Shown: positions 1 through 64,000 of the stretch, one piece after another
How positions within the stretch are numbered: the first letter of the stretch is position 1
Layout of the letters: each line of letters opens with the position of its first letter
From: Candidatus Poribacteria bacterium
Lineage (GTDB): Bacteria > Poribacteria > WGA-4E > PCPOR2b
Assembly (NCBI GenBank): GCA_965208675.1
Contig: OZ242351.1
Span: forward strand, 2,976,001-3,040,000
Reading direction: 5' to 3'
DNA length: 64,000 bases
Notes under the pieces: model-generated
Seen by the model: only the letters and a program-made list of their open reading frames with translations
Databases searched by the model: none
What the model was told of the DNA's origin: nothing
Position numbers and translations under genes: made by a program

Positions 1-138
1 AGTTGAATAAGTCTTTGGTAACCACAAGCTGACGACTAGTGCAGTTCCCAAAATGAGCAAAATACTCAAGCATATTATGAAATCATGCTTTCGTAAAATT
101 GTGAGATAATCACGTAAATGTACCTCTTGCTGAGGCAT
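1..138 (-). CDS. Wzz/Wzc (GumC-type) polysaccharide chain-length determinant or tyrosine autokinase, N-terminal part (runs off window)
   Basis: Manual translation MPQQEVHLRDYLTILRKHDFIICLSILLILGTALVVSLWLPKTYST matches the typical Wzz N-terminus (xxLRDYLxIL, TM helix, PKxY). Not in the ORF track. Confidence 0.8.
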   Translation of the reverse strand, partial: MPQQEVHLRDYLTILRKHDFIICLSILLILGTALVVSLWLPKTYST

Positions 139-440
139 TGAAAGTGCACTTTCTTATTCTCAAATGCGACCAAAATTGGCGGTACGAATTGAGTTAGAAA
201 CTTGGCACGCTGTTAAGTCAATAGGAACTGTAATGACACAAACGCACCATCGCTAACCAAACTAAAGACTCGCATCTATCAAATTAAGGCGTTTCTTTAA
301 GTTAGTTAAGCCTTCCAATAGTGCGCTGCCCCATACGATTAACGGCGGATTTGAAACTTCCAATCACCGGGATTGGAAGACATTGCTTGATACGCCTGAA
401 TTGTATGTTGATGAGAAAATCTTTACGGTTTTCAGCTAGC

Positions 441-1025
441 TTAATTAAGGTTGTTGGCTAGCTTAATTTCTTCTTCGCTAAACGCTTCATCATGCCACTC
501 TTCAATCCGCCACACGCCGCCTCTTGACTCAAAGATGAACCGATTATTTCCTTCCGCAAACCAGCCTGTAAATCCTCCATCTAAAGATTCACCACTGGCA
601 ACAAACCCTTGGATTCTATAGTGATTATTGACTTCCGCTCTTGTGTTTTCCTCATTCAAAAAGTCAATTTCAGGAGGTTCAGATAGCTCAATTTCGATAT
701 CTTGGAACCGCGTAAAGACGCGAATTGCAGATTCTCTCTCATCATCCCAATTATCGAATATGACATCATCGGTGGTGTCGTCATCTGTTCCCATGTCCGA
801 TACGTAAAGGAATCCGTCCTTCCAATACACGTTCATATACAGTTCGACATCTTCGTTCTCATAGCCTTCCCGCCACTGCTTCAAAACTTTATTTATCGCT
901 GCATATTCCTCAGGTTGGACCTGACCGATTTCTTCAACATCTCCGCAACTAAAAATTAACGCAAAAACTATCAATGAACAACCTGCTCTGGCAAAGCCCT
1001 TTAACATGACTAAAAACACCTCCAT
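441..1025 (-). CDS. Lipoprotein with SnoaL/NTF2-like domain
   Basis: Lipobox IFSC; 'AINKVLKQWREGYENEDVELYMNVY...GVWRIEEW' pattern of NTF2-like folds. Confidence 0.6.
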   Translation of the reverse strand: MEVFLVMLKGFARAGCSLIVFALIFSCGDVEEIGQVQPEEYAAINKVLKQWREGYENEDVELYMNVYWKDGFLYVSDMGTDDDTTDDVIFDNWDDERESAIRVFTRFQDIEIELSEPPEIDFLNEENTRAEVNNHYRIQGFVASGESLDGGFTGWFAEGNNRFIFESRGGVWRIEEWHDEAFSEEEIKLANNLN

Positions 1026-1051
1026 AAAGTTAGGGCTACCTTACTTAACCT

Positions 1052-1606
1052 TTAGAAAATTTTGACAATTCCAATATGAAGTTGGGTTGGCATAACCCCG
1101 AATTGCACTCCTAAATCTTCAATATGTTTGACGTCATCAATAAGCGAATTAGCTTTTGTCTTTGCATTATAAAGGTTGGCGCCAACATAGGAATCTATAA
1201 TGCTGTATGCCCAAACACCAGCTGCTGCCATTAGGAAAAACTGCCGTAGCTTGAATCGCTGATTTGCAAGGTTATAGTATGACAAAGCCTCTGGAGAATC
1301 TCTCTTTTTCTCGGCAGCCGGCACATACTCGTTATCATAGATGTCTTGAAAGGATTTGTGAGCCAACAGACTGCCGACAAGAAGACCCCCAGTCCCGACT
1401 ATAGACACGCTGCCTTGCAGGTAACCTTGTGTGTAGAACTGTCCCCACCCCGGCATAACAACAGAGCGGGCGACCGCAGCAATTGGCGAGACTAGATGAA
1501 CATCTGCTTCCTCTGCGAAGCCTGCCTGTCCTCCCCAAAATATCGTACAAAGGCACACCAACAGTTGAATTAAAAGCAGATGTAATTTGGTAGATTGCCG
1601 ATTCAT
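1052..1606 (-). CDS. DUF5683-like membrane protein
   Basis: 'SPIAAVARSVVMPGWGQFY...WAYSIIDSYV' motif; start moved to MNRQSTK. Confidence 0.65.
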   Translation of the reverse strand: MNRQSTKLHLLLIQLLVCLCTIFWGGQAGFAEEADVHLVSPIAAVARSVVMPGWGQFYTQGYLQGSVSIVGTGGLLVGSLLAHKSFQDIYDNEYVPAAEKKRDSPEALSYYNLANQRFKLRQFFLMAAAGVWAYSIIDSYVGANLYNAKTKANSLIDDVKHIEDLGVQFGVMPTQLHIGIVKIF

Positions 1607-1776
1607 AGCTTTTACCGATCTAAGGCAATAGCGAAAATGTAAAGAACGCCTTAAATTTTGAAAGCACCGAAAATAATAGCAAAAGTCGAAACGCTTGTCA
1701 ACGAAAAACGTTGTCAAAAAGAAAAAAGCAGCCAAAGCATGAATCACCTTGGCTGCTTATTTGTGGCATGTTGTAC

Positions 1777-3282
1777 TTATCTTCTTCGACTATTACGTTT
1801 TGTTCTCGATGTATTTCGACTTCGCTCGCTTTGGCGGGTACTCTGCCCGTCATCATCGTCCTTGTTCCTAGTTGTCGTACGTGAAGGAGATTGTCGAGTG
1901 GATGACGCCCGAGAACGGGATGTCGCGGACGGGATTGGTTTTGAGCGCGATGTCGTCCGAGATGGCGCAGGTCTATACCGTGCCGCAGGAGTGCTCGACG
2001 AACTTCTCGAAATTCGAGAACGAGAATATAGACGACTCCGGCGTTCATTGTTAGATCGCCTGTTGTCCTGTTGACTCTGGTATTGTTGATTCGTTGGACG
2101 GTAACGCGATCTGGATGAAACCTGAGATGGTCTCGAGTATTGGCTCCGCCGCCTTGTCGTAGGATTAAACTCCGTGTTCCTTTTGAATGACTGGCGTTTG
2201 CCCGCAGACATGGAACGCTGCGCCGGCCCCGCAGCAACCGATTCCTGATGGTGTTTTGCTATAACGCCCCGCACACGTTTCTGCACATCCGAGTTTCGCT
2301 TGCCGCTCACCGTCCTTGATAGCCGACTCCTGTTATATTGGTGACGCACAGTCTCATGTTCTTCACTCCACCGGTTAAAGCCGCGTCGATGCGTTTTCAC
2401 ACGGTTTTTAGTGTGCACGTGCACATGTGTACGATTGGAATACGATCGATAATAATACCGTGGGTAGTGCGTGTAATATCGGTGGAGATAGTTGCCGAAG
2501 TCGTATCGAATGGAAAGATAACGCCGATCGTAAAACGGATAACTCCATCGAATATAGTAATCTAGGTCCGTACAATAGTAAAACGGACCGTCGTAAAAGT
2601 AGTGGTAGGTATATCTATGCCAAGGGCGCCAGTCGTAACTTCGAGCGTAGCGGTGAACAACGCGAAAATCAGGCCGGCGTTTATACGTCAAAACGTCGAT
2701 ATGTTCAACATCAAGTTGTTCGCCGTCTTCAACAACGATGTGCATTTCCAGTTCACCGTCAGCAACATGGCCGGCAGCAGCAATTTTAATCGTTTCTGAG
2801 CGCCGTTTCGCTCGTAAGAAAAATGTATCACCATATCTAGTCTCAGCCGCATGTTTATCGTCGTAATGGCGACTAGCGTATTCCCGTTTGGTGTTGCGAA
2901 CCCAAACGCGCCCCACAACTTTTTCTTGGCCTTCAAGTTCAGCGTCGCGCGGTTCCCCTCGGTACCGAACTAGAATTTCAACATACTGTGCCTGCCGCGG
3001 AATTTCAAAGAAATAAACTGCGCTTGCAATCGCAAATTCGTGGTCGCCTTGTTCGTTAAACTCGCCGCCCCAAGCCGTTAAACGGATGCCGTCTTCAAAA
3101 CGCGGACTCGCAGTCACAGTTGCATTACCGCGCTCAATCCAATCATCAGCATCACCAGCCTCTCGATGTTCTCGACCCAGCAAATCTGATAAATATTCGT
3201 ATTCATAATCTGCTTGAGCAAAAGCTGTAGACAATACCCCTAAAATTATGAGTAGTATAGAGATATTGATTCGGGATTTCAT
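1777..3282 (-). CDS. Secreted hypothetical protein with Tyr-rich middle and Arg/Ser-rich low-complexity tail
   Basis: Signal peptide MKSRINISILLIILGVLSTAFAQA after RBS GGAGG; long open frame. Confidence 0.65.
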   Translation of the reverse strand: MKSRINISILLIILGVLSTAFAQADYEYEYLSDLLGREHREAGDADDWIERGNATVTASPRFEDGIRLTAWGGEFNEQGDHEFAIASAVYFFEIPRQAQYVEILVRYRGEPRDAELEGQEKVVGRVWVRNTKREYASRHYDDKHAAETRYGDTFFLRAKRRSETIKIAAAGHVADGELEMHIVVEDGEQLDVEHIDVLTYKRRPDFRVVHRYARSYDWRPWHRYTYHYFYDGPFYYCTDLDYYIRWSYPFYDRRYLSIRYDFGNYLHRYYTHYPRYYYRSYSNRTHVHVHTKNRVKTHRRGFNRWSEEHETVRHQYNRSRLSRTVSGKRNSDVQKRVRGVIAKHHQESVAAGPAQRSMSAGKRQSFKRNTEFNPTTRRRSQYSRPSQVSSRSRYRPTNQQYQSQQDNRRSNNERRSRLYSRSRISRSSSSTPAARYRPAPSRTTSRSKPIPSATSRSRASSTRQSPSRTTTRNKDDDDGQSTRQSERSRNTSRTKRNSRRR

Positions 3283-3546
3283 GACAAATCCTCCGTAAAT
3301 TCGTTTCATTCTGAAGTAGTGTAACAGCATGCCGACCCTCCTTAATTCGGGTACCTTCTCATGCTGTATGAAAAATTATCCTCATTCGCTCGTAGTATGA
3401 ATAAGTCTAGCAAAATAGATGCCAAGTAAATTTCGCCTCTAGAATCAAGACTGAGCCGAAGTTGAATTAGCCGCCGTTGTAGAAAGTGTGGCAACAGTGA
3501 TACAACCTGTGGCGAAAGTAATACCTACTTCCAGCCAATATCTTAA

Positions 3547-4434
3547 GAGCCTGTTTGAAAAGTCATTTGATTCGATTTTGCATTAAGTAAATGGAAGCGA
3601 TGTACACCATAGTCTCAGCAGTCCTAAGGATAGCGTTCATAATCCAAAGTCAATCGACGAAACCAACCAAGCCAAGAAAATGTGCGCTCAACAATCCATC
3701 GTAACGGGATAACTTCAAACTTCTCCCGTCCTAGCGTAGATGCAATCTCCAGTTGACATTGATGAGCAAAATATAACCAGTCTTCCAATTCTCCACGATA
3801 GGCGGCATCGGCACACACCAACTGAATGGTTATGTACCAGCTAAACACTTCTGTTAGTAACTCGATAGCAATCTGATTATCACTGACATTCGCGTCAGTG
3901 ACTTTGACCATCAATGGAATACCCGTCGTATCCGTTACTAGATGTCGTTTGCGTCCTTTGACCTTCTTGTGACCATCAAAACCGCGAGTCGTCGCCAGTT
4001 CAGTTGTCTTAATGGATTGGCTGTCAATGATAGCTGCTGTCGGTGATGGTTCTTTGCCACCATCACAGCGTGATTGTTCGTGAAGTGCCTGATGAATCAA
4101 GAGCCATGTATTGTCGGCTTCCCACTTCCTAAAATGGTAATAGACGGTTTGCCACGGTGGCATATCGTATGGTAGCATTCGCCACTGGCAACCGGACTTG
4201 ACGACATAAAAGATGGCATGGACAATTAAGTACATCTCCCATTTTAGAGGTCTACCTAATGGTTGAGGGGTTGGCAGAAACGCTGACAGTTTCTGCCATT
4301 GTACATCGGTCAAATCACTAGGATAACGTTTTCGGTTCATGTTTACTCCCTTCATTGGTTCGGAATCAACTGCTCCAGTGAGTAAACGTAAACATCAACC
4401 GTTCAGACATCTTTTTTCTTTTTCAAACAGGCTC
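3547..4434 (-). mobile_element. IS5-family insertion sequence (IS1031-like), 888 bp
   Basis: Terminal inverted repeats GAGCCTGTTTGAAAA (3547-3561) and TTTTCAAACAGGCTC (4420-4434); TAA direct repeat at 3544-3546 and 4435-4437; internal DDE transposase. Confidence 0.92.
3563..4340 (-). pseudogene. IS5-family transposase with a 1-bp frameshift near the C-terminus
   Basis: MNRKRYPSDLTD...IIDSQSIK...KGRKRH...ADAAY...WIVERTFSW. The frame stops at ERYP* (3624), but the expected tail RTAETMVYIASIYLMQNRIK* continues in the +1 frame to 3563. Confidence 0.8.
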
Positions 4435-5207
4435 TAAATCACTTTAGATTTATCTATCAATCGGATGCCTCTTTCAGCCGCCAAATCACGCGCTAGTGGT
4501 GTGATTACGACAGGATTGGTATAGACAAACTCTTGAACTGAAGGTGCGAGGTTCGCAATAATTGAACTGCTAATCACTGTTTTTGCCCCCTTTCCATCGA
4601 CAGGGCAAAGGCTCAAGGAACCGCCGCTTAGTAGTGTTTCAGCTAGCTGCTCAATTGGCGCGAACTGAATACCAAAATTTGACAGCGTTTTGACGTAATT
4701 CCGCTCCAATATTGAATTTTGGGATGTCGTTTCTGTTTCGTCAAATCCTTCGATGAAATCAGAGGCCGCGATAACGCTATCGCCGCGACGCAGCGCTTGA
4801 AAAATTAGATAAGTACATGGTGTATCCGCGATTCCCAACGCAAGCTTCGCTGCCATCGGATGAGATAAAATCGGAACGGCAATTTTATTCTGTCTCTCGG
4901 CAAAATCGGCCAAGTCCGTGATGTCCTCGCAAGTGAGAACTTTTTCCTCGCCGCATACCGACTGAATTGCTTCCTTGTCCAAAAGTCTAGCAGCCAGATC
5001 GGACAATATTGCCGTTGTATCGTAACCACCTTTCATGCACGCTTCAAGTTGGTTCAGTATCGGTGCGAGATTGACTTGCGCTGCGTCAAAAATTGCTAGC
5101 AGTCGTTTATCAGGGACAGCCGGCGAAGCGGAAATCGCCCGCTGCTCCAGCACCGCCTTGACCTCTTCTTCTATTATTCGTCTATCAGGCTCCTCCCTGG
5201 CCTCCAC
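4434..5207 (-). CDS. BMC-locus-associated flavoprotein-like protein
   Basis: Co-oriented with pduL and BMC-H; 'AVPILSHPMAAKLALGIADT' flavoprotein-like segment; C-terminal 'VITPLARDLAAERGIRL' motif common in BMC accessory proteins. Confidence 0.6.
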   Translation of the reverse strand: MEAREEPDRRIIEEEVKAVLEQRAISASPAVPDKRLLAIFDAAQVNLAPILNQLEACMKGGYDTTAILSDLAARLLDKEAIQSVCGEEKVLTCEDITDLADFAERQNKIAVPILSHPMAAKLALGIADTPCTYLIFQALRRGDSVIAASDFIEGFDETETTSQNSILERNYVKTLSNFGIQFAPIEQLAETLLSGGSLSLCPVDGKGAKTVISSSIIANLAPSVQEFVYTNPVVITPLARDLAAERGIRLIDKSKVI

Positions 5208-5218
5208 TGATACAACTC

Positions 5219-5926
5219 CTAATCGCGCGACAACTCTATGGCTTCACCGCCGCGTAAACCCGCAGAATTGGCATCGTCAGTATCCAAGTGCATCTGAAGC
5301 ACATAACTCGGCGAGATTTTGGGACGAATGTTTTCGAAAGTCAAAGCACGATTACCGTGGATATGAACTTTAAGCGAATCATCTTCACATACGCCAAGAC
5401 GTTTCGCGTCCTCCGGCGTCATATGAATATGACGTGTCGCGCAAATCGCCCCTTGCTCCAAAAAAATCGAACCGTTCGGACCGATTAAGGTTATCGGTTC
5501 GGAATTTTCAATATCTCCTGAATCACGTATCGGCGGGTCAAGCCCTAAACGAATTGCATCAGTGCGTGCCAGCTCAACTTGTGTATAGCCCCTCACCGGG
5601 CCCAGGATGCGAATCCCTTCAATAGCGCGGATCCGCCGACCAACAATGGTCACTGTTTCGGCGGCCGCAAATGCCCCCGGCTGAAATAAAGGAGCATGGG
5701 CTACCAGTTGGTGACCTGCACCGTAAAGGATTTCCAAGTGCTCCTGCGTAACATGCGCGTGTCTGGCCGAAACCCCAACAGGTATCTTGTTCCGTTTTAA
5801 GACAGCGTCGCACGCACGATCCCCGACCGCACAAGTTCGCAAAACACAACCGCTGCAAGGATGCTCGGTTTGTAGTTGTTCAAGCACTTTATGAGTAATC
5901 AACTCAATCAGCGCCTCGTCACGCAT
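5219..5926 (-). CDS. pduL: Phosphate propanoyltransferase (PduL-type phosphotransacylase)
   Basis: IPVGVSARHAH, QPGAFAA, RILGPVR, RHIHMTP, MHLDTDDAN motifs. Confidence 0.93.
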   Translation of the reverse strand: MRDEALIELITHKVLEQLQTEHPCSGCVLRTCAVGDRACDAVLKRNKIPVGVSARHAHVTQEHLEILYGAGHQLVAHAPLFQPGAFAAAETVTIVGRRIRAIEGIRILGPVRGYTQVELARTDAIRLGLDPPIRDSGDIENSEPITLIGPNGSIFLEQGAICATRHIHMTPEDAKRLGVCEDDSLKVHIHGNRALTFENIRPKISPSYVLQMHLDTDDANSAGLRGGEAIELSRD

Positions 5927-5938
5927 CCGCCGTCTTCC

Positions 5939-6268
5939 TTAACTTGACGAATCTCCTTCAACTAAATCAATAGCCAGTGCATTGTCTGATGCTTCCTGTG
6001 ACGGTAAAATCAATTCCACTTCAGCATGCGGCCTCGGAATGACATGGACAGAAACTACTTCTCCCACCCTTGCCGCCGCCTCTGCTCCAACATCTGTCGC
6101 AGCTTTGACCGCCCCGACATCGCCGCGAACCATGACAGTAACGTAGCCCCCACCTATCGATTCGCGCCCAATGAGTTTAACATTTGCGGCTTTGACCATC
6201 GCATCCGCGGCCTCAACACTTCCGACAAAACCTCTTGTTTCAACTAACCCTAAAGCGTCGCCTGCCAT
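5939..6268 (-). CDS. Bacterial microcompartment hexameric shell protein (PduA/EutM-like)
   Basis: [26 protein letters not shown]...[10 protein letters not shown]...VHVIPRPH. Confidence 0.95.
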
Positions 6269-6586
6269 CTGGTAAAGCACCCTCCTAGTTTCGTTATTAT
6301 TGGAATATTAGCAGTATATCACAATGTCTAACCCGATTCAAGCCTTTCTAACTTAAGCTCACGGCTGCATATAATGAATTGTTGCTAACACCCAGTCGTC
6401 TCTTATGCCTAATTTCAAATCAAAGTTAATTATTCGACAACTTGCCAAAATCTCAAATGTCTCACTTTTTTAATCTGAAACCGAGTTTTTTTCTTGAAAA
6501 CGCGGTTTCTTTCACCGATCAAAATAGGGTTGCAAAAGCCGTCTGTTATTCACAACCCAAGAAACGATTACAAGCGGCGGCCGGAT

Positions 6587-7444
6587 TTAGTTGTATTTAA
6601 TCGCAGCCCACGTGGTAGCGAGCTTATCCTTCGGTTTGACAGCTAGCGCCTCCGAATCGAGCCTTGAGAGTTTCTCGATTTCCACTACAGAAAGTGCACG
6701 GCCGAAGATTACCACATCATCTATGATACCGTCGATGTACTCCCAGTTGTTAACATCATCGCCGCGCCCCCGCGACGCGCCGACAAGAATCGGAAAACCC
6801 GGAAAGGTCGCGTAGGGCGCCGTCAGCGCCATCGGGTCCCGTCCGGCCGCCCCATGAAATCCGTCAGTGACATGCGCGGGTTTGCCGTTAAGAAACCCCT
6901 GGATGGTTTCTCCGTTCCCAACTTGCGCCATATGAATCCAAGTATCAAGCTTGTATGCGCCGCGAACATTAAACCACCCTTCCGGATTAGCAGCGCCTCG
7001 TTCCGGCTTATTATCCACCGCACCCTTCACATTATTTGAACCGTACGTCAGGTCGGTGTCGTTGAGTGTACCCATCCGAATATGGAAGTTTGGTCCCCAA
7101 CCGATTTTCTCGCCCTTGAAAATTATCGCGCCGTGATCGCTCGACTTCCGAATGAACGCCCACGCAGCGTGTGTGAATTCATCAGCCATCGCATCCATCG
7201 ATTTGTCATCGGGTATCTCTACGTAGGCATCCACTCCGTTGACATCAAGACCGAGTCCGTGCTTACCCGGTGCAAATCTTGCGCCGCCTCTTAAGATACC
7301 GTCATTGCGGCCAGTTATATCGTCTGCGGTTTCATCGTTAAACGTCAAAACGGTAATAACACCATCTCTCAACGCCCCCAATGCGGCACTCGCAATGGCG
7401 CACAGCGCAACAACCACGACGAAGTAGCGGCAATACCGTAGCAT
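6587..7444 (-). CDS. Secreted LamG-like jellyroll protein
   Basis: Signal peptide; WIHMAQV, GIIDDVVIFGRAL motifs; C-terminal AVKPKDKLATTWAAIK. Confidence 0.85.
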   Translation of the reverse strand: MLRYCRYFVVVVALCAIASAALGALRDGVITVLTFNDETADDITGRNDGILRGGARFAPGKHGLGLDVNGVDAYVEIPDDKSMDAMADEFTHAAWAFIRKSSDHGAIIFKGEKIGWGPNFHIRMGTLNDTDLTYGSNNVKGAVDNKPERGAANPEGWFNVRGAYKLDTWIHMAQVGNGETIQGFLNGKPAHVTDGFHGAAGRDPMALTAPYATFPGFPILVGASRGRGDDVNNWEYIDGIIDDVVIFGRALSVVEIEKLSRLDSEALAVKPKDKLATTWAAIKYN

Positions 7445-7705
7445 AGAAAACCTCCTTATCGGAATCATGCATTTCTAATTAAATTCTTCGCGAAAGATAA
7501 AAATTATAACGTAAGATTAACAGGGCGAATGTCCGATCTTCATACGCGCCAATTCCATAAATTTGGAAAACGTACGTTCAAGATCGAAATTATATCATTT
7601 CCCGCTCGCTTACATCCACCATAATCTTGCAGAGTATTACGCAATTAAACCGAGCCGGATTCGCAGTATTTACCAAGAGAGTCGCGCCAATTATTCCACA
7701 CCAAT

Positions 7706-7976
7706 CCGGTTAACTCAATAATACATCTCCTTCCTTAACAAGGAGGAGTTAGGGGAGGTTGTAGATTGCGTTGTACCATCAACTGAACAATTTCGGACTA
7801 AATGGTGTAATTTTAATTGCAGCTACTATAGTGTTCACAAGACTGCGACGCCGCATTATCGGAGGATTTTCTTTTTATATCCCCCTCCTTACCAAGCCGG
7901 TTCATTCAATTTACATCCCCCTCCTTACCAAGGAGGGGTAAGGGGAGGTTCTAGGTTACGTTGAAACATCAACTCA
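7706..7976. repeat. Two ~80-bp imperfect direct repeats (7706-7785, 7897-7976) plus a partial copy, each with a CTCCTT-nnn-AAGGAGG REP-like hairpin
   Basis: ACATCTCCTTCCTTAACAAGGAGGAGTTAGGGGAGGTT versus ACATCCCCCTCCTTACCAAGGAGGGGTAAGGGGAGGTT, with similarity continuing to CATCAACT. Confidence 0.75.
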
Positions 7977-8217
7977 GCGATTAACGGCGGGATAGTTTTG
8001 GGGCTGACACCCCATATTGATTGAATGAAAGGCGATGCTCAATTTTTATTGGCAGCGACTTTAACTTTTTTCATCGCCGTAAGCCCTTGGTTGTTTTAAT
8101 CCGCAGCTTCATTCCACTAACTCCAATGTCGAGACCATGCCGCCCGTCCTTAACCCGATGGATTGGCTGAGGCAAGCTATGCTGGCGGAAATATCACTCT
8201 CATTGGAATATAGTCAA

Positions 8218-8464
8218 TAGAAATCTTTCCAAAATAATTCCGCCGCCCGATAGCCCCAGACGGGATCTTCGATCGTCAAATCGAAGATAGTTTTTTCAGA
8301 CAAATAGAAATCACTGTTACACATCAACATCTAGCCCCAGAGGGGCGGCAGGTGTAAAACGACTACCCTCACATTGGGCTAATACGCTGTAGGGGCAACC
8401 CTTGTGGTTGCCCGTAACACTTCGGTTTTGTCAACCACATTGAGTTAATTAGGAACGATGTCTA
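8218..8464. mobile_element. MITE-like element, copy 1 (inverted copy at 44987-45204)
   Basis: Imperfect TIRs TAGAAATCTTTCC / GGAACGATGTCTA; about 200 bp nearly identical to the reverse complement of 44987-45204. Confidence 0.8.
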
Positions 8465-8555
8465 ATGATGCGCCCGTTTGACACAAACTGTGGATTCAGG
8501 TAAAATAACGATAACCATTGCAAGCAAATTTCAAGTCACGGCAGGTAAAGAGGAT

Positions 8556-11297
8556 ATGAACCCCGAGCAAAAAGCGAGACAGAACATTGACCGAATGCTC
8601 ACGGCCGCGGGATGGGCAATTCAAGATCGGGAGGAGATGAATCTTGGTGAATCGCGGGGTGTTGCAATACGCGAATTCCCCATGGTTTCCGGGACCGCAG
8701 ACTACCTGCTAATTATCGACAGAAAAGCTGCCGGAGCCATTGAAGCCAAACCGGAGGGCACCACTCTCAGCGGTGTCTCTGAACAAACCGAGAAATATCT
8801 CACTGGAATTCCAACGGAACTTCCATATCATCAAAACCCTTTGCCGTTCGGTTATGAGAGCACCGGCGTTGAAACGTTCTTCCGCAACCTACGTGATCCG
8901 GATTCCCGTTCCCGCCGCGTTTTTGCCTTTCACAAACCGGAAACTTTGGCGCAGTGGGTCACCCATCGGGATACGCTGCGAGATCTTCTGAAAGATCTGC
9001 CGCCGCTAGACCAGCATGGCTTACGAAACTGCCAGATTGATGCAATTGTGAATCTGGAGAAATCGTTTGCGGAAAACCGTCCCCGCGCACTCATCCAGAT
9101 GGCGACCGGAAGCGGGAAAACCTACACCGCCGTTAGTTTCGCCTATCGGCTCATCAAATTCGCAGAAGCTAATAGAATACTGTTTCTAGTTGATCGCAGC
9201 AATCTCGGAAGGCAGACGCTCAAGGAATTTCAGCAATATACCACGCCGGACGACGGCAGAAAATTCGCCGAACTTTACAACGTGCAAAATCTCACTGCCA
9301 ACCATATTGATGAGGTGAGCAAAGTCTGCATCACTACAATCCAACGGTTATATTCAATGCTGAACGGGGCATCGGACTTAGATGAGCAAATCGAACGCCG
9401 CTCGATGTTCGACATGATATTGGCGAATCAACCCGCTGCGGACGTGGAATACAATCCCGATATTCCCATCTCGACCTTTGATTTCATCATCACAGACGAG
9501 TGCCATCGCTCAATCTACAACCGATGGAGGCCCGTGCTGGAATACTTCGACGCCTTTATCGTTGGTCTCACCGCCACTCCATCAAAGCAGACACTCGGAT
9601 TCTTCAATCAAAATTTGGTTACGGAATACAGCCACGAGCGAGCGGTCGCGGATGGCGTCAACGTCGGGTATGATGTGTATCGTATCAAGACAGAGATTAC
9701 GGACCAAGGCGGCGGCGTCGAAGCAGGCTTTTACGTTGACAAACGCGACCGGCTCACCCGCGAAACCCGATGGGAACAGCTTGATGAGGATATGGAATAC
9801 AGCGCAACTCAGCTTGACCGCGCTGTCGTAGCGCTCGACCAAATCCGTACCGTGATTCAGACTTTTCGAGATAATCTTTTCACGGAGATTTTCCCCGGCA
9901 GAACCGATGTGCCCAAAACGCTTATCTTCGCTAAGGACGACTCGCATGCAGAGGATATAGTGCACACCGTCCGCGAACAGTTCGGGTTGGGCAATGATTT
10001 CTGCAAAAAGATTACATACCACACAACGGGTGAGAAACCGGAAGACCTGCTCGCCAGTTTCCGAAATTCATACAATCCGCGCATCGCGGTTACGGTGGAC
10101 ATGGTCGCCACCGGCACGGACATCAAACCGCTAGAGTGCATCACCTTCATGCGAAATATCAGATCGGCAGTTTACTTTGAGCAGATGAAAGGCAGAGGGA
10201 CGCGTACGATTTCACCGACGGACTTGCAGGCGGTCACGCCCGACACCAATCACAAAACTCATTTCGTAATTGTTGACGCGATTGGCGTTTGCGAGAATGA
10301 CAAAACCGAGTCCCGACCGCTTGAGCGAAAACGCAGTGTGCCGTTCGACAAGCTGCTCGAATCGGTGGCGCTCGGAATCAGAGATTCCGATACCTTGACG
10401 ACATTGGCGGGTAGGCTCGCACGCCTTGACCGTCAAATTGGTGATAATGCGCAAAGACAGATTACCGAAGCGTCAGGAGGTACCACCTTGGATGGGATGA
10501 TAAACAGGCTGCTTAAGGCTGTAGACCCGGACCAAGATGAAAATCCCTTGATGTCGACAGAATCCGAAACCCCAACACCTGAGTTACTGCGCGAATGGAG
10601 GGAAAAACGCATCACCGATGCGTGCAAACCCTTTGACAATCCTGAATTACGTAACACGCTTATTGACATCAAAAGGCGGCGCGAGCAGACTATCGACAAC
10701 GTGAGTGAAGATAGCCTCATCGAATCAGGATATGACCGTGAGGCAAAGGAGAATGCCGAGCGGATAGTGACGGACTTCAAACAGTTTATCGAAGACAATA
10801 AGGACGAGTTGACAGCGCTCCAAATCATCTACAGTAAGCCCTACGGACAGCGGTACCTGACATATCGGCAGGTTAAGCAACTTGCAGATGCCGTCAAAAA
10901 CCCGCCCCATAATCTCACAACCGTGAGGTTATGGCAGGCGTATGAGCAGTTGGACCGTTCGACAGTCAAAGGAGCGAGACCGGACAAGCTATTGACCGAC
11001 ATTATATCCTTGGTGCGTTTTGCGATTGGGGAGGCGGAAACGCTCGAACCTTACAAAGATAGTGTCGATCGGAGATTTCAGGAATGGCTTAACAAGCAGG
11101 AAAGACTGTATTCAGAGGAACAGATGGCGTGGTTGAAGATGATAAAAGACCATATCGCTACGTCGCTAGACATTCAACTGGAAGACTTCGAGGAAATACC
11201 GTTTAAAGTAAAGGGCGGGGCAATTAAGGCGCATCAATTGTTTGGCGATACGTTGGGAACAATCCTTGCGGTGATGAATGAGCAGTTGGCGGCGTAA
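8556..11297 (+). CDS. hsdR: Type I restriction enzyme R subunit (EcoEI-like)
   Basis: ADYLL...AIEAK nuclease motif, MATGSGKT, DECHRS, GLTATP, QMKGRGTR, EcoEI-R C-terminal region; start at MNPEQKAR after AGAGGA. Confidence 0.92.
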   Translation: MNPEQKARQNIDRMLTAAGWAIQDREEMNLGESRGVAIREFPMVSGTADYLLIIDRKAAGAIEAKPEGTTLSGVSEQTEKYLTGIPTELPYHQNPLPFGYESTGVETFFRNLRDPDSRSRRVFAFHKPETLAQWVTHRDTLRDLLKDLPPLDQHGLRNCQIDAIVNLEKSFAENRPRALIQMATGSGKTYTAVSFAYRLIKFAEANRILFLVDRSNLGRQTLKEFQQYTTPDDGRKFAELYNVQNLTANHIDEVSKVCITTIQRLYSMLNGASDLDEQIERRSMFDMILANQPAADVEYNPDIPISTFDFIITDECHRSIYNRWRPVLEYFDAFIVGLTATPSKQTLGFFNQNLVTEYSHERAVADGVNVGYDVYRIKTEITDQGGGVEAGFYVDKRDRLTRETRWEQLDEDMEYSATQLDRAVVALDQIRTVIQTFRDNLFTEIFPGRTDVPKTLIFAKDDSHAEDIVHTVREQFGLGNDFCKKITYHTTGEKPEDLLASFRNSYNPRIAVTVDMVATGTDIKPLECITFMRNIRSAVYFEQMKGRGTRTISPTDLQAVTPDTNHKTHFVIVDAIGVCENDKTESRPLERKRSVPFDKLLESVALGIRDSDTLTTLAGRLARLDRQIGDNAQRQITEASGGTTLDGMINRLLKAVDPDQDENPLMSTESETPTPELLREWREKRITDACKPFDNPELRNTLIDIKRRREQTIDNVSEDSLIESGYDREAKENAERIVTDFKQFIEDNKDELTALQIIYSKPYGQRYLTYRQVKQLADAVKNPPHNLTTVRLWQAYEQLDRSTVKGARPDKLLTDIISLVRFAIGEAETLEPYKDSVDRRFQEWLNKQERLYSEEQMAWLKMIKDHIATSLDIQLEDFEEIPFKVKGGAIKAHQLFGDTLGTILAVMNEQLAA

Positions 11298-11424
11298 GTG
11301 TAAGTTAGGTTGTTCAATCCAATAACATCTTTGTAACTCTCAAATGCATTAACATATACTCTCAAAAACGTTAATAACTCAATGTCTTATTAACGTAAAC
11401 CCGCAAAAACGTTAATAACGCGCA

Positions 11425-11461
11425 GAAAAGCCCTGCCGGCTAAATCCAATAGGGCTTTTTC
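11425..11461. terminator. Possible bidirectional intrinsic terminator between convergent genes
   Basis: AGAAAAGCCCT...AGGGCTTTTTCT inverted repeat with T tracts. Confidence 0.5.
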
Positions 11462-11509
11462 TATTATGAAATTTCATCATCAATCCGATGGCGCCGTTAT
11501 TGCCTGCGA

Positions 11510-11800
11510 TCAGATTTGTGAGCCGTGAAGCAACGGAGACACAGTTGATTCGATTGGAGGCACCGGTGCTCCAGAGTCTGGGAACAGCCATGGTTGCTCT
11601 GCCTCATCCGTGATGTCTTCAACGGATGGTTCGTCGAACGGCGTCGCTGGGCTCGTCCAGAACTCCATCCTTTGTACGCACCGATTAACGCTGATGCGAT
11701 CGTAAATTCGGACGCGGCGTTCATGGGCGAGTGTTTCTTGAGCGAACACTTCGCGCATCAATCGTATGAGTCTGTCAGTAGAAATGTCGGCTTGCATCAT
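11510..11800 (-). CDS. Small hypothetical protein coupled to the dnaN paralog
   Basis: Start overlaps the upstream stop codon (ATGA); 96 aa. Confidence 0.55.
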   Translation of the reverse strand: MMQADISTDRLIRLMREVFAQETLAHERRVRIYDRISVNRCVQRMEFWTSPATPFDEPSVEDITDEAEQPWLFPDSGAPVPPIESTVSPLLHGSQI

Positions 11801-12918
11801 TTCATGGGCATTACAACGTATTGAAAGTTTTGCGCCAATTCAAGGCGCATTGAATCAGTCGGTTCCGGACGCATCCAGAATATAACTTCGGCGGCATCGG
11901 TGTGCATTAACCCGTCTTCAATGAAACTGGCATCGAATCCTGCCGCAGTACCTTGCCCCTCATACTGAATCGGCACACAAGCTTTCGAATTTCCCCAGCG
12001 CGTACTATTTTCAACAGTCAACTGTCCATCACGAATGCAAAACTCCGTACGGTTGTGGGGGTGGTCGTCACCTATGCGGATGGCTCTGAGTGCCCACAGC
12101 AACTCTTGACGACTCAACCTGATTTCCAAGCGGGCGCTGTTCGCTTTTTCAAGAACCCACTTATAATCCGCGAAATCCTCTTTCGGCAAGAGACACTTTA
12201 ATGAAACCCCCTTAGCCTCAAAACCCACGGCGCTCTCAGTGAAGCGGAGGCGGCAGACGTTCGGATTTAAGGATTCTATCAAATCAATCATCTTCATGCA
12301 AGCGGCATAAGGCATTGCCCGCATCGGAATAGAGGTTCCCGCTTGGGCTGGTTTATTCATTGATGGAAAGCTAATCACTGCCATCCGTCTGCCATCGGTC
12401 GTCACAATTCGATCTTCGCCGTCATGTCGATGAAAGAGCGCTCCCGTAACAGAGGGACGCCGTTTTGCCTCGTCCGAGTCCGATGGCTGTACCGACGCGA
12501 ACAGAACGGATTTCAGAGCCGCGCCAAACTGCGGTGCTTGCACTTCATGGTCGGGCGCGTCGGTAAGCGCTTCAAGTTCGGGATTCTGCCACTTCTCCGC
12601 ATGCGTACGCACGGCATGCCGATGTTGATTGCCATCAACTTCCAAACACCCATGCCATTTGTGGTGACTGAAACGCAGTGTTTCACCAACCGCGTGGTTG
12701 CAGATTCGCGACAGCGCGTCCGGGGGAACGGTTGCCTTTCCGGTGGCTTCGACCTCCGCTGGAATCGCATAATCTACACGGAAATTCCCGTCGTCGGTGT
12801 AGCATCTAAACTGTAGTTGCGCAGTTTGAATCGTAATCGACAAGTGTGTCCCCGGTTCGTCGAGTTTCAATAGGGTTAAGGCGCGCGTCAGCGCAGCCAC
12901 ATCACAAGTGAATTTCAT
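11797..12918 (-). CDS. dnaN: DNA polymerase III beta-subunit (sliding clamp) paralog, divergent
   Basis: 373 aa from MKFTCD after RBS GGGGAGG; VTTDGRRMA, FADYKWVL, GFDASFIED, FQYVVMPMK are beta-clamp signature motifs. Confidence 0.85.
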   Translation of the reverse strand: MKFTCDVAALTRALTLLKLDEPGTHLSITIQTAQLQFRCYTDDGNFRVDYAIPAEVEATGKATVPPDALSRICNHAVGETLRFSHHKWHGCLEVDGNQHRHAVRTHAEKWQNPELEALTDAPDHEVQAPQFGAALKSVLFASVQPSDSDEAKRRPSVTGALFHRHDGEDRIVTTDGRRMAVISFPSMNKPAQAGTSIPMRAMPYAACMKMIDLIESLNPNVCRLRFTESAVGFEAKGVSLKCLLPKEDFADYKWVLEKANSARLEIRLSRQELLWALRAIRIGDDHPHNRTEFCIRDGQLTVENSTRWGNSKACVPIQYEGQGTAAGFDASFIEDGLMHTDAAEVIFWMRPEPTDSMRLELAQNFQYVVMPMK

Positions 12919-13003
12919 CGGTTCCTCCCCACCCGCAAGGAGTGCATTGAGAAATGTCCTTCCCAATTGATGCCTACTTGGGTGTGTTTTTCTGAGTCTG
13001 GAA

Positions 13004-13561
13004 TTAGAACAGGTCTTCGATTGATATTTCTCTCTGTTTGAGCAGCCGCAACACCTCATCGCGCAAGGCGTTGCGTGCGCGTTGCCGAAGTGATTTAACA
13101 GCGATTTCGCTCCGTTGAACAATCTTTGCAATCTCTCGGTTCGGCATATTTTCCAATTCGCCCAACACCAGCACCGTGCGGTCGATAGGTCGTAGTTGAA
13201 GTAAGGCGGCTTGCAAATACTCCCTGCTTTCAGCGTTAATCAACCGTTTGAGCGACGATTCCGTCGAATCCAGCGAGAAAGACAACGACTGAGTCAATTC
13301 ATGCGTAATTGGATAATCGAATGAAATCGCCGGGCGTTGTTGGCGCTGGCGTAAAAGGTCGATACACCCATTGTACGCGATGCGGAACAGCCACGAACGC
13401 ACCGCCGCCGGGTCAAGTAACTCAGTCCAGCCCTGATACGCTCGGAGAAATGTCTCGGCGGTCATGTCCTCGGCATCTGTTGGGTTCCCCAGTAGCCGAA
13501 GAACAAACCGGTAGATAGCGTCAACATTCGATTCATATACCTCGATGAATGTCTCATCCAC
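13004..13561 (-). CDS. ECF-family RNA polymerase sigma factor
   Basis: DAEDMTAETFLRAY, SWLFRIAYNGCIDLLR (region 2); EIAKIV...VKSLRQRARNAL (region 4). Confidence 0.92.
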   Translation of the reverse strand: MDETFIEVYESNVDAIYRFVLRLLGNPTDAEDMTAETFLRAYQGWTELLDPAAVRSWLFRIAYNGCIDLLRQRQQRPAISFDYPITHELTQSLSFSLDSTESSLKRLINAESREYLQAALLQLRPIDRTVLVLGELENMPNREIAKIVQRSEIAVKSLRQRARNALRDEVLRLLKQREISIEDLF

Positions 13562-13737
13562 AAATGGTAAACCTCGTTGGCTTCGCGTTTTTCAAACCTA
13601 TATGACGGAATATCCCTGTCAAGGCATCGAAAAATCTGCGCCACCCAATTCCTCGGAAATACGGTTGATTGACCGATATAGATGCGATATACTGTTCGAA
13701 CGTAGTTTCTGATGAAGATTCGCGGAGATCTGCTACT

Positions 13738-14544
13738 ATGATAAAATTAGGAACGATGTCTTTGAATCTCAGGGATACAACCGCTAATGACTTTGCGCGG
13801 ATTATTTACGACCTCGGTTTCGACGTCGTTGAATTGCATACAAGCGCATTTGAGTCAACTGATTTCAGATATCTTCGTGACCTCAAGATGACGTTGATGA
13901 AACTAGGGCTGCCGCTGGGATATATCGGGATTAGCAACGATTTCGGGCGTCCCGTTGATGAACACCCAGAGCAAATTGCGGCAATTAAAAAGTGGATTGA
14001 TGTCGCAAATTTCATGAGTTGCCCGCTCGTCCGAGTCTTCGGTGCGTATGTCCCTGACGAGTACGGCGATGAAGAAGCGCTTTGGGCGCCGATGATCGCC
14101 GGATTCCAGGAAGTCGCCGAATACGGATATGAAAAGGGTGTCCTAGTCGGTTTACAGAACCACAATCACAACAACCTCACCCGCACCGGCGACGATGTGC
14201 TTCGCGCCCTTCGAGAGACAAATCGGCCCTATTTTACACATATCTTAGACACCGGACAATATGCTGGATCGCCCGGCGCCAGCGGTCACCGGGGGTCGTC
14301 TCATCCCGGTTATGATTGCTATGATAGCATCGCGAAAACCGCGCCGCACGCCGTGTATGTCCGCGCGAAGTTTTATCGTATTGACAGCGGCATTGAGGAG
14401 TGGCTGGATTACCCGCGGATTCTTGAAATTCTATGCCAAGTGGGTTATAATGGACCCGTCTCCGTCGTCTACGAAGGCGAATCCGATCCGATTGAATCCA
14501 TGCGAAAAGCCGGCGAATATTTACGGTCGCTTATCAATTCATGA
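13738..14544 (+). CDS. Sugar phosphate isomerase/epimerase (xylose isomerase-like TIM barrel)
   Basis: LVRVFG, GLQNH, ILDTG, LDYPRIL...GYNGPVSVVYEG. Confidence 0.85.
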   Translation: MIKLGTMSLNLRDTTANDFARIIYDLGFDVVELHTSAFESTDFRYLRDLKMTLMKLGLPLGYIGISNDFGRPVDEHPEQIAAIKKWIDVANFMSCPLVRVFGAYVPDEYGDEEALWAPMIAGFQEVAEYGYEKGVLVGLQNHNHNNLTRTGDDVLRALRETNRPYFTHILDTGQYAGSPGASGHRGSSHPGYDCYDSIAKTAPHAVYVRAKFYRIDSGIEEWLDYPRILEILCQVGYNGPVSVVYEGESDPIESMRKAGEYLRSLINS

Positions 14545-14623
14545 TAACCGCTACATAACTCGATTTGCGCAATACCCATAACATAATAACGGACGGGAAA
14601 TACTAGAGAAGGCCAGTTCGGCA

Positions 14624-14969
14624 ATGACGATCCAATCGTGTAACATAAAACATAGTTCACCATGGACAGAACACAAGAGCCGCTTGCCTTCACCGCATCC
14701 AGCTTCTTCCGCTTCCCACTGGAACAAGCAGAGTTTGTCGTGGATCGGGTCTCCAATCCCGGCGACTGGATTCTTGACCCATTCTGTGGATTTGGAACTA
14801 CGTTGGTGGCTGCTCAGCACCTTGGACGTCAAGCGATTGGATTCGAGAAAGACTTGCAACGTTTCGCTTTTGCCGCCAAGCGGTTGCTCCATCCAAGTCG
14901 TGTTTTTCCTGATGACAGCCGGCATATCCTAAGAGTTTGAACTGCTGTCGTTTGATTTACTGTTCACAG
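14624..14969 (+). pseudogene. Truncated, frameshifted site-specific DNA methyltransferase
   Basis: SNPGDWILDPFCGFGTTLVAAQHLGRQAIGFEKD SAM-binding motif. Continues out of frame as FDLLFT and breaks before the expected SPPY. Confidence 0.7.
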
Positions 14970-14970
14970 A

Positions 14971-15048
14971 CCCGACGAATTGGCGGAAGAGATTGCCGCA
15001 AATCTAACAGCGGCGTTGGAACAGTTTCAGGACATCTGTGAAGCGTGA
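14971..15048 (+). pseudogene. 3'-terminal remnant of type I hsdM
   Basis: Manual translation PDELAEEIAANLTAALEQFQDICEA* resembles the C-terminal helix of EcoEI-type HsdM. Confidence 0.6.
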
Positions 15049-15313
15049 ACGAGCGTTCGCCCATATCTGACAGCGAGATTGCATCTTTCCCATTAGAAAA
15101 TTCCCCCCTAGCACCTTTTTCCCTTCATGAATCCGCTCTTCATATTCGCCAAATCCGATGTAAAGCGTCTGATAATCGCTCCGCGCCGTGGAAAATTTAT
15201 TGACATAGGCGAGAAATGCGGGTAAATTATAGAGTAACAATAGGGCTCATTTCTCCCTCACATCGTCTTGAACAGAAAACCGAAATTTAATACTGAAACC
15301 GGAGGGTTTTATC

Positions 15314-16162
15314 ATGGCAGATTACGCCCAACCTGAAGTCTTGGTCAGCACCGATTGGGTTGCGCAGCACCATAGTGACCCAGGCATCAGGCTGCTCGAA
15401 GTCGATGTCGACACCGACGCCTACGGCGAAGGACATATCAAAGGTGCAGTCGGACTCAACTGGCAGACCCAACTCTGCGATCAAGTACGGCGGGATATCC
15501 TAACCAAAGACCAATTTGAACAACTCTGCAGCGATTGCGGTATCAGCAACGGTACCACCATTATCTTTTATGGCGATAATAACAATTGGTTCGCCACCTA
15601 CGCGCTCTGGCAGTTCCGATATTACGGACACGATGAGAGCAGGCTAAAGGTGATGAACGGTGGACGCACAAAATGGATTGATGAAGGGCGCGAGTTGATA
15701 ACGGACGTGCCTGCACCGTCCGCCACAGATTACAAGGCTAAGTTCCCCGACGACAATGTGCGTGCGACGAAGGACAACATTCTCCCAACGCTGAATCAGG
15801 GAGTTATCAATCTTGTTGATGTCCGCTCTCCCGCAGAGTTCACCGGCGAAATCCTCGCACCGCCCGGTTTATCTGAAACCGCCCAGCGCGGCGGGCATAT
15901 TCCCGGTGCAGCCAATATCCCGTGGGCAACTGCAGTGGCTGAAGATGGAACATTCAAATCCTACGATGAGCTAGAGGCAATCTACGGAGGCGAAGGCGTT
16001 GACCCTAGCAAGGAAACCATTGCCTACTGCCGCATCGGAGAACGCTCCTCGCACACTTGGTTCGCACTCAAGTATCTGCTAGGTTACGAAAAAGTGCGCA
16101 ACTACGATGGCAGTTGGACAGAATGGGGCAACCTGATTGGCGCACCGATCGCCAAGGAGTAG
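15314..16162 (+). CDS. Thiosulfate sulfurtransferase (two-domain rhodanese, CysA/SseA type)
   Basis: LVSTDWV, GHIPGA, YCRIGERS, NYDGSWTEW. Confidence 0.93.
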   Translation: MADYAQPEVLVSTDWVAQHHSDPGIRLLEVDVDTDAYGEGHIKGAVGLNWQTQLCDQVRRDILTKDQFEQLCSDCGISNGTTIIFYGDNNNWFATYALWQFRYYGHDESRLKVMNGGRTKWIDEGRELITDVPAPSATDYKAKFPDDNVRATKDNILPTLNQGVINLVDVRSPAEFTGEILAPPGLSETAQRGGHIPGAANIPWATAVAEDGTFKSYDELEAIYGGEGVDPSKETIAYCRIGERSSHTWFALKYLLGYEKVRNYDGSWTEWGNLIGAPIAKE

Positions 16163-16234
16163 TGGTTACGCGGCGCCGCAATCGGCGTTCGGGGCGTCGC
16201 CAAACCTTTCGTAGGATTGATGCGGGAGTTTTAG

Positions 16235-16522
16235 ATGGCTAAGTTTGTTTCGGTCCACATTATCGCCTGCATGACCCGCCAAGATGTGGAGCGTTTACTT
16301 GCGCGGTTTGCAACCGAGGAAAGCGACGGCGTAAAGAATCTGCGAGTGCAGTGTGATACCTTGTCCGGCCGGATGGTCTGCGAATGGGAGGCGCCGGACC
16401 GAGACACGCTCGTAAAGTGGCTTAAAAAGTGCGATGTGCGATTCCGCGGCAAAAGCGAGTGGCTAATGCGCGTACAGCTTGAGTCCGTGGCGGGCAAGGT
16501 TGTAACGCTCACGGGCGCGTAG
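16235..16522 (+). CDS. Small DUF4242-like protein
   Basis: 'GRMVCEWEAPDRDTL' motif; operonic position. Confidence 0.55.
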   Translation: MAKFVSVHIIACMTRQDVERLLARFATEESDGVKNLRVQCDTLSGRMVCEWEAPDRDTLVKWLKKCDVRFRGKSEWLMRVQLESVAGKVVTLTGA

Positions 16523-16551
16523 TAGCCACTATCTTATGTAGTATTCTTATC

Positions 16552-17403
16552 ATGCATCATCTGACACGCCAAGTTGCCTTTGAGGCATCACACTATTATC
16601 GCGTCCCCGAACTTAGCCAAGCCGAAAACGTCGCGCTCTTCGGCGCCGCCGCAAACGCCAACAGCCACGGACACAACTATGTGCTTGAAGTAACCGTAAA
16701 AGGAGAGGTTGAGCCCGAACATGGAATGGTTGTCAATATCGCGAATCTAGATGCGCTCCTCAAACAGCGTGTCGTTGTGGACTATGATCACAAGCTGATT
16801 AACCAACAACATCCCGTCTTCGCAAACAATCCCGAACTGCAACCGACATGCGAAAATCTGGCGATACAGATGTGGCATTCGATCGAACAGCATCTGAAAG
16901 ACGCAGCTTTGCACCGCGTCCGCTTACATGAGGATTCGACCGCGTTCGCTGACTATCATGGAGAAGGATACATGGTTTTTCAAACCAAAGTCTATGAATT
17001 TAGCGCATCACATCGCTTACACAGCCAAGAACTTGGCGATGCGGAAAACCGGCGAATCTTCGGAAAATGCAATAATCCTCACGGGCACGGGCACAACTAC
17101 GTGTTAGAGGTCATGATTAAAGGCGAGGTGAATCCAAGAACAGGGCTGGTCACAGATTTGGGATTTCTTGATAGGATTATTGAGGAGCAGATTTTCGCCC
17201 GGTTTGATTTCAAACATCTCAACTTAGACACGCCTGAATTTGAGAAAATAAACCCAACTTCTGAAAATTTTGTGAAAGTGCTTTGGGGTATTCTTGATCC
17301 CCATCTAAAGCCGGTCAAACTCTATCGGCTTCGATTAAGAGAGACGCCTAGGAGCTATTTTGACTATTACGGAGAGCAAAGTTTAACCGATGAAAATTCC
17401 TGA
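16552..17403 (+). CDS. Tandem-domain 6-pyruvoyl/6-carboxy-tetrahydropterin synthase (PTPS/QueD family)
   Basis: Two repeats of FxASH...HGHNY...PTxEN; second domain has [12 protein letters not shown]. Confidence 0.9.
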
Positions 17404-17992
17404 AGCAGAGTCCTCTGAGGTCACTACAATCACTCCAAACCCAAATCTTGAGCAAATCTACGCGCAATTGCTAAGTCACATTGGCGAAGACCCTGCGCGG
17501 CAAGGGCTGCAAAAAACCCCCCAGCGTGCATCGGAGGCGTTTCAATTCTTGACACAAGGGTATAACCAAACCATTGACGAAGTGCTGAACGATGCAATCT
17601 TTGACGAAGAATATGACGAGATGGTCATCGTCAAGAATATCGAATTTTATAGCGCCTGCGAACATCACTTACTTCCGTTTCTTGGTAAGTGTCATGTTGG
17701 CTACATTCCCCAAAAAAAGATTATTGGTCTCAGCAAAATCCCTCGCATCGTAGATATGTTCTCCCGCAGGCTTCAGGTTCAAGAAAGGCTGACTCGACAG
17801 GTTGCGTTAGCGATAGAAGAAGCGCTCAATCCCCTCGGGGTAGGTGTCGTCATAGAGGCTCAACATATGTGCGTGATGTGCCGTGGTGTACAAAAGCAAC
17901 ACCCGATAATGATGACCAACGTGATGCTAGGCGCCTTCCGAGACGAAGATTCAACGCGCGCTGAGTTCATGCGATGTATTCAGACCGCATAA
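17390..17992 (+). CDS. folE: GTP cyclohydrolase I
   Basis: [32 protein letters not shown]. Confidence 0.95.
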
Positions 17993-18039
17993 ACTCTAGT
18001 CTTTAACGTTCAGATTAAGAGGCGAATACAGTCAATTAA

Positions 18040-18753
18040 ATGTTAAAAAATAAAGTTGCGGTAATTACCGGCGCCTCGCGCGGTGTCGGCGAAGCCATAG
18101 CTCTCGCTTTTGCGCGTGCTGGCGCAAAGGTCGTTCTTGCCGCACGCACAAAACAAGATTTGGATGCTGTCGCAAACCGAATCCATACAGAAGGTGGAAT
18201 TGCGCACGTTATACCAACTGATGTAATGCATTCCGATGACGTGGCGAACCTGATTCAGCGTACGTTGGAGACCCATCATCAGATTGACATTCTCGTAAAC
18301 AATGCAGGAATCGGCAGCTTTGGCTTCGTGGCTGATTTTGAAGAGGCGGAATGGAGCACGGTGATGGATTCAAATCTCAAGAGCGTGTTTCTCTGCTCAA
18401 AATTTGCGCTCCCAACCATGCTTGAGCGCCAGTCTGGGCAGATTATCAACGTGCTTTCGATTGCCGCGAAAGTGCCGTTCAAAGCATCAAGCGCCTATTG
18501 TGCGGCAAAGGCAGGGGCGCTTGCGTTCACAAAAGTCTTATCGGAAGAAGTTAGGGATAAGAATATCCGAGTCACTGCGGTCGCCCCGGGGGCAATCCAT
18601 ACGGCATTCTGGGACACAATCGAAGAACACCCTGATTTTAATCTGATGTTAAATCCGGAGCATGTCGCCGAGACAATCCTCTTTGTGGCTGCTCAACCGC
18701 TTGACATGGTACTCGATGAAATCGTCGTCACGCCGCCGCGCGGAATCTTATGA
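18040..18753 (+). CDS. Short-chain dehydrogenase/reductase (candidate sepiapterin reductase-like)
   Basis: TGASRGVG, NNAG, YCAAK motifs; follows folE and PTPS. Confidence 0.85.
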   Translation: MLKNKVAVITGASRGVGEAIALAFARAGAKVVLAARTKQDLDAVANRIHTEGGIAHVIPTDVMHSDDVANLIQRTLETHHQIDILVNNAGIGSFGFVADFEEAEWSTVMDSNLKSVFLCSKFALPTMLERQSGQIINVLSIAAKVPFKASSAYCAAKAGALAFTKVLSEEVRDKNIRVTAVAPGAIHTAFWDTIEEHPDFNLMLNPEHVAETILFVAAQPLDMVLDEIVVTPPRGIL

Positions 18754-18830
18754 CGAGACGAACTCAAGAAAAGGAGTTGGGAAAATGCGTAAAGTTGGGC
18801 GGCCAGATGCGTTAGCAAACCTTACACGTT

Positions 18831-20210
18831 TCACACCTCACGTGTTTTAAAACTGCCAACCTTATTTCGGATGCGCACTCGCCGGATACTGCGTGCATCA
18901 GCATCAGAAATCACAATTATCAAGTTATCAGTTACAATCTCGTCACCCGGTCTGGAAATTGTACCGGTCTGCTCTAGGATATAGCCCGCAACTGTTTCAT
19001 AATCCCCAAATGGAATCGGAACACCGAACTGATCCTGTAAGACACTCACTTCCGCCCTTCCGTCACATTCAAGGATGCGTGGACTGACCAGACGGATATA
19101 CGAGCCCTCATCTTCCTCATGCGAGAATTCCCCGACAATTTCCTCAACCAAATCCTCGACTGTTATCAATCCGACAACGCCGCCGTACTCATTTACCACA
19201 AACACCATCGTGTGCCGGCTGTGTTGAATCTCTTTTAGCAGTACACTGGTTTTTTTCGATTCGGGCACTACATGTAAATCTGTGCGGACAAAACGCTCTA
19301 TAGTTGGTGTATCATGGTTAGCATAGATGACGTCAAGCAGGTGAATTATTCCGACAATGTTATATATTTGCCCTTCGTAAACCGGGAGGCGGGAAAAACC
19401 GGATTCCGATGCAGTCCGCAGGAAAGTCTCAACATCAGTGTTTTTTTCGACCGCAACAATATCAACGAGCGGAACCATTACCTGATCCACCGTCTGGGTC
19501 TGCAAGTCGAGAACGCTGTGAATCATCCGGCGCTGATCTCTGAGAAGCTCCCCGGATTGTTCCCCCATCGTCGCCAATAGACGTAATTCATCACGCCGCG
19601 CATCTGGCGAACTAGATTCAGTGTTTTTGCCAATAATCTTCACGAGATAATCTGTGAAGTATGTTACAATATTTACGATAAAGCCAAGTATGAACTTAGA
19701 GATTCTCAACGGATAGGCATAGCGCAAAGTAAGCGCATCCGCCTTAGCACGGAAGATTGTCTTGGGTAGAAGTTCACCAAAGATTAGCAAGAGCACTGTT
19801 ATGACGACTGTTGCAACCCGTTCTTGCGTTTTTTCAGTCGCAGCCAGCAGCAAAATCACAAGCAATAACATAAGTTGCGCCGCAACAACATTCGCCAGAT
19901 TGGTTCCAACTAACGTCAACCCAAGCATCTTTTCAGGGTTTTTGAGGAGATTACTGACAATTTTCGCACGTTTATTTTCTTCTTCCGCGAGCCGGTTAAT
20001 CTTTATCTTGTCAACGGAGACTAAAGCCGTTTCAGATCCAGAGTAGAAGGCGGACAATATTATGAAAACTACTAGACCGAACGTAAGTATGACAATCGGA
20101 AATAGATCTACCGATGTGAGCGGCTTGAAGAAACCCTGTGGAGGCGTCGCAGCCGTTAGTAAACAGCAAATTATCAAGAGTATGATGAATTTAAGATACG
20201 GTACTTTCAT
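18831..20210 (-). CDS. Hemolysin/CNNM family protein (DUF21-CBS-CorC)
   Basis: SAFYSGSETAL, FGELLPK, GFSRLPVY, NEYGGVVGLITVEDLVEEIVGE. Confidence 0.9.
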   Translation of the reverse strand: MKVPYLKFIILLIICCLLTAATPPQGFFKPLTSVDLFPIVILTFGLVVFIILSAFYSGSETALVSVDKIKINRLAEEENKRAKIVSNLLKNPEKMLGLTLVGTNLANVVAAQLMLLLVILLLAATEKTQERVATVVITVLLLIFGELLPKTIFRAKADALTLRYAYPLRISKFILGFIVNIVTYFTDYLVKIIGKNTESSSPDARRDELRLLATMGEQSGELLRDQRRMIHSVLDLQTQTVDQVMVPLVDIVAVEKNTDVETFLRTASESGFSRLPVYEGQIYNIVGIIHLLDVIYANHDTPTIERFVRTDLHVVPESKKTSVLLKEIQHSRHTMVFVVNEYGGVVGLITVEDLVEEIVGEFSHEEDEGSYIRLVSPRILECDGRAEVSVLQDQFGVPIPFGDYETVAGYILEQTGTISRPGDEIVTDNLIIVISDADARSIRRVRIRNKVGSFKTREV

Positions 20211-21589
20211 TTTGATTGCCCCGACGCGGCGCCATCTGTGCTTTCAGGCAGATTCATTATCACGGCGCCAATGAGATTTCCTTCCATTGCGGCAACCTCA
20301 AATCGGTTCCCGTGCTCGTCAACCTGAGATTCGCCGACAAACGGGATTCGCCCAAAAAGTCCCAAGACATAACCGCCAATCGTATCTGCAATTCCCTCGT
20401 CGATTTTCAAGTTGAACTGTTGATTAATCTGTCTAACACTGACACGTCCGAAGACCTCTATCATATCGGAATTATCGGGGTGCATGATGATTTCAGGATG
20501 AGCCAACGATGTATCATGTTCGTCAATGATATCGCCGACGACCTCTTCGATTATATCTTCAATAGTGGTGAGACCGGAAATACCGCCATGTTCATCTATT
20601 AGAATAGCCATTTTGTTTTTTTCACGGGTGAATTCAGATAGCAGATCTGCAATTTTTTTAGTTTCCAGTACAAAGAATGCGGGATGTACTAGATTCGGTT
20701 CAGACTGTGTGCGTCTGAACGTGTGTCGATTGATCAGAAAATTTTCAATTGTTACGTTTCCAATATCTGCGGTCCGCCATGAAGGAAGATCTTTGACATG
20801 GAAAACGCCGCAAATATTGTCTATCTGGTTTCGGTAGAGGGGTATACGCGAGAATCCAACTTCCCTTGCTTTATCTAATACTTCCTGGATAGTAGCCGAG
20901 GAATCCATCGCGACCATTTCGGTGCGTGGAACCATGATTTCTTTCGCTTCAATCTCCCGGAGTTCAAGGATGTTGCTTAGAATCTCACGCTCATCGGCTT
21001 GCAGCGTGTCCTCCTCATGAGTATTGACAATCACCTTGAAATCCTCAGCCGTGATACGTTCTTCTCTGGGGATATGGCTTCCGCCAAACAGCGGAATCAA
21101 AAGATTCGTGATGCCTCTTAGCACGATGCGAAAAGGGTAAATTAGCACGGAAAAGATCCAAAGTGGACGTGCCGTGATTCTAGAAAACCCCTCCGCGTAT
21201 TTAATCGCACACGTTTTCGGCGTAATCTCTCCAAAAATCAGAAGCAGCAATGTAATGAGGATGGTTGCAGTAACAATGGCAGGACCCGAAGCGCTTTGGG
21301 CGGGCACAGTAACATCTTGACTGAACACCTTGGAAATCAGGGAGAAAGAGATTACCGCAAAAGCGGCGTTAATAAAGGTATTGCCAAGCAGGATGGTGAT
21401 AAACAATCGGCGGGGATTATCTACAAAATTGACAATCGCTGTGGCGCTTTTTCTCTTGTCCTTGCGGAGACGTTCAATCTGCAACTTGGTCAGAGCGCAC
21501 AGTGCAGTCTCTGAACCGGAGAAAAAACCAGATAAAAATAGGAGCAGCCCCAATCCAATCAATCGGGGCAAAAACTGGTCAACTTCCAT
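20207..21589 (-). CDS. Hemolysin/CNNM family protein (DUF21-CBS-CorC)
   Basis: SGFFSGSETAL, FGEITPK, GFSRIPLY, DEHGGISGLTTIEDIIEEVVGDI. Confidence 0.9.
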   Translation of the reverse strand: MEVDQFLPRLIGLGLLLFLSGFFSGSETALCALTKLQIERLRKDKRKSATAIVNFVDNPRRLFITILLGNTFINAAFAVISFSLISKVFSQDVTVPAQSASGPAIVTATILITLLLLIFGEITPKTCAIKYAEGFSRITARPLWIFSVLIYPFRIVLRGITNLLIPLFGGSHIPREERITAEDFKVIVNTHEEDTLQADEREILSNILELREIEAKEIMVPRTEMVAMDSSATIQEVLDKAREVGFSRIPLYRNQIDNICGVFHVKDLPSWRTADIGNVTIENFLINRHTFRRTQSEPNLVHPAFFVLETKKIADLLSEFTREKNKMAILIDEHGGISGLTTIEDIIEEVVGDIIDEHDTSLAHPEIIMHPDNSDMIEVFGRVSVRQINQQFNLKIDEGIADTIGGYVLGLFGRIPFVGESQVDEHGNRFEVAAMEGNLIGAVIMNLPESTDGAASGQSK

Positions 21590-21777
21590 TGTGTTTGGTA
21601 ATTGCCTCGGCGAGGCTGATATTCAATCGGAGCCTCAATCGGTCGTTGGTACGGAACAGCAGTCAACAGATTAAAATCGCTTCTATTCCCCAAGAACCTG
21701 AACTGCCAACATTGTAGCATAAAAATCGCATAAAATCAAGAAATCTCATTAACTCAATTTGACGAATGGAACATTAG

Positions 21778-22446
21778 ATGAAAAAACGAGAACATATGCA
21801 ACGCATAGAAGCGTGTGGGGTAATAGCCATAATCCGCACAAATAACGCAGCTGAGCTAATCAAGGTTACAGACGCAATTAAAACCGGTGGAGTGGATATC
21901 ATTGAGATTACCATGACTACACCGAACGCCATAAGCATAATCAGCGGCGTGGCGGCGAATTACGGCGGCGAAATACTGGTGGGAGTTGGTTCGGTGCTTG
22001 ATGCGGAGACCGCCCGCGCGGCGATGCTTGCGGGCGCAGAATTTGTTGTCAGCCCCGTAACCAAACCGGATATCATCGAAATGTGTAACCGGTACGGTAC
22101 GGTTGTTATGTCCGGCGCATTCACACCAACTGAAATTCTAAAGGCATGGGAAACCGGTGCAGACTATGTCAAAGTTTTTCCCTCAAGCGGTGTCGGACCC
22201 GGCTACATCAAAGACATCAAAGCGCCAATGCCCCAAATTCCCCTTGTTCCAACAGGTGGCGTCAACCTCGATAATGCGGGAGAATTCATCAGGGCTGGCG
22301 CCGCAGCATTAGGAGTTGGAAGTGCGCTAGTGAATAATAAAATTGTCGCCGAAGGCCAATACAATCTCTTGACATCAAAAGCTCGGCGCTTAGTTGAAGC
22401 CGTGCAAATCGCGAAAACCGAATCAACCAATATGTCGGGTTCATGA
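21778..22446 (+). CDS. eda: KDPG/KHG aldolase
   Basis: IEITMTTP, GAEFVVSP, GAFTPTEI, VKVFP, PTGGV. Confidence 0.9.
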   Translation: MKKREHMQRIEACGVIAIIRTNNAAELIKVTDAIKTGGVDIIEITMTTPNAISIISGVAANYGGEILVGVGSVLDAETARAAMLAGAEFVVSPVTKPDIIEMCNRYGTVVMSGAFTPTEILKAWETGADYVKVFPSSGVGPGYIKDIKAPMPQIPLVPTGGVNLDNAGEFIRAGAAALGVGSALVNNKIVAEGQYNLLTSKARRLVEAVQIAKTESTNMSGS

Positions 22447-22670
22447 TGAAAACTAATCGCTGTTACGTTCCGCACTTAGCGCCAACATTCTAACCTGCCT
22501 TAAGTGGTTATCTTTAAAGTCAAAATCACATCTCACCCCTTCACCGAACTCAAACTCCACGATGGCAATCGAAGCCTTGTGCATAAAGGCTTGACAGCTC
22601 ATTCGGATTTGTGCTACTCTCTCCGCTAGCATATCATCTCCGGAAACGCATAGTAGCAAGGATTGCGCAT

Positions 22671-24617
22671 ATGCAATTGGACGGATTGGTCTTAGGAAAA
22701 TATTGGATTGAAACACTGATCAACAGCGGCAGCTTTGCTTCTGTTTTTCGCGCTAAAGAACAACTAACCAACCGCATTGTCGCTATAAAAACATTGTCCA
22801 AGTCCTCATATCCGCCGGGCCGCATGCGTTATCTGCTTACCGAATTGAGCGCCATGGGATTGAATTGGGGCCATCCGAATATCGTTTCAATTCATACGGT
22901 TGAACCCGGTGACGACAATTATATTGCCTATATTATCATGGAGCATGTGGATGGACCAAGTTTGCGGGAACTGATGAATGAAAAGCCAATCACACCCAAT
23001 CGAGCAATTAGCATTGCATTAGACGTTTGCCGCGGATTGGCCGCAGCGCATGAATGTAACATCATTCACAGAGACATTAAACCGCAAAATATCCTCTTGA
23101 CCGCCAATCTCACAGCCAAAATTTCAGACTTTGGCGTCGCACGCATTCTTGAAACAGCAAACGAATACGCAGGAACCATCACAGGAACACGCAAATACAT
23201 GTCGCCTGAACAGTACGAGGGCAATTATGACCACAGGGCAGATCTCTATTCGACAGGGTTGACACTTTACGAAATGTTGACCGGCAGATCTCCTTTCAGA
23301 GGTGCAAATCATAATGAGATTCAAGCGAAAAAACGATCTGCAGCGTTTGACCTCGCTGGCGTGCCTAACGATTTTCACGACATCCTGCTAAAAGCATTGC
23401 ATCCCGATGTGAACGGACGTTATCGTTCAGCCGCGGAAATGCATGATGACTTGGATCAAATTCGCCGAAAATGGTATGCCGCCGCGGCAAGAAGTGCCAT
23501 CAGCAGCTACTCAAATGCAGACATTCTATCTGCCGCTTTATCCAAAAGCAGAGAGGAATTAAGACTCTCTACCGAAGCGGCTGAGAATATCGAATCGGAA
23601 ATTCTACGCGAAGGGCAAGTTGAATTTGAGGAGAAGAAACGAAACGAGTGTGAAAATGAGGTGGATAAACACTACGATTTAGCTATTGAAAATCTCCGTT
23701 CTGATTCGCCGCAGATCGCTTTGCAGGAGATGCAGCAAGCGCACCGCCTCTACCTGGCAAACGCCCGCGCCGCCAAGAAAGCAGATGGGATATTTCACGA
23801 GTTGTCGGAACATATTTCCAACATCCTTCCCACAAAAGCACGAGCGTTAATTCAATCCATCAATGAATTGCCTGCGAATGAGAAATTGGAATTGAAGGAA
23901 TGGTTCTACAGCCAATTCTCGCCCAGCGAATCGGATGACCCTTCCTCCCTCAATTCTCAAAGCACAGATAATAGGCCCCTACCTCATGAATCGGGTGACG
24001 CTCACCCAGGGAATGATCCATCGCCAGAATATATGTTGAAAGAGTGTCATGAGGAGATTCAAAACGCTCACGAACTCGAGGCAACTCAAATTTGTCAGTC
24101 GGCTGAAGAGTTTGCTCGACAGCGAAAACCAAGGCGAGCTCGGTCAGAATATAAAAAACTCGGGGAATTTTATCGGAAACAAGCCGATTCATTTATCACA
24201 TCGGGGGATTGGGAATCAGCTTCGGAATGTTATGCACGTTCTCGGCTCGCCTATATGGCAGCGCGGCGCATTACTAATGCGAGACAGAGCGCAGGAGAAG
24301 CCGGTTTTCACTTCGCCGAAGCCGCCGCGTTGCATGAAAGAAAACAAAATTGGGCTGAAGCCGGTAATTTGTATTTACAATCGGCGGAACAATTTGAATT
24401 CTCCGACCAATCAGAATCGGCTGATGAAAGCCGGCTGCGGGCAACAATCTGCTATTTCAACGTTGCTGAGGACGCACGCACAGCCGGAAAGCTGAAACAG
24501 GCTTACGACTTTTGCGAAAAGACCTTGGCAATAGCAAAAGACATGCGCAGGCCTACCAATGCAGCAAACGGCGCGCGAAAACTAATCAGGGAAATTGAGG
24601 ATTTTTTTCTGGGTTGA
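22671..24617 (+). CDS. Ser/Thr protein kinase with TPR-like helical C-terminus
   Basis: VAIK, HRDIKPQN, DFGVAR, YMSPEQ; Ala-rich helical repeats at the C-terminus. Confidence 0.9.
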   Translation: MQLDGLVLGKYWIETLINSGSFASVFRAKEQLTNRIVAIKTLSKSSYPPGRMRYLLTELSAMGLNWGHPNIVSIHTVEPGDDNYIAYIIMEHVDGPSLRELMNEKPITPNRAISIALDVCRGLAAAHECNIIHRDIKPQNILLTANLTAKISDFGVARILETANEYAGTITGTRKYMSPEQYEGNYDHRADLYSTGLTLYEMLTGRSPFRGANHNEIQAKKRSAAFDLAGVPNDFHDILLKALHPDVNGRYRSAAEMHDDLDQIRRKWYAAAARSAISSYSNADILSAALSKSREELRLSTEAAENIESEILREGQVEFEEKKRNECENEVDKHYDLAIENLRSDSPQIALQEMQQAHRLYLANARAAKKADGIFHELSEHISNILPTKARALIQSINELPANEKLELKEWFYSQFSPSESDDPSSLNSQSTDNRPLPHESGDAHPGNDPSPEYMLKECHEEIQNAHELEATQICQSAEEFARQRKPRRARSEYKKLGEFYRKQADSFITSGDWESASECYARSRLAYMAARRITNARQSAGEAGFHFAEAAALHERKQNWAEAGNLYLQSAEQFEFSDQSESADESRLRATICYFNVAEDARTAGKLKQAYDFCEKTLAIAKDMRRPTNAANGARKLIREIEDFFLG

Positions 24618-24755
24618 TCTCACTTAATGATTTGCGCACTGCACCTCATCGGGAAATAATCCATCCGCTATGCGCATCCCGGCAGTAAATTCATCCCAAC
24701 GCTTTTCGTTGAGGGAAATTCAGCGTAAACGTCAATCCATCCGTTACATCATGGC

Positions 24756-25589
24756 ATGAGAAATTCGGAAATGAGAGCAAATCAAATAAAATCGACTTTA
24801 CACAAAGGAGAAATTTTAATTGGAACCTTTGTAATGGAATTTTCGGTATCATCGATTGCAACGCTCTTGGCAAGCGCCGGCGCCGATTTTATCGTTGTAT
24901 GTATGGAACATACCACTTTCACAATAGAATCCGTCGGACGCATCATCAGAGCTGCTAGAGGGTCTGATTTGCCCAGCATTGTACGGCCGCCAGCGTTGGA
25001 ACGGCATTTTATCTCTAGAGCTCTTGATGCAGGCGCTTCAGGGCTGATGGTGCCGCGCATTGAATCGCGCAAAGATGTTGAAAAAATCACCGCATGGGCA
25101 AAATATGCGCCGGAAGGCGACCGAGGCGTCGCATTTGGCATCGCGCACACCGATTATGGGGATTTTCGCAAGTTAGACGGTGTCAAATACACGAAGCAGG
25201 CAAATGAAGAGATTTTTATTATCGGGCAGATTGAAACCGCGAAAGCCGTCGAAAATATCAATGAAATCCTCGATAGCGGCGGATTAGACGCTATCTTTAT
25301 AGGACCCTACGATCTATCAACTTCATTAGGCGTATCGGGGCAGCTCGATCACCCGCTAGTCGTCGCCAGCATTGAGAGTGTCATTGCCAAAGCAAAAGCC
25401 TACGACGTTATTCTTGGAAGCTACGTAAACGATTTTGAGAGTGGCAAACGGTGGGCAGATGAGGGCGTTCAATTGATTGCTTGTGGCAACGACGCTTTTT
25501 TGCTGACCTGCAAATTTGCCGAAGAGCATCAGAAATTTCAAGACTATTCGCGTAGGAATCGGGGCATCAACCCACCGGTCAACGGCTAA
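24756..25589 (+). CDS. HpcH/HpaI aldolase family protein
   Basis: MEHT, LDAGASGLMVP, QIET, IGPYDLSTSLG. Confidence 0.9.
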   Translation: MRNSEMRANQIKSTLHKGEILIGTFVMEFSVSSIATLLASAGADFIVVCMEHTTFTIESVGRIIRAARGSDLPSIVRPPALERHFISRALDAGASGLMVPRIESRKDVEKITAWAKYAPEGDRGVAFGIAHTDYGDFRKLDGVKYTKQANEEIFIIGQIETAKAVENINEILDSGGLDAIFIGPYDLSTSLGVSGQLDHPLVVASIESVIAKAKAYDVILGSYVNDFESGKRWADEGVQLIACGNDAFLLTCKFAEEHQKFQDYSRRNRGINPPVNG

Positions 25590-25616
25590 ATCGGCGCACA
25601 CCGAAGGAGCACCAAC

Positions 25617-25856
25617 ATCACGGCATCTGAACTCTTAGCGACAGTCAAGGCGGGGGAGCACGTTCCTTGCGGTACATGCAGCAAAGGTATTCCGGCGGAT
25701 GACATTGCAAGAATAGCCTTTAAGCTAGGTAAGCTCGCGCCCCGGATGGAGCGCGCACGGGTTGGATCAATTCGCTGCGCACAGTGTCAGCACGATGACC
25801 CCAAATTCCAGGCTGAGCCTCGTGGACCAGATATCAAATTTGTCAGAGGGGATTAA
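25617..25856 (+). CDS. Small Zn-ribbon protein with ATC in the start position (79 aa)
   Basis: RBS GAAGGAG, then ATC; open frame with CGTC and CAQC; ends EPRGPDIKFVRGD*. Not in the ORF track. Confidence 0.6.
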   Translation: MTASELLATVKAGEHVPCGTCSKGIPADDIARIAFKLGKLAPRMERARVGSIRCAQCQHDDPKFQAEPRGPDIKFVRGD

Positions 25857-25868
25857 TGCAGCGCTGAA

Positions 25869-26762
25869 TTAGGGCGTTTCCGCCGCAACGAGTTCTTTCT
25901 CTTTCAGCTCAAAAGCAAAAAATCTGAGCAGATACATCCGCTCTTGATTTACGGTTACCGGAATCATCTGGTTGTATTGGTATTTGACAACGCCCACATT
26001 GGGAACGACCCAGTATTTTGCCGGCTCATATCTGGCAACTTCCAATTCCGGCGGATCAGCATTAGATAGTTTTACAGTCGTTTCCTCCGACAAACCTACA
26101 ATCTCCTCCTCAACTAGGTACGCATCGTAGTTGCCGTCGGGAACTGCCACCGGCACGCCTTCATCAAGAACACGGCGAATAACCTCGACGGTCGGTTCAG
26201 TCGTTTTCTCAACCACAGTCCACGAATTGCCTTTCTTCAACGGAAAATCCCAGAACCGATAGGGGGAAAAGTGTTTCAGGTGGAAAACCCTTGAAGGATT
26301 GGCAACATCAAATGCCGATTCAATCTGAGTTCGTGATGTTTTCAAAAAGTAGGTTGCAATCACAAAATTCGGTTCTACAATCCGAAAATCGGACTGAAAA
26401 AAGTAGACGGCGTTAGCAGAAAGATGATCGACCGCTTCTCGGCTGGCGCTGTCAGGGTCACCGGGAATTTCTATCTCGCTGATTGTCATCTGCCGATGGG
26501 TCAACCCTTCAACCTCTCGGGTATTCTCAATTCTCAACGTGAATTCCTGGCCGGTTTCCACATTCACATAGCTCCAAGCAGAACCGTTGTTTGTGGGAAA
26601 ATCTACCGCATGCAGCCCTTCGTCGAAAGGCGGCGCCTCCTCGACATCGCCGTGCGGGTCTATCAACCCGTCCTCGCCGCACCCCAGAACCAATAGCAGC
26701 AGGCAGCCAATGAGCGCTGCCCTGCGCACCGGAACCAGAGAAATAACCGTGAATCTTGCCAT
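25869..26762 (-). CDS. Hypothetical lipoprotein
   Basis: Lipobox LVLGC; 'YWVVPNVGVVK' beta-rich motif. Confidence 0.7.
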   Translation of the reverse strand: MARFTVISLVPVRRAALIGCLLLLVLGCGEDGLIDPHGDVEEAPPFDEGLHAVDFPTNNGSAWSYVNVETGQEFTLRIENTREVEGLTHRQMTISEIEIPGDPDSASREAVDHLSANAVYFFQSDFRIVEPNFVIATYFLKTSRTQIESAFDVANPSRVFHLKHFSPYRFWDFPLKKGNSWTVVEKTTEPTVEVIRRVLDEGVPVAVPDGNYDAYLVEEEIVGLSEETTVKLSNADPPELEVARYEPAKYWVVPNVGVVKYQYNQMIPVTVNQERMYLLRFFAFELKEKELVAAETP

Positions 26763-26916
26763 CTTCTAAAAGTATCCCTTGGTTTTAACGATACCAATCC
26801 CCAATTTACAACCATGTAGGAGGGAATTCCGATTCCAGACTTCCTGTCCGGATACCGTGCCCAGAGCAGGCGGAAATTCCAATTCCCGCCTATCCGTTCA
26901 GGTTAAAATTCCGCGC

Positions 26917-29322
26917 CTACTTCGTGATGACCATTTTCTGCGTATCAACAGAACTACCCGTCCTTAAACTATAGAAATATACGCTGCTCGCAGCGCGAAC
27001 GCCCGTATTCGTGCGCCCATCCCAATGTGCAGCCTCTCCCTGCTTGATATACCGCCCTCGCACTTTCACGCCGAGATTTAGCGTGCGAACCAATGCGCCG
27101 GAGATATCGTAGATTTCAATCGAAACAGGTGAGTCCTCTGCCAATTCGTAAGGAATCCAAACGTCTGGATTGAAGGGGTTAGGATAACTTTGCAGCAAGC
27201 GCGTGTGCAGCGGCGGCGCAGCAGTGGTATTCAGCGGAGTGAAGGCAGGCGTGATACCCTGTGCATCAATGCCCGGCCTTCCCATGAGGCCAACGGCGTT
27301 GACCGGAACTACGGCGTAAAAATAACGTATATTCTGTGGATCAAAACGAGAATCTTCGACATCAATGTCTTGAAAAATGGTTACGTCTTCAAAGCTGGTG
27401 TCAGTCGCATTGACGCGCCCAATAATATTGATATCCCCTTCAGGGATGCCGTTGCCGTCTCGATCCGCGGCAACAAGGACTTCCGCCGCATTCTGGAACG
27501 GTTGTGGGCTGTCAGTGTCATATATGGATGTATACCGTTTGCGGATTATGGCGACCTCTCGAATACCGCTCAAATCTTCAAGCGTCCATTGAACTAATAC
27601 CCCGCCCTCGCTGCCCTGCGACACCGTGGGAGTAGACAATACTCCCGCGGGCGGGCGGCCCGCCATGTAGCTCACCGACCCGCCAAATGCCGCTGAAATA
27701 AAACGTCCGGATACAGACCGGCCGCCTTCAACTACGACGCGTTCAACATCCGGACGAACATTGATTAGGATTAACGTTACCTTTTGAATCTCACCCCCAA
27801 AATCATTGAACGTGATTTGGGCTTCCTGGGATCGATGATACGTCAATGCCTCGCGAACTTCTGTTGTTCCATCCCGCTTTTCTACGGCGAATTTCGCCCC
27901 CCAGCCGCGCAGACCTGTGGCTTCATGCCGATCCAACTCCCCTTGAATGGCGTCGCGGTCTCCCGCAGAGAGTTCGTTCATGTCCATTGGAGCGAGATCC
28001 GCGCCATCAACCTTGACGGCAAATTCGTTCATCACGCCATCCGGCTCGAAAACTATATAGCGCGCTGAAAACGGTTCGGGCATAGATTCCGAATCGAAAT
28101 CAATGCGAACCGGGTAGCGCTGATGCACATCGCTTGGATGGATAGCCACTGGCGGGAACCGATGGCCGTTGAAGTAATGCTCCCCGTCGTCACGATTGTA
28201 CGTGAAGTAATTCCATTCGGTGAACGTCTTAAATGCTTCAACAAGCGTCGTTCCATAATTCCTGAAGACACCTTCAAAGTTGCCGTACTCGCGGTACGAG
28301 CCTTCGGTGGCGCCGCCGTAAAATTGCCTGACTATATCGACGCCGAACCGCTCCGCCATATAAAATACGAATATCACCGAACCGTACTCATGGTCGCCGA
28401 CACGATTTCTGAGCGCAATGTCCGGCTGAAGAAACCAACGGCGCAACTGCCCAGAATAGTAGTTGTAAGCGTTGGTCTCGCCAATCTCGTCAGGGTCTGC
28501 AATGTCATCAAGATCGTCAATCAAACCGCCGTCGTACACCTTTGACTCTGACCACGTCGCAGACGCCTCCATAAACCATGTCGGCATCAGCGCGTTATAG
28601 GCATACTGCACGCCGTGGAAAAATTCATGTGCACACGTCGTTTCAATAAACCGAACGGCTTCCGACTTCCCGAAATACAGGTGCATGCGAGAGTTGATTC
28701 CGAACCATGGAGCCGTAGTTACGACCGTCGACAATACACGTCCATAGCTGCTGCTGCTGACAGTTATACCCAGTGCAGGGAACATAAACAGGTATACGTC
28801 GTATTTTTGGTTGCCTCCATTTACCTTAACCCAAAAATCGTCAAGCGGCGCTTTATAACCCATCAATTCTATCTGAACATGGTAAGATCGTTCCAGCGCA
28901 TCGGCGCAGATATCGACGTAATCGGGAACTCCGTTCATCGGATTGAAGTCGTCGGACGGAGGCGCATGGCGGCCAACCGTGGTGTAGTGGAGTCGGAAGT
29001 GCGGTGTGTCATACTTTTTGGGTAGATACACAGATCCAAAGAGGCTTCCCGGCGCACCAGGACGAAGGAATATACCCTGAAATTCCCTCTGGTAGATTGC
29101 TGGAAGGTGATGCCAATTTGCAGCGAGAATATTTAAGCTGTCCGTGAAGCACTCTTGAAGTTCGGACGAATCATAACTCGTTTTGAGGTTAATATACTTT
29201 CGAGCCTCCCAAACTGCGCTGAACAACTCTGGATCGGGAGGTTGCGCGTCAACACACGATGCCGTAAATCCAAAAATACTAATAATCGCCAATACACATA
29301 AGCGAAAAGTCATCTCGTTCAC
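26917..29322 (-). CDS. Secreted zinc metalloprotease-like protein (MXAN_6640-like) with FlgD-Ig C-terminal domain
   Basis: Signal peptide; AHEFFHGVQ...WFMEASATW; C-terminal [19 protein letters not shown]. Confidence 0.8.
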
Positions 29323-30104
29323 CTAATCATGCCCTCCCAAGAACTTGATGCCGTCGCATACAGTTTTTTTGGGATGCGCCCAGCTAAAAACGCTTGGCGT
29401 CCAGCCTCAATCGCTTTGCGCATAGCTTCCGCCATCATCACAGGCTGGCGTGCCTTAGCTACCGCAGTATTGAGCAAAACACCGTCACAACCAAGCTCCA
29501 TCGCAACGGTTGCATCAGAGGCGGTTCCCACGCCGGCATCGACGATGAGAGGCAGGCTGACACTATCGCGAATGATTTCGATGTTGTAAGGGTTCCGAAT
29601 CCCCATGCCTGAACCGATAGGCGCCCCCAACGGCATGACAGCCGCGCACCCCAAATCCTCCAGCTTCTTGCAGGTGATTGGATCGTCGTTACAATACGGC
29701 AGCACAGTGAAACCGTCTTTGACTAACGTTGCTGCTGCGCATAGCAACTGTTCAACATCGGGAAACAGCGTCTCATCATCGCCGATGACTTCCAGCTTGA
29801 TGAGGTCGGTGCCGAGCGCTTCACGTGCCAATTGAGCAGTCAGTATCGCCTCCTTCGCCGTATAACAGCCCGCAGTGTTCGGCAGGATAATGTATCCGCG
29901 CGTTTGCAGCATATTGAACAGGTTTTCTTCGGCGCCCGATAGCTTTACCCGGCGGAGGGCAACTGTGACCATCTCTACACCCGCTATTTCAAGTGCACGA
30001 AGCATCACATCGAAATTCGGGTAACCCGATGTCCCCATAATTAATCGGGATTGATAGTCGCTGCCGCCAATTCTCAGTCCATCCATCTTTTCCATCTTGC
30101 ACAA
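29319..30104 (-). CDS. thiG: Thiazole synthase
   Basis: [35 protein letters not shown]. Confidence 0.96.
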
Positions 30105-30233
30105 AAATCCCTAAGCGCCCTCACTCAACGGAAATAACACCCTTTCGGATAGCAGCAGACCCATACATGTCCTACAAAGCAACCCACATCCGGATTTAAT
30201 TGAACACATCGCAAAAATGGGTGTGTCCCGGCA

Positions 30234-30866
30234 TCAAATGGTACCAATATTCCTTCCAAAGAAGAACATGCCAATTGCGAAGGCAACCAATATGCCTCCC
30301 ATGACCAAACAAAAAATACAGGTAATCATCTTCGTTGGTACGGACGAGATGCGGAAATACTCGTTCATCGCATTGACAACCTCTTTAAGCACCGAATGGT
30401 ATCCACGCTGTTTGACCTTGATAATGCCCGTTCCCATCCACGAATGAATAGCTACCTGCAAGTCCGCATCAATTGTTGTAAGCCGTATTACGGAAAGACT
30501 CTCGTCATAGGGCAACTGTAGTTTCTCGAGCGCCGCTAGCAGCGCCTCGCGAAAAGATGTATCTGTAACGGCGTACGCCGTGAATCCCTTTAATTGATAC
30601 CACATCATTATGAGAACAACTACGAGAAAAACCGGGGTTACCCAATTTATGACATCGAAATTTCCGGGTAACGATAATGAGATGTTCAATACGGCTACCG
30701 GAATGAAGACAACGAACATCTCTGACAGATGCCATCTGTTCGAGACCAAAAAAGGCCGCTTGGTCAAGATGCCCCGAAGCCCAACCGTCAAGGAGAAGAT
30801 TGCCATAAGTCCAAACATAATTGGAAATGCAATTGAAAATATCATCTCATAGAAATCAAGATTCAT
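30234..30866 (-). CDS. 4-TM hypothetical membrane protein, paralog 1
   Basis: Highly similar to 30950-31564 and 32583-33200. Confidence 0.8.
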   Translation of the reverse strand: MNLDFYEMIFSIAFPIMFGLMAIFSLTVGLRGILTKRPFLVSNRWHLSEMFVVFIPVAVLNISLSLPGNFDVINWVTPVFLVVVLIMMWYQLKGFTAYAVTDTSFREALLAALEKLQLPYDESLSVIRLTTIDADLQVAIHSWMGTGIIKVKQRGYHSVLKEVVNAMNEYFRISSVPTKMITCIFCLVMGGILVAFAIGMFFFGRNIGTI

Positions 30867-30949
30867 TTTGTTTCTCCACCCTTCCCCAAAACGCTAAACA
30901 CATTAGTTCAAACGGAACTCTCTCGACATCATACGGTTACGAAGATATT

Positions 30950-31564
30950 TCAAAAGAAGAACATGCCAATTGCGAAGACTACCATAATCCCACCCATAAC
31001 CAAACAATAAAAACAGGAAATCATCTTTGTAGGTACGGACGAGGTGCGGAAGTATTCGTTCATCTCATTGACAATCCCTCTGAGCACCGAATGGTATTCA
31101 CGCTGTTTGACCTTGATAATGCCCGTTCCCGTCCACGACTGAATGGCTACCTGCAAGTCCGCATCAATTGTTGTAAGCCGTATTACGGAAAGACTCTCTT
31201 CGTAGGGCAACTGTAGTTTCTCAAGCGCCGCTAGAAGCGCCTCACGAAACGACGTATCTGTAACTGCCCACGCCGTGTAACCCTTGAGTTGATAGCACAC
31301 CATTAGAAGAATAACCCCAATCATAATCGCGTGTACCCAATTCATGATTTTGAATGCGCTAGGTAGGAATGACAACGACAGAAGCAATAACACCATCGGA
31401 ATGAAAACAACGAACAAACTCGACAGCCACCATCTGTTTGAAGTCAAGAACGGCTGCTTGGTCAAGATTCCCCGAAACCCAATGGTCAAGACGTACAGTG
31501 CCATAAGTCCAAACAGAATTGGAAATGCAATTGAAAATATCCCCTCATAGAAATCAAGATTCAT
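30950..31564 (-). CDS. 4-TM hypothetical membrane protein, paralog 2
   Basis: Shares VTDTSFREALLAALEKLQLPY...DADLQVAI with paralog 1. Confidence 0.8.
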   Translation of the reverse strand: MNLDFYEGIFSIAFPILFGLMALYVLTIGFRGILTKQPFLTSNRWWLSSLFVVFIPMVLLLLSLSFLPSAFKIMNWVHAIMIGVILLMVCYQLKGYTAWAVTDTSFREALLAALEKLQLPYEESLSVIRLTTIDADLQVAIQSWTGTGIIKVKQREYHSVLRGIVNEMNEYFRTSSVPTKMISCFYCLVMGGIMVVFAIGMFFF

Positions 31565-31637
31565 GTCGTCTTTCTCCTGCCGACCCGGCTCGTTATTCGC
31601 GGTCAGTCATAACCTGAGAGGTACAGCCTCGAATCGC

Positions 31638-32222
31638 CTATAATTTATTTAATATTGTCAAGCCATCACTCCCATCAGGGTTCAGTACAAGTGTATCCTC
31701 CGTCCGCTCCCATGTGCCTGTTTCCGCCTCTCCAGAGATTTCGGTCGTGTAAGCGGAACCAACCAGAGAATAGCTGCCCGGTAACAGATCCGTGCCGACA
31801 AGCACTCCCTGAATATCCCCCACTTGCAACTGCAGCCGAATGACGATTTCTAATTCCATGGCGCCACCCTCATGAAACGAGTAAGAAATCGAGCCGTCAA
31901 AACCAGTAACACCCTCACCAGACCAAAACGCCGCTATAGCCTGTTCTCGAAGATTACCCTCTACAACCGAGCCGTCGGCGTCGAGAAAAGTCCAGTCCTC
32001 ATCGCCGTAATCATCATATTCGGTAAGAGTTTCTCGCGCACTCAGTCCCTGATAGCTCTCAAGTACCCACGTCCCAATCCACGCATTGTCTTCAGGCTCA
32101 ATCGGTTCAGGATCTATAACTTCAGTAATTAACGCCTCGAAACTGTCGCAGCCGATGACGCCGATAATCCCGCAAAGCCCAAATACACCCAAAAACAGAT
32201 TCATTACTATTTGTCTGAACAT
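31638..32222 (-). CDS. Acidic lipoprotein (lipocalin-like beta barrel)
   Basis: Lipobox VIGC; WIGTWVL and GTWERTEDTLVL motifs; RBS GGAGG. Confidence 0.65.
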   Translation of the reverse strand: MFRQIVMNLFLGVFGLCGIIGVIGCDSFEALITEVIDPEPIEPEDNAWIGTWVLESYQGLSARETLTEYDDYGDEDWTFLDADGSVVEGNLREQAIAAFWSGEGVTGFDGSISYSFHEGGAMELEIVIRLQLQVGDIQGVLVGTDLLPGSYSLVGSAYTTEISGEAETGTWERTEDTLVLNPDGSDGLTILNKL

Positions 32223-32357
32223 TTCTGTATCCTCCATAGTATTTATTGATGGCGCTCTAGAGTCAACGCAGCCATTCATCCAAAAGACCGTAGTAGCGAT
32301 CTTCTAATCGCGACGTTTTACTCCATTGTCTCGTGAGATTTCCTTCGTATCAACAAG

Positions 32358-32528
32358 CTACGAATCAAGTTTGCACAAATACACTGTACGATAACTGGCG
32401 GGCGAGACTTCGACCAATCCAACCGCCGTGACTTCAGCGGAAATTGGCAAAGACATCTGTCGGCAAACGGCTACTGCTTGAGCAATCTGACACTCCGATA
32501 AACCGGAAGCAATTGTGCAGTGCGGCAC
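32358..32528 (-). pseudogene. C-terminal fragment of a 2H phosphoesterase (2'-5' RNA ligase-like) protein
   Basis: Manual translation VPHCTIASGLSECQIAQAVAVCRQMSLPISAEVTAVGLVEV...; only the second HxT motif is present. Confidence 0.5.
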
Positions 32529-32582
32529 ACACCTCCCGACGATTGAATTTCCTCACCGATGCCTTTCAGCGTCGAAAAACGG

Positions 32583-33200
32583 TTAGAAGATGATACGAAA
32601 GAAAGCTATGTCAAACGCGAAAAATATCCCAATCACGCCCATACTCAAATAAACCGCGCAGGAAATCAAATTCCTAGGTACGGACGAAATGCGGAAATAC
32701 TCGTTCATCTCACGGACAACCTCTCTGAGCACAGATTTGTGCACCCGCTGTTTGACCCTAATCATCCCGGTTCCCATCCACGAATGAGCAGACACTTGCA
32801 GGTCGGCTTCAATAGAAGTCAGGCGTATTGCGGAAAGACTCACCTCGTAGGGCAACCGCAGCTTTTGAAGCGCTGCTGTCACTCCATCTCGAAACGATGT
32901 ATCTGTCACGGCGTACGCCGTGTAACCCTTGTAATGAAACCATCCCCGCAACAGAAGAAGCCCAAGTATAAGCGGAATCACCCAATTTATAGCATAGAAA
33001 CTGGCGGGTAGCGGCATTGAGAAATTCAGCAGAATTATTGGAACAAATACAACGAACAAAATCGCCAGCCACCATCTATTCGAGACCAAGAAAGGCCGCT
33101 TGACCAGAACGCCCCGAACTCCAATGGTCAAGAAAAAGACTGCCATAATTCCAAACATAATTGGAAAAACCAAATTGTAAAAGTCAGGGTTCATGTTCAT
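32583..33200 (-). CDS. 4-TM hypothetical membrane protein, paralog 3
   Basis: Similar to 30234-30866. Confidence 0.8.
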   Translation of the reverse strand: MNMNPDFYNLVFPIMFGIMAVFFLTIGVRGVLVKRPFLVSNRWWLAILFVVFVPIILLNFSMPLPASFYAINWVIPLILGLLLLRGWFHYKGYTAYAVTDTSFRDGVTAALQKLRLPYEVSLSAIRLTSIEADLQVSAHSWMGTGMIRVKQRVHKSVLREVVREMNEYFRISSVPRNLISCAVYLSMGVIGIFFAFDIAFFRIIF

Positions 33201-33295
33201 TTCCTACTATTGCCATGTTAACTTGGACCGCTAGTACGCTTCGCCGAAGCGTCTGACAAACTAGAGCGGAGCAGTACAATCCCAGTTCCTACCAA

Positions 33296-33460
33296 CTAAG
33301 AATTTGATTCAGGCGGTTCATAGTGTAACTCCAGCGCTTCTCTTAGATTGAGCAATGCCTCTGCTTCGCTTCTGCCTTGACTCGCAATATCAACCTCTAA
33401 ACATTGCGCAATAAACCAATCATCTTCTTGCCATACACTCGCCGTAAAAATCCGGGTTAT
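33296..33460 (-). pseudogene. HicB-family antitoxin remnant (ATA in the start position, no hicA)
   Basis: ITRIFTASVWQEDDWFIAQCLEVDIASQGRSEAEALLNLREALELHYEP. Confidence 0.7.
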
Positions 33461-33751
33461 CCCCTAACGTAAGTCATCCTGCATATTCGTAAAACTAACG
33501 ATGAATTTCCTATTAAGATAACCAGCATTTGCCTCACGTCTGCGCCGAACTGCTGGTTTATTTCGACCATGTCATAGTTATCTTAGGCACCCAACAAGTA
33601 TTACCTAAATCTTCTGCATAGGATGACTGTCCGCCTGGGCCTATCCTTAACATTCATTATATTGTCCGTATGAGCCACGTTAATGACGGGGTCGTTTGAT
33701 TGGAAAAACCTTTCCTGTCAAGAAAATATTCTTGAGATTTGGCACGCAAAA

Positions 33752-34252
33752 TCAATGTGGCTGTACCACGACCGTCAAGTTACTCTCAATCGCACAACGA
33801 ATGTGTTCATTGGATAAATCAGGACTAACGCCGTGGGTTGAACAGAATATATTAAGGTTCTGATAACCCCACACCAAGAATCGCTGTGAATCCTCCTTTG
33901 AGACTGTCGTTCCTCCCTCCGCTCGAACAGGCGTTCCAAACATTATCGAATAGAACGCAAGCCACGGCGGGAGCATATCCATCCAAAAAAACAGTTCTGG
34001 AACCACGTCAAAAAGATGATGAAACCATTTCCTCACTTCACCAATAAGAAACAGTTGTCGGGAGTCATCGTCGTACCCGTTGACCATGATGTTAACGCGA
34101 TTTCGATTCCTATCGATCAAAGTTGGAACAAAACTGTCAAGAATTTCACGGACACGTGACGCATTTACACTAACAATTTCATCCTTTGAAATCAATATTG
34201 TAACAGGTGATTTCAAACAATCCTCCAATCGGTTAACTTTGATTTCCAACAC
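33752..34252 (-). CDS. CRR6/DUF1817-like protein
   Basis: GYDDDSRQLFLIGEVRKWF...PELFFWM motif. Confidence 0.6.
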   Translation of the reverse strand: MLEIKVNRLEDCLKSPVTILISKDEIVSVNASRVREILDSFVPTLIDRNRNRVNIMVNGYDDDSRQLFLIGEVRKWFHHLFDVVPELFFWMDMLPPWLAFYSIMFGTPVRAEGGTTVSKEDSQRFLVWGYQNLNIFCSTHGVSPDLSNEHIRCAIESNLTVVVQPH

Positions 34253-34369
34253 CCCCGCTCATTTTTCCAAAAAACTAAACGAGCAATGCTTGGCTTTGTC
34301 CAAACCAAGGTTGGTACACCAAAGCCTGTTATCAATCGGAATCGCGGGATAGATGCCTCGCGTCATCCA

Positions 34370-34498
34370 TTACTTTAACACGAATCGTAACGCTTCATTC
34401 ACAGCTTCGTCATCGGGAAAAGCAGCGGCAACATCTGGTGCTAGACGGACAATGTTCGCACCGTCAGCATATTGCTGAGCATGTTTCCCACGAACGTT
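34370..34498 (-). pseudogene. BrnA-like antitoxin C-terminal remnant
   Basis: VRGKHAQQYADGANIVRLAPDVAAAFPDDEAVNEALRFVLK*; no in-frame start upstream. Confidence 0.65.
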
Positions 34499-34542
34499 GA
34501 GAATTAGGATAATAGCATTACTTTCAATACTGCCTTATTATA

Positions 34543-35424
34543 CTAACCGTCTGATGCTGCCGAAATTTCCCGCCACATCTCAATAGCAGAGGGGGTTCGA
34601 GCACTAACATGTCGTCGCAATGCCCGGGCAACCGATCCCGCAAATCTTGATGATAATCCTTCAGCAATCTCTCTCGGACGACCGGCAACAATCTCATCCT
34701 TCGTGAAATCAGGTGTTTCGTTGAGCAGCATACCTAGCAATAGCAAACCTACGTGATATATGTCAACATGCTTACCCAATACACCAAACTCTGCAGGTCT
34801 CAGGAATTCGGGAGGTAACATCCAATGGGCAAGGCGAGTATTGAAAAAACTAATGTCCCCTTCAAGACGGCTGATACCCAAGTCGCCGATTTTGAATCTA
34901 AAAATGGAATTTGTGTCGGGCTTCATTGGGTGCCGCTGTTCTGATACAAACACATTTCCTGCGTGTAAGTCCTTATGAACAAAACCATGGTCGTGGATGA
35001 ATTGGAGCCCATTGAGAATGTCACGACAGACATAGGGCAACCAAAGTTCTCCGGTTATGTCAGGGTTTTCGATAAATTCTTTCAGCGAGCAAAAACACTT
35101 CTCCACAATAATGTAGAACGTATCTTTGTGTTCAAAAGCACCGTGGATATAGGTAACATGTGGATGGCGGAGTAGTTGAAGTTTTTGCAACTCATGAATC
35201 CACTCCTCTCGTATAACCTCATACCGCTGATTCCGTGGCAAAAGCACTTTGGCGGCTAGTTCGTTTCCCCACTCGTCACGACAATCAAATACAACACCGA
35301 ACGCGCCTTGCCCGATTTGCTGACCGATGTAGTAATTAATTCCCTTACATTCAATTTTTTCGCCGGTTTTTGGAGGCACAAATGTCCGGGGCACCGGCAG
35401 TCGGAGGTTTTGATTGTGTGTCAT
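34543..35424 (-). CDS. Stand-alone Ser/Thr protein kinase
   Basis: IGQGAFGVV, AAK, VHKDLHAGN, IGDLG. Confidence 0.85.
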   Translation of the reverse strand: MTHNQNLRLPVPRTFVPPKTGEKIECKGINYYIGQQIGQGAFGVVFDCRDEWGNELAAKVLLPRNQRYEVIREEWIHELQKLQLLRHPHVTYIHGAFEHKDTFYIIVEKCFCSLKEFIENPDITGELWLPYVCRDILNGLQFIHDHGFVHKDLHAGNVFVSEQRHPMKPDTNSIFRFKIGDLGISRLEGDISFFNTRLAHWMLPPEFLRPAEFGVLGKHVDIYHVGLLLLGMLLNETPDFTKDEIVAGRPREIAEGLSSRFAGSVARALRRHVSARTPSAIEMWREISAASDG

Positions 35425-35509
35425 TCCGAACTGCTACCTCACCAACAAGGACATGCACTATACAGCACCCTCATAAATTACAAATATGGTTGAGATTATT
35501 CCGATTATT

Positions 35510-36196
35510 TCAATAGTCCTGATCTCGCAATGCAAGAAACATGGAATCCAAAATCTGTAAAAGGTGTTGACTAACCATCCCCCATGATTTGTTCGTGGCC
35601 TTTGAGGCAGATTTATATCCCCAAGTGTTTGGTTCTTCTTGTTCTGCTACAATAGGGAAGTTTACGCTTTCCGAATCTCCAACTCTCTTGTCCACGATCT
35701 CAACTTCTAACCAAGATGTGCCAATCCACCTACCTTGAGGAACAAAAGACATTGCAAGTAAGGTCTGTTGGGTTGATGCAACTGATACCACATTGACCCA
35801 ATTATTAGGTGCAACTGCTAATGTTGAGGAAAACCTATTCTGAACATAAGCTATGGGCACGCGGCGTATTCCAAAATTTGCTTCATTCGCTTTAAGCCTT
35901 ATTTTTACAGCTACATTTCCGGCTGGGATTTTCTCGAAGTATTCAGCCCATTTTAGTGAATTCCCATATATGTAGGTAAGACCATTGCGTATACTAGTTA
36001 TGGCTTCTTGCGACCTTTCCTTATCCGTCCTTGCGTCCAACACCGAAAAAATAACCGGCTTCGCAAGGTTTAATCCTTTCCTAGGCGTGTCACGAATCTC
36101 TGGTATAGCAACGCGTTGCACAGCACAGCCAATAGCATGGAGTAATACTACAAGCAACAAGATTATCAGATTTTTCCACGGCCTAGATTCCTGCAT
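35510..36196 (-). CDS. Hypothetical lipoprotein
   Basis: Lipobox AIGC. Confidence 0.65.
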   Translation of the reverse strand: MQESRPWKNLIILLLVVLLHAIGCAVQRVAIPEIRDTPRKGLNLAKPVIFSVLDARTDKERSQEAITSIRNGLTYIYGNSLKWAEYFEKIPAGNVAVKIRLKANEANFGIRRVPIAYVQNRFSSTLAVAPNNWVNVVSVASTQQTLLAMSFVPQGRWIGTSWLEVEIVDKRVGDSESVNFPIVAEQEEPNTWGYKSASKATNKSWGMVSQHLLQILDSMFLALRDQDY

Positions 36197-36294
36197 GAGA
36201 ATATCCTTCTTGATGATGTCCAGTTACGTTGAACCTACTGTTGCCGGATGTCGCTGCTTAGTAACTCGTGTAAGAAACCGTTGCAACAGAATTT

Positions 36295-37215
36295 CTAAAG
36301 ACCGTGAAATTTTGAGAGTATTTGTGCCAAAAGGTTTCCTCCTGCTCCGATTCCAACACTCCAAGTACCCTCCGAAGCCTTTTTCATCATTCCGGCTATC
36401 CACGAAGACACCTTAGGACCAAATTGTCCCGGAGATTTAGGTGTTTCATCTGAATCAACAGCCTCTCTTAGGTCTGCGATGTCTCCTTCAGATACGCCAT
36501 TGGCTTGCAACACACGGCGCATTGACTCAAAGTCAGTTGGTACGATGTTGAATTCTATAGATGAGTCTTTTGCTGTCCCTACTAGGTTTGCAGGTCCGCC
36601 GTAGACGGTCGTATTGAATATTTGTGTAATCGTATCCGAACTAGGGGATTCCCGAGCGTTTGACTTTGGGTCGCCTGCATTGGGATGTTCCTTCCATACA
36701 GCCAATGAAAAGTCCAATATGCGGTCTCGTACTGTATTAAGCAGTTCAACAAAATTTGTTTTGCTGAACTCGGCCCAACACTCTAGGCAAATCATATCCT
36801 TGTAAACAGTTGCACCCAAAGTCAACGACAAATCTCCTGTATCGACTTGAATTATGTCACTGTCGTTTTCCTTTAGAGCTGACTCGACGGTTGCAACACT
36901 CATCCTAAATTCATACTCCATGTAACTTCCCCGAACATCTTTGGGAAGCAACGCTGGAGTAATCGGTGCATTCCTTAGGCCGGAACCAAACGGCCCCGCG
37001 AAATTCCCTTTCACCTGAAGAGACCACACGCGGTACCCGGGCACAGGAACATCCTCTGGATAACCGTTGGATTCCCAAATGAGCCAATTCTCAAGCTGCC
37101 GACTACCCAAATGTGCAGCTAAGAGTTTACACTTCCTGATCACCGTTCCTAGGTCACTTGAGGCATCAATTGCAGCGTTCTGAATGTCTTCCAGTAGGCT
37201 AATTTCAACCTCCAA
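36295..37215 (-). CDS. AbiTii-like domain protein
   Basis: LLEDIQNAAID...RKCKLLAAHLG...WLIWESNGY...VPGYR N-terminal pattern. Confidence 0.65.
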   Translation of the reverse strand: MEVEISLLEDIQNAAIDASSDLGTVIRKCKLLAAHLGSRQLENWLIWESNGYPEDVPVPGYRVWSLQVKGNFAGPFGSGLRNAPITPALLPKDVRGSYMEYEFRMSVATVESALKENDSDIIQVDTGDLSLTLGATVYKDMICLECWAEFSKTNFVELLNTVRDRILDFSLAVWKEHPNAGDPKSNARESPSSDTITQIFNTTVYGGPANLVGTAKDSSIEFNIVPTDFESMRRVLQANGVSEGDIADLREAVDSDETPKSPGQFGPKVSSWIAGMMKKASEGTWSVGIGAGGNLLAQILSKFHGL

Positions 37216-37274
37216 TCACTAACTTATTCTTAGACAGAGCTTATTTCTTCTCTAAGTTCCGTTGACCGCTCCAC

Positions 37275-40200
37275 CTAAAAATCCAAACTCACCCCCATCA
37301 TGACCAATCGCGGTGAACTCCACGAGAGCGGACTCGAATGCTTCCTATTGTTGAGCGGGATACCGTACCGGTCGTATGTAACCGGGTCTATCAGGTCGTC
37401 CAAATTCCTCGTATTAAAGATGTTCCGAATATCCGCAAACACGGTATACGTCATCCCCGCACGTATTATCCGCTTGCTAAGAAGCACATCAACATTGTAC
37501 GTCGGCGGGTACCGCTTCGAGTTCACGTCAGGCTTAATCGGCGCGGCAGGATTCGGCGTGTAGGGCAAGCCGCTGGCGTACCTGCCAATCAGATTCGCCG
37601 TAGCATTAAGCGGCAATTGAATCCCCAACGTACCGGACACAATGTGGCGCTGATCCCAGTCTAAAGGGTGGCTTTCAGTCACTTCGGGCTGCTGCCGATA
37701 AAAGGTCAGGTAACCCAGATTGCGGCTGGAGCCCTTCCCCTTCGCAACGGAATACGTATAGCTGAACATCCCGGAGACCCGGCTCTGACCCGTGCCCCAC
37801 TTGCGAAGCGTAAACTCAAATCCTTGAACCCGACCGTAGATGTCATTGATGAAATAACTGTAATCGTTAGTAATATCGACATGCAGGCTGCTCACAAGGT
37901 CGTTGATATCTTTCGTGAACCCGGTCAGGTCAACAGTTAAGTCGTCCGTGAGTTGTTGCGCCACGCCAACCTCGTACGCGATAGTCTTCTCCGGTTCGAG
38001 GTCGGGATTCCCCTTTCTCCGAATGGCGCCCCGCATATCAAAGTAAAGATTTTCGTAGAGATCATCGCCCCGTGGAATCTGGTAATAATGTCCGTACGTA
38101 AAGTGCAACTTCGCCCGATCTGTAATCGGAAACGACATCCCGAGGCGCGGCGCGAGCGACCGCTTGACCGACGGATTAACCGGATCCTTGATGATGGGTA
38201 ACCCAACCCTGTAGACACTCTTGTCTAACTTAAATGTACCATCCTCGTTAAGTTCGAGCGGATTCAGCGGGTCTTTAGGAATGTCGCCCTCAGGATTATA
38301 CTGCTCATACCGCAACCCCGCATTGACAATCATTCCCGCGTACTCCATCTTGTCTTGTACATACAGGCTAACACTGCCGGGCGTTACGTCATAATACTCC
38401 AGGTAGAGATTGGAACTCCCATGATTTGTCGCTCCGAGATAATATAGATTCTGCGTCGAGAATTCAGCCCCCGTCTGAATCTGGTGATTTGCCGTCACTT
38501 GGCTGGCAAAATCCGCTTTAACTATGGACGTCGTCGAGCTGCGGTCAACCCAACTATTGTCATCGCCGGCAATGAAGTAGCTTGTATCGTTGTACGCCTG
38601 TTGGGTCGGGTTCCTGATTCTTCCCTCATTTTGGTTCTCCTCGAAGGTTTTATCCGGATCCCAAGCGTTCTCCTCAAACGTTTTATCCAACGGATCCCAC
38701 AATTTGTCGGGTTGATGGCTCTCAAAGGAACGATGAAACTGCCCAACCGTCAGGGTGTAGAACGTACCCGAATTGAGATTATGTGAAAGCTGCACCGACA
38801 TGCTCCTCCCATCCCGGTTCGCCACCGGAACCGCGCTGGGTAGAAAGCGCAGCGAACCGCCGTACGAGTTGGATTCTCGCTGATCCATCAGCCCGCTCGC
38901 CGTGAGTTTGATGTCGGGAGTCACCTCAAACTTGAGTTTACCCTGAAAAGTGTATCCCCTCGAGTCATTGTTGGGCAGGTAGCTTTCATCCCGCCGCAAC
39001 TGGCTTGCGGCGGAGAATGTCAGCCGATTGCCCCATATCGGTCCGCTGAGCGCAAATTCCCCTATATGCATCGGGCTAAGTTCATAATTCTTCGTGTCGT
39101 TGAATAACCCGCTGTACTGCTCCAAATCCACAACATAGTTGTCAAACAGCGTAACCTGTTTTTTCTCATAGTCTATAACCGTGCCGTCGGCGTCCTGATA
39201 AGGTTGGCGTGACGTAACCGCCTCGCCTGTATCCGGATTTACCATGGGTTCGCTCGTCTCCGGATCAATCACCGGAAGCTGCGGATTTTTCGTCATGTCC
39301 GCATACACACCCGGGACAATCTCCGTGAATTCTACCCTGTCATCGCCCTCACGCGCAGCCAACTCGCCAACGGTAACCGCTTCACCGCGATAGGGCGTCT
39401 GATAGTCGTAAGGCTTGCCGAGGAAGATGCCCCTGAAAGGTTCGAGCGCCACAGGCCGGAAACCGTTGTCCGGATCCAGCCAAGGGCCGTATAACGGATC
39501 GCCGTGGTGCTCCGCCCACTGCCCAACGCGGTACCGGATGCGCCCGGAAAATTTTTGCGTGCCGGCTTTCGTGATGAGATTAATTACTCCGGATTGCGCA
39601 TCACCGTGTTCCGCATTGAAGCCGCCTGTGATAACCTCCATCTGTTCAATCGTATTCGCGTCGACACTCACGCCCAAGCCCCTGAAAATCGGGTCATTAA
39701 TCGGGATACCGTCAATCAGATATTTAATCTCCATTGAGCGTCCCCCGCGAATGTGGAGCGTGCCGGTCGCGTTATCTACCGCGACGCCAGCCTGCGTTTG
39801 CAGAATCCCGTTCACGGTGTCACGCGGCATGGCAGCAATCTCGTCTGCTTCAATAATCCTTGTGCTTTGTGTAACATCCCGCTTAATTAGAGGTTTGGTT
39901 GCCGTCACCTCTATCTCTTCCAGAGTTACAACTTCAGCGGCATCCAACGCAAAGTTTAAGGTTGTGGTGAGTCCGGCGAACACCTTCGCACCCATCACAG
40001 TCTTTGAAGCGTAGTCTGTGAGCTCGGCTTTTACATCAATACTCCCCGGCGGGATGTTTGCCATGACATAATAGCCATCGTCATTCGTTGCCGCAGTGCT
40101 GCTTGTCCCGACAATTGTTACCGTAGCATTCGACAGCGGTGCCCTGGTCGCTTCATCGGTAATTACACCCGAAATCTTGCCGGTGATGGCGGCGTAGACG

Positions 40201-40277
40201 CTGCGGTCACCTACTTCGAGCATAAGCACTGCTGCGCATGTCAAAAATATCCAGAAGATAACGTGTCTTCTTTTCAT
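37275..40277 (-). CDS. TonB-dependent receptor with N-terminal carboxypeptidase-regulatory-like domain
   Basis: GKISGVITD, LHIRGGR, TGGFNAEHGDAQSGVINLITK, NPDLEPEKTIAYE; C-terminal F. Confidence 0.92.
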   Translation of the reverse strand: MKRRHVIFWIFLTCAAVLMLEVGDRSVYAAITGKISGVITDEATRAPLSNATVTIVGTSSTAATNDDGYYVMANIPPGSIDVKAELTDYASKTVMGAKVFAGLTTTLNFALDAAEVVTLEEIEVTATKPLIKRDVTQSTRIIEADEIAAMPRDTVNGILQTQAGVAVDNATGTLHIRGGRSMEIKYLIDGIPINDPIFRGLGVSVDANTIEQMEVITGGFNAEHGDAQSGVINLITKAGTQKFSGRIRYRVGQWAEHHGDPLYGPWLDPDNGFRPVALEPFRGIFLGKPYDYQTPYRGEAVTVGELAAREGDDRVEFTEIVPGVYADMTKNPQLPVIDPETSEPMVNPDTGEAVTSRQPYQDADGTVIDYEKKQVTLFDNYVVDLEQYSGLFNDTKNYELSPMHIGEFALSGPIWGNRLTFSAASQLRRDESYLPNNDSRGYTFQGKLKFEVTPDIKLTASGLMDQRESNSYGGSLRFLPSAVPVANRDGRSMSVQLSHNLNSGTFYTLTVGQFHRSFESHQPDKLWDPLDKTFEENAWDPDKTFEENQNEGRIRNPTQQAYNDTSYFIAGDDNSWVDRSSTTSIVKADFASQVTANHQIQTGAEFSTQNLYYLGATNHGSSNLYLEYYDVTPGSVSLYVQDKMEYAGMIVNAGLRYEQYNPEGDIPKDPLNPLELNEDGTFKLDKSVYRVGLPIIKDPVNPSVKRSLAPRLGMSFPITDRAKLHFTYGHYYQIPRGDDLYENLYFDMRGAIRRKGNPDLEPEKTIAYEVGVAQQLTDDLTVDLTGFTKDINDLVSSLHVDITNDYSYFINDIYGRVQGFEFTLRKWGTGQSRVSGMFSYTYSVAKGKGSSRNLGYLTFYRQQPEVTESHPLDWDQRHIVSGTLGIQLPLNATANLIGRYASGLPYTPNPAAPIKPDVNSKRYPPTYNVDVLLSKRIIRAGMTYTVFADIRNIFNTRNLDDLIDPVTYDRYGIPLNNRKHSSPLSWSSPRLVMMGVSLDF

Positions 40278-40588
40278 TGATATCTCTCCTGAAATCAAGC
40301 ATTGTGGGTTTGAAGTTCGTTTCGATTATGTCTTTATATTTAGAACACTCGCCGAATGATTTCTTCCCTATCCTTAACACCGTAAATTCCTCAACGCTGC
40401 AAATCGCATCCCCTCCAGCGGTTTCGCCACATGCCTCGGACCACGCCGCTCATACGCTGCACCATTGGTCAGTTTCATGTGAAATTTTAACATATTTGAA
40501 CATGATTCGGTAGGTGCGGTTTCCATCCACACCTGCGGATTCGACAAAAATTTTGCCGGTTCGACTATCACTTGATTTCGCGGTTCAA

Positions 40589-41134
40589 CTACTCCGCACG
40601 CCTCATAAGGACAAACGTACCGGTGGGGGCAGTAGATCTTAGCGTCAGCGTTTCTTCCGATAAACTCCACGTGGCTTCCGCTATGGAAATTGGGCTTTGC
40701 TCCTCTCCGTAATTTAGCGTATCCCAGACATCCTTAGGTTCAAGGATAACCTTTTCTTCTTCCGCAACGAACGACAACTGTGAACCCGATTGAGTATATT
40801 TCCCGTTCGTGGCAAAAGTTTGCTTCAGCGTGACAAGAACGCCGTCACTTTTAGTGACGGTCGACTCAAATCCAAGAATAAGACTATACGAACCGTCAGC
40901 GGCAAAAACCACCTCATTCTCGGCAATCTTCGAATCTATTCCTTGAACTTGCCCTTGTACACCGAAAGCGAACGACAAAGCAAAGGTTAGCAAGTTGGCT
41001 ACTGCGCTAAGGGGTTGGTCATCAATCGAGACAATCTCCCATGATCCAACCAATGATGGCTCGTCTTCGTCACTGCTGCCGCAACCCATCGCAACTAATA
41101 GAATTACCACAATCACGGAAGAATTCCGCATCAT
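40589..41134 (-). CDS. Lipoprotein (lipocalin-like)
   Basis: Lipobox AMGC; LVGSWEIVSI. Confidence 0.7.
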   Translation of the reverse strand: MMRNSSVIVVILLVAMGCGSSDEDEPSLVGSWEIVSIDDQPLSAVANLLTFALSFAFGVQGQVQGIDSKIAENEVVFAADGSYSLILGFESTVTKSDGVLVTLKQTFATNGKYTQSGSQLSFVAEEEKVILEPKDVWDTLNYGEEQSPISIAEATWSLSEETLTLRSTAPTGTFVLMRRAE

Positions 41135-41226
41135 CGTTTCTGTTCCCCCATTCTATCAATAGGACCAATCTGGCAAGTTGCCAACTCCGGTATTTTTGCT
41201 GTTTTTTACCATACTTTAATATCTGT

Positions 41227-41376
41227 TAGGAGTTACGCAGTTGATCGTCCAAGGGTTCGTAGTAGGGCAATTCATTGCCCGTTTATCCGTAAAACAATAT
41301 GTCAGGTCAAGGAAGTGAACGACCTGCCTGACGCGCAATAAATTGCGCTACTACAAACTGAACTGCGTAAGTCCTA
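41227..41376. mobile_element. 150-bp MITE with 16-bp TIRs and a 6-bp target duplication
   Basis: TAGGAGTTACGCAGTT ... AACTGCGTAAGTCCTA (1 mismatch), flanked by ATCTGT on both sides. Confidence 0.85.
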
Positions 41377-41498
41377 ATCTGTATGAGAACATCAGTTGGC
41401 GGGGCTTCCTAGCCCCGATAATCCGGACACAAAGATTCCCCTCCTACATTCAAACAATACAACCCATCTGACGGTGCAATTAGATGATTCGCCGCGAA

Positions 41499-43046
41499 TC
41501 AACGGGTTTCTTTTCGAAGCCCCATCCACACGCAAACTGCCATACCCAAAAGAACAATGGCGAACGGGAAGCCGGTGGCAAGCGAAGCCGCCTGTAACGA
41601 CTGCAGTCCACCGCCAAGGAGCAGCGCGATGGCAACCAACCCTTCAATCGTGCACCAGAAAACACGTTGAGGCACCGGTGCGTCAATTTTGCCGCCCGCT
41701 GCGATGGTGTCAATGATTAGCGAGCCAGAATCCGACGACGTGACGAAAAAGATAATCGTCAAAAGCATAGCGACGGATGAAAGCAGCATCGTCCACGGCA
41801 GTTCATCGAACATCTTAAAAAGCGCGATTTCCAGCTTCCACGCCTCAACGTTCTCCGTTACACCGGTATAGCCGTCAACGATATGCTGGTGTAGCGCCGT
41901 GCCGCCAAAGGCGCCAAACCACAGTAAACATAACAGCGTCGGCAGAAGTAACACAAAGATTACGAACTGCCGTACCGTCCGCCCCTTTGAAATGCGCGCA
42001 ATGAACGTGCCCACGAACGGCGCCCACGCTATCCACCACGCCCAGTAGAACGTGGTCCAGCCGTGAAAAAAGCCGGTGTCGTCACGTCCAATCCAGTTGC
42101 TGAGCGGCACAATTTTAACGGCGTAGTCAACCAATCCATTGAACATGCTGCGGAAAATGTACAGCGTTGGACCGAGTATGATAACAGCCAACAGCAATAA
42201 GAACGCGAGGATTATGTTAAACTGGCTAAGACGCTTGATCCCGACATTAATTCCCGTTATCACCGATGTCAGCGCGACAGCCGTTATCACAACAATCAAC
42301 ACCACCATCGTGGTATTGTTTGCGGGAACGTCAAATAGGTAGTTCATGCCGGATGTGACCTGTTTGACCCCCAAACCGAGAGATGTTGCCAGCCCAAACA
42401 GACCCGCGAAGATGGCGAAGGTATCAATGACATGGCCAGGCCAACCCCAGACGCGGTCGCCGAGCAGGGGATGGAACACCGAGCGGATCGTGAGAGGAAG
42501 GCCCCGATTGAAAGCGAAGTATGCGAGCGCAAGTCCGACAACGCCGTAGACTGCCCAGCCTTGAATTCCCCAGTGAAAGACGGTCGCAGATATGCCGGTG
42601 ACTGCAGCTCCCGGCGACCCGGCATCAATGCCGAGCGGCGGGTTCTTCAGGTAGTACATCGGTTCCGCCACGCCGAAAAACAGTAGACCGATGCCTACGC
42701 CTGCCGCAAAGAGCATAGCTGTCCACGTCAAATTGGAGTATTCCGGCTCCGCATCTGCTCCCCCAAGGCGAACCTTGCCGAGCGGCGAGAACGCCACAAC
42801 CAAACAGAACAGCGTGACAAGATTGACTGTAATCATAAACAACCAATCAAGGTTCGTCGTGAGCCAGACGCGGACATCTCCAAACAATTTCGTCGCACCT
42901 TCCTGAAACACAAGCGCACCGACGACAAAGATAAGGATGGCGATTGCGGAAATTACGAAGACTGGAGTCAAATAGATATCTAAACCGAATAACTTCCGGT
43001 ATTCCCTGTCTTGCGGCAATTGAGTTTGATTTCCTTCTTCGTGCAT
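41499..43046 (-). CDS. BCCT family transporter (betaine/choline/carnitine)
   Basis: MLFAAGVGIGLLFFGVAEP, FHWG, WTTFYWAWWIAWAPFVGTFIARISKGRT. Confidence 0.95.
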   Translation of the reverse strand: MHEEGNQTQLPQDREYRKLFGLDIYLTPVFVISAIAILIFVVGALVFQEGATKLFGDVRVWLTTNLDWLFMITVNLVTLFCLVVAFSPLGKVRLGGADAEPEYSNLTWTAMLFAAGVGIGLLFFGVAEPMYYLKNPPLGIDAGSPGAAVTGISATVFHWGIQGWAVYGVVGLALAYFAFNRGLPLTIRSVFHPLLGDRVWGWPGHVIDTFAIFAGLFGLATSLGLGVKQVTSGMNYLFDVPANNTTMVVLIVVITAVALTSVITGINVGIKRLSQFNIILAFLLLLAVIILGPTLYIFRSMFNGLVDYAVKIVPLSNWIGRDDTGFFHGWTTFYWAWWIAWAPFVGTFIARISKGRTVRQFVIFVLLLPTLLCLLWFGAFGGTALHQHIVDGYTGVTENVEAWKLEIALFKMFDELPWTMLLSSVAMLLTIIFFVTSSDSGSLIIDTIAAGGKIDAPVPQRVFWCTIEGLVAIALLLGGGLQSLQAASLATGFPFAIVLLGMAVCVWMGLRKETR

Positions 43047-43106
43047 TTTCAAATATTCTCCTTCCGGTTGGACAGACACAGCAGTCCATTGTTGCAAGCG
43101 CAGCGC

Positions 43107-44414
43107 TTAGAAATAGTAACCCAAGTTAAAGTTAATTCGCCAATTCCACGCGTCATTGCCGTTGGCGCCATAGTCGCCGGCACCCGTATAAATGTTGGCG
43201 TAGTCCTCTACCTTTCCGTCAGCATCAACGTTGCCCACAAATCCGTTGCCGTTGGAAAGCGCCAAATCACTATAGACATACAAGGCGCCAAACAACGTCC
43301 AGCTAGCGCCAAGTGTCACCAAGGTGCTGTTGTTAAAGTTATCCACCGTTTTTAGGATCGTACTGGCTTCAACATAAGGGGTAACATTGTCCATCCACGA
43401 GATACCCGACGCATCAATACCGTTGTAGCGCAGATTTAGCGCGGGAATCAATCCCTTGGACGCTATGGGCCATGCAAAATCGTAAGCGCCCATCGGGATT
43501 AGGTCGCCGGTGCCCCAGGGCGTCTCATCGGTAATGTTGTATGCATAATAGGAAAATTGAGAGTAGACTGTGAAATCCGAGAACGTGTTCTTCATGTGCG
43601 CGGAAAGCGCATAGTGATTCGCGCCGTCATCGTCCACATCCGTCCCCTTCAACAACCCGTATTGAACCGACGCGCCGACATCCGCAATGTTCTCAAGCGA
43701 ATAAATGCCGCGCAGGTTGAATTGATGTTGCTCATCGAACCCGTGTTCAACAGCAGAAACGTCCCAATCAACATCTCCTTTTTTGATCTCTTTTTCTTCA
43801 TTATTCTCTAGAACTTTTGTATCGTCCTTTGGATAGACTTTGGTATCCCACGTGACGATGTCATAACTGAACCGCGAACTCGCAACGCTGCTTCCCTCCG
43901 TCTGGGGTTCGCTCTGAAGAAAGTAGCCTACATCAAGCGCCAGCTTGCCCATGGTGTCGCTCCATCTGATTCCCACATCCATATCGTCCGAAAGCCCGAC
44001 ATAAAAATGTTGATCGAAGAACCAACTGCTTGAGACACCATAAGCAGTAGGTCCAAACGGAACCCGTACGACACCCGCCTTCACTGTGCCCAACTCGCCG
44101 AGGTTATACCCTAGCCAAGCGGTGTGTATCATGCTGTAGGTATCGTACCATCGGTATTCCAGTCTACTGATAACATTATTATAGTCCAAATCGGCATTCA
44201 GGCGGAAAAGCTCAAGGTCGGCATCTCCAATGTTTTCGCCTCGGCGGTGCGCCTTGTCCTCATCACCGTAGGTGCCGTAGGCATATCCCACCCGAATAGC
44301 GCCGCCAATCTTAATCGGGCTTTTTTTGTCCTCGGCAACCGCAACCCATTGCGAGGCAAACAACAGAAATACGATCCCGAGACTCAAGGTTCGTGTGTAA
44401 CTCTTACATTTCAC
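43107..44414 (-). CDS. Outer-membrane beta-barrel (porin-like) protein upstream of the BCCT gene
   Basis: Signal peptide; C-terminal WRINFNLGYYF. Confidence 0.75.
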   Translation of the reverse strand: MKCKSYTRTLSLGIVFLLFASQWVAVAEDKKSPIKIGGAIRVGYAYGTYGDEDKAHRRGENIGDADLELFRLNADLDYNNVISRLEYRWYDTYSMIHTAWLGYNLGELGTVKAGVVRVPFGPTAYGVSSSWFFDQHFYVGLSDDMDVGIRWSDTMGKLALDVGYFLQSEPQTEGSSVASSRFSYDIVTWDTKVYPKDDTKVLENNEEKEIKKGDVDWDVSAVEHGFDEQHQFNLRGIYSLENIADVGASVQYGLLKGTDVDDDGANHYALSAHMKNTFSDFTVYSQFSYYAYNITDETPWGTGDLIPMGAYDFAWPIASKGLIPALNLRYNGIDASGISWMDNVTPYVEASTILKTVDNFNNSTLVTLGASWTLFGALYVYSDLALSNGNGFVGNVDADGKVEDYANIYTGAGDYGANGNDAWNWRINFNLGYYF

Positions 44415-44715
44415 AGCATTTATCCTTTCAATTATTGCATAGGCAGATAAGAACCTGCCCTGCTTATGTCTATCCGATGCGAAAATTCGCGAAGCCGTAT
44501 CATTTAGATACCGTTCGCCTTAGTGAATTCTTGTGTACGAGAACACTCACTTCCAGAGTATATCTCTAGGCGAGCCGTAATCATCGAACTCTGAACTCAT
44601 TATAAACCTTATACAAATTAAAGTCAACTGCAATTTATCATGGAATCGTACCATGCAAGGCACAACAAACCCCACCCATTCCCGTTGGGCGGGATTCTCG
44701 TCGGGCAGGTCTCTC

Positions 44716-44956
44716 GTAGGTCGGGCTTCCAGCCCGACACCCACCATCCCCCATAGGAGCGATCTCCGAATCGCGACAAACCACTTGTGGGAGCGGCTTC
44801 CAGCCGCGAAATAGTAGTAGGCACACTCCGGTCTGTAAAGTTTTTGTAGGTTGGGTTGAGCGGATTTTACCAAATGATGCACAAATTTACGTTCCGCTCT
44901 AAAAGCCTAACGACGAACAAAATCCGATGCACGGAGCGTAACCCAACCTACAAAAA
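44716..44956. repeat. Cluster of several different GTAG-type REP-like palindromes plus a REPIN-like doublet (44841-44956)
   Basis: GTAGGTCGGGCTTCCAGCCCGAC, GGAGCGATCTCCGAATCGCGAC, GTGGGAGCGGCTTCCAGCCGCGA; TTTTTGTAGGTTGGGTT...AACCCAACCTACAAAAA. Confidence 0.75.
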
Positions 44957-44986
44957 CCAGGAACGCTCATGGCGTCAATCGACGAA

Positions 44987-45204
44987 TAGACATCTTTCCT
45001 ATTTAACTCAATGTGGTTGACAAAACCGAAGCGTTAAGGGCAACCACAAGGGTTGCCCCTACAGCGTATTAGCCCAATTTGAGGGTAGTCGTTTTACACC
45101 TGCCACCCCACTGGGGCTAGATGTTGATGTGTAACAGTGATTTCTATATACCTGTCGCCCCTCTGGGGCTATCCGGCGGTGGAATTATTTTGGAAAGATG
45201 TCTA
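44987..45204. mobile_element. MITE-like element, copy 2
   Basis: Perfect 13-bp TIRs TAGACATCTTTCC / GGAAAGATGTCTA; inverted copy of 8218-8464. Confidence 0.85.
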
Positions 45205-45530
45205 ATATCAACAGCTCGAAATTCAAGTCCGCATATTTCAACCAAAATTACAGTTTTTACAGTCCATAAAAAAAGGGAATTTTATCGCGGTTTGTGTTAT
45301 CCGAAATAATTAAAAACACTCCTGTAAGGTTGGGTTGGGGGGAGGTAGATTCAGTATATTTTATTTGCGTATTTTGTGAGTAATTGGGAAATAGGAAAAT
45401 TAGCGAAAATGGGCTTAAGGTTAGACAGAGAGCGGGTTGGTGGGTTTGAGTATTTTTGAGTATTTGAAACAATAAGTTGAGAATGCTCGATTTTGAACCC
45501 GCTGACGACCTGATTGATTCAGCCATCATA

Positions 45531-45849
45531 GTTTCTGTAGGTTGGGTAGAGTAAATAACTTAAAAAAGGTTCCGGTAGCAATTTACCGGTACGAGATTCA
45601 AACAATGCCGGCGTCAATATGCGCTGAGCGAAACCCAACGATCAACTGAGCGAATAGCGAAGGCGATAGTCTTCAGTATTAAAAACCTCCGGCAACCCTA
45701 GCGAATTCCTAATTCAACATACCGCTCCGAATTCCAAATACACTCATTCTATTTTCCTGTTCCAAAGGTTCTGGCGATGATGTTTACCGGCCGGTTATCC
45801 GAACGTTCAATAACGTTGGGTTTCGCGAGCACGCGCAACCCAACCTACA
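45531..45849. repeat. Long REPIN-like element, copy A
   Basis: Ends GTAGGTTGGGT...ACCCAACCTAC; internal sequence similar to 47278-47674. Confidence 0.8.
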
Positions 45850-46040
45850 TTCACCTGGCAATTCTGCACAGAGTCTGCGCAACACAACAATTTACTACTA
45901 GTTGATTTCTTTGCGAGATTTATTGGCGTGCTTTTGTGGCATAGGAGAGTTGAGATTCAGAGGTACAGCCTGTGGGAGGTGTCGAGGAAACACCTCCTGC
46001 CACAGGATAAGGTAGTATTAAGCGAGGCGCGACAATTTAC

Positions 46041-46421
46041 TCACAGAATTGTGTTTATGTGATTTTCAATGTTGACCGAATTTTGAATAAGCGACTGGAT
46101 TTCTTGAGTTTTATTTTGGTAAGTATGCGCATCGTATCGTGCTTTTCTACTCGCCCTATAAAGTGCTTTGTACTGCGGGTATAAGGTACTAAGGTGTTTT
46201 TTGAAATATTCATGTCTCCCGGTATTCTGCCGGTTACTGCTGTGCCCAATTGGGTGGATGTTTTTCCGCGCCAAGTAAGAATCAACGGCGTGTAGGGCTT
46301 TGTAGAAGGCGAGTGTCACAATCCAGTCAGCGTGTTGTGGGCTGTTTTGCGATTGTTGAAGGTAAGAGAGCGTGATTTGTGTGCTTGTTTGCTTATCAAT
46401 ATGTTCTCGTTTCGTCGGCAT
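46041..46421 (-). CDS. HEPN-domain protein (putative toxin)
   Basis: DWIVTLAFYKALHAVDSYLA...H...LYRASRKARY pattern. Confidence 0.7.
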   Translation of the reverse strand: MPTKREHIDKQTSTQITLSYLQQSQNSPQHADWIVTLAFYKALHAVDSYLARKNIHPIGHSSNRQNTGRHEYFKKHLSTLYPQYKALYRASRKARYDAHTYQNKTQEIQSLIQNSVNIENHINTIL

Positions 46422-46483
46422 GGTTTTTCCGTGTTTTCAACTCCATTGATGATAGTTAGAAGGGGCACGGGAATACAGGTGGG

Positions 46484-47080
46484 TTAGCTGAAATTTTCAT
46501 AAAAACATTCAAAATCCTCCAACTCTAGATAATCCTCTGCTGATTCGTATTCCGCAGAGAAGGAAAGAAATCGAAATTTCTGATTTATCTCCAGATCAAG
46601 CTGGGCTAACTCCATGATTATTTCTACAGATTCTTCCGTGAGTAAGACTATGACCTCTGCGTTTTTACCTTCAATTCTTATATAACCCTTCTGGACATGA
46701 GGAATTTCTTCCAATTTTGCACTATAGAGTTGTTTAAGTTCTTGCCATGCTGCGGGTTCAACTTCTACGATAATTCGCTTTAGGAACATGTAGTCTTGAG
46801 ACTTTGGAGCACTGTCCTCTAACTCCTTATAGCGGGCAACAATTCTCGAGCACAATTTTGACTTCGCCTCTTTTTCGTTGGCGCCTGTGCTGTGTAGTTC
46901 GACATCATCGTAGGTAGCCTTCACAGCATCATCTGTTCTTTCGATTAAGATTGGAATTGGTTGACGTAGGTGGTAAGCGGGATGCTGAAGATTTTGAACC
47001 CAATGCGTTTCAGAAATATGGCGAATTTCTGAACGTATAATGTCACTCAATTGTGCAGGCTTAAGCTCCTCACGTGTCAC
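46484..47080 (-). CDS. Acidic hypothetical protein, putative antitoxin (HicB-like N-terminal half)
   Basis: 'PIPILIE...ATYDDVELHSTGANEKEA' HicB-like pattern; directly upstream of the HEPN gene. Confidence 0.5.
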   Translation of the reverse strand: MTREELKPAQLSDIIRSEIRHISETHWVQNLQHPAYHLRQPIPILIERTDDAVKATYDDVELHSTGANEKEAKSKLCSRIVARYKELEDSAPKSQDYMFLKRIIVEVEPAAWQELKQLYSAKLEEIPHVQKGYIRIEGKNAEVIVLLTEESVEIIMELAQLDLEINQKFRFLSFSAEYESAEDYLELEDFECFYENFS

Positions 47081-47277
47081 GATTTCCTCCTAGCTGTCAT
47101 CAATCAAATCATCCTCAAACGTATAATAAGCAACCAAGTCGCTACGAACCTAGAGCGTCCGTAATGCGCCCATACCCCGGCAGGAGACAGAACCGAGGAT
47201 AAACCTACCGAAAAATCTCATCAAGACGCCAAACGCGTCTAAGGGCATCCGACAAACTGGCTCTGGCGATAATATCC

Positions 47278-47674
47278 AGTTTCTGTAGGTTGGGTAGAGT
47301 AATTAATTCAAAAAACGGTTCAGCTTACAGTTAACCGTTCCGAATTTCTAATGATGCCGCTGCCAGTACACGCAGAGCAAAACCCAAGGATCAATTGAGC
47401 GAATAGCGAAGGCGATAGTCTTCAATATTAAAAACCTTCGGCAACCCTAGAAAATTCCGATTACAACACACCGCTCCGAATTCCAAATACTCTCATTGTT
47501 TTTCCTTGTTCCAATCGTGCTGGTGTTGGCGTGTGCCGGTCGGCTATCCGTACGTTTCAAAAACGTTGGGTTTCGCCACGGGCAAGTTACTAAAAACGGC
47601 GTTCGTTGTTTCGAACGGAATTTCTCCATAGGAATGTATTCGGTGTAACCCGCTCAACCCAACCTACAGAAACT
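47278..47674. repeat. Long REPIN-like element, copy B
   Basis: AGTTTCTGTAGGTTGGGT...ACCCAACCTACAGAAACT terminal inverted repeat; same orientation as copy A. Confidence 0.8.
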
Positions 47675-48125
47675 CAGCGGAGGAAATCAGGAGCAGACTT
47701 TTAAACTCCTGCCAGAATAACCAAGCGTCCCGCCACAATTCAATTTTTCTGAACACGGAATTGCGAATCTGCTATTGCTATTCGACCATTAGCCTCCTTA
47801 TCAATCGTAAGGGAAACTTTGCGATCTCCGTTTTTGTCGATAATATCGATTCGGCATCCAGACTCATCGCCAACCTGAATACAAATTCCCTCCAGATTTT
47901 CTTCAACATTTGTTTATAGCAGCGAGGCGGTTGTGAATACGATTTATGCCAAAGCGGCAAAGCGGTACGGCGGTGTGCGTGAGATTCTTCCCTTCCGTAT
48001 CGGAAAGTTGCGCAGCCATGCCGCAGAGAGAGGGGACAATCGCCATTATGTCTCTAATCACCGGGGTTATATTTAGTAAATCATGTGTTTGTGGCGCCAG
48101 GTTATCAAGAGTTGCACTATCGCGT

Positions 48126-49475
48126 TTACCTTGTTGGTCGTTTTATTTCCGCCCATGACGTGGTTAGTAACTTGTGCTGTCGCGATACACGGGTGGGATG
48201 GCTAAGGAGGAAGATGTCTCCGTCCAGAGAGCCCACTGTGTGCGTCGTGTCATACTTGCCCGTAGCGACAGAAACTGTTACTTCGGGAAGCGCGATGGTT
48301 GGCGTTATACGACTTCGGTTATACACTGCCCAACCATTAGTAAATTCGCGGATATACAAGCCCGAATAGCGTTGGCGGCCCTCAACGAGATAATGTTCCC
48401 CTTTAGGACCAATCGGCTGTCCTAAATCGACGCCCCAAAAATCGTACCAGTGGTGATCATGCCCAAACTCGAGTGGCCCCTTGGTGTATAGGACTGAACC
48501 GTTATCGCACGTCAGGCTCATCGTGGTAAACAATCGCATCCATCGTATGTTGTCTGGACTGTCGAAGGCTTGTTCAGACATACCCCATCCCTCTAAACAG
48601 TTGACTGTGGGTTGCCGAAGATTTTCGGATGCCCATAAAAGCGTATCTTCAATCTGTGCAATACCAGCAGGTGTGTAGGGATAGTTTGGTTCACCTGGGT
48701 GAGCATCCCATACTGTTTCCATGAAAAGTCCGTTGACGTAAGGAGCATGGCCAGGGTCAGTACGCCAGCGATTGGTGTTCATGACAATGAGGAAATCCTC
48801 GTCGACTTCAGCTCGAATAGCTTTCAGAATAGCTAGCCTTGCTTGGCTTAAAAGGTCATTGTCTACGTAGCGATATGATGCAATATAGCAACATCTGCCT
48901 CCGTCAAAGAATACGCCGTCATACAATTCGCTTTCGGCTGCTAATGCAATTTCTTTGGCTAACAGTTGATGAAAGCCCTTATTTGTAAGGTCGAAAAAAT
49001 AAGTCGTGCCATCCGTGATTCGATTTCCGCCGCTGTCTCTCAGCCAAAACGGTGAGTCGGCTGGCATGTATTCTGGGTCAGCAATCCCAATAAAATCCAT
49101 CGGATAAAGGAACAGCATATTGGGGTTATAGCGCATCATCCATCGCTGCCAATTGCGGCTCTTTGATATGTGACCAGTTGCGACGACGGGTACGTGTTCG
49201 CCGTCCGCTGTGGATTGCCAACGAATGAAGTAGGATCCCCAGTGAACATCGTAAATCGCCATTTCTTGAAGTTCGTTAAAACCCTCAAAACGGTGACGGT
49301 CTATCAAAGGCGGATTGAATACACCGCCCCAGGCGCCAAAGATTGAAGGGTAGCTTCGGGAATCTATCCGTTCCCGAATCGTATCGAGACGGGCTTGCTG
49401 GGCATATACTAAATTTAGAGTGATTACTACCAAAATAACACAAAAACTACTGTACCACAGGCACTTGAATTTCAT
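48126..49475 (-). CDS. Secreted putative glycoside hydrolase (GHL15-like TIM barrel)
   Basis: YDGVFFDG, NGLFME, YIREFTNGWAVYNRS; C-terminal KLLTTSWAEIK. Confidence 0.65.
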   Translation of the reverse strand: MKFKCLWYSSFCVILVVITLNLVYAQQARLDTIRERIDSRSYPSIFGAWGGVFNPPLIDRHRFEGFNELQEMAIYDVHWGSYFIRWQSTADGEHVPVVATGHISKSRNWQRWMMRYNPNMLFLYPMDFIGIADPEYMPADSPFWLRDSGGNRITDGTTYFFDLTNKGFHQLLAKEIALAAESELYDGVFFDGGRCCYIASYRYVDNDLLSQARLAILKAIRAEVDEDFLIVMNTNRWRTDPGHAPYVNGLFMETVWDAHPGEPNYPYTPAGIAQIEDTLLWASENLRQPTVNCLEGWGMSEQAFDSPDNIRWMRLFTTMSLTCDNGSVLYTKGPLEFGHDHHWYDFWGVDLGQPIGPKGEHYLVEGRQRYSGLYIREFTNGWAVYNRSRITPTIALPEVTVSVATGKYDTTHTVGSLDGDIFLLSHPTRVSRQHKLLTTSWAEIKRPTR

Positions 49476-49759
49476 GGCAAATTCTCCAACTGAATACACA
49501 TAAGATTTAGGAATTTCCAATACGAGCAACCGTCATTTTAGTCTATCTGAAATTTATGCGAACATCAATATCGACTGAAATCATCCCCAAAAACTGGACA
49601 GGCAATTATGGTGGATTTCGGTCGGGCAAAACGCTGTCTCACCAACCGGTTTAGCGGTTGCGTCGGCGTGAATTGCCGCGGGGTTGTGTAGAGATTTAAA
49701 AGCGTTGGGGTACGCTACGACCATTTCGCCAATAACAGCGTTCGGCAATAGGAACTGAA

Positions 49760-49807
49760 ATTCTCCGTAGGAATGTATTCGGCGTAACCCGTTTAACCCA
49801 ACCTACA
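49760..49807. repeat. Partial right end of the long REPIN-like element
   Basis: TTCTCCGTAGGAATGTATTCGGCGTAACCCG...ACCCAACCTACA matches 47621-47668. Confidence 0.7.
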
Positions 49808-49897
49808 AGAACTGATTGTGTGTATTAGCTTCAACATATCACTTCTCCTTAATTTTGGCAGTTGCCATCCCGATGTAAGTCGGCATCGGTACTGGAA

Positions 49898-52621
49898 TCA
49901 TTTAAGGATAACCATCCGTCTTGCAGTGGAGGAGTCTGTTGTGTCGAGTCTATAGAAGTATGGACTACTACTGACTCGCTCGCCGCGGTCATTCCGTCCA
50001 TCCCAATAGGCAGCTTTCTCCCGAGTCAGATAAGAACCAGCGGCTTGATTCCCCAGTTGGAGTGTACGTATACTGCGCCCCGATGCGTCATAAATGGTAA
50101 TGGACACTTCGGACACCTCCGCTAGCTGATACGGAATCCATGTTTCAGGGTTGAACGGATTTGGGTAATTCTGAAGCACTTGAGTGGTCATCGGCACCAA
50201 GTTGGTAAGCGTCGAATGCAGTGTTGAGTAAGCCCGCCGCATATCCTCCAGCGTAACCAGTTTATCTATCTTTCCAAATGGTTCGCCTGAAGTGGCATCC
50301 GTCACAGTCAAACGCAGTGTATCTCCAACGCGGACTAATGGGTTCCGGTTCATATCGGCGAAACCTAACGTCAATCGGGCCCCTGATTCCACGTTCGCGG
50401 TTGTAAGCAGGTTGTTCGTTCTGAGGTTTTTCACGGAAACATGGTAAGGTCCAGGGTAACCTTCTCCGTCTATCACGCCGTCAACAACAAATGCCCATAG
50501 ATTTTGCGGAATAGGCGTTGCCGATGGGGCTGCGATACCTTCCGCATCCGGTGAATCGCTCCAGCCTGCTCCCGTGAACTTGACATCGCCGCCATTAGGC
50601 GTATTGACGATATAACCGCGTCCGCCCTCAATCTGAAATCCGTCGCCCGGAGTATCACGAGTCCATGAGACGAATCTGCCTTCGTCAGAGATACTGATTA
50701 CCATCGTCGCGCCGATAAATTCCATGAAACTCCTAGCCGTATGCGGTTCCAATGGACGCAGCGGCAACGATATATTATTCAAGCCGTTATTTAAGGGCAC
50801 CGTATACGAGAGTTTGCCGGTAGCTTCCTCCGGCAGCACGACATCTTCAACAGAGCCGTCCAGCGTACTGACCATGGTCGCTAGATTGTTCGTCGCTCGG
50901 TGAAAAAACGGCGGCCAAAAACGTCTGGCGGCTTGAACCTTCTCAATCTCTTGCGTCGCCGGCGCCGATTCACCCGATGTCAGAAGGATGAATGCGACGC
51001 GAAAGTCCTTTTGGGAAGAATCAGCATGCGGGATTCGCTCTCCGTTTGCTGCGACGATGCCTTCAATGGTAACTTCCTCTTTCTCGCCGCGGAATGACAC
51101 GTCTGCCATTGGGTTTAGAAATTGCAAATCACCCCATAAACGCGGATTGTCGAACGGCGGCGGAATGTCTATATCATAGGGGTTTACGACTAGAAATGTC
51201 GGCGGCACCTCCTCCGGTCTTAACAAGCCCATCAAATATAAATCGAGCGGGCCGAATATATCTTTCGGGGTTAGCGTGGTGAAAGTCCCGTCTCCATTAT
51301 CCCGAATATCGTTGCCGCCCATAACCGAACCAGCCGTATGCAGGAAGAAGTTCCAATGCGTGTAGTCGCGTCCTAACAACTCGACCGGATTTATGTCAAC
51401 CCCCCAACCGTGTCCGAACTCGTGCAATACCACACTCAAGGTAGAAGTTGCAGCGCCGCTGACATTCTCCAATGGATTGTCAGACCATACCTTTAAGTTC
51501 TTCATCACGAGAAAAGTTCTTAGCCTGCCCAGACTGCCGTAATCATCGGTATGATCGAAAATCGGAAAAATATCACTACCGGCATAACCGCTGCCAATCC
51601 CTAAAACATCATTCTTGACGGGAACGGCAAAGGCGAGGACACCAAAGAGGTCTAAATCCGATTCAAAATTGGTAAAGAGCACCAGACTATCAAAGTCGTC
51701 GCCGTAGCTCTTATAAAATTCTCTCGCTACGTTCTGGATATTGACTGTCGATTCCGATACGAAAACTTCAGCGATGGCGCTTGTTGAGCCTTCAACCGGC
51801 AAATCATCAGAATAGTCCACGAGAGTTGTCTGCAAGGCGTTGTTAAGCCCGCCTGGGGATAACCCCACGATGCCAGTTCGGCTTTTGGACGATTCGAAAC
51901 GGATGTCGATGCCGCCCGTGTCGAATAGAACTATTTGCATCGTAATCTCGGAATCATAGCTTTCAAATGATGGAACATTGAACCAAGTGATTGTAATTTG
52001 CCCGGGTGTATCTTTAACTTCTACTGCCGTAGCTTCGTCACTAAATGTAAACGCATCGGGGTTTAAATCCGCATAAAGCGCACCGATGCGAGGCGGACCG
52101 CCCACAAAGTTTTGCAAATCCCTTGCCCGATGACGGGCGACCCCTGTACCGAATGTCAAGTTCCCATCAGAGTTGACGAAGACTTCGGTATACGCCTGTC
52201 CGAAAAACGTGAACGGGAATTCGATGGCAATCTTTCGGCTGTCATCATCGGTCAAATCCAATACTTGGCCGAAAGCCGCTTCAAATTCGACGTCATCGGG
52301 ACTAGACACATCGTATCCGCCCGCGGCATTGGGAGTAAATCGTAAACTGCTATTGGCTAAATCGAAAAAGTTTGTGGGTTGGACGAGGTGTTCGTTACCC
52401 TGAATGACAGCTATGTGTCCTACTTCAGTGGTTGTCGATGGAAAGCTAACTTCGCGCGCAGCATTAACGCTTAGTTGGTGATATGGGGCAGCGCCCGGTT
52501 TTGCCTGAGTTTCTAAACAGAAAAGAACTAAAAGTATTGTGGTTAAGGGCACTAGGATTTTGCGAATCTTCCTAAGCATGGAATCGAACATAACTTTCTC
52601 CTTATGTATGGTAGTTGACAC
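49898..52621 (-). CDS. Secreted protein with NIDO-like domain, HExxH metallopeptidase and FlgD-Ig tail
   Basis: FPFTFFG...VNSDGNLTF...YADL; LHEFGH; LQNYPNPFNPETWIPYQL. Confidence 0.8.
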   Translation of the reverse strand: MSTTIHKEKVMFDSMLRKIRKILVPLTTILLVLFCLETQAKPGAAPYHQLSVNAAREVSFPSTTTEVGHIAVIQGNEHLVQPTNFFDLANSSLRFTPNAAGGYDVSSPDDVEFEAAFGQVLDLTDDDSRKIAIEFPFTFFGQAYTEVFVNSDGNLTFGTGVARHRARDLQNFVGGPPRIGALYADLNPDAFTFSDEATAVEVKDTPGQITITWFNVPSFESYDSEITMQIVLFDTGGIDIRFESSKSRTGIVGLSPGGLNNALQTTLVDYSDDLPVEGSTSAIAEVFVSESTVNIQNVAREFYKSYGDDFDSLVLFTNFESDLDLFGVLAFAVPVKNDVLGIGSGYAGSDIFPIFDHTDDYGSLGRLRTFLVMKNLKVWSDNPLENVSGAATSTLSVVLHEFGHGWGVDINPVELLGRDYTHWNFFLHTAGSVMGGNDIRDNGDGTFTTLTPKDIFGPLDLYLMGLLRPEEVPPTFLVVNPYDIDIPPPFDNPRLWGDLQFLNPMADVSFRGEKEEVTIEGIVAANGERIPHADSSQKDFRVAFILLTSGESAPATQEIEKVQAARRFWPPFFHRATNNLATMVSTLDGSVEDVVLPEEATGKLSYTVPLNNGLNNISLPLRPLEPHTARSFMEFIGATMVISISDEGRFVSWTRDTPGDGFQIEGGRGYIVNTPNGGDVKFTGAGWSDSPDAEGIAAPSATPIPQNLWAFVVDGVIDGEGYPGPYHVSVKNLRTNNLLTTANVESGARLTLGFADMNRNPLVRVGDTLRLTVTDATSGEPFGKIDKLVTLEDMRRAYSTLHSTLTNLVPMTTQVLQNYPNPFNPETWIPYQLAEVSEVSITIYDASGRSIRTLQLGNQAAGSYLTREKAAYWDGRNDRGERVSSSPYFYRLDTTDSSTARRMVILK

Positions 52622-52807
52622 CGATATGCCAGTCGGTATCGGTACGGGTCAAAGTAAACTCACATCGGTCGAGAACACCCGTTGAGAATCTGTCTATAGT
52701 CTTTTCAAAATTTCCGCACCGGCGCCAAGCGCCGCCGGGACGCCGACGAGCAACGTCGGGTGTAGGGACTCAATTTATCACCCCCTTCTTTTTGTTTGCA
52801 ACTGCCT

Positions 52808-52863
52808 CTATTTTTTAATCTCGCCCCAAACGGCTGCGAGTGCGTGGTTTGAGGCGCCGGCGA
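52808..52863 (-). repeat. Isolated duplicate of the 3' end of the LamG gene at 53763-53818
   Basis: TTAATCTCGCCCCAA...CTGCGAGTG...TTTG.GGCG.CGGCGA is shared; encodes HALAAVWGEIKK*. Confidence 0.75.
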
Positions 52864-52882
52864 TTGGGGATCATCGCTAGAA

Positions 52883-53035
52883 CTATGAGCGGAAGTAGTC
52901 TAGGATATGGAATTCAAACACGTAGGCGATGACAAAATCGACAACGACGAGGAGGCACAATGCCATAAAGCCGACGAAAATCGCCGATAGGAAAAATATC
53001 AAGGTACAGTAAATTATGCGTCTGATGTTTTCCAA
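52883..53035 (-). CDS. 50-aa membrane peptide
   Basis: AAGGAGCCCTACAAT+TTG start; MENIRRIIYCTLIFFLSAIFVGFMALCLLVVVDFVIAYVFEFHILDYFRS. Not in the ORF track. Confidence 0.55.
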   Translation of the reverse strand: MENIRRIIYCTLIFFLSAIFVGFMALCLLVVVDFVIAYVFEFHILDYFRS

Positions 53036-53521
53036 ATTGTAGGGCTCCTTGAGTTAATGCCCGTGCCAAATGTTTTCATCGCGGCAATCAGACAATGCCT
53101 GCCGATATACCGATTACCTTTTTGTGTAATTCCACTTTCCCGTAAACTCACCGGACTGATAGATTTACGCTGTTCTGCGCTCGGCGTATTTCTTAGAGTC
53201 AATCTTGTCGCCATCTCCGCAGCCGTTCAGAACGAGCATACCGACGTTGAGGGCGACGAAACTTTTGTGGGACTGAGATTTTCACGTTCATAGCCGGCGT
53301 CGCGGTGGCGCTCGCCGGGCTAGTTCTTTACGGCAGATTGCAGTGTAATCTTCGGAGATGACACCATGCTGCTTGAAACTTTAGTGGCGTCGTTATCGCT
53401 TATTCTAGCCACGGGAGTATACCTCGCTAACAAGCGAGCCAAAGCACATCTTGCACTAAAGCACCCGCGTATCATCGGGGCTGGTGCACGGGCAATACAG
53501 CAGTGAGTTTTTTAAAGGCCG

Positions 53522-53707
53522 TTACTGCGGCATTAAAATTAGGTACGCCACCATCAGCGGTTGTTCGCCAGACATAAGTCCAATTGTTAAGTATACCTTC
53601 TCTGTTTTAGTTTCTGTAGCGTCTTGATTGATTTCAATATACGACACGGCAGTTGTATTTATGGCCAATCCATGATTTGGCGAAAATTCTTCAAGCAACA
53701 AAAACAT
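53522..53707 (-). CDS. Small hypothetical protein
   Basis: Strong RBS AAAAGGAGA within the repeated hairpin module; 'AINTTAVSYIE'. Confidence 0.6.
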   Translation of the reverse strand: MFLLLEEFSPNHGLAINTTAVSYIEINQDATETKTEKVYLTIGLMSGEQPLMVAYLILMPQ

Positions 53708-53762
53708 CGTAATTCTCCTTTTGTAAGAGATTCTTGGGGGAGTTGGCAGCCTCCCCTTTTTT
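53708..53762 (-). repeat. Hairpin+RBS boundary module, one of five copies (also 57296-57351, 59794-59829, 63446-63496, 63950-63988)
   Basis: Minus-strand consensus AAAAAAGGGGGAGGCNGCCNNCTCCCCCACAACCCTTACAAAAGGAGA. Confidence 0.8.
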
Positions 53763-54506
53763 TTACCTCTTAATCTCGCCCCAAGAGACTGCGAGTGTGT
53801 GTTTTGGGGCGACGGCGAGCACGGTTTTTAGCCCGCGGTTCATGACAGTACGAATGTCGCGTGGGGGGAGCGCGATATTGAATATGGCGAACTCGTCGAT
53901 AAGCCCAGGAAACCTGTTTGGCCCACCAATTATAAACCGGAGATTATTCCTGTCGTCGGGCGGAACGTATGTTGTCGATCTATTCAGTGATGCGAACAAT
54001 TCCCCATCCACATAGATAGCCATTAGATTTTTGCGCCTGCTATGCACAAACGCCCAGTGCCGCCAGACCTCCCGAGTTATCATGCCAGCTTCGATTACCA
54101 ATTCGACGTATGGCGATCCGCACCGCCAACGCACAGCTTCATCCCAAGGCAATAACACGGCGATAACCCCTTCTTTTTCATCGAATGGCTGTAACGTGCT
54201 AAATAGGCGGCCATTCAGACCGTCGAAATTCTTTGTCCACGCCATAACCGTTATTTCCTCAATTTGCTGTTCTGGCGGGAAATCCCTATATGTTGTGAGG
54301 TAGCTTACTCGAAAATTAAGGCATTTTCCAAACATGCCGTCAATCCATGCACGCTCACCTAACACCGATAAACGCTTGCCTGATGCACTGTAGGGGCGCC
54401 AGTCTTTGCCTTCGTTGAAAAGCTAGGCGTCGATAACTAAATCCTTGTTGGCGGCATGGACGGCGATTGCCGCTAAAAAGCATACTGTGCTAATCAGCGC
54501 TTTCAT
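53763..54506 (-). pseudogene. LamG-like jellyroll protein with an in-frame TAG at codon 28
   Basis: MKALISTVCFLAAIAVHAANKDLVIDA*LFNEGK... is in frame with the 53763-54365 ORF (GLIDEFAIFNIAL, LAVSWGEIK). Confidence 0.8.
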
Positions 54507-54984
54507 TAGCTCGCTCCTCGCTTTCCTTTCTGCTGCGTGCTCTCATTTCTTCAAACTGTTTATCAAATTCAGCCTTGAGTTTGGCTATCCGCGCCTTGCT
54601 TTCGACGCGATACGTATCACGGCTCGCTTCTTCTTTAAATTCGAGTTCTTTCGCGTGTTCCTCCCACGCCTCTTTGTATGCCTGCCAGTGTTCCCACCCG
54701 CCATGAAAGCTATTTATGCGGTCGTTGGGCGCGGGGGTTAGGGCGGAATGGATGATGTCCGATTCTTCAAACGCCTCGCTAACGCTCTTGCCGCGGCGGA
54801 TGGCGGCGGCGATCCAATAGCTTCTATTGGCTCCAAGAAGTTGGCCTAACAAAAAATGACCTTGACGGGGGTTGTCCGTATCGATTTTCTCCGGCGGGCG
54901 ACCGTACACCATGTCGTTGAGGTTATGGGTATGGCTGCATCCGAGGATGAGTAAACATAAGCAGCCGCTAATCAGTGCTTTCAT
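54490..54984 (-). CDS. Lipoprotein, tandem paralog B
   Basis: MKALISGCLCLLILGCSHTH; similar to 54968-55456. Confidence 0.8.
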   Translation of the reverse strand: MKALISGCLCLLILGCSHTHNLNDMVYGRPPEKIDTDNPRQGHFLLGQLLGANRSYWIAAAIRRGKSVSEAFEESDIIHSALTPAPNDRINSFHGGWEHWQAYKEAWEEHAKELEFKEEASRDTYRVESKARIAKLKAEFDKQFEEMRARSRKESEERANESAD

Positions 54985-55456
54985 GGGTATGCCCCTCTCT
55001 GCAACACGACTCTCTGTATTCTTCAAGCCTTTTATCAAAATCGGCTTTGATTTTCGCTTTCCGTGCGTCGCTTTCTGCCTTGTATTTTGCGCGGGATGCT
55101 TTCCTTTCCGCTTCAAGTTGAGCTGTATGTTCTTGCCACGACAGTCTATATGCCTCCCACGTATCCCAATCTGAATAATAGTCGGTGATTCTGTCATTGG
55201 GATTGGGGCTTATGGCATTATAGATGGCGTCCGCTTCTTCAAATGCTTCGTTGACACTCTTGCCGCGGCGGATGGCGTCGCTGATCCAGTGTTCCACATT
55301 GGCTCGGAGCAGGACGCTTAACAATAATTCGGTATCTTTGGGGTCGTCCGGATTCATTGTTTCCGGGGGGCGTGCATAGTGCATTTCGCTAATGTTGTGG
55401 GTATGGCTGCATCCGAGAATGACCAAACACATACAGCTGCTAATCAGCATTTTCAT
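54968..55456 (-). CDS. Lipoprotein, tandem paralog A
   Basis: MKMLISSCMCLVILGCSHTH; RBS AGGAGG. Confidence 0.8.
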   Translation of the reverse strand: MKMLISSCMCLVILGCSHTHNISEMHYARPPETMNPDDPKDTELLLSVLLRANVEHWISDAIRRGKSVNEAFEEADAIYNAISPNPNDRITDYYSDWDTWEAYRLSWQEHTAQLEAERKASRAKYKAESDARKAKIKADFDKRLEEYRESCCREGHTHESTD

Positions 55457-55677
55457 TTTGTTTCCCTCCTTTGTTTGGAAAGAGCAGGTTGGAGGAAACA
55501 CGCTCACTGGCTAGAATATGAACGCAGTCAAAATACCTGCTCTCTCCGTTGTTTTGACCGTGATATGTCAATCCGGATGACAACATCATCTGGTAGGCGG
55601 CGCGATACGACTTGTTTGCGAAAGTGTTAGGTGCGCATTGGGTGTTACCCGCGTAACCCAACGTACAAAGACTCCCT

Positions 55678-56229
55678 TTACCTTAGTTTCCGCCATTTCA
55701 TTGTTATGCGATTGTCGCGAGTTAAAGAATGCCAGATAAGCGTTAAAACAACGCCATCCCATTTGTATTCCAATAGGACGCCATAATTCCATCTAACATC
55801 GTAACTGTGGTATCGCATAAACAAGTATTTCGAGCTATACGCGAAAATCGCCGATCTGTGTAGTTGGATTCTGTAATATTTGGGATTATTGTCTTCAGGA
55901 TAAAAAGGGCTAACAGATTCCCATTCAGAATCGAAATTGTAGTCTTGTTCTATTACAAATTCAAATTTATGGTCTAGTTCTATAGTTAATTCGCCGCGCA
56001 TTTCTTCTGCATTTTCAACCAGCCAATCACGTCCGTCATTGTATGTCTCCAGCCGATACTTTCCGACCAAATCCTTGTGTAGCGCAACTGCTTCAGATTC
56101 ATGCGTGTGGTCGTGCTGATGGCTATGGTGATGGTCGTGTTCGTGCGGGTGTTCATGTTCAGCTATAGGGTGAGTGTGTCCGCACCCAGCAAGGACGATT
56201 AACGCTATTAACAGAATAAAAGCCTTCAT
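55678..56229 (-). CDS. Lipoprotein with N-terminal His-rich tract
   Basis: MKAFILLIALIVLAGC-GHTHPIAEHEHPHEHDHHHSHQHDHTHE. Confidence 0.8.
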   Translation of the reverse strand: MKAFILLIALIVLAGCGHTHPIAEHEHPHEHDHHHSHQHDHTHESEAVALHKDLVGKYRLETYNDGRDWLVENAEEMRGELTIELDHKFEFVIEQDYNFDSEWESVSPFYPEDNNPKYYRIQLHRSAIFAYSSKYLFMRYHSYDVRWNYGVLLEYKWDGVVLTLIWHSLTRDNRITMKWRKLR

Positions 56230-56392
56230 TGGGTCATCTTCCTCTTTGCAAGGTGTTGTGAGTAATTGGCACTCGATTCTTTCAGTCTGTTTAATCTGTA
56301 TCTCGACCTGTCTCATCGCTTCATCGTCCCAACCTTCGGGGAAATCCGCCTCAGTCACAACAACACCTCCTTTCAACCCGTGTCTAACAATA

Positions 56393-56884
56393 TCACTTCA
56401 AATGGCAGCGAAATGTGAGTTGTGCTGGCTTATAGCCCAAGCGACCAATTATTCGTCTAGCTAATTCCACCGTGCGATCGGCACCATGGTATTTTAACAC
56501 CCAGAGTTTTAGTGGATGCACAAATTCCCACCTCCTCTTGACTCTTGGGAGAGGCTGCTTAGCTGAAAATATAGAACACTTTAGCAATCCATCGTACAAT
56601 GCTTTTTTATCTGTACTACGCTCATGCAACTCTCGACACAAAAGCGGTAATACGTCTTTCCAATGTTCAACCTTGCATGTCCGCGTCCCCAATGTAAATG
56701 ATGTTGGCTTGGTATCGACATAGGAAGTTTCATCCGTGACATGATTTTCTTCATCGGTCGGTCGAACACTCATTATGGCTACCAAATCTTTTCTTAGACG
56801 TGCAATATCATCCTTAGTGGCTAGATTGGATAACGCTTCCTTCAAATCTTCTTTGGTGAGCGGTTCGCTTACTGGGTATGGCAT
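56393..56884 (-). CDS. Hypothetical protein with a short coiled coil and a domain like those fused to restriction proteins
   Basis: LATKDDIARL; KPTSFTLG...WKDVLPLLCRELH pattern. Confidence 0.55.
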   Translation of the reverse strand: MPYPVSEPLTKEDLKEALSNLATKDDIARLRKDLVAIMSVRPTDEENHVTDETSYVDTKPTSFTLGTRTCKVEHWKDVLPLLCRELHERSTDKKALYDGLLKCSIFSAKQPLPRVKRRWEFVHPLKLWVLKYHGADRTVELARRIIGRLGYKPAQLTFRCHLK

Positions 56885-56971
56885 TCGAGTATTCCCCTTA
56901 TGAGATAGACGACGCGGACAGAAGTATGTGGTGCGGTAGCCGACATAAGAGCCTTCCGCCCCCGTCATATT

Positions 56972-57295
56972 TTATTCGCCATACACTGTGACTGTATAGA
57001 CAGCATAAATCCCCAGCACACTTTTCGACGAATAGTCAACATGGTGAATCTTCGTAATGCCGCCGTTCTTGGCAGCAGCTTCAATGCTCGCATCTCCAGT
57101 TGCGACTAACCCTAATACCGAAGTTACGGTCGCCGAACCGGATTTCATAGCGGCAGTGTCGCTCGCAGTCGCCGTTACCGGTGCTTTAACATCGGTGTAC
57201 AATACACCGGTAACTGGCGACGTGCTATAAGCAACACAACCTGTTAGATAGGATATAGCTACTACAAGAATAAACAACATGCCGAGATGTCTCAT
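56972..57295 (-). CDS. TRL-like family lipoprotein
   Basis: LTGC; GVLYTDVKAP; SVLGLVATGDASIEAAAKNGGITKIHHVD. Confidence 0.8.
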   Translation of the reverse strand: MRHLGMLFILVVAISYLTGCVAYSTSPVTGVLYTDVKAPVTATASDTAAMKSGSATVTSVLGLVATGDASIEAAAKNGGITKIHHVDYSSKSVLGIYAVYTVTVYGE

Positions 57296-57351
57296 CGTAA
57301 TATCTCCTTTTTGTAAAGGGTTGTGGGGAAGGCGGCAGCCTCCCCCTTTTT

Positions 57352-57549
57352 TTATTTTGTTTGCGTCGGAATTAACAATCGTTCCAAGTACCTCCAATGC
57401 AATTCTAATGCCTCTGGGGTTCCCTTTTTTATTACTATAGCTCCGTGCTCTTCCGGAGCATAGCCTGCAATACGATTGCCCTCATGGACAATTCTCGTAA
57501 GCCGACTCGTATTTACTAGGGTACGATCGTCGTCGGTTTTTATAAACAT
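57352..57549 (-). CDS. Small hypothetical protein
   Basis: RBS GAAAGGAGGTG; 'LVNTSRLTRI' resembles 53522-53707 in layout. Confidence 0.65.
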   Translation of the reverse strand: MFIKTDDDRTLVNTSRLTRIVHEGNRIAGYAPEEHGAIVIKKGTPEALELHWRYLERLLIPTQTK

Positions 57550-57555
57550 TGAAAA

Positions 57556-57825
57556 TCACCTCCTTTCAGTCAGCTCTTCATCGCGGGAGGGTCTGTTGAT
57601 AATATCGATAAATCGCCCGTGTTTATCGACATATTCGATGGTACGCAATTCTTGGTTTGCCTTCTTTTTTTCTTCTGCCATATACTCAACCTACCAGGTC
57701 CTGTCTCTATCCAAAGTAATGGTGGTAAAGGGATGCTGGTTGGTATAGGACATGGCGTCTAAGAACCAAAAGCAAAATCCAACGAATGCGAGCGCGATTA
57801 TCGGGGGAATCAAGTTTCGGTTCAT
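57556..57825 (-). pseudogene. Truncated paralog of 59830-60174 with an in-frame TAG (57691-57693)
   Basis: Near-identical 5' sequence (MNRNLIPPIIALAFVGFCFWFLDAMSYTNQHPFT); TTG changed to TAG. Confidence 0.85.
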
Positions 57826-57857
57826 TTTGTTTTCTCGCTGACCGTTGGGGCGTATCG

Positions 57858-58250
57858 CTAATCGTCCACATCAAACCTAATATTTCGATAACCGCCGCGC
57901 CAGGAAATAACTAGGGGTGTTACCCCGCATAATGGTTTAAGAGGATTGTCATGAATGATTTTTGTCACCGCGTCATGTTTCCTGCTTACGTTCCACTCTA
58001 TCTCTGTCTGATATAACCCTTTGCAACCGCTGACGGTAACGTTTTCCGCAGGCCCGTCAAACTGTACGTAATACCTAATGCCTGAGCCCCAACCGCCTTC
58101 CCCCCCAGGCATTATACCGGAGGAAACGTGAATAATACGGGCATCTTCGGCATGGGAATCGCAGCCAACGAGCGCAACCAAGCAGATAACGACAGCAAGC
58201 GCCGTGATAATAGCGAGTAGCGGGGACAAGCGTTTGCGCAATCGGGGCAT
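57858..58250 (-). CDS. Hypothetical lipoprotein
   Basis: MPRLRKRL...ALVGC lipobox; start-associated sequence AAAGGCAGTCTACAATG. Confidence 0.65.
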   Translation of the reverse strand: MPRLRKRLSPLLAIITALAVVICLVALVGCDSHAEDARIIHVSSGIMPGGEGGWGSGIRYYVQFDGPAENVTVSGCKGLYQTEIEWNVSRKHDAVTKIIHDNPLKPLCGVTPLVISWRGGYRNIRFDVDD

Positions 58251-58293
58251 TGTAGACTGCCTTTCGTATGCCTTATAATTTAGTTTGAAAAAG

Positions 58294-58381
58294 GGTGGCA
58301 GCGGAGAGGTCGCAGCAAGGTTAAACCTCGCGGAGCCGCGGAAATGCCCCTCAGCATAACCGCGGCGTTTACTCCCTTCCA
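58294..58381 (-). other. ~90-nt long imperfect hairpin, copy 1 (candidate structured RNA or ssDNA element)
   Basis: Near-identical to 59701-59792. Confidence 0.7.
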
Positions 58382-58493
58382 CGATACCTTTCGTGCTTTG
58401 GGGGTGCGACAATCGCATAAAACATCCAAGCAAAGAAAAAGATTGTAAACAACTTTTCCCTGACATTGCAGGTCTCCTTATGATGCGCCTCGG

Positions 58494-58697
58494 TTAGAGA
58501 ACGCCTCCGAGTAGCCAGCCGAACCTGGATTCCACGGCAGCGGCGAAACACCATAGCCCGACAACGAAGACCAAAAAACCTATCCCAAAGAATCCCAGCC
58601 AAACCCAACCGGGGGGACCGTCTCGGCTCCAATCGTCTTCAATTTTACAACCTATTCCGAAAACAACTAGGAATACGATGATGGCAAGCGCTCCCAT
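58494..58697 (-). CDS. 67-aa two-TM membrane protein
   Basis: AAAGGAGACCTCTATG start; hydrophobic. Confidence 0.65.
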   Translation of the reverse strand: MGALAIIVFLVVFGIGCKIEDDWSRDGPPGWVWLGFFGIGFLVFVVGLWCFAAAVESRFGWLLGGVL

Positions 58698-58711
58698 AGA
58701 GGTCTCCTTTG

Positions 58712-58861
58712 TTAATGCCCAAGTAATGCGGCAAAAAAGCGAATGAATGCGTACATTAGGCTGCCGAAGATGAGTAAGACGGCAATCATCATCAATGCCC
58801 ACATGACATACGGCTCGACAAGCTCCCATATCAACAGCAGTAATCCTAGTAATTCCGACAT
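58712..58861 (-). CDS. 49-aa membrane peptide
   Basis: AAAGGAGACCTACAATG start; MSELLGLLLLIWELVEPYVMWALMMIAVLLIFGSLMYAFIRFFAALLGH. Not in the ORF track. Confidence 0.65.
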   Translation of the reverse strand: MSELLGLLLLIWELVEPYVMWALMMIAVLLIFGSLMYAFIRFFAALLGH

Positions 58862-58893
58862 TGTAGGTCTCCTTTGTTGGAGCGTATCGCTAG

Positions 58894-59298
58894 TTACTCT
58901 TCACCTAAAGCAGGATCTAGGTGTATTATTCCTCTTTTATCTATCATTGTAATGCCAGCCAGCAGGTCGTCATCAATAGCCATAGCAATTGATGAAGTGC
59001 CGCCATTGCCAGAGACTGCGACACGCCCTCCATACTTATTCACGCCAATTATTACGCCTCTATCACTGAATAGTTTAAAAGTATCCGTGAGAGTGTTGAT
59101 GCTTTCCATATTAGGAACAAGAATTATCCGCGTTGTGCCGTCCGTATCGACGACTCGCAAACTGGTACACTCAATATCTCCTAACTTTGCGCGTTCAGCG
59201 AAGAGGCTAGGCATCAAGACACTAGAGGCTATCATACCTATCAGCATCAATATCCCGCCGATTGTAATATAGGCTAACTTCTGTTTGTAAGTTTTCAA
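58894..59298 (-). CDS. Exported beta-rich protein, paralog of 60194-60604
   Basis: MKTYKQKLAYITIGGILMLIGM...GDIECTSL shared with the paralog. Confidence 0.75.
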   Translation of the reverse strand: MKTYKQKLAYITIGGILMLIGMIASSVLMPSLFAERAKLGDIECTSLRVVDTDGTTRIILVPNMESINTLTDTFKLFSDRGVIIGVNKYGGRVAVSGNGGTSSIAMAIDDDLLAGITMIDKRGIIHLDPALGEE

Positions 59299-59311
59299 TG
59301 TGTGCCTCCTT

Positions 59312-59638
59312 TTAGCACGAACCTGAAATTGCGCTTAAAATCCAAATGAACACTACTACACCTATGAAAGTAAGGCAACCAAAGCGTTTCATGAACGGAA
59401 TGGGACTACCATCAAGTTCAGATTCTACTTTATGTGTATCTAATTCCCACCCCCTTCCGCATATATCACAAAGCATGAGCCATTTTTTCTCAGTTACAAA
59501 ATTGAAAACCCAGTATACGCCCCAATGTCTATACTCAAGAACAAGCTTGAATCGCCGCTCTTTGTCACACACTTCGCAATGTTGCGTCGCAATCTGACCA
59601 CAATCAATTACATCACCACCAGATCCCCAAACAATCAT
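59312..59638 (-). CDS. Zinc-ribbon membrane protein
   Basis: MIVWGS...CEVC...CDICG, C-terminal TM helix; RBS GAGGAG. Confidence 0.75.
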   Translation of the reverse strand: MIVWGSGGDVIDCGQIATQHCEVCDKERRFKLVLEYRHWGVYWVFNFVTEKKWLMLCDICGRGWELDTHKVESELDGSPIPFMKRFGCLTFIGVVVFIWILSAISGSC

Positions 59639-59700
59639 GAGAGCTCCTCGCGGCCCTGTGTCGCACCGGGTTTCCGGGGGAGCCAGGGTCACCGCCATAA

Positions 59701-59792
59701 GGTGGCGGCGGAGAGGTCGCAGCAAGGTTAAACCTCGCGTAGCCGCGGAAATGCCCCTCAGCATAACCGCGGCGTTTAACCTCCCCTCCGCC
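59701..59792 (-). other. ~90-nt long imperfect hairpin, copy 2
   Basis: Stems GGCGGAGGGG/CCTCTCCGCC, AGGTTAAAC/GTTTAACCT, GCCGCGG/CCGCGGC, ATGC/GCAT. Confidence 0.75.
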
Positions 59793-59829
59793 ATAAGATT
59801 ATGGGGGAGGCGGCTGCCTCCCCCTTTTT

Positions 59830-60174
59830 TTATCTCTGTGGTCTTCTACCGGGGTTTCTCATTATCTCCGGGATGCTGGACGGATCCACATAAAAGGGTT
59901 CTGTTTTCAGCTTTTTCGGGCGTTTGATAACAGGGGTTCTGTGGGTAATATCGATAAATCGACCCTGCTTGTTGTGGACGTATTCGATGGTACGAAATTC
60001 ATAATCGTATTTCTTCTTTTCTTCTGCCATGTACTCAATCAACCAAGCCCTTTCTCTATCCAAAGTAATGGCGGTAAAGGGATGCTGGTTGGTATAGGAC
60101 ATGGCGTCTAAAAACCAAAAGCAAAATCCAACGAATGCGAGCGCGATTAGCGGGGGAATCAAGTTTCGCTTCAT
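59830..60174 (-). CDS. Membrane-anchored hypothetical protein
   Basis: AGGAGGGAAACAAAATG start; N-terminal TM helix; pseudogene copy at 57556-57825. Confidence 0.75.
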   Translation of the reverse strand: MKRNLIPPLIALAFVGFCFWFLDAMSYTNQHPFTAITLDRERAWLIEYMAEEKKKYDYEFRTIEYVHNKQGRFIDITHRTPVIKRPKKLKTEPFYVDPSSIPEIMRNPGRRPQR

Positions 60175-60193
60175 TTTGTTTCCCTCCTGTTGA

Positions 60194-60604
60194 TTACTGG
60201 CTATAGCCGTTTTTGTCGTAGATGGACACGGCGCCGTTGCCATGTTCGTTGATGCCCATGATGGCGTAGCCTTTCGATCTGCCATGCGTACTTACATAGC
60301 CGCCATGTTCATCAGTACCGATTCTCACTTGTTTATTATCTACAGCGTCACCCTCGCGGAGGAAGACATCACCGGCACCGATTATCGTAGCTCTTGTTGG
60401 AGCGTCTTTCCACATAGCAATGGATTGTTTACTAATAAGTATAAACGCATCTTCGAGTCCACTGCCAATCTTCAAGCTCGTGCATTCAATATCTCCGAAT
60501 TTATCCTGTTGTGCGGTTATAGGTGATAGCAGCATCCCAATAATGGTAAAAATACTGCCTAACGCCATTAGCCCTGCCTTTTGCTTCCAAGTGGTTTTGA
60601 TCAT
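60194..60604 (-). CDS. Exported beta-rich protein, paralog of 58894-59298
   Basis: MIKTTWKQKAGLMALGSIFTIIGM...DKFGDIECTSL; repeated 'EHGG/EHGNG' motifs. Confidence 0.75.
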   Translation of the reverse strand: MIKTTWKQKAGLMALGSIFTIIGMLLSPITAQQDKFGDIECTSLKIGSGLEDAFILISKQSIAMWKDAPTRATIIGAGDVFLREGDAVDNKQVRIGTDEHGGYVSTHGRSKGYAIMGINEHGNGAVSIYDKNGYSQ

Positions 60605-60804
60605 TTTCGAACCCCTTTTCTGAATTGGTTGTTCCACAAATTAAGAAACTCACGGAAGTCAGTCAATGCTTCGCATAATTGCTCAATTTTCTTATCTGTA
60701 GCATAATGAGTGCCAAAATTCCGAGCGTGGCGTAATGCTTCAGTAAGGTCGTCGATTTCGGAAAGTAGATACAAACGGTTGTCATCGCTGGATGGTGGTC
60801 GCAT
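60601..60804 (-). CDS. Small helical hypothetical protein
   Basis: AAAGGAGGTTACATATG start; stop overlaps the next ATG. Confidence 0.65.
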   Translation of the reverse strand: MRPPSSDDNRLYLLSEIDDLTEALRHARNFGTHYATDKKIEQLCEALTDFREFLNLWNNQFRKGVRK

Positions 60805-60872
60805 ATGTAACCTCCTTTTCTGTGGAAAATGTCCGATAATGTAGATTAGCGGACAGCCTTTCAGTCCGCTTT

Positions 60873-62579
60873 TCATCTCTTATAAGCCGACCGGTCAGTA
60901 TTCCCGCCGTATTTCATCGCATACACGAACATATTCACCATGAACCGATGCACGTCCGCGGAACGGCGCATCCGCAGCATTGTCCGGCTGGGGATTTCCG
61001 CCGTCTCCATCGCACAGAGATAATCCTTCCGATTGTACACCACTGCGAGGCGGCGCCCGATTGTAATCCCCTTCTGAAACTTAAACTTTGTCACCTTCGG
61101 GTTGTTTTCAGACCCCCAATACACATCAGACCCGTTCGGCGGAATAGACAGCTTGTAATAGATAGAATAAATCTCGTGGCTGTGGGGAACAGACTGGAGC
61201 GGGTATTCCGGCATAATTTTCTTCAATTCATCAGCGACACGCGCAGCGAACAAGCCCTTGAACCCGCAATCATCGAAAAATAGCAGCCCGCCGCGTTCCA
61301 CAAGATACTTTCTCATCGCCGACCGTTCTGCCGGTGTAAAGCCCGACAGCCACGGCTCGCCGCGCATCAGGTTACGGGTTGTGGTCAACTCCTTATCGTG
61401 ACCTGTCATGACAATTATCGGCGCATCGAGGATTCGCGGATCTGTCATCCGCATCGCGCCGCCCTCCAGTTTCATATCCGCACGCAGCCGAGTGTTGTCC
61501 GATAACCACCGCATGAAACTCGGCAGAGCTGACGGGTCTTGCCACCAATCTGCAAGGGAATGTATTAACCGAGTAAAGCGGATGTGACCTTGTATATCCG
61601 CGCCCTCACCCTCTAAAATAGCACCTAACTTATCATCAGGGACAGTCGTGATTTTAGCCAACGGGTCGTCTCCCGCGCCGCCGGCATCAGCAGCCCCGAC
61701 CGACCCCACCAGCGAGTCAATTCCGCTCGAATGAATCCCGCCGCGGCCGGGCCCGTTGATGTCGTCCGTACCCCGCCCGTGTCCGGTTCTGAGACCCCGG
61801 CGCCTTCCAACCCCCGGCGCAATAACCTCCTCATTGCGTCTAGTGTCAAGCTGTGCCGCCGTCGTGACAGGCGCATCGACAATCGCGTCGGGCGTCAACG
61901 GCGACACGTCCATTGATACGCTTCCCGGCGCCGGCGCAATCGGCTTAGCAATTCTTTGAGCAGCCGAAACGCGAACCGACTGGGCAATCGGTTTCACGGC
62001 TGGGCGCACCGGCTCCGGGGGTTTAGGCTTAATCTTTTTAGGGCGCCTAGTCTTTGGCACCGGCTTTACCATCTCCACGGCAATCGCATCTTCGATAACC
62101 TCCGCATCGTCGGTTGCCAGTATAAAAATGACAAAAGCCAAGATAACGTGCGCCACCGCGGAGATTAACATCGAATTGCGGACTTTACTACTCTTTTCGG
62201 TGACAACCGCCGCCGCGGCCTTGGACGCCAATGATTCGGGTGTGTATCCGGACGCGCTCAGGTAGTAGGTCTGTCCGCCGCAATCAACCTGCATCTGTCC
62301 ACCCGGGAGGCTCCGGAACTGGGCGCTTTCGCCTGCTCGGATTATTTCGCTCACCCGTATAATCGGCAGACTTACCGACCCCGGTTGTGCAATCTCCGCG
62401 TCGATTGTTATTTTTCGGTCTGCGGCGAAAAGCTCAAGCCTGTCAACGCCAATGCTCCGCACACGAACATCGGAAACATTCGATAGCTGATTTTCTCGCG
62501 CCGCCTGTGATTGGAGCGACTTAATCGCCTTCAGAATATTTGCTGTTTCTATCGTGAATTGCATACGGCAAGTATTCAA
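60873..62579 (-). CDS. DUF4159-domain membrane protein with an N-terminal beta-clamp-like domain
   Basis: C-terminal PIIVMTGH...RKYLVERGGLLFFDDCG...HEIY (DUF4159 pattern); central TM helix and Pro-rich linker; N-terminal ~110 aa align by eye to DnaN domain I. Confidence 0.75.
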   Translation of the reverse strand: MNTCRMQFTIETANILKAIKSLQSQAARENQLSNVSDVRVRSIGVDRLELFAADRKITIDAEIAQPGSVSLPIIRVSEIIRAGESAQFRSLPGGQMQVDCGGQTYYLSASGYTPESLASKAAAAVVTEKSSKVRNSMLISAVAHVILAFVIFILATDDAEVIEDAIAVEMVKPVPKTRRPKKIKPKPPEPVRPAVKPIAQSVRVSAAQRIAKPIAPAPGSVSMDVSPLTPDAIVDAPVTTAAQLDTRRNEEVIAPGVGRRRGLRTGHGRGTDDINGPGRGGIHSSGIDSLVGSVGAADAGGAGDDPLAKITTVPDDKLGAILEGEGADIQGHIRFTRLIHSLADWWQDPSALPSFMRWLSDNTRLRADMKLEGGAMRMTDPRILDAPIIVMTGHDKELTTTRNLMRGEPWLSGFTPAERSAMRKYLVERGGLLFFDDCGFKGLFAARVADELKKIMPEYPLQSVPHSHEIYSIYYKLSIPPNGSDVYWGSENNPKVTKFKFQKGITIGRRLAVVYNRKDYLCAMETAEIPSRTMLRMRRSADVHRFMVNMFVYAMKYGGNTDRSAYKR

Positions 62580-63445
62580 TCCTCAATTTTGAACCGATAC
62601 GGAACAATTATGCGGATTGTGACCGGTTTGCCGTCTTTTTGCGCCGGCTTAAACCGCGACCGTTTCAACGCCTCGATTGCTGCTTCATCACAGCCCATTC
62701 CAATTCCCGCTCTTACCTTAATATCTCTGGCTTTGCCGTCAATTCCGATGGTCGCCTCTAACTTCACAACCCCTTCTTTTCCGGCATGACGGGCACGTTC
62801 CGGATACTTCGGCTTCGGCTTATGGATGGCTTTCGGCGGTACGGTGTTATCCGTAATGTCCACGACGGGTACGTTGACAGTGTCGTCTAGCCCAATATCT
62901 GCGTCCGGGATGTCTGTCTCCATCTCGTTAAAAATTGATGGTCGGTCAGGCCTGGTGGTGGGAATCTTCGGCAATTCAGGTTCAATGCTTGGGCGTTCCC
63001 CTTCGGCAATTGGCGGCCTTTCAATCTTGGGAATCTCCGGCGGTGCATCAGGTGAGTCAATAACAAGGTTATCTGAAGGAACAGCATATCCGCCTGAGCC
63101 GGACGGAATGTCCACCGGTTTTACGGGCTGGCTGGGTCGGGTTGTCGGAGTTAGCCGTACTTCGGGTTTAATTGTCTTAGCTTCACGCTCAGGTTCACGA
63201 GGTGGGGGTTTAACCTTCTTCGCCTCAAACATTTCAGTTACCACTGCATCATCATCGTGAATCGCTACATTTTGGGCGATGTGAAAAGCGACAAACAGCA
63301 TGATGACCAAATGGAAAGCAAGAGATACAATCCACCCAAGAGATTTAGACACGCGATTTTTCTTTCTCTGCCGCCGCTCTAAAATCGGCTCAACCGCAGG
63401 AATCCGGCGTTTACGTTCATGATTTAGCGAATTTGACTTGGACAT
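62576..63445 (-). CDS. tonB: TonB-family energy transducer
   Basis: SLAFH TM motif, Pro-rich linker, PKYPERARHAGKEGVV...FKPAQKDGKPV. Confidence 0.9.
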   Translation of the reverse strand: MSKSNSLNHERKRRIPAVEPILERRQRKKNRVSKSLGWIVSLAFHLVIMLFVAFHIAQNVAIHDDDAVVTEMFEAKKVKPPPREPEREAKTIKPEVRLTPTTRPSQPVKPVDIPSGSGGYAVPSDNLVIDSPDAPPEIPKIERPPIAEGERPSIEPELPKIPTTRPDRPSIFNEMETDIPDADIGLDDTVNVPVVDITDNTVPPKAIHKPKPKYPERARHAGKEGVVKLEATIGIDGKARDIKVRAGIGMGCDEAAIEALKRSRFKPAQKDGKPVTIRIIVPYRFKIED

Positions 63446-63501
63446 GGCTCGAAAATCTCCTTCCTTTGTAAGGGGTTGTGGGGGAGGTGCCCCCGGTTAA
63501 C

Positions 63502-63633
63502 CTACTTTTTGCTAGATTTAGATTTGGGGTTAGGGTTGTTGGTTTTGCCTTTACCCGATTCTTTGCCGTGTACCTTACTTGGCTTATTCTGAGGGTAAAC
63601 AGCCTTACTTGCCTTTCCTTTTTGCTTTGCCAT
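63502..63633 (-). CDS. 43-aa Lys-rich peptide
   Basis: GGAGGTGATAAACAATG start; MAKQKGKASKAVYPQNKPSKVHGKESGKGKTNNPNPKSKSSKK. Not in the ORF track. Confidence 0.65.
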   Translation of the reverse strand: MAKQKGKASKAVYPQNKPSKVHGKESGKGKTNNPNPKSKSSKK

Positions 63634-63694
63634 TGTTTATCACCTCCTTCCTTTCTTTTATTGGCTGGGGCTGGTGAAATACGCGATTATATGA

Positions 63695-63949
63695 CTAATT
63701 GTTCCTTCTGCGTCTCTTATGAGGATTGCCTTTTCGCCAACCTGTTTGATATCCCCGCATATAATCCTTGCATGGTATATCAAAACAGATTGGACAATTG
63801 TTGGGAAATACTAATAGCCCAGTCTTGCCGTGCTCTAGCCCCTTCGCATAACCTTTGGCGTAATGACTAGAGACGGCATTCTTAGTTTTAGCTCCACAGC
63901 TCAAACTTAAAATTACCATTATTGTTAGAATAAGTGGTTTATACATCAC
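63695..63949 (-). CDS. Small lipoprotein with CxxC...C motif
   Basis: Lipobox LSLSC; YAKGYAKG...CPICFDIPC...YMRGYQTG. Confidence 0.6.
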   Translation of the reverse strand: MMYKPLILTIMVILSLSCGAKTKNAVSSHYAKGYAKGLEHGKTGLLVFPNNCPICFDIPCKDYMRGYQTGWRKGNPHKRRRRNN

Positions 63950-64000
63950 ATTGTGTAAGGGTTGTGGGGGAAGGGGTAGCCTCCCCCTGTGGAGAAGAAG

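Follow-up and report, generated by a model that had tools for sequence, protein, structure and literature searches.

Locus-restricted junction sequences in a hypervariable array of small genes on a poribacterial chromosome

A small-gene array within a variable island

The window analysed here is a 64,000-nucleotide stretch from the 4.89-Mb genome of a Candidatus Poribacteria sponge symbiont (G000), compared below with three congeners (G001, G002 and G003). An array of small minus-strand genes, put at about 25 in the original prediction, was recovered and proved longer than the window, running on to ~67565 (L001:1-3565, L001 being the sequence past the window end and L001:1 window position 64001), 3.6 kb beyond the window end. 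It comprises about 31 loci, mostly small genes with Shine-Dalgarno (SD) sequences and lipoboxes or transmembrane segments. Roughly half of the loci encode lipoproteins or membrane proteins, and Pfam matches in the array were limited to TonB_C, DUF4159, TRL and Laminin_G_3. The array sits inside a 25-kb hypervariable island with conserved flanks, and the features of this region are as follows.

44635-52882, strand not assigned: remainder of the variable island, left of the array
52883-64000, minus strand: window part of the small-gene array, from ORF lists and sequence
53763-54506, minus strand: LamG (Laminin_G_3) gene, interrupted in frame by a TAG that follows codon 27 and the signal peptide
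57556-57825, minus strand: second copy of gene A, truncated and interrupted by an in-frame TAG
60873-63445, minus strand: extra TonB-C and DUF4159 paralogues within the array (Pfam)

The left conserved flank stops at ~44635, and the part of the island left of the array holds dispersed repeats (44755-45534), two further genes, a GHL15-like gene and a gene for a 907-aa HExxH protein with a FlgD_ig/T9SS-tail. On the other side, the array terminates at ~68 kb in non-coding dispersed repeats, and the chromosomal genes beyond it include a PorV/UPF0164-like gene, a solute-binding protein gene and DUF6785, along with ORFs read as candidate ThiS, ThiO and ThiC. The TonB-C gene (62576-63445) and the DUF4159 gene (60873-62579) have 78-79% nt paralogues elsewhere in the genome, with homology confined to the ORFs. 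ORF-precise capture of the two genes was dropped as evidence, though paralogue homology halts at the start and stop codons, because non-coding flanks would be unalignable at 78-79% identity anyway. An AF2 model of the GDIEC family (pLDDT 81) showed weak likeness to single-layer beta-sheet or beta-helix proteins, with no match at E<=0.001 in a Foldseek search against the PDB.

The dispersed duplicates proposed earlier were confirmed by alignment. Specifically, gene A (59830-60174) and its second copy share 87% nt identity; 60194-60604 shares 29% aa identity with 58894-59298 and has a nearer relative at 65645-66007 (63% aa); 54968-55456 and 54490-54984 form a tandem pair with a period of 472 and 52% aa identity (blastp); and the LamG 3' end at 53770-53818 matches 52815-52863 (86%), within a LamG 3'-end remnant at 52808-52863. 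The C-terminal WGEIK tail of LamG is a genome-wide motif. Inactivation of copies by nonsense codons, also predicted, was seen in the second gene A copy, in LamG and in the gene at 66046, which is interrupted by an in-frame TAA; nonsense codons in at least three array genes suggest relaxed selection. In addition, the end of the 64808 gene carries a KYGDIECESF fragment and appears chimeric, and a deletion remnant lies at 64.39 kb, both of which point to events away from junctions.

Junction sequences shared by unrelated genes

The short junction sequences fall into at least five families, which are almost confined to the locus. The genome was searched for copies at ordinary genes, an occurrence that would have spoken against the original prediction, and the modules were not scattered. 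The best-defined family, module 1, consists of a TAA stop, an A-run, a G5AGG/CCTC5 hairpin, an ACAAYCC-TTACA tail, an SD and an ATG. The hairpin is 22 nt long, with a 9-bp GC stem and a 4-nt loop, and lies about 20 nt from the SD. The five window copies of this hairpin and ribosome-binding-site module were found as predicted, and a sixth lies just past the window end. All six genome copies (nhmmer) are in the array, on the minus strand and within 10.7 kb, and none was detected outside it by nhmmer (next genome match E=0.86) or by pattern.

53709-53767, minus strand: module 1 copy, from the LamG pseudogene to a 61-aa gene (nhmmer E=5e-10)
57299-57355, minus strand: module 1 copy, from a 65-aa gene to the TRL lipoprotein gene (nhmmer E=1.5e-13); fold of -22.4 kcal/mol, z=-4.1
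59777-59834, minus strand: module 1 copy, 3' of gene A (nhmmer E=1.4e-10); read on the plus strand, the best terminator-like site
63453-63507, minus strand: module 1 copy, from a 43-aa Lys-rich ORF to the TonB paralogue (nhmmer E=4e-7); short stem of 5 bp
63940-63995, minus strand: module 1 copy, 3' of cassette D (nhmmer E=2.5e-10); SD portion deleted here and kept in G002 (G000/G002 alignment)
64314-64371 (L001:314-371), minus strand: sixth module 1 copy (nhmmer)

The twelve genes flanking these copies have no detectable kinship, with the one exception that a short remnant of a 57549-like 3' end adjoins the 64345 module copy. Across 151 genomes of the order, a covariance model of module 1 gave strong matches only in G000 (5), G002 (3) and G001 (1). 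The strict module pattern gave one record among species genomes and none in viral and metagenome collections, the latter of which may lack the organism. In G001 an orthologous module lies at a different locus, downstream of an intact LamG paralogue; its hairpin is ~90% alike by eye, against 70% identity once the LamG 3' coding part is counted in with the rest of the match. Module 1 thus appears to be conserved, in three species in all.

The other families have their type copies at the following positions.

60801-60884, minus strand: module 2, a GCGGAC hairpin, leader and SD, 3' of DUF4159
54489-54506, minus strand: overlap junction ATGAAAnnnCTGATTAGC, downstream start plus upstream TAG stop
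60170-60188, minus strand: 19-nt start module AGGAGGGAAACAAAATGAA, identical at 55452-55470
58464-58874, minus strand: three successive AAGGAGACCT-type starts, at 58464, 58695 and 58859
58294-58386, minus strand: structured ~90-nt repeat, second copy at 59701-59795

A second copy of module 2 was found at 66326-66423, so that 2/2 genome copies are in the array (nhmmer); the module is not present 3' of the DUF4159 paralogue or orthologues. The overlap junction begins the downstream gene (MKxLIS) and contains the TAG stop of the upstream gene (..NExxD*), with further instances at 54967-54984, 55439-55456, 64791-64808, 65405-65422 and 66031-66046; for the start/stop overlap ATGAAAnnnCTGATTA, six of the seven genome copies fall in the array against 0.02 expected. 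Gene A and an unrelated lipoprotein gene have AGGAGGGAAACAAAATGAA in common, both genome copies of which (2/2) are in the array. For AAGGAGACCT the fraction is 3/8, and related GGAGAnnTACRATG starts occur at 53705, 57293 (spacer longer by one base), 64310, 65625 and 66917. Five AAGGAGACCT(A/G)CAATG starts had been predicted; just two exact copies were found, and it is the looser GGAGAnnTACR-start that is concentrated here, with 6/11 genome copies in the array versus 0.04 expected. The proposed shared boundary TAGCGATACGCYCCAAC was recovered, with both of its genome copies in the array, though a single 17-mer pair of this kind is within chance (0.57 expected). Over the whole array, there were 35 repeat segments of 17 nt against 0.57 +/- 0.84 in 30 random Markov-1 sequences. 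The copies of the ~90-nt repeat, a duplicated hairpin in the original prediction, are 93% identical (blastn; 97% over a 78-nt core) and fold stably (z=-3.7 and -6.7), with no Rfam match and no counterpart in G001-G003. When local exact repeats were counted crudely, the array was equalled or exceeded by 77 of 574 genome windows, so that repeat density alone is not exceptional; the unusual feature is the position of the repeats at gene junctions.

The module 1 hairpin was further examined for signals in RNA. No base pair was changed on both sides (0 pairs), a result no better than shuffles. The coding strand of the module has no U-tract, an A-run preceding the hairpin and ACAACCC following it; a T-run follows the hairpin only on the plus strand, antisense to the genes, and it is terminator-like there only. 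An intrinsic (Rho-independent) terminator for the array genes was ruled out on the basis of the U-tract missing from the transcribed strand. Riboregulation, in which the 3' arm (anti-SD-like CCUCC) would sequester the downstream SD after melting of the 5' arm, was also rejected, as folds without the 5' arm (z=-0.1 to -1.0) were no better than shuffles. Sigma-70-like sites were fewer than in shuffles (19 versus 25.8 +/- 4.4), and 0/19 overlapped any module, with the proviso that host promoter types may differ from the sigma-70 consensus. Rfam gave no matches at E<=0.1 over 44-64 kb and L001 1-6 kb.

Island turnover and the ends of shared segments

The locus had been predicted to be hypervariable, and comparison of the four genomes shows turnover of the island: the 25 kb enclosed by its flanks in G000 compare with 52 kb at the same site in G002 and with 4.3 and 1.6 kb in G001 and G003, respectively. 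The chromosomal flanks are conserved in the three congeners (92-93% identical in G002). Genes common to G000 and G002 have changed order with no inversion. The prediction that breakpoints fall inside modules held for most segment ends in this comparison, if start and stop sites are included: 10/12 lay no more than about 20 nt away from a start or stop codon, falling inside hairpins, at ribosome-binding sites or at the start/stop codons themselves, with three in module-1 hairpins and three more at an SD or module 2. It failed for the remaining two, which are intragenic, one in the DUF4159 gene, of which the G002 island retains just a 150-nt 3' remnant, and one in the body of a GDIEC gene.

Cassette D (gene at 64001-64312; L001:1-312) is the one shared segment that looks recently exchanged: its 98-99% identity between G000 and G002 starts in the 3' arm of one hairpin and stops in the 5' arm of the following one, and the sequences on either side are unrelated. 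Among 312-nt windows taken from the syntenic flanks, such identity ranks no higher than the top 2% (0.7% if the indel is counted once), and the crossover position differs between the two ends of the cassette. Gene A is shared with G002 from its SD to the hairpin, homology stopping in the 59777-59834 hairpin. In G002, the module-2 leader is joined to the SD of gene A, exactly at AAAAGGAGG, and so to a different gene than in G000. Weaker indications came from metagenome contigs, one with a joint at 57327, inside the 3' arm of the 57299-57355 hairpin, and others, in two runs from two studies, skipping one overlap-junction unit; these joints have sides of ~20 nt at 90% likeness in short contigs from four sponge runs that cover the array partly. 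As G002 is the only close comparator sharing cassettes, the events are few. Moreover, intergenic DNA is nearly all module and only survivors with intact genes are visible, so that breakpoints at junctions would be expected from selection alone. We infer from these few events that module-mediated recombination may cause the gain and loss of genes.

Explanations for the shared junctions

The array is neither an integron, a prophage nor a transposon, and a dedicated system is not indicated. It does resemble integron cassette arrays in having co-directional promoterless small genes followed by an imperfect inverted repeat, with boundaries that seem to lie within the repeat. It differs in the lack of IntI, in repeats that are alike in sequence, in genes that decay in place and in the presence of other junction types with no hairpin. 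An attC site measures 57-141 nt and has R/L boxes, against the 22-nt hairpin found here. Variable accessory hotspots, such as the minimal mobile elements of Neisseria, hold different genes between the same core flanks, carry no mobility genes and have their exchange attributed to homologous recombination. The present island likewise varies between conserved flanks without mobility genes, the difference being an extra inner layer of short junction cassettes that apparently act as anchors besides the core flanks. Dispersed palindromes of the REP/BIME type, which have tens to hundreds of copies across the intergenic regions of a genome, were ruled out by the 0 copies of module 1 outside the array.

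The original prediction had also named two phage analogues, promoter early stem-loops (PeSLs) of T4-like phages and start-associated sequences (SASs) of cluster K mycobacteriophages. As far as the available parts of these papers go, the array shares their junction architecture but not the phage setting, the sigma-70 promoter or the SAS consensus. In the accessible text of Arbiol et al. 2010 (PMC2839356), a PeSL opens with a stop codon embedded in AT-rich sequence and continues through a polyG/polyC stem-loop to an SD and start codon. According to the same excerpts and those of Comeau et al. 2014 (PMC4122927), PeSLs concentrate in hyperplastic regions rich in small orphan genes, number about 50 per phage and contain a strong sigma-70-type early promoter; close relatives differ by indels and replacements that stop within the cassettes, mini-circles arise and no dedicated recombinase is invoked. 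Module 1, with its upstream stop in an A/T-rich tract, stem-loop, SD and start, matches this layout as far as described there, and the array is likewise hyperplastic and rich in small orphan genes, with no recombinase found up to 84 kb; three of the 12 segment ends against G002 fall in module-1 hairpins. By the same partial accounts, it differs from PeSLs in lying in a bacterial chromosome, with flanks conserved in three congeners, rather than in a T4-like phage, in having six copies, in a terminator-like T-run restricted to the antisense strand and in modules with no detectable sigma-70 promoter, bearing in mind that host promoter types may differ. The SAS, in the part of Pope et al. 2011 (PMC3203893) available to us, is a conserved SD-containing sequence with a 13-bp consensus, set in a single orientation 3-7 bp ahead of the ATG of unrelated genes and absent or nearly absent elsewhere in the host genome; about half of SASs are directly preceded by a short-spaced inverted repeat (ESAS), whose pairing in RNA gains no support from compensatory changes. 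Against that description, the array start modules share the position, SD content, unrelated genes, locus restriction and lack of covariation, whereas AAGGAGAnnTACRATG-type starts are unrelated to the consensus, the array, which is chromosomal, has its inverted repeat ~20 nt from the SD, as a 9-bp GC stem closed by a 4-nt loop, and shows a stronger link to gene turnover.

On balance, we lean towards a chromosomal hyperplastic region in which composite stop-hairpin-SD-start junctions serve both as expression signals and as crossover points for general recombination. Its accessory genes, mostly for lineage-specific lipoproteins and membrane-anchored proteins, are linked by a few composite junctions. 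From each junction the upstream gene receives its stop, either a TAA within an A-run or a TAG within CTGATTAG, and the downstream gene a strong SD with fixed spacer and start; a GC hairpin is the third component. The first role of the junctions would be in expression, as signals for genes that share one direction and have no promoter of their own. Since one and the same 20-60-nt junction is found repeatedly between genes that are unrelated, it would also give the host's general recombination, or template switching during replication, a stretch of homology or microhomology to act on; genes would then be lost, duplicated, rearranged or replaced as units bounded by junctions, in the manner of PeSLs. 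The analysis shows the restriction of the junctions to the locus, the conservation of module 1 in three species, the turnover of the island and the placement of breakpoints at junctions, whereas it is an inference that the junctions cause the exchanges, that no dedicated enzyme is needed and that the hairpin has a given role in RNA.

Plain birth-and-death is rather unlikely but, with several genes decayed, stays a serious rival. Segmental and tandem duplication would have copied genes together with their junctions, followed by divergence, pseudogenisation and random deletion, the junctions being best kept for their stop, SD and start signals with no part in recombination. The tandem pair of period 472 and other local paralogues fit this account, as do the three nonsense-interrupted genes, the 3' remnants and the deletion remnant, the module copies that are alike and lack covariation (as expected of recent common descent), the as many local repeats in 77/574 genome windows and the shared start regions of tandem paralogues elsewhere, for example in a GDIEC cluster ~860 kb downstream of the window start. 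However, the six module-1 copies lie beside twelve genes with no detectable kinship, so that a duplicated unit would have lost its gene every time; homology with G002 switches on and off in hairpins and at an SD with no gradual decay, and one leader has a different gene fused to it in each of the two genomes.

Descent from a captured phage or other mobile element, of which the early or accessory region would remain and whose own PeSL- or ESAS-type regulatory cassettes would be the junctions, is very unlikely. The many densely packed small orphan genes on one strand, the junction architecture (as far as the excerpts cited above describe PeSLs and SAS/ESAS), the modules found nowhere else in the host genome and the absence of the island from 2/3 congeners would agree with it. 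However, phage origin was rejected, as PHROGs matched 0/20 array proteins and viral contigs showed neither the module pattern nor relatives of the D or GDIEC proteins; protein D was also not found in metagenome contigs, a collection that may lack the organism. As predicted, no integrase, canonical attC or phage structural gene was seen in the array, and with inspection past 64000 no integrase, recombinase, structural, replication or phage gene was found between 44.6 and 84 kb. In addition, 0/19 sigma-70-like sites overlap modules, and the array holds chromosomal paralogues (TonB, DUF4159, LamG, GDIEC family). The suggestion of an integrated element whose early region extends past 64 kb also fails, since dispersed repeats and ordinary chromosomal genes follow at ~68 kb and PHROGs found nothing. 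Least probable is site-specific or single-strand hairpin recombination, integron-like or HUH/RAYT-like, in which a dedicated enzyme encoded elsewhere in the genome would cut in the hairpin. Three G002 boundaries (both ends of D and the downstream end of A) do lie in or beside the hairpin loop, as does one joint in the metagenome contigs, so that each cassette seems to begin in a 3' arm and finish in the following 5' arm, and the genome has three Y1 transposase genes over cut-off, all >480 kb distant. Against this, the best whole-genome score for the integron integrase TIGR02249 was 41 bits versus a cut-off of 265, from a Xer-like gene about 1.9 Mb away; inspection of the module 1 alignments revealed no canonical attC, R/L boxes or GTTRRRY core; the hairpin has just six copies for about 31 genes here and three in G002; the two ends of D have different crossover positions; and other boundaries are at SDs and start codons with no hairpin.

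The reading of junctions as expression signals that double as general crossover points also has a bolder form, which we consider unlikely, in which portable junction cassettes would be the recombination currency of a bacterial chromosome, a cellular counterpart of PeSLs, with single promoterless envelope genes swapped, reordered and passed between species hairpin-to-hairpin, either integrase-free or through an unrecognised hairpin-acting enzyme. Modular shuffling at small regulatory cassettes is documented in T4-like phages (in the available parts of PMC2839356 and PMC4122927), and a literature search based on partial texts retrieved nothing similar for Poribacteria or any bacterial chromosome. 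If the junctions were merely inherited expression signals in a decaying island, the locus would be a plasticity zone of the ordinary kind, set apart by the unusual uniformity of its translation-initiation context. If they are crossover points, they would allow uncultured symbionts to vary, without an integrase, the surface proteins that are important in interactions with phages and hosts, and locus-restricted junction repeats between unrelated genes would be a signature for finding such regions in other genomes.

The variable island and its gene array

The genome is a single contig of 4.89 Mb, and the window takes in its bases 2,976,001-3,040,000. The array runs as a series of SD-preceded ORFs on the minus strand from 52883 to about 67565, overshooting the window end by 3.6 kb. 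About 31 loci were counted, around half of them with a lipobox or TM segment on reading of the sequences, and 25 of the 29 array ORFs scanned had no Pfam family above the curated cut-off; matches to ZrgA and CEP63 were weak, fell below the cut-off and were set aside. The Pfam families in the array were as follows.

62576-63445, minus strand, TonB_C
60873-62579, minus strand, DUF4159
56972-57295, minus strand, TRL
53763-54365, minus strand, Laminin_G_3

For 18 of the 32 entries in the gene list no further copy was found in the genome; entries with other copies were the "GDIEC" family (about 30 matches), LamG (42), DUF4159, TonB, the in-array pairs and two lipoproteins with a distant paralogue. 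The TonB-C and DUF4159 genes (60873-63445) are extra paralogues sharing 70% and 80% aa identity with copies elsewhere; here they abut with no SD between them, and the originals occupy separate loci. No tRNA was found in the window. The nearest ESM Atlas clusters to an array protein were labelled Candidatus Poribacteria, and the public runs containing parts of the window were sponge metagenomes.

The "GDIEC" paralogues include 60194-60604, 58894-59298 and L001:1645-2007 (L001 being the sequence past the window end, with L001:1 at window position 64001), and a further cluster lies about 853-862 kb downstream of the window start. Their named relatives were from Poribacteria (36 matches), with no Pfam family. 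The proteins carry a TM helix at the N-terminus, a conserved KFGDIEC motif and a predicted nine-strand beta meander (AF2 pLDDT 81), the model of which had no PDB match at E<=0.001.

The array lies within an island bounded on the left by a TonB-dependent receptor, a lipoprotein, a BCCT transporter and a porin-like gene, ending at about 44635, and on the right by a PorV-like gene, from 69565. Both flanks were kept in all three congener genomes (G001, G002 and G003), and the sequence between them spans 25 kb in the source genome (G000), about 52 kb in G002, 4.3 kb in G001 (a HerA/NurA-like pair plus a ferritin-like protein) and 1.6 kb in G003 (a ferritin-like gene only), the ferritin-like identity being our presumption from reading the protein. 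The syntenic flanks share 92-93% identity between G000 and G002. The central part of the G002 island matches, in inverted orientation, a G000 block about 815-851 kb downstream of the window start, with copies of a dispersed repeat of about 0.9 kb as its borders. In G001 and in G002 (L013:14985-17781, on the G002 stretch with its island) this site carries the HerA-like ATPase and NurA-like nuclease pair, which is absent from G000; the pair may be a defence-type module, and its presence identifies the site as a variable hotspot of a general kind.

Past the upstream end of the array, non-coding sequence (68.2-69.56 kb) is filled with genome-wide dispersed repeats, beyond which lie ordinary chromosomal genes (the PorV/UPF0164-like gene, a 1005-aa protein, a solute-binding protein and DUF6785), followed further out by ORFs that we take by eye to be ThiS, ThiO and ThiC. 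Both island edges (68200-69560, that is L001:4200-5560, and 44755-45534) are full of such non-coding repeats, comprising units of about 100-170 nt in dozens of copies and the element of about 0.9 kb that borders the block translocated and inverted in G002, of which 83-94% copies occur at five further loci; no Rfam match was found for these repeats. Elsewhere, about 2.87-2.88 Mb upstream of the window start, a 17-kb window holds >1000 local exact-repeat segments, by far the genome maximum. The 907-aa protein encoded at 49898-52621 combines a metalloprotease-like motif, HEFGH, with a C-terminal tail of FlgD_ig/T9SS type; in the congeners the orthologues lie at unrelated loci, with about 40-55 tail matches per congener genome.

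Junction modules

The hairpin and RBS module of the original prediction proved real, with six copies in a whole-genome nhmmer search, all on the minus strand from 53709 to 64371, the best other genome match reaching only E=0.86. This module (module 1) consists of a TAA stop, an A-run, GGGGGAGGC-loop-GCCTCCCCC, ACAACCC-TTACA, AAGGAGA, TTACG and ATG. A second composite of hairpin, leader and SD (module 2) has both of its genome copies within the array. The overlap junction is an 18-nt sequence, ATGAAAnnnCTGATTAGC, in which the TAG of the upstream gene is contained, the upstream protein ending NExxD and the downstream gene beginning MKxLIS; for the shorter 16-nt overlap pattern, ATGAAAnnnCTGATTA, six of seven genome copies fall in the array. 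An identical 19-nt start is common to two unrelated genes (both genome copies in the array), and the GGAGAnnTACR-start family has 6 of its 11 genome copies there against 0.04 expected. Allowing one mismatch, the 17-kb array held 35 same-strand 17-mer repeat segments, as compared with 0.57 +/- 0.84 in 30 random Markov-1 sequences; a lone pair such as TAGCGATACGCYCCAAC could be explained by chance. Raw local-repeat density is ordinary, 77 of 574 genome windows scoring as high as the array, and it is the position of the repeats at junctions of unrelated genes, not their density, that is unusual.

The module 1 hairpin is stable (-22 kcal/mol, z about -4 in the best copies, weaker in others), with no compensatory change and no Rfam match. 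On the + strand the modules are the region's top intrinsic-terminator-like sites; on the coding strand no U-tract follows the hairpin, and none of 19 promoter-like sites overlapped a module. Among 151 genomes of the order, a covariance model gave strong matches in G000 (5), G002 (3) and G001 (1) only, all others being weaker with E above 1e-5, and the strict module pattern occurred in one other species genome only, a Candidatus Poribacteria MAG. In G001 the copy lies after an intact LamG paralogue, at a different locus. Since its hairpin is about 90% alike (by eye), as against 70% identity over the full match including the LamG 3' coding part, module 1 looks conserved across the genus rather than being neutral debris.

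The repeated LamG 3' end noted in the original prediction is due to a genome-wide motif at the C-terminus, W[GA]x[IVL]K with 0-6 residues between it and the stop, present in 51 genome ORFs (>=100 aa) and in none when reversed; it ends LamG and GHL15-like proteins (53763-53783 and 48126-48155) and may be an unrecognised C-terminal sorting signal. A strongly folding repeat of about 90 nt (58294-58386 and 59701-59795; z down to -6.7) has two genome copies only, both in 5' leaders within the array, and was unmatched in all three congeners; a role as small RNA or leader element is possible.

Shared segments and breakpoints

Six segments are common to the G000 and G002 small-gene arrays, in different order and the same orientation. 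Cassette D, a 103-aa gene at 64001-64312, shows 3 mismatches over 312 aligned columns, plus one 3-nt indel (98-99% identity, against 92-93% in the flanks). The identity begins at the upstream hairpin's 3' arm and falls from the 5' arm of the downstream hairpin, with unrelated sequence outside. This identity lies in the top 2% of flank 312-nt windows (0.7% with the indel counted once) and, although no proof, is suggestive of recent exchange. Gene A (59830-60174; second copy 57556-57825) is shared from SD to hairpin, and in G002 the module-2 leader is joined to it exactly at AAAAGGAGG, whereas two genes lie between in G000. TonB is shared from the start codon to just beyond the stop codon, DUF4159 persists in G002 as a 150-nt 3' remnant, and the GDIEC gene shares its first 165 nt only. 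Of the 12 segment ends, 10 are no more than about 20 nt away from a start or stop codon and two fall inside genes.

Population data came from contigs, all short, of four sponge metagenomes from four studies at 90% likeness. A contig of run X7 joins 57327 (module 3' arm) to 62512 with 25 other letters between, and one contig each of X7 and X8 shows a 521-nt skip with 40 nt between, corresponding to one overlap-junction unit (gene 54490-54984), with sides of only 20 nt. These joints agree weakly with the junction-recombination model.

Origin of the array

Three genes are interrupted by in-frame stops.

54424-54426, TAG in LamG; intact relative, the LamG paralogue in G001
57691-57693, TAG in the second copy of gene A; intact relative, the first copy
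L001:2020-2022 (approximate), TAA in the GDIEC gene at 66046; intact relative, the G002 GDIEC gene

Each of the intact relatives stands at the equivalent position, and the interrupted genes are read as pseudogenes and not as recoding. With these nonsense-interrupted genes, remnants and chimeras, decay is evident, and plain duplication and decay, in which the junctions play no recombination role, therefore stays a strong rival to recombination at the junctions. The module-joined array of small genes was confirmed as originally described; its interpretation as an envelope-gene array recombining at modules, chromosomal or part of an integrated element, is supported in part, by island turnover and by segment ends near start and stop codons. 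No phage signal was seen (PHROGs, 0 of 20 proteins; nothing in viral contigs). An integron was rejected, with no IntI above its cut-off and a hairpin of only 22 nt, as was a REP-like element, with no dispersed copies in the genome by nhmmer. No transposase lies nearby, Y1 genes being >480 kb away.

The closest analogues are in phages. The published PeSL layout is an AT-rich tract with a stop, a polyG/polyC stem-loop, an SD and a start (PMC2839356), and PeSLs are placed in hyperplastic regions of orphan genes, where copies recombine (PMC2839356, PMC4122927). On these descriptions the likeness to module 1 is close, except for the promoter missing from the array junctions. The SAS/ESAS of Cluster K phages are a second analogue, alike in position and make-up (PMC3203893). 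In the reading moderately favoured here, the composite junctions would serve as expression signals for promoterless genes and would also supply the homology or microhomology used by general recombination or by template switching, so that genes would be deleted, duplicated, reordered or replaced from junction to junction.

Follow-up and report, generated by a model that had tools for sequence, protein, structure and literature searches.

A repeated, bulged hairpin element with compensatory changes in its stems, located upstream of small genes in a Candidatus Poribacteria genome

We identified a structured element of about 97 nucleotides that occurs twice in the analysed window, a stretch of 64,000 nucleotides from contig OZ242351.1 of a Candidatus Poribacteria bacterium, and once more elsewhere in the same genome. 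The element is palindromic along its whole length, has modular edges, folds into a long hairpin with bulges and is placed before start codons in the sense orientation. Since its stems have been kept through paired mutations, we consider it to be a real and previously undescribed structured element. We tentatively favour, with less than even confidence, the reading that it represents a module for RNA processing or stability, which is co-transcribed and has spread in the manner of small palindromic intergenic repeats.

A repeat search of the window recovered a direct repeat of 78 nucleotides (58294-58371 and 59701-59778) with 97% identity, and alignment to a covariance model extended the homology of the 2 copies to 58294-58388 and 59701-59795. 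This agreed with the first-pass annotation, which had described 2 near-identical copies with different flanks; the minus-strand sequence that it gave for copy 2 was correct to the letter, and GCCACC was found 3' of the stem in both copies, as it had stated. Its count of 2 copies holds for the window, whereas the source genome (G000, 4.89 Mb) contains a third, diverged copy at G000:C1:389571-389662, which is located 2.6 Mb away outside the window and was matched with 36 bits by model R1. The flanks of all 3 copies were unlike each other. While blastn alone recovered 2 of the genomic copies, with model R1 being needed for the third, a search with nhmmer gave 3 matches at E <= 1e-17, the next best having an E value of 1.9, and the genome total was set at 3. 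A search of the whole window with model R2 and the filters turned off returned only the 2 known copies (next best E 2.5). A fourth variant was identified on a contig of 345 nucleotides from a sponge metagenome (X6, record 4). The outer limits of copy 2 were set by where related contigs cease to resemble the window: the X6 contig aligns with copy 2 from position 59699, and another contig, X7, is unlike the window below position 59798. The copies in the window are as follows.

58294..58388, minus strand: copy 1, 102.5 bits, in which the 3' 78 nucleotides are nearly the same as in copy 2
59699..59797, minus strand: copy 2, the complete module, with a model match at 59701-59795 (cmsearch, 121.2 bits)

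The first 17 nucleotides at the 5' end of copy 1 are degenerate and contain a deletion of 2 nucleotides and 3 substitutions, which weaken the helices P1 and P2.

The structure that was compared among the copies is a rod of 4 stacked helices (10, 9, 7, and 5 bp) with 2 bulges of 8 nucleotides each, both on the 3' side. Its parts in copy 2, and a neighbouring hairpin, are listed here in the 5' to 3' direction of the minus strand.

59783..59792, minus strand: 5' strand of P1, GGCGGAGGGG, pairs with 59707-59716
59774..59782, minus strand: 5' strand of P2, AGGUUAAAC, pairs with 59725-59733
59742..59773, minus strand: apical hairpin, with P3 (GCCGCGG/CCGCGGC), a UU/UU internal loop, P4 (AUGCU/GGCAU) and a GAGG loop
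59734..59741, minus strand: bulge 1, 8 nucleotides, UACGCGAG, on the 3' side between P3 and P2
59725..59733, minus strand: 3' strand of P2, GUUUAACCU, which may alternatively form a local self-hairpin together with both bulges
59717..59724, minus strand: bulge 2, 8 nucleotides, UGCUGCGA, on the 3' side between P2 and P1
59707..59716, minus strand: 3' strand of P1, CCUCUCCGCC, partner of 59783-59792
59701..59706, minus strand: single-stranded tail GCCACC, the same in all 3 genomic copies
59646..59697, minus strand: further leader hairpin, between copy 2 and the ribosome-binding site of gene C

The minus strand of copy 2 folded with an energy of -60.3 kcal/mol (z -5.5) and that of copy 1 with -48.9 kcal/mol (z -4.2), and none of 200 shuffled sequences folded as well in either case. 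The thermodynamic minimum of copy 2 was a three-way junction at -59.3 kcal/mol, compared to -51.3 kcal/mol for the rod. Thus, the 4-stem rod proposed in the first-pass annotation is not the most stable fold of copy 2, although it is the one favoured by the comparison of diverged copies. In the junction, GCCA pairs with UGGC, so that an acceptor-like end would be hidden. The larger structured leader that had been suspected around copy 2 was also recovered, with -110.7 kcal/mol (z -6.9) for the whole spacer at 59630-59840; the leader hairpin at 59646..59697 is absent from copies 1 and 3. At the length of the element, the minus strand folded better than the plus strand in all 3 copies, whereas for a stretch of 106 nucleotides around copy 3 the 2 strands folded equally well (-38.5 for plus and -37.7 for minus). 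The rod of copy 3 has no G.U pair, while copies 1 and 2 have such pairs, which become C.A on the other strand, as for the pair 59785-59714. The evidence on strand therefore comes from copies 1 and 2.

To follow the stems through sequence divergence we used the 3 genomic copies, 2 of which are nearly identical, together with the X6 variant, which is known only as a table of differences, and the structure examined was itself derived from one of the sequences compared. In a structure-blind MAFFT alignment, 85.6% of the cells paired and 7 pairs were altered on both sides, compared to 0 to 2 such pairs in slid controls, and only 1 of 500 shuffles reached the observed result. With an alignment fitted to the model, the number of pairs altered on both sides was 11, with 0 to 3 in the controls. 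In P1 (alignment pairs 4-13 with 80-89), 4 pairs were altered on both sides, and in P4 of copy 3 one pair had changed from G-C to A-U. Among the 17 listed differences of the 22 on the contig, X6 differed from copy 2 within the element by at least 13 substitutions and 2 indels, and 8 of the listed substitutions formed 4 compensated pairs, so that X6 contributes at least 4. Three of these are located in P3 (59772/59743, 59770/59745, and 59768/59747) and one in P2, where 59778 and 59729 were altered together. Furthermore, positions 59774 and 59775 in P2 were altered alongside an insertion of 1 nucleotide after 59731, and pairing is restored if the insertion is counted. A constrained fold of X6 again gave the rod with 2 bulges of 8 nucleotides, at -49.3 kcal/mol as compared to the -51.3 kcal/mol of copy 2. 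Compensatory changes were thus seen in both diverged copies, copy 3 and X6, in line with the covariation among homologs by which the first-pass annotation had wished its proposal to be judged. The unpaired parts also showed identity: the inner apical part GGUUAU..AUUUCC is kept in all copies, and GCGA in bulge 1, UGCU.CG in bulge 2 and the GCCACC tail are identical in copy 3.

The first-pass annotation had not recognised the element as a tRNA, SRP RNA, 6S RNA or riboswitch, and neither did the comparisons with known families. No match at the gathering threshold was obtained in the whole window against Rfam 15, which includes SRP, 6S, tmRNA, riboswitches and small ribozymes. With E values up to 5, the best match in the region 58200-59900 was AniS, which lay on the opposite strand, included the hairpin H described below and scored 28 bits where the threshold is 50, and no matches were found around copy 3 with E values up to 1. 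ARAGORN identified no tRNA gene in the window. Local alignment to the 49 tRNA and tmRNA genes of the genome gave a best score of 25, while the best scores of 100 shuffled sequences averaged 20.3 and did not exceed 29, and a tRNA-Ser relic was rejected, the 10 nucleotides, CCTCTCCGCC, shared with the 3' end of tRNA-Ser(gct) being within chance. The element was not listed as an intrinsic terminator on either strand in a terminator scan, and its tails read GCCACCUUAUGG, GCCACCAUCUUAA, and GCCACCCUUUUUC. A promoter inside the element was likewise dismissed, as no -35/-10 pair was kept among the copies and none was listed by the scan. Conservation as protein-coding sequence, which had been named as grounds for abandoning the proposal, was not seen: no reading frame is kept among the copies, because indels of 2, 1, and 2 nucleotides separate copy 3 from copy 2, and the near identity of copies 1 and 2 accounts for the open frames that run across them. 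Together with the compensatory changes, these negative results for Rfam, tRNA and reading frames support that part of the earlier proposal of a novel noncoding RNA which concerns a novel structured element. The resemblance of GCCGCCACC to a eukaryotic Kozak sequence was taken as a coincidence.

All 3 copies lie in intergenic spacers on the strand that is sense to the neighbouring genes, and a start codon follows the end of the element after 62 nucleotides in copy 2, 43 in copy 1, and 22 in copy 3. The features flanking the copies in the window are given below.

59312..59638, minus strand: gene C, 108 amino acids, with a Cys-rich N-terminal part, a C-terminal membrane span and no Pfam family; start codon 62 nucleotides past copy 2
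57858..58250, minus strand: gene D, a predicted lipoprotein of 130 amino acids with no Pfam family; start codon 43 nucleotides past copy 1
59830..60174, minus strand: gene B1, 114 amino acids, with a membrane span and no Pfam family; the upstream neighbour of copy 2
59803..59824, no strand assigned: hairpin H, part of the 3' end of gene B and outside the element

Gene B1 has a paralog at 57556-57825, and no homolog of gene D was found among 30 relatives. The 3 proteins encoded downstream of the element belong to no Pfam family and share nothing except a membrane span or a lipobox. An AUG located immediately after copy 2, in frame with gene C, was considered as an alternative start and rejected in favour of 59638 on the basis of the ortholog in the relative G003 and the ribosome-binding site GAGGAG. 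Hairpin H is terminator-like on the plus strand only, where it is followed by a T-run, and it is also found without the element, at 57321-57355 and in the relative G002. Copies 1 and 2 bracket, in direct orientation, a block of 1.4 kb with 4 small genes.

The edges of the module are sharp, in that related loci show the same neighbours without the element. Gene B and hairpin H are accompanied by the element in G000 and X6 and lack it in G002 and in one X7 contig, and the gene C orthologs in G003 (83% identity) and in the X8 contigs likewise have no upstream element. Such a pattern would also be expected of the main rival, which we regard as possible albeit rather unlikely, namely that the element is a selfish, non-autonomous DNA element, either palindromic and MITE- or REP-like or the target of an HUH- or relaxase-type enzyme that reads a folded single strand. 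The hairpin would then be needed as single-stranded DNA for mobilization, any effect on RNA would be incidental, and the conserved sequences that flank the stem, UA(U/C) on its 5' side and GCCACC on its 3' side, would serve for cleavage or recognition. The narrow distribution of the element, found in 1 of about 190 related species genomes, its presence or absence at one junction, and the IS3-family transposase beside copy 3 are explained as well by a selfish DNA element as by the preferred module. Copy 3 lies within a strain-specific insert beside this transposase and dispersed repeats, the 5' end of copy 1 is decaying, and a direct repeat of 10 nucleotides, CTTATGGCGG, brackets copy 2. Inverted terminal repeats and presence or absence at orthologous sites are features shared with MITEs, whereas the many dispersed copies and the consistent target-site duplication of MITEs were not found: there are only 3 copies, and no direct repeat surrounds copies 1 and 3. 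Moreover, the copies have no linked gene for a candidate enzyme in common, and IS3 transposases are DDE enzymes, which are not known to make use of hairpin ends. Terminal inverted repeats that are bound as double-stranded DNA need no compensation in inner stems, whereas P3 and P4 covary, and all 3 copies are oriented alike relative to the downstream gene, for which the probability by chance is about 0.25.

A second DNA-based explanation, which takes up the attC-like single-stranded DNA substrate of the first-pass annotation, is a recombination site of this kind that is folded as single-stranded DNA and bounds gene cassettes. The sites known as attC are imperfect hairpins of 60 to 140 nucleotides between small cassette-like genes, in which structure and not sequence is conserved; their consensus consists of single extrahelical bases and, where the hairpin begins and ends, the outer boxes RYYYAAC ... 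GTTRRRY. The element resembles them in being a bulged hairpin of attC-like length between small cassette-like genes, in a region of same-strand genes with no assigned function where 2 direct copies surround the 4-gene block. However, no integron integrase was found above the cut-off in the genome. The best match to TIGR02249 scored 41.2 bits against 265; it lies at a distance of 1.9 Mb and looks like an ordinary recombinase of the Xer type. The box order, GTTAAAC...GTTTAAC, is the reverse of the consensus, the boxes are located in the second helix instead of the base, and they are replaced in copy 3 and X6. Long bulges of 8 nucleotides take the place of single extrahelical bases and an unpaired central spacer, and only 3 sites are present. 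We consider this explanation to be very improbable.

The position and sense orientation of the element would also suit a regulatory leader, either riboswitch-like or a protein-binding RNA, with the rod and the three-way junction as its 2 states; the downstream gene would be controlled by a ligand or protein bound at the conserved bulges and apical loop. The conservation of unpaired nucleotides and the observation that both folds can be formed in every copy are consistent with this idea, and a promoter-like sequence (TTGACA, 18 nucleotides, TAATAT; 10 of 12 matches) was noted about 125 nucleotides upstream of copy 3. Such a site is within chance, however, with 1 found and 1.3 expected. The junctions of copies 2 and 3 are built from non-homologous pairings, and in the local hairpin formed by the 3' strand of P2 none of the 7 pairs was altered on both sides while 4 of the 7 were broken in copy 3. 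The spacers that follow the element are mutually unrelated, with no shared expression platform in the form of a terminator or Shine-Dalgarno sequestration, and no single gene class is associated with the element; as noted, gene C orthologs manage without it. On balance, a regulatory leader is in our view unlikely.

According to the preferred reading of a processing or stability module, the element would be transcribed and would act in cis, as RNA and not as single-stranded DNA, within the leader or intercistronic spacer of accessory genes for small membrane proteins and lipoproteins. A structure-specific ribonuclease would cleave the module or be blocked by it, whereby the downstream gene would be uncoupled from the upstream transcript and a stable hairpin left at the new end of the mRNA, with a possible effect on expression. 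The module would spread via duplication or recombination. As the end of P1 may mimic a tRNA acceptor end, RNase P would be the preferred candidate enzyme, with RNase III as the alternative. A processing site, among the functions suggested in the first-pass annotation, is plausible.

The end of P1 in copy 2 has the order A(-2), U(-1), G(+1), stem, G-CCA, with the putative cleavage site between U(-1) and G(+1), and the GCCACC tail can, from its sequence, be read as a discriminator G followed by CCA after an acceptor-like stem. The stem and G-CCA are present in all 3 copies, and A(-2)U(-1) in copy 2 only. The genome encodes a class-A RNase P RNA (302.6 bits) in which a GGGU stretch was aligned to the consensus CGGGU, and CCA is encoded by roughly half of its tRNA genes. 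Bacterial RNase P is described as reading a 3' RCCA, U(-1) and A(-2), as tolerating strongly truncated substrates and as cutting mRNAs and 4.5S precursors (PMC4919922). In line with the substrates other than tRNA covered there (the 4.5S precursor, intercistronic sites in operons, and hairpins with RCCA), the element, as a candidate substrate, has G(+1) at the start of a stacked helix and, past the stem of the rod, an unpaired purine and CCA, and it is located between cistrons, with U(-1) and A(-2) in copy 2 (PMC4919922). It differs from them in that U(-1) is found in 1 of 3 copies and the lowest-energy fold pairs GCCA; its helix is broken by a bulge of 8 nucleotides after 10 bp, as compared to the 12-bp stack of the acceptor and T stems in tRNA. 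The hidden GCCA, the single occurrence of U(-1), the lack of a shared family among the downstream genes and the lack of a common expression platform all speak against the module reading.

The acceptor-like stem followed by G-CCA in all 3 copies and the stability of the rod could also point to a stand-alone, stable RNA of about 95 nucleotides with a tRNA-like GCCA end, which would be excised from a transcript and act in trans or serve as a substrate for the machinery of CCA addition or aminoacylation. The known substrates of RNase P include hairpin RNAs, the 4.5S precursor being one (PMC4919922). We nevertheless hold a stand-alone RNA to be improbable, since copies 1 and 2 have no promoter or terminator of their own, the conserved tail runs on as CC after GCCA, the similarity to tRNA is within chance, with ARAGORN finding none, and there are 3 differing copies and not one conserved gene. 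We regard as similarly doubtful a bolder version of the module reading, in which the element would be a portable "punctuation mark", an acceptor mimic excised by RNase P that moves between the accessory gene cassettes of the symbiont. If so, new genes would gain a processed, hairpin-protected mRNA without a promoter of their own, and the released RNA of 95 nucleotides with its GCCA end might be stable and act in trans.

For the module reading, the closest parallels are found among intergenic repeats and processing hairpins. CREE in Neisseria and ERIC in enterobacteria are, like the element, about 100 to 150 nucleotides in size and palindromic throughout; they occur in intergenic spacers, are co-transcribed with their neighbours and are present or absent at orthologous sites, to which the element can be likened. 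ERIC repeats also show compensatory changes. These families have tens to hundreds of copies, however, compared to 3 here, and the element lacks a consistent target duplication and resembles neither family in sequence. To our knowledge, the 2 equal, one-sided bulges of 8 nucleotides and the GCCACC tail have no counterpart in CREE or ERIC. RNase III processing hairpins, to which the element had also been compared initially, separate the early genes of phage T7, where cleavage leaves a stabilising stem on the mRNA. They are intercistronic, bulged and of similar size to the element, but there is no sequence relation and no phage context.

Searches for further relatives were negative. In a scan of genome contigs for the palindrome pattern, 99 stretches were found, none of which had matching flanks, the best extension with blastn being 23 nucleotides. 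The apical motif had no matches in metagenome contigs. When the apical motif was combined with the tail, 25 stretches were recovered from the metagenome contigs, and these were taken as chance occurrences since model R2 gave no match at the site of the pattern in any of them. Viral contigs gave a single stretch with 13.7 bits, also regarded as chance because the match was limited to the apical 28 nucleotides. With blastn, phages gave no match and plasmids a single match of 32 nucleotides with an E value of 0.3. The cumulative GC skew was too noisy to locate the origin and terminus in a check for replication-strand bias.

The phylum, one of uncultivated sponge symbionts for which literature searches found no described RNA motifs, would gain a structured module that is new to science. 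The element joins 2 traits that are usually studied separately, the behaviour of a mobile repeat and conservation resembling that of a functional RNA. Its general importance is limited by its rarity, as it is confined to one species and a related population. If the acceptor-like end were a real RNase P site, the element would be an instance of bacterial tRNA-like mRNA punctuation that travels with accessory genes. It was noted that the traits of a mobile repeat are its discreteness, its presence or absence at a site and the near identity of 2 copies within 1.4 kb, and those of a functional RNA the helices kept by compensatory change and the conserved unpaired nucleotides. Finally, the GC content of the element is 0.60 to 0.63, a value of 0.62 being reached by 2.5% of the 95-nucleotide windows of the genome, whereas that of the flanking genes is 0.36 to 0.51.

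The first-pass annotation had described two near-identical stretches with different flanks, and this was borne out: 58294-58371 and 59701-59778 form a direct repeat with 97% identity over 78 nt, weaker homology extends to 58388 and 59795, and the flanks are unrelated. The 3' 78 nt of copy 1 are almost identical to copy 2, and its 5' 17 nt are degenerate. A blastn search of the 4.89-Mb single-contig genome matched only these two copies. A covariance model (R1), built from both with the first-pass structure, identified a third, much more diverged copy with a score of 36 bits, located 2.6 Mb from the window. When the alignment of the three copies was used in an nhmmer search, three matches were obtained at E 1e-17 or better, and the next was no better than E 1.9. 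All three copies are located in spacers and end shortly 5' of a start codon on the same strand:

58294-58388, minus strand: copy 1, ending 43 nt before gene D (57858-58250), which encodes a 130-aa lipoprotein
59699-59797, minus strand: copy 2, ending 62 nt before gene C (59312-59638), which encodes a 108-aa Cys-rich protein with a membrane span
G000:C1:389571-389662 (source genome), minus strand: copy 3, ending 22 nt before the gene for a 162-aa protein with an N-terminal membrane span

No Pfam family was found for any of the three downstream proteins. The GC content was 0.60 to 0.63 for the elements versus 0.36 to 0.51 for the downstream genes.

The element was shown to be a discrete module, separate from its neighbors and placed in the same orientation before a gene each time. 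Upstream of the gene C ortholog in one genome of the same genus (G003, 83% identity) the sequence is unrelated, and in contigs from metagenome run X8 the similarity to the window stops exactly at the gene C start codon. In G002, another genome of the genus, gene B and the hairpin at its 3' end (hairpin H) are followed at once by another gene. A contig from metagenome run X7 is unlike the window below 59798, and the similarity to a contig from run X6 ends at 59699; these two limits of sequence likeness mark the element's borders. Neither copy 3 nor its gene is present in any of the three same-genus genomes, and both are flanked by an IS3-family transposase (rve, 72.6 bits) and dispersed repeats.

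No further copy was recovered with a second covariance model (R2) from the three same-genus genomes, where all candidates up to E 10 were scored, with R1 from 28 other genomes of the family, or with R2 under stricter filters from 150 genomes drawn from the order and 150 drawn from the phylum. When genome, metagenome and viral collections were scanned with sequence patterns, and phages and plasmids were searched by blastn, all matches were at chance level. The sole outside relative was a 345-nt contig from the sponge-metagenome run X6, which spans 59699-59904 with 22 differences and 3 gaps. Nearly all of the window was contained in four runs of one sample; the remaining runs with parts of it were four labeled as sponge metagenome and one of a coded organism. 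The element is known from a single species and a population related to it. Its rarity, its modular behavior and the IS element adjoining copy 3 fit a selfish hairpin element working as single-stranded DNA, which is the main rival explanation, but there is no consistent target duplication, the copies are not many and no enzyme is linked to them, and we consider this explanation rather unlikely.

The minus-strand sequence of copy 2 was exactly as first annotated, and it folded at -60.3 kcal/mol (z -5.5, with none of 200 shuffles as good), as compared with -48.9 kcal/mol (z -4.2) for the minus strand of copy 1. The larger structured leader that had been suggested around copy 2 corresponds to a chain of three hairpins in the spacer 59630-59840 (z -6.9). 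The lowest-energy fold of copy 2 is a three-way junction at -59.3 kcal/mol versus -51.3 kcal/mol for the rod of stacked stems, in which P1 (10 bp), P2 (9 bp), P3 (7 bp) and P4 (5 bp) are separated by bulge 2, bulge 1 and a UU/UU loop. Although thermodynamics alone prefers the junction, the comparison of the copies decides for the rod as the probable structure.

The X6 variant differed from copy 2 by at least 13 substitutions and 2 indels inside the element, and five further differences on the contig may lie there too. Four pairs of substitutions were exact compensations, namely C-G to U-A at 59772/59743, G-C to C-G at 59770/59745, G-C to U-A at 59768/59747, and U-A to G-C at 59778/59729, and the altered bases at 59774 and 59775 find partners in a base inserted after 59731 and its neighbor. 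Folded with bulge 1 held open, the variant has 26 consecutive paired bases in its 5' arm, and its 3' arm again carries two 8-nt bulges. In tests on three sequences, of which copies 1 and 2 hardly differ, with a structure derived from one of the three, 85.6% of the cells paired when the rod was placed on a structure-free MAFFT alignment and 7 pairs were changed on both sides versus 0 to 2 in slid controls, a value reached in 1 of 500 shuffles; on the model-fitted alignment there were 11 such pairs versus 0 to 3. The three-way junction fared less well, with 4 such pairs versus 0 to 3 in controls. In the local hairpin of the junction, none of the 7 pairs was changed on both sides, and copy 3 breaks 4 of them. 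The stacked-stem structure first proposed is thus supported by compensatory change in both the X6 variant and copy 3. Conserved unpaired bases were GGUUAU..AUUUCC around the tip, GCGA in bulge 1, UGCU.CG in bulge 2, UA(U/C) 5' of P1 and GCCACC 3' of P1. Selection was shown to act on the helices of the hairpin and on particular unpaired bases. Control of the leader by a ligand or a protein is improbable.

All credible genes in the 54 to 64 kb segment are on the minus strand, which is therefore the sense strand of the element. At element length the minus strand folded better in all three copies, and the G.U pairs of copies 1 and 2 become C.A mismatches on the opposite strand. However, the rod of copy 3 has no G.U pair and over 106 nt the two strands of this copy fold equally well, so the strand evidence is weak and does not separate RNA from single-stranded DNA. 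The genome GC skew, examined for replication-strand bias, was noisy.

No Rfam family matched the element, no tRNA was found in it and its similarity to tRNAs was within chance, in support of the earlier suggestion of a novel structured element. No reading frame is kept among the copies, the element is not a terminator on the gene strand, and no conserved promoter hexamers were seen by inspection. An attC-like single-stranded DNA substrate, also proposed at first, is very improbable: no integron integrase was identified in the genome at the cut-off (41 bits versus 265), the AAC/GTT boxes are unconserved and arranged in an order that does not fit attC, and the unpaired parts are 8-nt bulges.

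The element belongs to no named family, and its structure is real and new. The closest known systems are small palindromic intergenic repeats acting at the RNA level, such as the Correia element of Neisseria and ERIC, and non-tRNA substrates of RNase P. The anatomy of the element is unusual in its acceptor-like tail and in its two one-sided bulges of equal length (8 nt). For the Correia element, PMC2649163 describes that RNase III can cut or protect it and that it alters neighboring genes. A literature search gave no paper combining "Poribacteria" and "RNA motif", and none of the papers listed by a broader one mentioned "Poribacteria"; this is a thin basis for calling the element unpublished.

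Our tentative reading, held at somewhat less than even confidence, is that the element is a co-transcribed RNA module serving as a processing and stability signal; a stand-alone small RNA is less probable even than a controlled leader. RNase P would be the candidate enzyme at the acceptor-like end of P1, with RNase III, acting on the long helix, as the alternative. The P1 end resembles a tRNA acceptor end, with G(+1), a stacked helix and an unpaired G-CCA, and copy 2 also has A(-2)U(-1) immediately 5' of it. Passages of PMC4919922 describe that in bacterial RNase P a GGU in the L15 loop pairs with the 3' RCCA, that U(-1) is preferred, that strongly truncated substrates are tolerated, and that the 4.5S precursor and operon mRNAs are cut. 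The genome encodes a class-A RNase P RNA with the GGU-containing stretch, and CCA is encoded in roughly half of its tRNA genes. Against cleavage by RNase P, U(-1) is present in only 1 of the 3 copies and the lowest-energy fold has the GCCA base-paired.

Copy 2 is bracketed by a 10-nt direct repeat, CTTATGGCGG (minus strand), at 59788-59797 and 59692-59701. With the second repeat unit in place, a small hairpin can form from the tail and the bases after it; no repeat of this kind occurs at copies 1 and 3. At the copy 3 locus (L159), the IS3-family transposase gene (119-898, plus strand; G000:C1:388189-388968), with HTH_21 and rve domains, is convergent to the gene behind copy 3, and G002 contains two copies of it with 95% DNA identity. 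A dispersed repeat of about 45 nt (L159 ~1919-1967) occurs at many dozens of sites in each of the 3 same-genus genomes with 91% to 100% identity. Upstream of copy 3 is a near-consensus promoter-like site (L159 1717-1746, minus strand; TTGACA, 18 nt, TAATAT, preceded by TG), although such sites are no more numerous there than by chance, and about 60 nt beyond it a 9-bp hairpin is followed by seven T (~1605-1645, minus strand), so that copy 3 may sit behind a short terminated leader.

A conserved, GC-rich hairpin H (GGGGGAGGC.GCC.CCTCCCCC) is located 3' of the stop codon in each gene B paralog:

59803-59824: hairpin H
57325-57346: hairpin H
G000:C1:3040336-3040370, just past the window: hairpin H
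G002, locus L055, ~1500-1530: hairpin H

Its T-run is on the strand opposite to the genes, and on the gene strand an A-run precedes it instead; it could therefore be an intrinsic terminator for antisense transcription only. The region contains paralogous genes for small membrane proteins (57556-57825 versus 59830-60174 and 58894-59298 versus 60194-60604) and a DNA repeat with 89% identity (57623-57832 and 59972-60181). The B2 paralog consists of two ORFs of 44 and 41 aa where B1 is a single 114-aa protein, and therefore looks broken. Three adjacent genes at 54490-56376 encode predicted lipoproteins with a common N-terminal motif (...LILGCSHTHN...), one of which has a His-rich stretch, HEHPHEHDHHHSHQHDH. 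Finally, two proteins are encoded at 60873-63445: one of 568 aa that carries a DUF4159 domain (96 bits) at its C-terminus, and after it one of 289 aa that is rich in proline and whose end, by inspection, reads like a TonB C-terminal domain.

Follow-up and report, generated by a model that had tools for sequence, protein, structure and literature searches.

A diverged sliding-clamp domain I fused to a TonB-type anchor and a DUF4159 head in Candidatus Poribacteria

A protein encoded in a genome of Candidatus Poribacteria has at its N-terminus (residues 1-110) a diverged version of beta sliding clamp (DnaN) domain I, joined to a TonB-type transmembrane (TM) helix, a disordered spacer and a DUF4159 head. 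The known place of sliding-clamp domains is in rings that encircle DNA. A clamp domain on a TonB-like envelope protein was not found described in the literature searched, and the combination is a real, conserved and undescribed architecture. The gene lies near the end of the window, by which we mean the whole stretch of 64,000 nucleotides that was analysed (contig OZ242351.1, positions 2,976,001 to 3,040,000).

Gene, parts and predicted topology

The open frame (60873..62579, minus strand) is uninterrupted and comprises 568 aa when counted from a TTG codon. The true start is the ATG at 62564, on the same strand, since the clamp-bearing homologues all align from that methionine; the resulting form of 563 aa is also an entry in a public protein collection (P0001). 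With this start, and contrary to the frame given in an initial annotation, the fusion gene does not overlap tonB: 11 nt separate the tonB stop codon (62576-62578) from the ATG. The parts are as follows.

62235..62564, minus strand: cytoplasmic domain of the clamp fold, homologous to DnaN domain I but diverged (residues 1-110; profile, AF2, Foldseek, VIA, dN/dS)
62193..62234, minus strand: flexible basic tether from the clamp domain to the membrane (residues 111-124; pLDDT, translation, alignment)
62109..62192, minus strand: single TonB-type TM helix with S135-x-x-x-H139 (residues 125-152; predicted helix, motif, BLASTP, hhalign)
61641..62108, minus strand: disordered periplasmic spacer (residues 153-308; pLDDT, composition, dN/dS)
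60876..61640, minus strand: DUF4159 head with a class-I-glutamine-amidotransferase-like fold, the most conserved part (residues 309-563; PF13709, VIA, Foldseek)
62576..63445, minus strand: tonB paralogue just upstream, 289 aa (TonB_C 78.7 bits; present at this copy of the locus only)

Each part of the architecture as first proposed (clamp domain I, S-x-x-x-H helix, Pro-rich spacer and DUF4159) passed profile or structure tests. The tether has pLDDT <50 over residues 111-128 in one model and 110-124 in another, and Lys and Arg residues stand directly ahead of the TM helix in the translation and the alignment. The translation of the spacer is Pro/Lys-rich at its beginning, in keeping with the linker originally described, and Gly/Ala/Asp-rich further on; residues 154-302 have pLDDT <50. 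Basic residues before the helix, acidic residues after it and an N-terminus that does not resemble a signal peptide agree with the cytoplasmic placement that had been assumed for the clamp-fold domain. From these sequence features, the product is predicted to cross the inner membrane once and to have a cytoplasmic N-terminus.

A 91-aa ORF that overlaps the stop codon (60601-60876) was considered as a further member of the system and rejected, as it has no counterpart at the other 16 loci; its Pfam and PADLOC matches were at chance level only. A scan for promoters and terminators returned nothing beyond shuffled expectation.

A sliding-clamp domain at the N-terminus

Homology to the clamp is established at the level of the protein family, not from the window protein's own score against PF00712, which is 15.7 bits for the whole protein and 19.6 bits for the N-terminal part alone, below the cut-off of 24.4. 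The same Pfam model matches 12 of 13 family members at E<=1 (best 7.7e-8). When a profile of the 13 family N-termini was compared with the PDB, 49 of the 52 matches at E<=10 were beta sliding clamps (best 8.3e-7), and profile positions 1-115 were aligned with residues 1-115 of E. coli beta. The AF2 model of the clamp part has a pLDDT of 82.4, with ten-residue blocks at 86-95 across residues 1-100, and its layout is that of two beta-alpha-beta-beta-beta halves. Used as a query, the model retrieved only beta clamps among the Foldseek matches listed (best E 3.5e-5), and with VIA it retrieved clamp domains with Z up to 15.3 and rmsd 2.3 over 102 residues. These results uphold the original reading of the N-terminus as DnaN domain I.

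The likeness to DnaN domain I consists of the same fold together with sequence homology along the entire domain. Family members whose N-terminal parts are just 23-35% identical retain the fold determinants, and the fold-determining residues common to the fusion protein and DnaN are L10/L11, Q18, L27, G62, P67 and C95/G96. Other conserved residues are specific to the family and lie on strands 3-4 and 7-8 (E44, S46, K51, D55, E57, Q90 and Q98). DnaN has three domains that close into a ring, the sliding-clamp ring being a head-to-tail dimer of such chains, whereas the fusion protein has a single domain that is tethered to the membrane. The client-binding pocket of the clamp requires domains II and III. 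With one domain instead of three, the fused clamp part therefore has neither ring nor client pocket, and the earlier remark that it cannot form a ring was correct. The gene at 11797-12918, previously taken for a paralogue, is a divergent full-length DnaN and not a relative of the fusion.

An architecture search across genomes, which had been suggested as a check, found the clamp fusion in 15 of the 176 genomes of the phylum, spanning three families, so that not all homologues lack the clamp domain. Open frames of 518-607 aa, without stops, are present at 16 loci in the 15 genomes. Most of the 120 homologues listed are clampless relatives of 416-506 aa. The core unit is the TonB-like anchor with spacer and DUF4159, which occurs throughout the phylum without the clamp part, several paralogues in this genome included. 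Values of dN/dS for the clamp part are 0.12-0.38 and well below 1 in all 7 of 7 pairs; those for the spacer are 0.08-0.32 and those for the DUF4159 head 0.02-0.06, the clamp part being 5-10 times higher than the head. Judged by these ratios, the clamp part is under purifying selection. The initial annotation had allowed for a chance fusion, which we reject because of the recurrence in 15 genomes and the dN/dS values of the clamp part.

Mapped onto the tree of DUF4159 sequences, which like the domain tree was made with a 'quick' method and has many open forks, the clamp label requires 4 changes, and no fewer than 2 are enforced by branches with good support. The domain tree places the fused domains outside all canonical DnaN, across a branch with 96% support. 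An origin within the DnaN of the phylum was considered and rejected, as the fused domains are not nested among those sequences. Low E-values to Poribacterial DnaN are no signal of origin, because the E-values are per genome; in bit scores, the fused domain matches Poribacterial DnaN (62-78 bits) at the level of other DnaN (up to 72).

Anchor, head and neighbouring genes

The TM helix contains S-A-V-A-H, read directly at 62148-62162, and the spacing of its Ser and His is that of S16/H20, the motif of E. coli TonB. The His is present in 50 of 50 relatives; four residues earlier, 38 have Ser, 9 Ala and 3 Thr. In a BLASTP comparison with the neighbouring TonB, residues 124-211 of the fusion protein align with residues 28-110 (35% over 91 columns, E 4e-7), and the hhalign comparison of the family profile with the same TonB gives a probability of 91.6% (E 8.3e-7, 76 columns); similarity in the TM helix may be inflated by composition. 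The helix can thus be called TonB-like, as first described, while the TonB-N and TonB models of Pfam and NCBIfam gave no match to the fusion protein at E<=1.

Likeness to TonB comprises an N-in single TM helix, Ser and His four residues apart, a Pro-rich spacer into the periplasm and, relative to the TonB of this genome, measurable similarity that spans the helix and ~50 residues beyond it. Unlike TonB, the fusion protein has a folded cytoplasmic domain of 110 residues, and its C-terminus is DUF4159 in place of TonB_C, the domain of TonB that makes contact with receptors of the outer membrane and binds TonB boxes (PF03544 gave no match at E<=1). A flexible, often Pro-rich periplasmic linker is a feature of the TonB family in the account of one source, which also states that TonB proteins 'in general lack a cytoplasmic domain' (PMC8262864). 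The motor genes of this genome are one ExbB gene with two adjoining ExbD genes, ~68 kb from the fusion gene, and two of its genes encode TonB_C.

PF13709 matches the head with 96.1 bits (cut-off 25.9) and is covered over its full profile, 1-202, and chain A of PDB entry 4i66, a solved member of the family, is matched by VIA with Z 16.9 and rmsd 2.7 over 180 residues at 25% identity (Foldseek E 3.3e-9). A protein-cluster look-up returned 'DUF4159' clusters only, and the first assignment as a DUF4159-like domain is thereby confirmed. About 75 columns of the head are invariant among 50 sequences. Entry 4i66 is the structure of Hoch_4089 of Haliangium ochraceum, a stand-alone chain of 200 residues; compared with other DUF4159 proteins, the subfamily described here adds the TonB-like anchor, a spacer of ~150 residues, an invariant D-D-C-G that other DUF4159 paralogues lack and, in part of the lineages, the clamp domain. 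Within the genome, DUF4159 is matched 13 times in 10 open frames, and three further proteins (489-496 aa) have the same S-x-x-x-H anchor behind short N-terminal tails.

The neighbouring tonB gene had been read as coupled to the fusion. It adjoins the fusion at only 1 of 17 loci, and there, at the locus in the window, both genes are diverged second copies, with a TonB that is 71% identical to the other TonB of the genome (dS 0.47). The junction itself is bridged by short contigs of three other metagenome runs. The adjacency stands for this paralogous copy, and a general coupling is not supported. Elsewhere the neighbourhoods differ between genera: in one genome (G018) the nearest neighbour is a Y-family polymerase gene, transcribed divergently; in three genomes of one genus it is a gene for an SRAP peptidase; in another (G029) a 739-aa sigma fusion lies upstream; and in a further genome (G113) a decayed copy, made up of a 191-aa clamp-only ORF and a DUF4159 tail fragment, lies beside an integrase gene.

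Other settings for the gene were tried and rejected. For a mobile island around the window copy, there is no tRNA gene in 40000-64000, and no integrase or transposase was found among 13 ORFs of the window, 2 further ORFs and the 9 ORFs upstream of tonB. For a defence system, PADLOC gave no match at E<=0.01 for the fusion protein, TonB, DnaN2 or the G113 ORF. For SOS control, 300 nt of upstream sequence from each of 15 fusion genes contained no LexA box of the E. coli, Cheo or alpha type, patterns that may not be the phylum's own box; the sole pattern match lies within the tonB coding sequence.

Possible roles of the clamp part

The explanation that we favour, and to which we give an even chance, is that of an envelope protein which is TonB-like, is probably coupled to ExbBD and carries in the cytoplasm a clamp-fold module exapted for docking. 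From the TonB-type anchor, with its S-x-x-x-H motif and TonB-like membrane-proximal stretch, we infer that the protein would dock on the proton-driven ExbB-ExbD motor of this genome as TonB does; by this analogy it is probably coupled to ExbB-ExbD, and through the motor the DUF4159 head may be moved, or kept in place, within the envelope. The clamp part would be an accessory cytoplasmic module, probably gained once and later lost in several branches. Most likely it is an exapted docking module that would use its two free beta-sheet edges to connect the anchor, bound to the motor, with a partner in the cytoplasm, in the manner of the cytoplasmic domains of GltJ, a TonB-like gliding protein. Fold, selection and analogy suggest such an adaptor role, and DnaN is one candidate for the partner.

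A similar layout is that of GltJ/AgmX of the gliding machinery of Myxococcus xanthus, in which a folded or functional part in the cytoplasm is combined with a single TM helix and a flexible part in the periplasm. Inside, GltJ has zinc-finger and GYF domains and the fusion protein clamp domain I; outside, GltJ has TonB-C and the fusion protein DUF4159. In the cited account, GltJ is made up of a cytosolic portion, a single TM helix, a flexible portion and TonB-C, and motifs of the cytosolic portion bind partners (PMC11135422). The fusion protein is not a member of that family, since the NCBIfam GltJ model NF033761 gives 13.1 bits against a cut-off of 450 and matches the helix and spacer only. 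For SjdR of Anabaena, the source indicates that a TonB-like anchor is able to carry a periplasmic part other than that of TonB (PMC8262864).

It is rather unlikely that the helix is a passive anchor, which would just keep a DUF4159 enzyme or scaffold attached in the periplasm without involvement of a motor, and that the clamp domain serves in folding, stability or self-association. Clamp domains do pair edge to edge by nature, exbB or exbD adjoins the fusion gene at 0 of 17 loci, and a 225-aa DUF4159 paralogue of this genome has a plain signal-peptide-like start. On the other hand, the invariant His and the Ser in the TM helix would not be expected of a passive anchor, nor would profile similarity to TonB that extends past the helix. 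Class I glutamine amidotransferases have a catalytic Cys-His-Glu triad whose nucleophile sits at a strand-helix turn, and an enzymatic head would accord with Cys433, which is invariant in the subfamily, lies within D-D-C-G-F (61260-61274) and is predicted to fall between strand 427-432 and helix 438-450. The canonical DUF4159 paralogue of the genome and two others lack this Cys, and the matches to true class I amidotransferase folds have Z of only 6.9-7.2, a level that possibly reflects a mere common arrangement. DUF4159 is placed by structure in the Pfam clan Glutaminase_I, according to the source's entry (PMC4702930).

We also consider it unlikely that the clamp part is a decoy or tether, with the free beta-edge of the membrane-held domain I pairing with domain III or I of a DnaN monomer and thus capping or tethering clamp subunits; if so, envelope or proton-motive state would feed into replication. 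The form in which DnaN subunits are held back or localised edge to edge at a PMF-driven envelope machine is less probable again, and would give a direct line from the energy state of the envelope to DNA replication or damage tolerance. In a comparison of 29 fused domains with 10 DnaN of the phylum (E. coli numbering), residues present in 10 of 10 DnaN are rare or missing in the fused domains: R24, presumably a DNA contact in E. coli beta, is found in 4 of 29, R96 in 1 and L82 in none, with a gap in 11 and a small residue in 18. The T-D-L motif is also variable among the fused domains, and some members have a five-residue deletion. Given the loss of R24, L82 and R96, DnaN capping is only a candidate role. 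Edge-strand residues fit the decoy better: position 106 (E. coli F106) is aromatic in 27 of 29 and position 108 (E. coli L108) hydrophobic in 28, while position 74 is basic in 18 and R80 is retained in 23. As for the host DnaN, 8 of 8 sequences retain the interface residues on the side of domain III (R269, a hydrophobic 272/273 and acidic 298, 301 and 304).

The fused domain also goes back to that half of DnaN which forms the interface of the dimer; in the cited account this half, with domain I, contributes to the interface, and L82 of E. coli beta is a hydrophobic interface residue whose change to Asp destabilises the dimer (PMC12269063). Clamp disassembly that halts replication has a precedent in IncA, as the preprint presents it (bioRxiv 10.1101/2025.01.13.632716). 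DNA-damage genes are nearest neighbours in two separate lineages, a hint noticed post hoc and amounting to 2 of about 8 independent contexts. The loss of the clamp domain in several branches that retain the rest would be odd for a replication checkpoint, and the upstream regions mentioned above lack the three known LexA-box patterns.

Membrane-tethered sigma factors are released by intramembrane proteolysis, and one could envisage signalling by a single protein, in which a periplasmic event at the DUF4159 head leads to such cleavage and frees the clamp domain into the cytoplasm. The layout is alike (in the cytoplasm a domain whose ancestry is DNA-related, then a single helix and a domain outside), and the sigma fusion in G029 lies upstream. 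We regard this as very improbable: there is no linked protease gene and no known cleavage motif, the anchor resembles TonB and not the helices of anti-sigma factors, and a freed domain of 110 residues has no known activity. That the gene is a functionless relic heading to decay is scarcely credible and already contradicted, the decayed G113 copy and the faster evolution of the clamp part relative to the head being outweighed by the stop-free frames at 16 loci, dN/dS <0.4 in every pair, the confidently predicted fold and the determinants retained at low identity.

What the finding implies depends on the partner. Docking of DnaN would be a new kind of link between envelope and replication; docking of another partner would show the clamp fold to be open to exaptation as a beta-edge adaptor of general use. 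The host organisms are uncultured and sponge-associated, and the value of the finding lies in heterologous tests. Independently of the clamp part, the phylum-wide occurrence of anchor, spacer and DUF4159 suggests, as a first testable idea for this domain, that DUF4159 may be an alternative head for ExbBD-type motors, and a single clamp domain maintained by selection on the cytoplasmic end of a TonB-like protein represents a use of the clamp fold that was not found in the literature searched.

Architecture of the fusion protein

The fusion gene is a single uninterrupted minus-strand ORF (60873..62579; 568 amino acids counted from a TTG codon), held in the public protein collection as a 563-residue form (P0001) that starts at the ATG at 62564. 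Because all clamp-bearing relatives align from the Met of this ATG, residues are numbered from it. The comparisons below show a conserved four-part architecture: domain I of the beta sliding clamp (DnaN), a transmembrane (TM) anchor, a spacer and a DUF4159 head. A 91-residue ORF (60601-60876, minus strand) has its own ATG overlapping the fusion stop codon; it has no counterpart at 16 other fusion loci, and its family matches are at chance level only. The sequence of one other metagenome run diverges near 60840-60852, within the region of this ORF.

As the initial annotation had claimed, the N-terminal domain is genuinely homologous to domain I of DnaN. With the window protein alone, PF00712 (the domain I profile) stays below its cut-off of 24.4 (15.7 bits for the whole protein, 19.6 bits for the N-terminal part); across the family, it matches 12 of 13 members at E<=1 (best 7.7e-8). 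When the profile of the 13 fusion-family N-termini (A1) is compared with solved structures, beta sliding clamps make up 49 of the 52 distinct chains at E<=10 (best 8.3e-7), and profile positions 1-115 cover E. coli beta residues 1-115. The AF2 model of the N-terminal part is confident (mean pLDDT 82.4; by ten-residue block, 86-95 for residues 1-100, 71 for 101-110 and <50 for 111-128) and has a doubled beta-alpha-beta-beta-beta topology. Foldseek gives beta clamps in all rows listed (best E 3.5e-5). In the independent VIA-align comparison, Z is 11.2-15.3 for clamps of bacteria (the best being 6d46_A, with rmsd 2.3 over 102 residues) and about 7-10.8 for PCNA, 9-1-1 and viral processivity factors. 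Two VIA-align rows superpose the model on clamp domain III rather than domain I; thus, the fold alone does not give the identity of the domain within the clamp, and its assignment to domain I comes from the sequence profile.

The window also encodes a full-length, divergent DnaN paralogue (11797-12918, minus strand, 373 amino acids) that matches solved beta clamps across domains I-III (E 7e-10) and is missed by both PF00712 and the A1 profile. An ECF sigma factor gene (13004-13561) lies directly upstream of it and a type I restriction R subunit (8478-11297) nearby; the genuine dnaN is elsewhere in the genome.

The anchor is of the TonB type. The predicted TM helix (residues 125-152) contains S-A-V-A-H, which bears out the SxxxH motif claimed earlier. 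Among 50 aligned relatives, clamp-bearing and clampless, all 50 have this His; four residues before it, 38 have Ser, 9 have Ala and 3 have Thr. The neighbouring TonB aligns through its residues 28-110 with fusion residues 124-211 (35% over 91 columns, E 4e-7), and it matches the fusion family profile with 91.6% probability over 76 columns. Charges are basic before the helix and acidic after it, and there is no signal-peptide-like start; by the charge rule, this predicts a cytoplasmic clamp part and a periplasmic remainder. Residues 154-302 are predicted to be disordered.

The head was correctly recognized as DUF4159-like: PF13709 matches it with 96.1 bits, and its model superposes on the structural-genomics protein 4i66 (Z 16.9, rmsd 2.7, 180 residues, 25% identity; Foldseek E 3.3e-9). 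True class I amidotransferases, ThuA-like and IFT52-like domains reach Z of about 7, perhaps reflecting a common arrangement only. Pfam assigns DUF4159, on structural grounds, to the clan of class I amidotransferase-like folds (PMC4702930), and in the papers searched DUF4159 is mentioned once, for its clan only. About 75 columns of the head are invariant among 50 sequences. Cys433 (window 61266-61268; D-D-C-G-F) is invariant in the corresponding alignment (A3) and lies where a strand turns into a helix; in three other DUF4159 paralogues of the genome, Tyr, Trp or Met takes its place. The D-D-C-G subfamily with a TonB-like anchor could be a catalytic branch within a fold that is otherwise non-catalytic.

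Distribution and loss of the clamp part

Those relatives that carry a source name are Candidatus Poribacteria. Of 176 genomes in the phylum, 170 have matches to the A1 profile, and almost all of these matches are ordinary DnaN in frames of about 370-400 amino acids; 15 genomes have fused frames (518-607 amino acids), at 16 loci in all, and some relatives lack the clamp part. The fusion is present in 7/29 genomes of the window's family (including this one, with two copies), 1/11 of a second family and 7/7 of a third, and the same search finds no intact copy in the 112 genomes of the largest family. One genome of that family (G113, locus L048) carries the following:

9392-9967, plus strand: stand-alone 191-residue clamp-domain-I ORF (PF00712, E 5e-8)
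10276-10584, plus strand: 102-residue fragment matching the tail of a DUF4159 head

An integrase gene of the phage type and restriction/helicase genes adjoin this pair, which resembles a decayed fusion copy and may have entered this otherwise fusion-free family by horizontal transfer. Many genomes of this largest family also have 2-5 DnaN-length frames, often two or three in tandem (for example, G098:C1:1251838-1254503 and G141:C98:12788-14419), a sliding-clamp paralogue expansion in a lineage without the fusion.

A search of 1.84 billion representatives yields just 5 proteins at E<=1e-30; the fused type forms a handful of clusters, after which the listing goes straight to canonical DnaN (best 72 bits). 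The best 150 matches contain no further architecture, the only long protein there being an artefact of repeats.

On a head tree built by a quick method (53 rows), the clamp label requires four changes, at least two of them forced by well-supported branches, and three clampless proteins fall within the fully supported clade of the window fusion's closest relatives. In this genome, 10 frames together contain 13 DUF4159 matches; three frames besides the fusion have the same S-x-x-x-H anchor and short tails, and one has Asn in place of the His. From the head tree and the clampless relatives, the core unit is anchor-spacer-DUF4159, and the clamp part is shown to be dispensable.

Genomic context and the tonB link

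The gene upstream (289 amino acids) matches TonB_C at 78.7 bits; 11 nt separate its stop codon from the fusion ATG, with no terminator-like site found between the two genes on the minus strand. The proposed coupling to tonB stands for this junction, which short contigs bridge in three other sponge-metagenome runs (three studies, roughly 93-95% identity), and falls as a general feature, since BLASTP finds no counterpart of this TonB at the 16 other fusion loci. Likewise, none of the 92 ORFs that neighbour the fusion at 12 loci matches TonB_C of Pfam, nor does any ORF scanned at this genome's second fusion locus, and a fourth metagenome run has different sequence immediately upstream of the fusion start. 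The pairing is thus real in a narrow lineage and not a family property. The window tonB is a second copy, 71% identical to the genome's other TonB (dS 0.47); the two fusion copies are about 80% identical. ExbB and two ExbD genes cluster about 68 kb from the fusion.

Neighbours at other loci vary. At the second copy in this genome, the fusion lies between a DnaJ/TPR gene and rpsL-rpsG-fusA, an arrangement shared by the other three species of the genus. In another genus (g12), a convergent SRAP (SOS-response-associated peptidase) gene abuts the fusion 3' end (L042 7491-8177, plus strand; L044 11031-11699, minus strand), and a divergent VWA/PorV-like/TPR cluster also adjoins it. A divergent Y-family DNA polymerase gene lies 414 bp from the fusion in G018 (L043 10300-11421, plus strand). 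DNA-damage neighbours in two of about eight independent contexts, noticed after the fact, are at most a hint. In G029, the upstream neighbour (L040 10629-12848, minus strand; 739 amino acids) begins with ECF sigma regions 2 and 4, followed by a long stretch that matches no family.

Proteins of a small family (about 120-147 amino acids), with an N-terminal hydrophobic helix, a common G-D-I-E-C-T-S-L motif and no Pfam match, flank the tonB-fusion pair (two copies are 63% identical):

60194-60637, minus strand: window copy
58894-59298, minus strand: window copy
L005 5645-6007, minus strand: further copy

Constraint on the clamp domain and its possible role

Purifying selection acts on the clamp part, with dN/dS of 0.12-0.38 (Nei-Gojobori, seven pairs). 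The corresponding values are 0.13-0.41 in the tether and helix, where one pair is saturated, 0.08-0.32 in the spacer and 0.02-0.06 in the DUF4159 head; constraint on the clamp part is 5-10 times looser than on the head. In a domain I tree (56 rows), a branch with 96% support puts all canonical DnaN on one side, together with one long-branched fused member; the remaining fused domains lie opposite, and nesting inside the phylum's DnaN is not seen.

The initial annotation suggested that a membrane-held clamp domain could bind or cap clamp subunits, linking the envelope to replication. With E. coli gene numbering and interface residues taken from PMC12269063, 29 distinct fused domains were compared with 10 DnaN of the phylum. 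L82 is retained in 0/29 versus 10/10, R24 in 4/29 versus 10/10 and R96 in 1/29 versus 10/10. Position 74 is basic in 18/29 fused domains, R80 is retained in 23/29, position 106 is aromatic in 27/29 and position 108 hydrophobic in 28/29; the domain-III side of the interface is intact in 8/8 host DnaN sequences. Capping is made less likely by the absence of L82 and by the clamp domain having been lost more than once; we consider it improbable. Residues conserved in the fused family only are concentrated on strands 3-4 and 7-8. In a real clamp, these sheet edges are covered by adjoining domains.

Among the literature matches listed (titles and abstract starts, outside subscription journals and supplements), none describes a clamp-like or DnaN-like domain on a membrane protein, and none of those listed pairs Poribacteria with TonB, sliding clamp or DnaN. 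TonB is described in an excerpt of PMC8262864 as generally without a cytoplasmic domain, whereas the fusion has its clamp domain there. The closest functional counterpart is GltJ, which is TonB-like and binds partners through its cytosolic region (PMC11135422). The fusion anchor would work with ExbB-ExbD in the manner of TonB, and the clamp-fold domain is most likely an exapted docking module in the cytoplasm.
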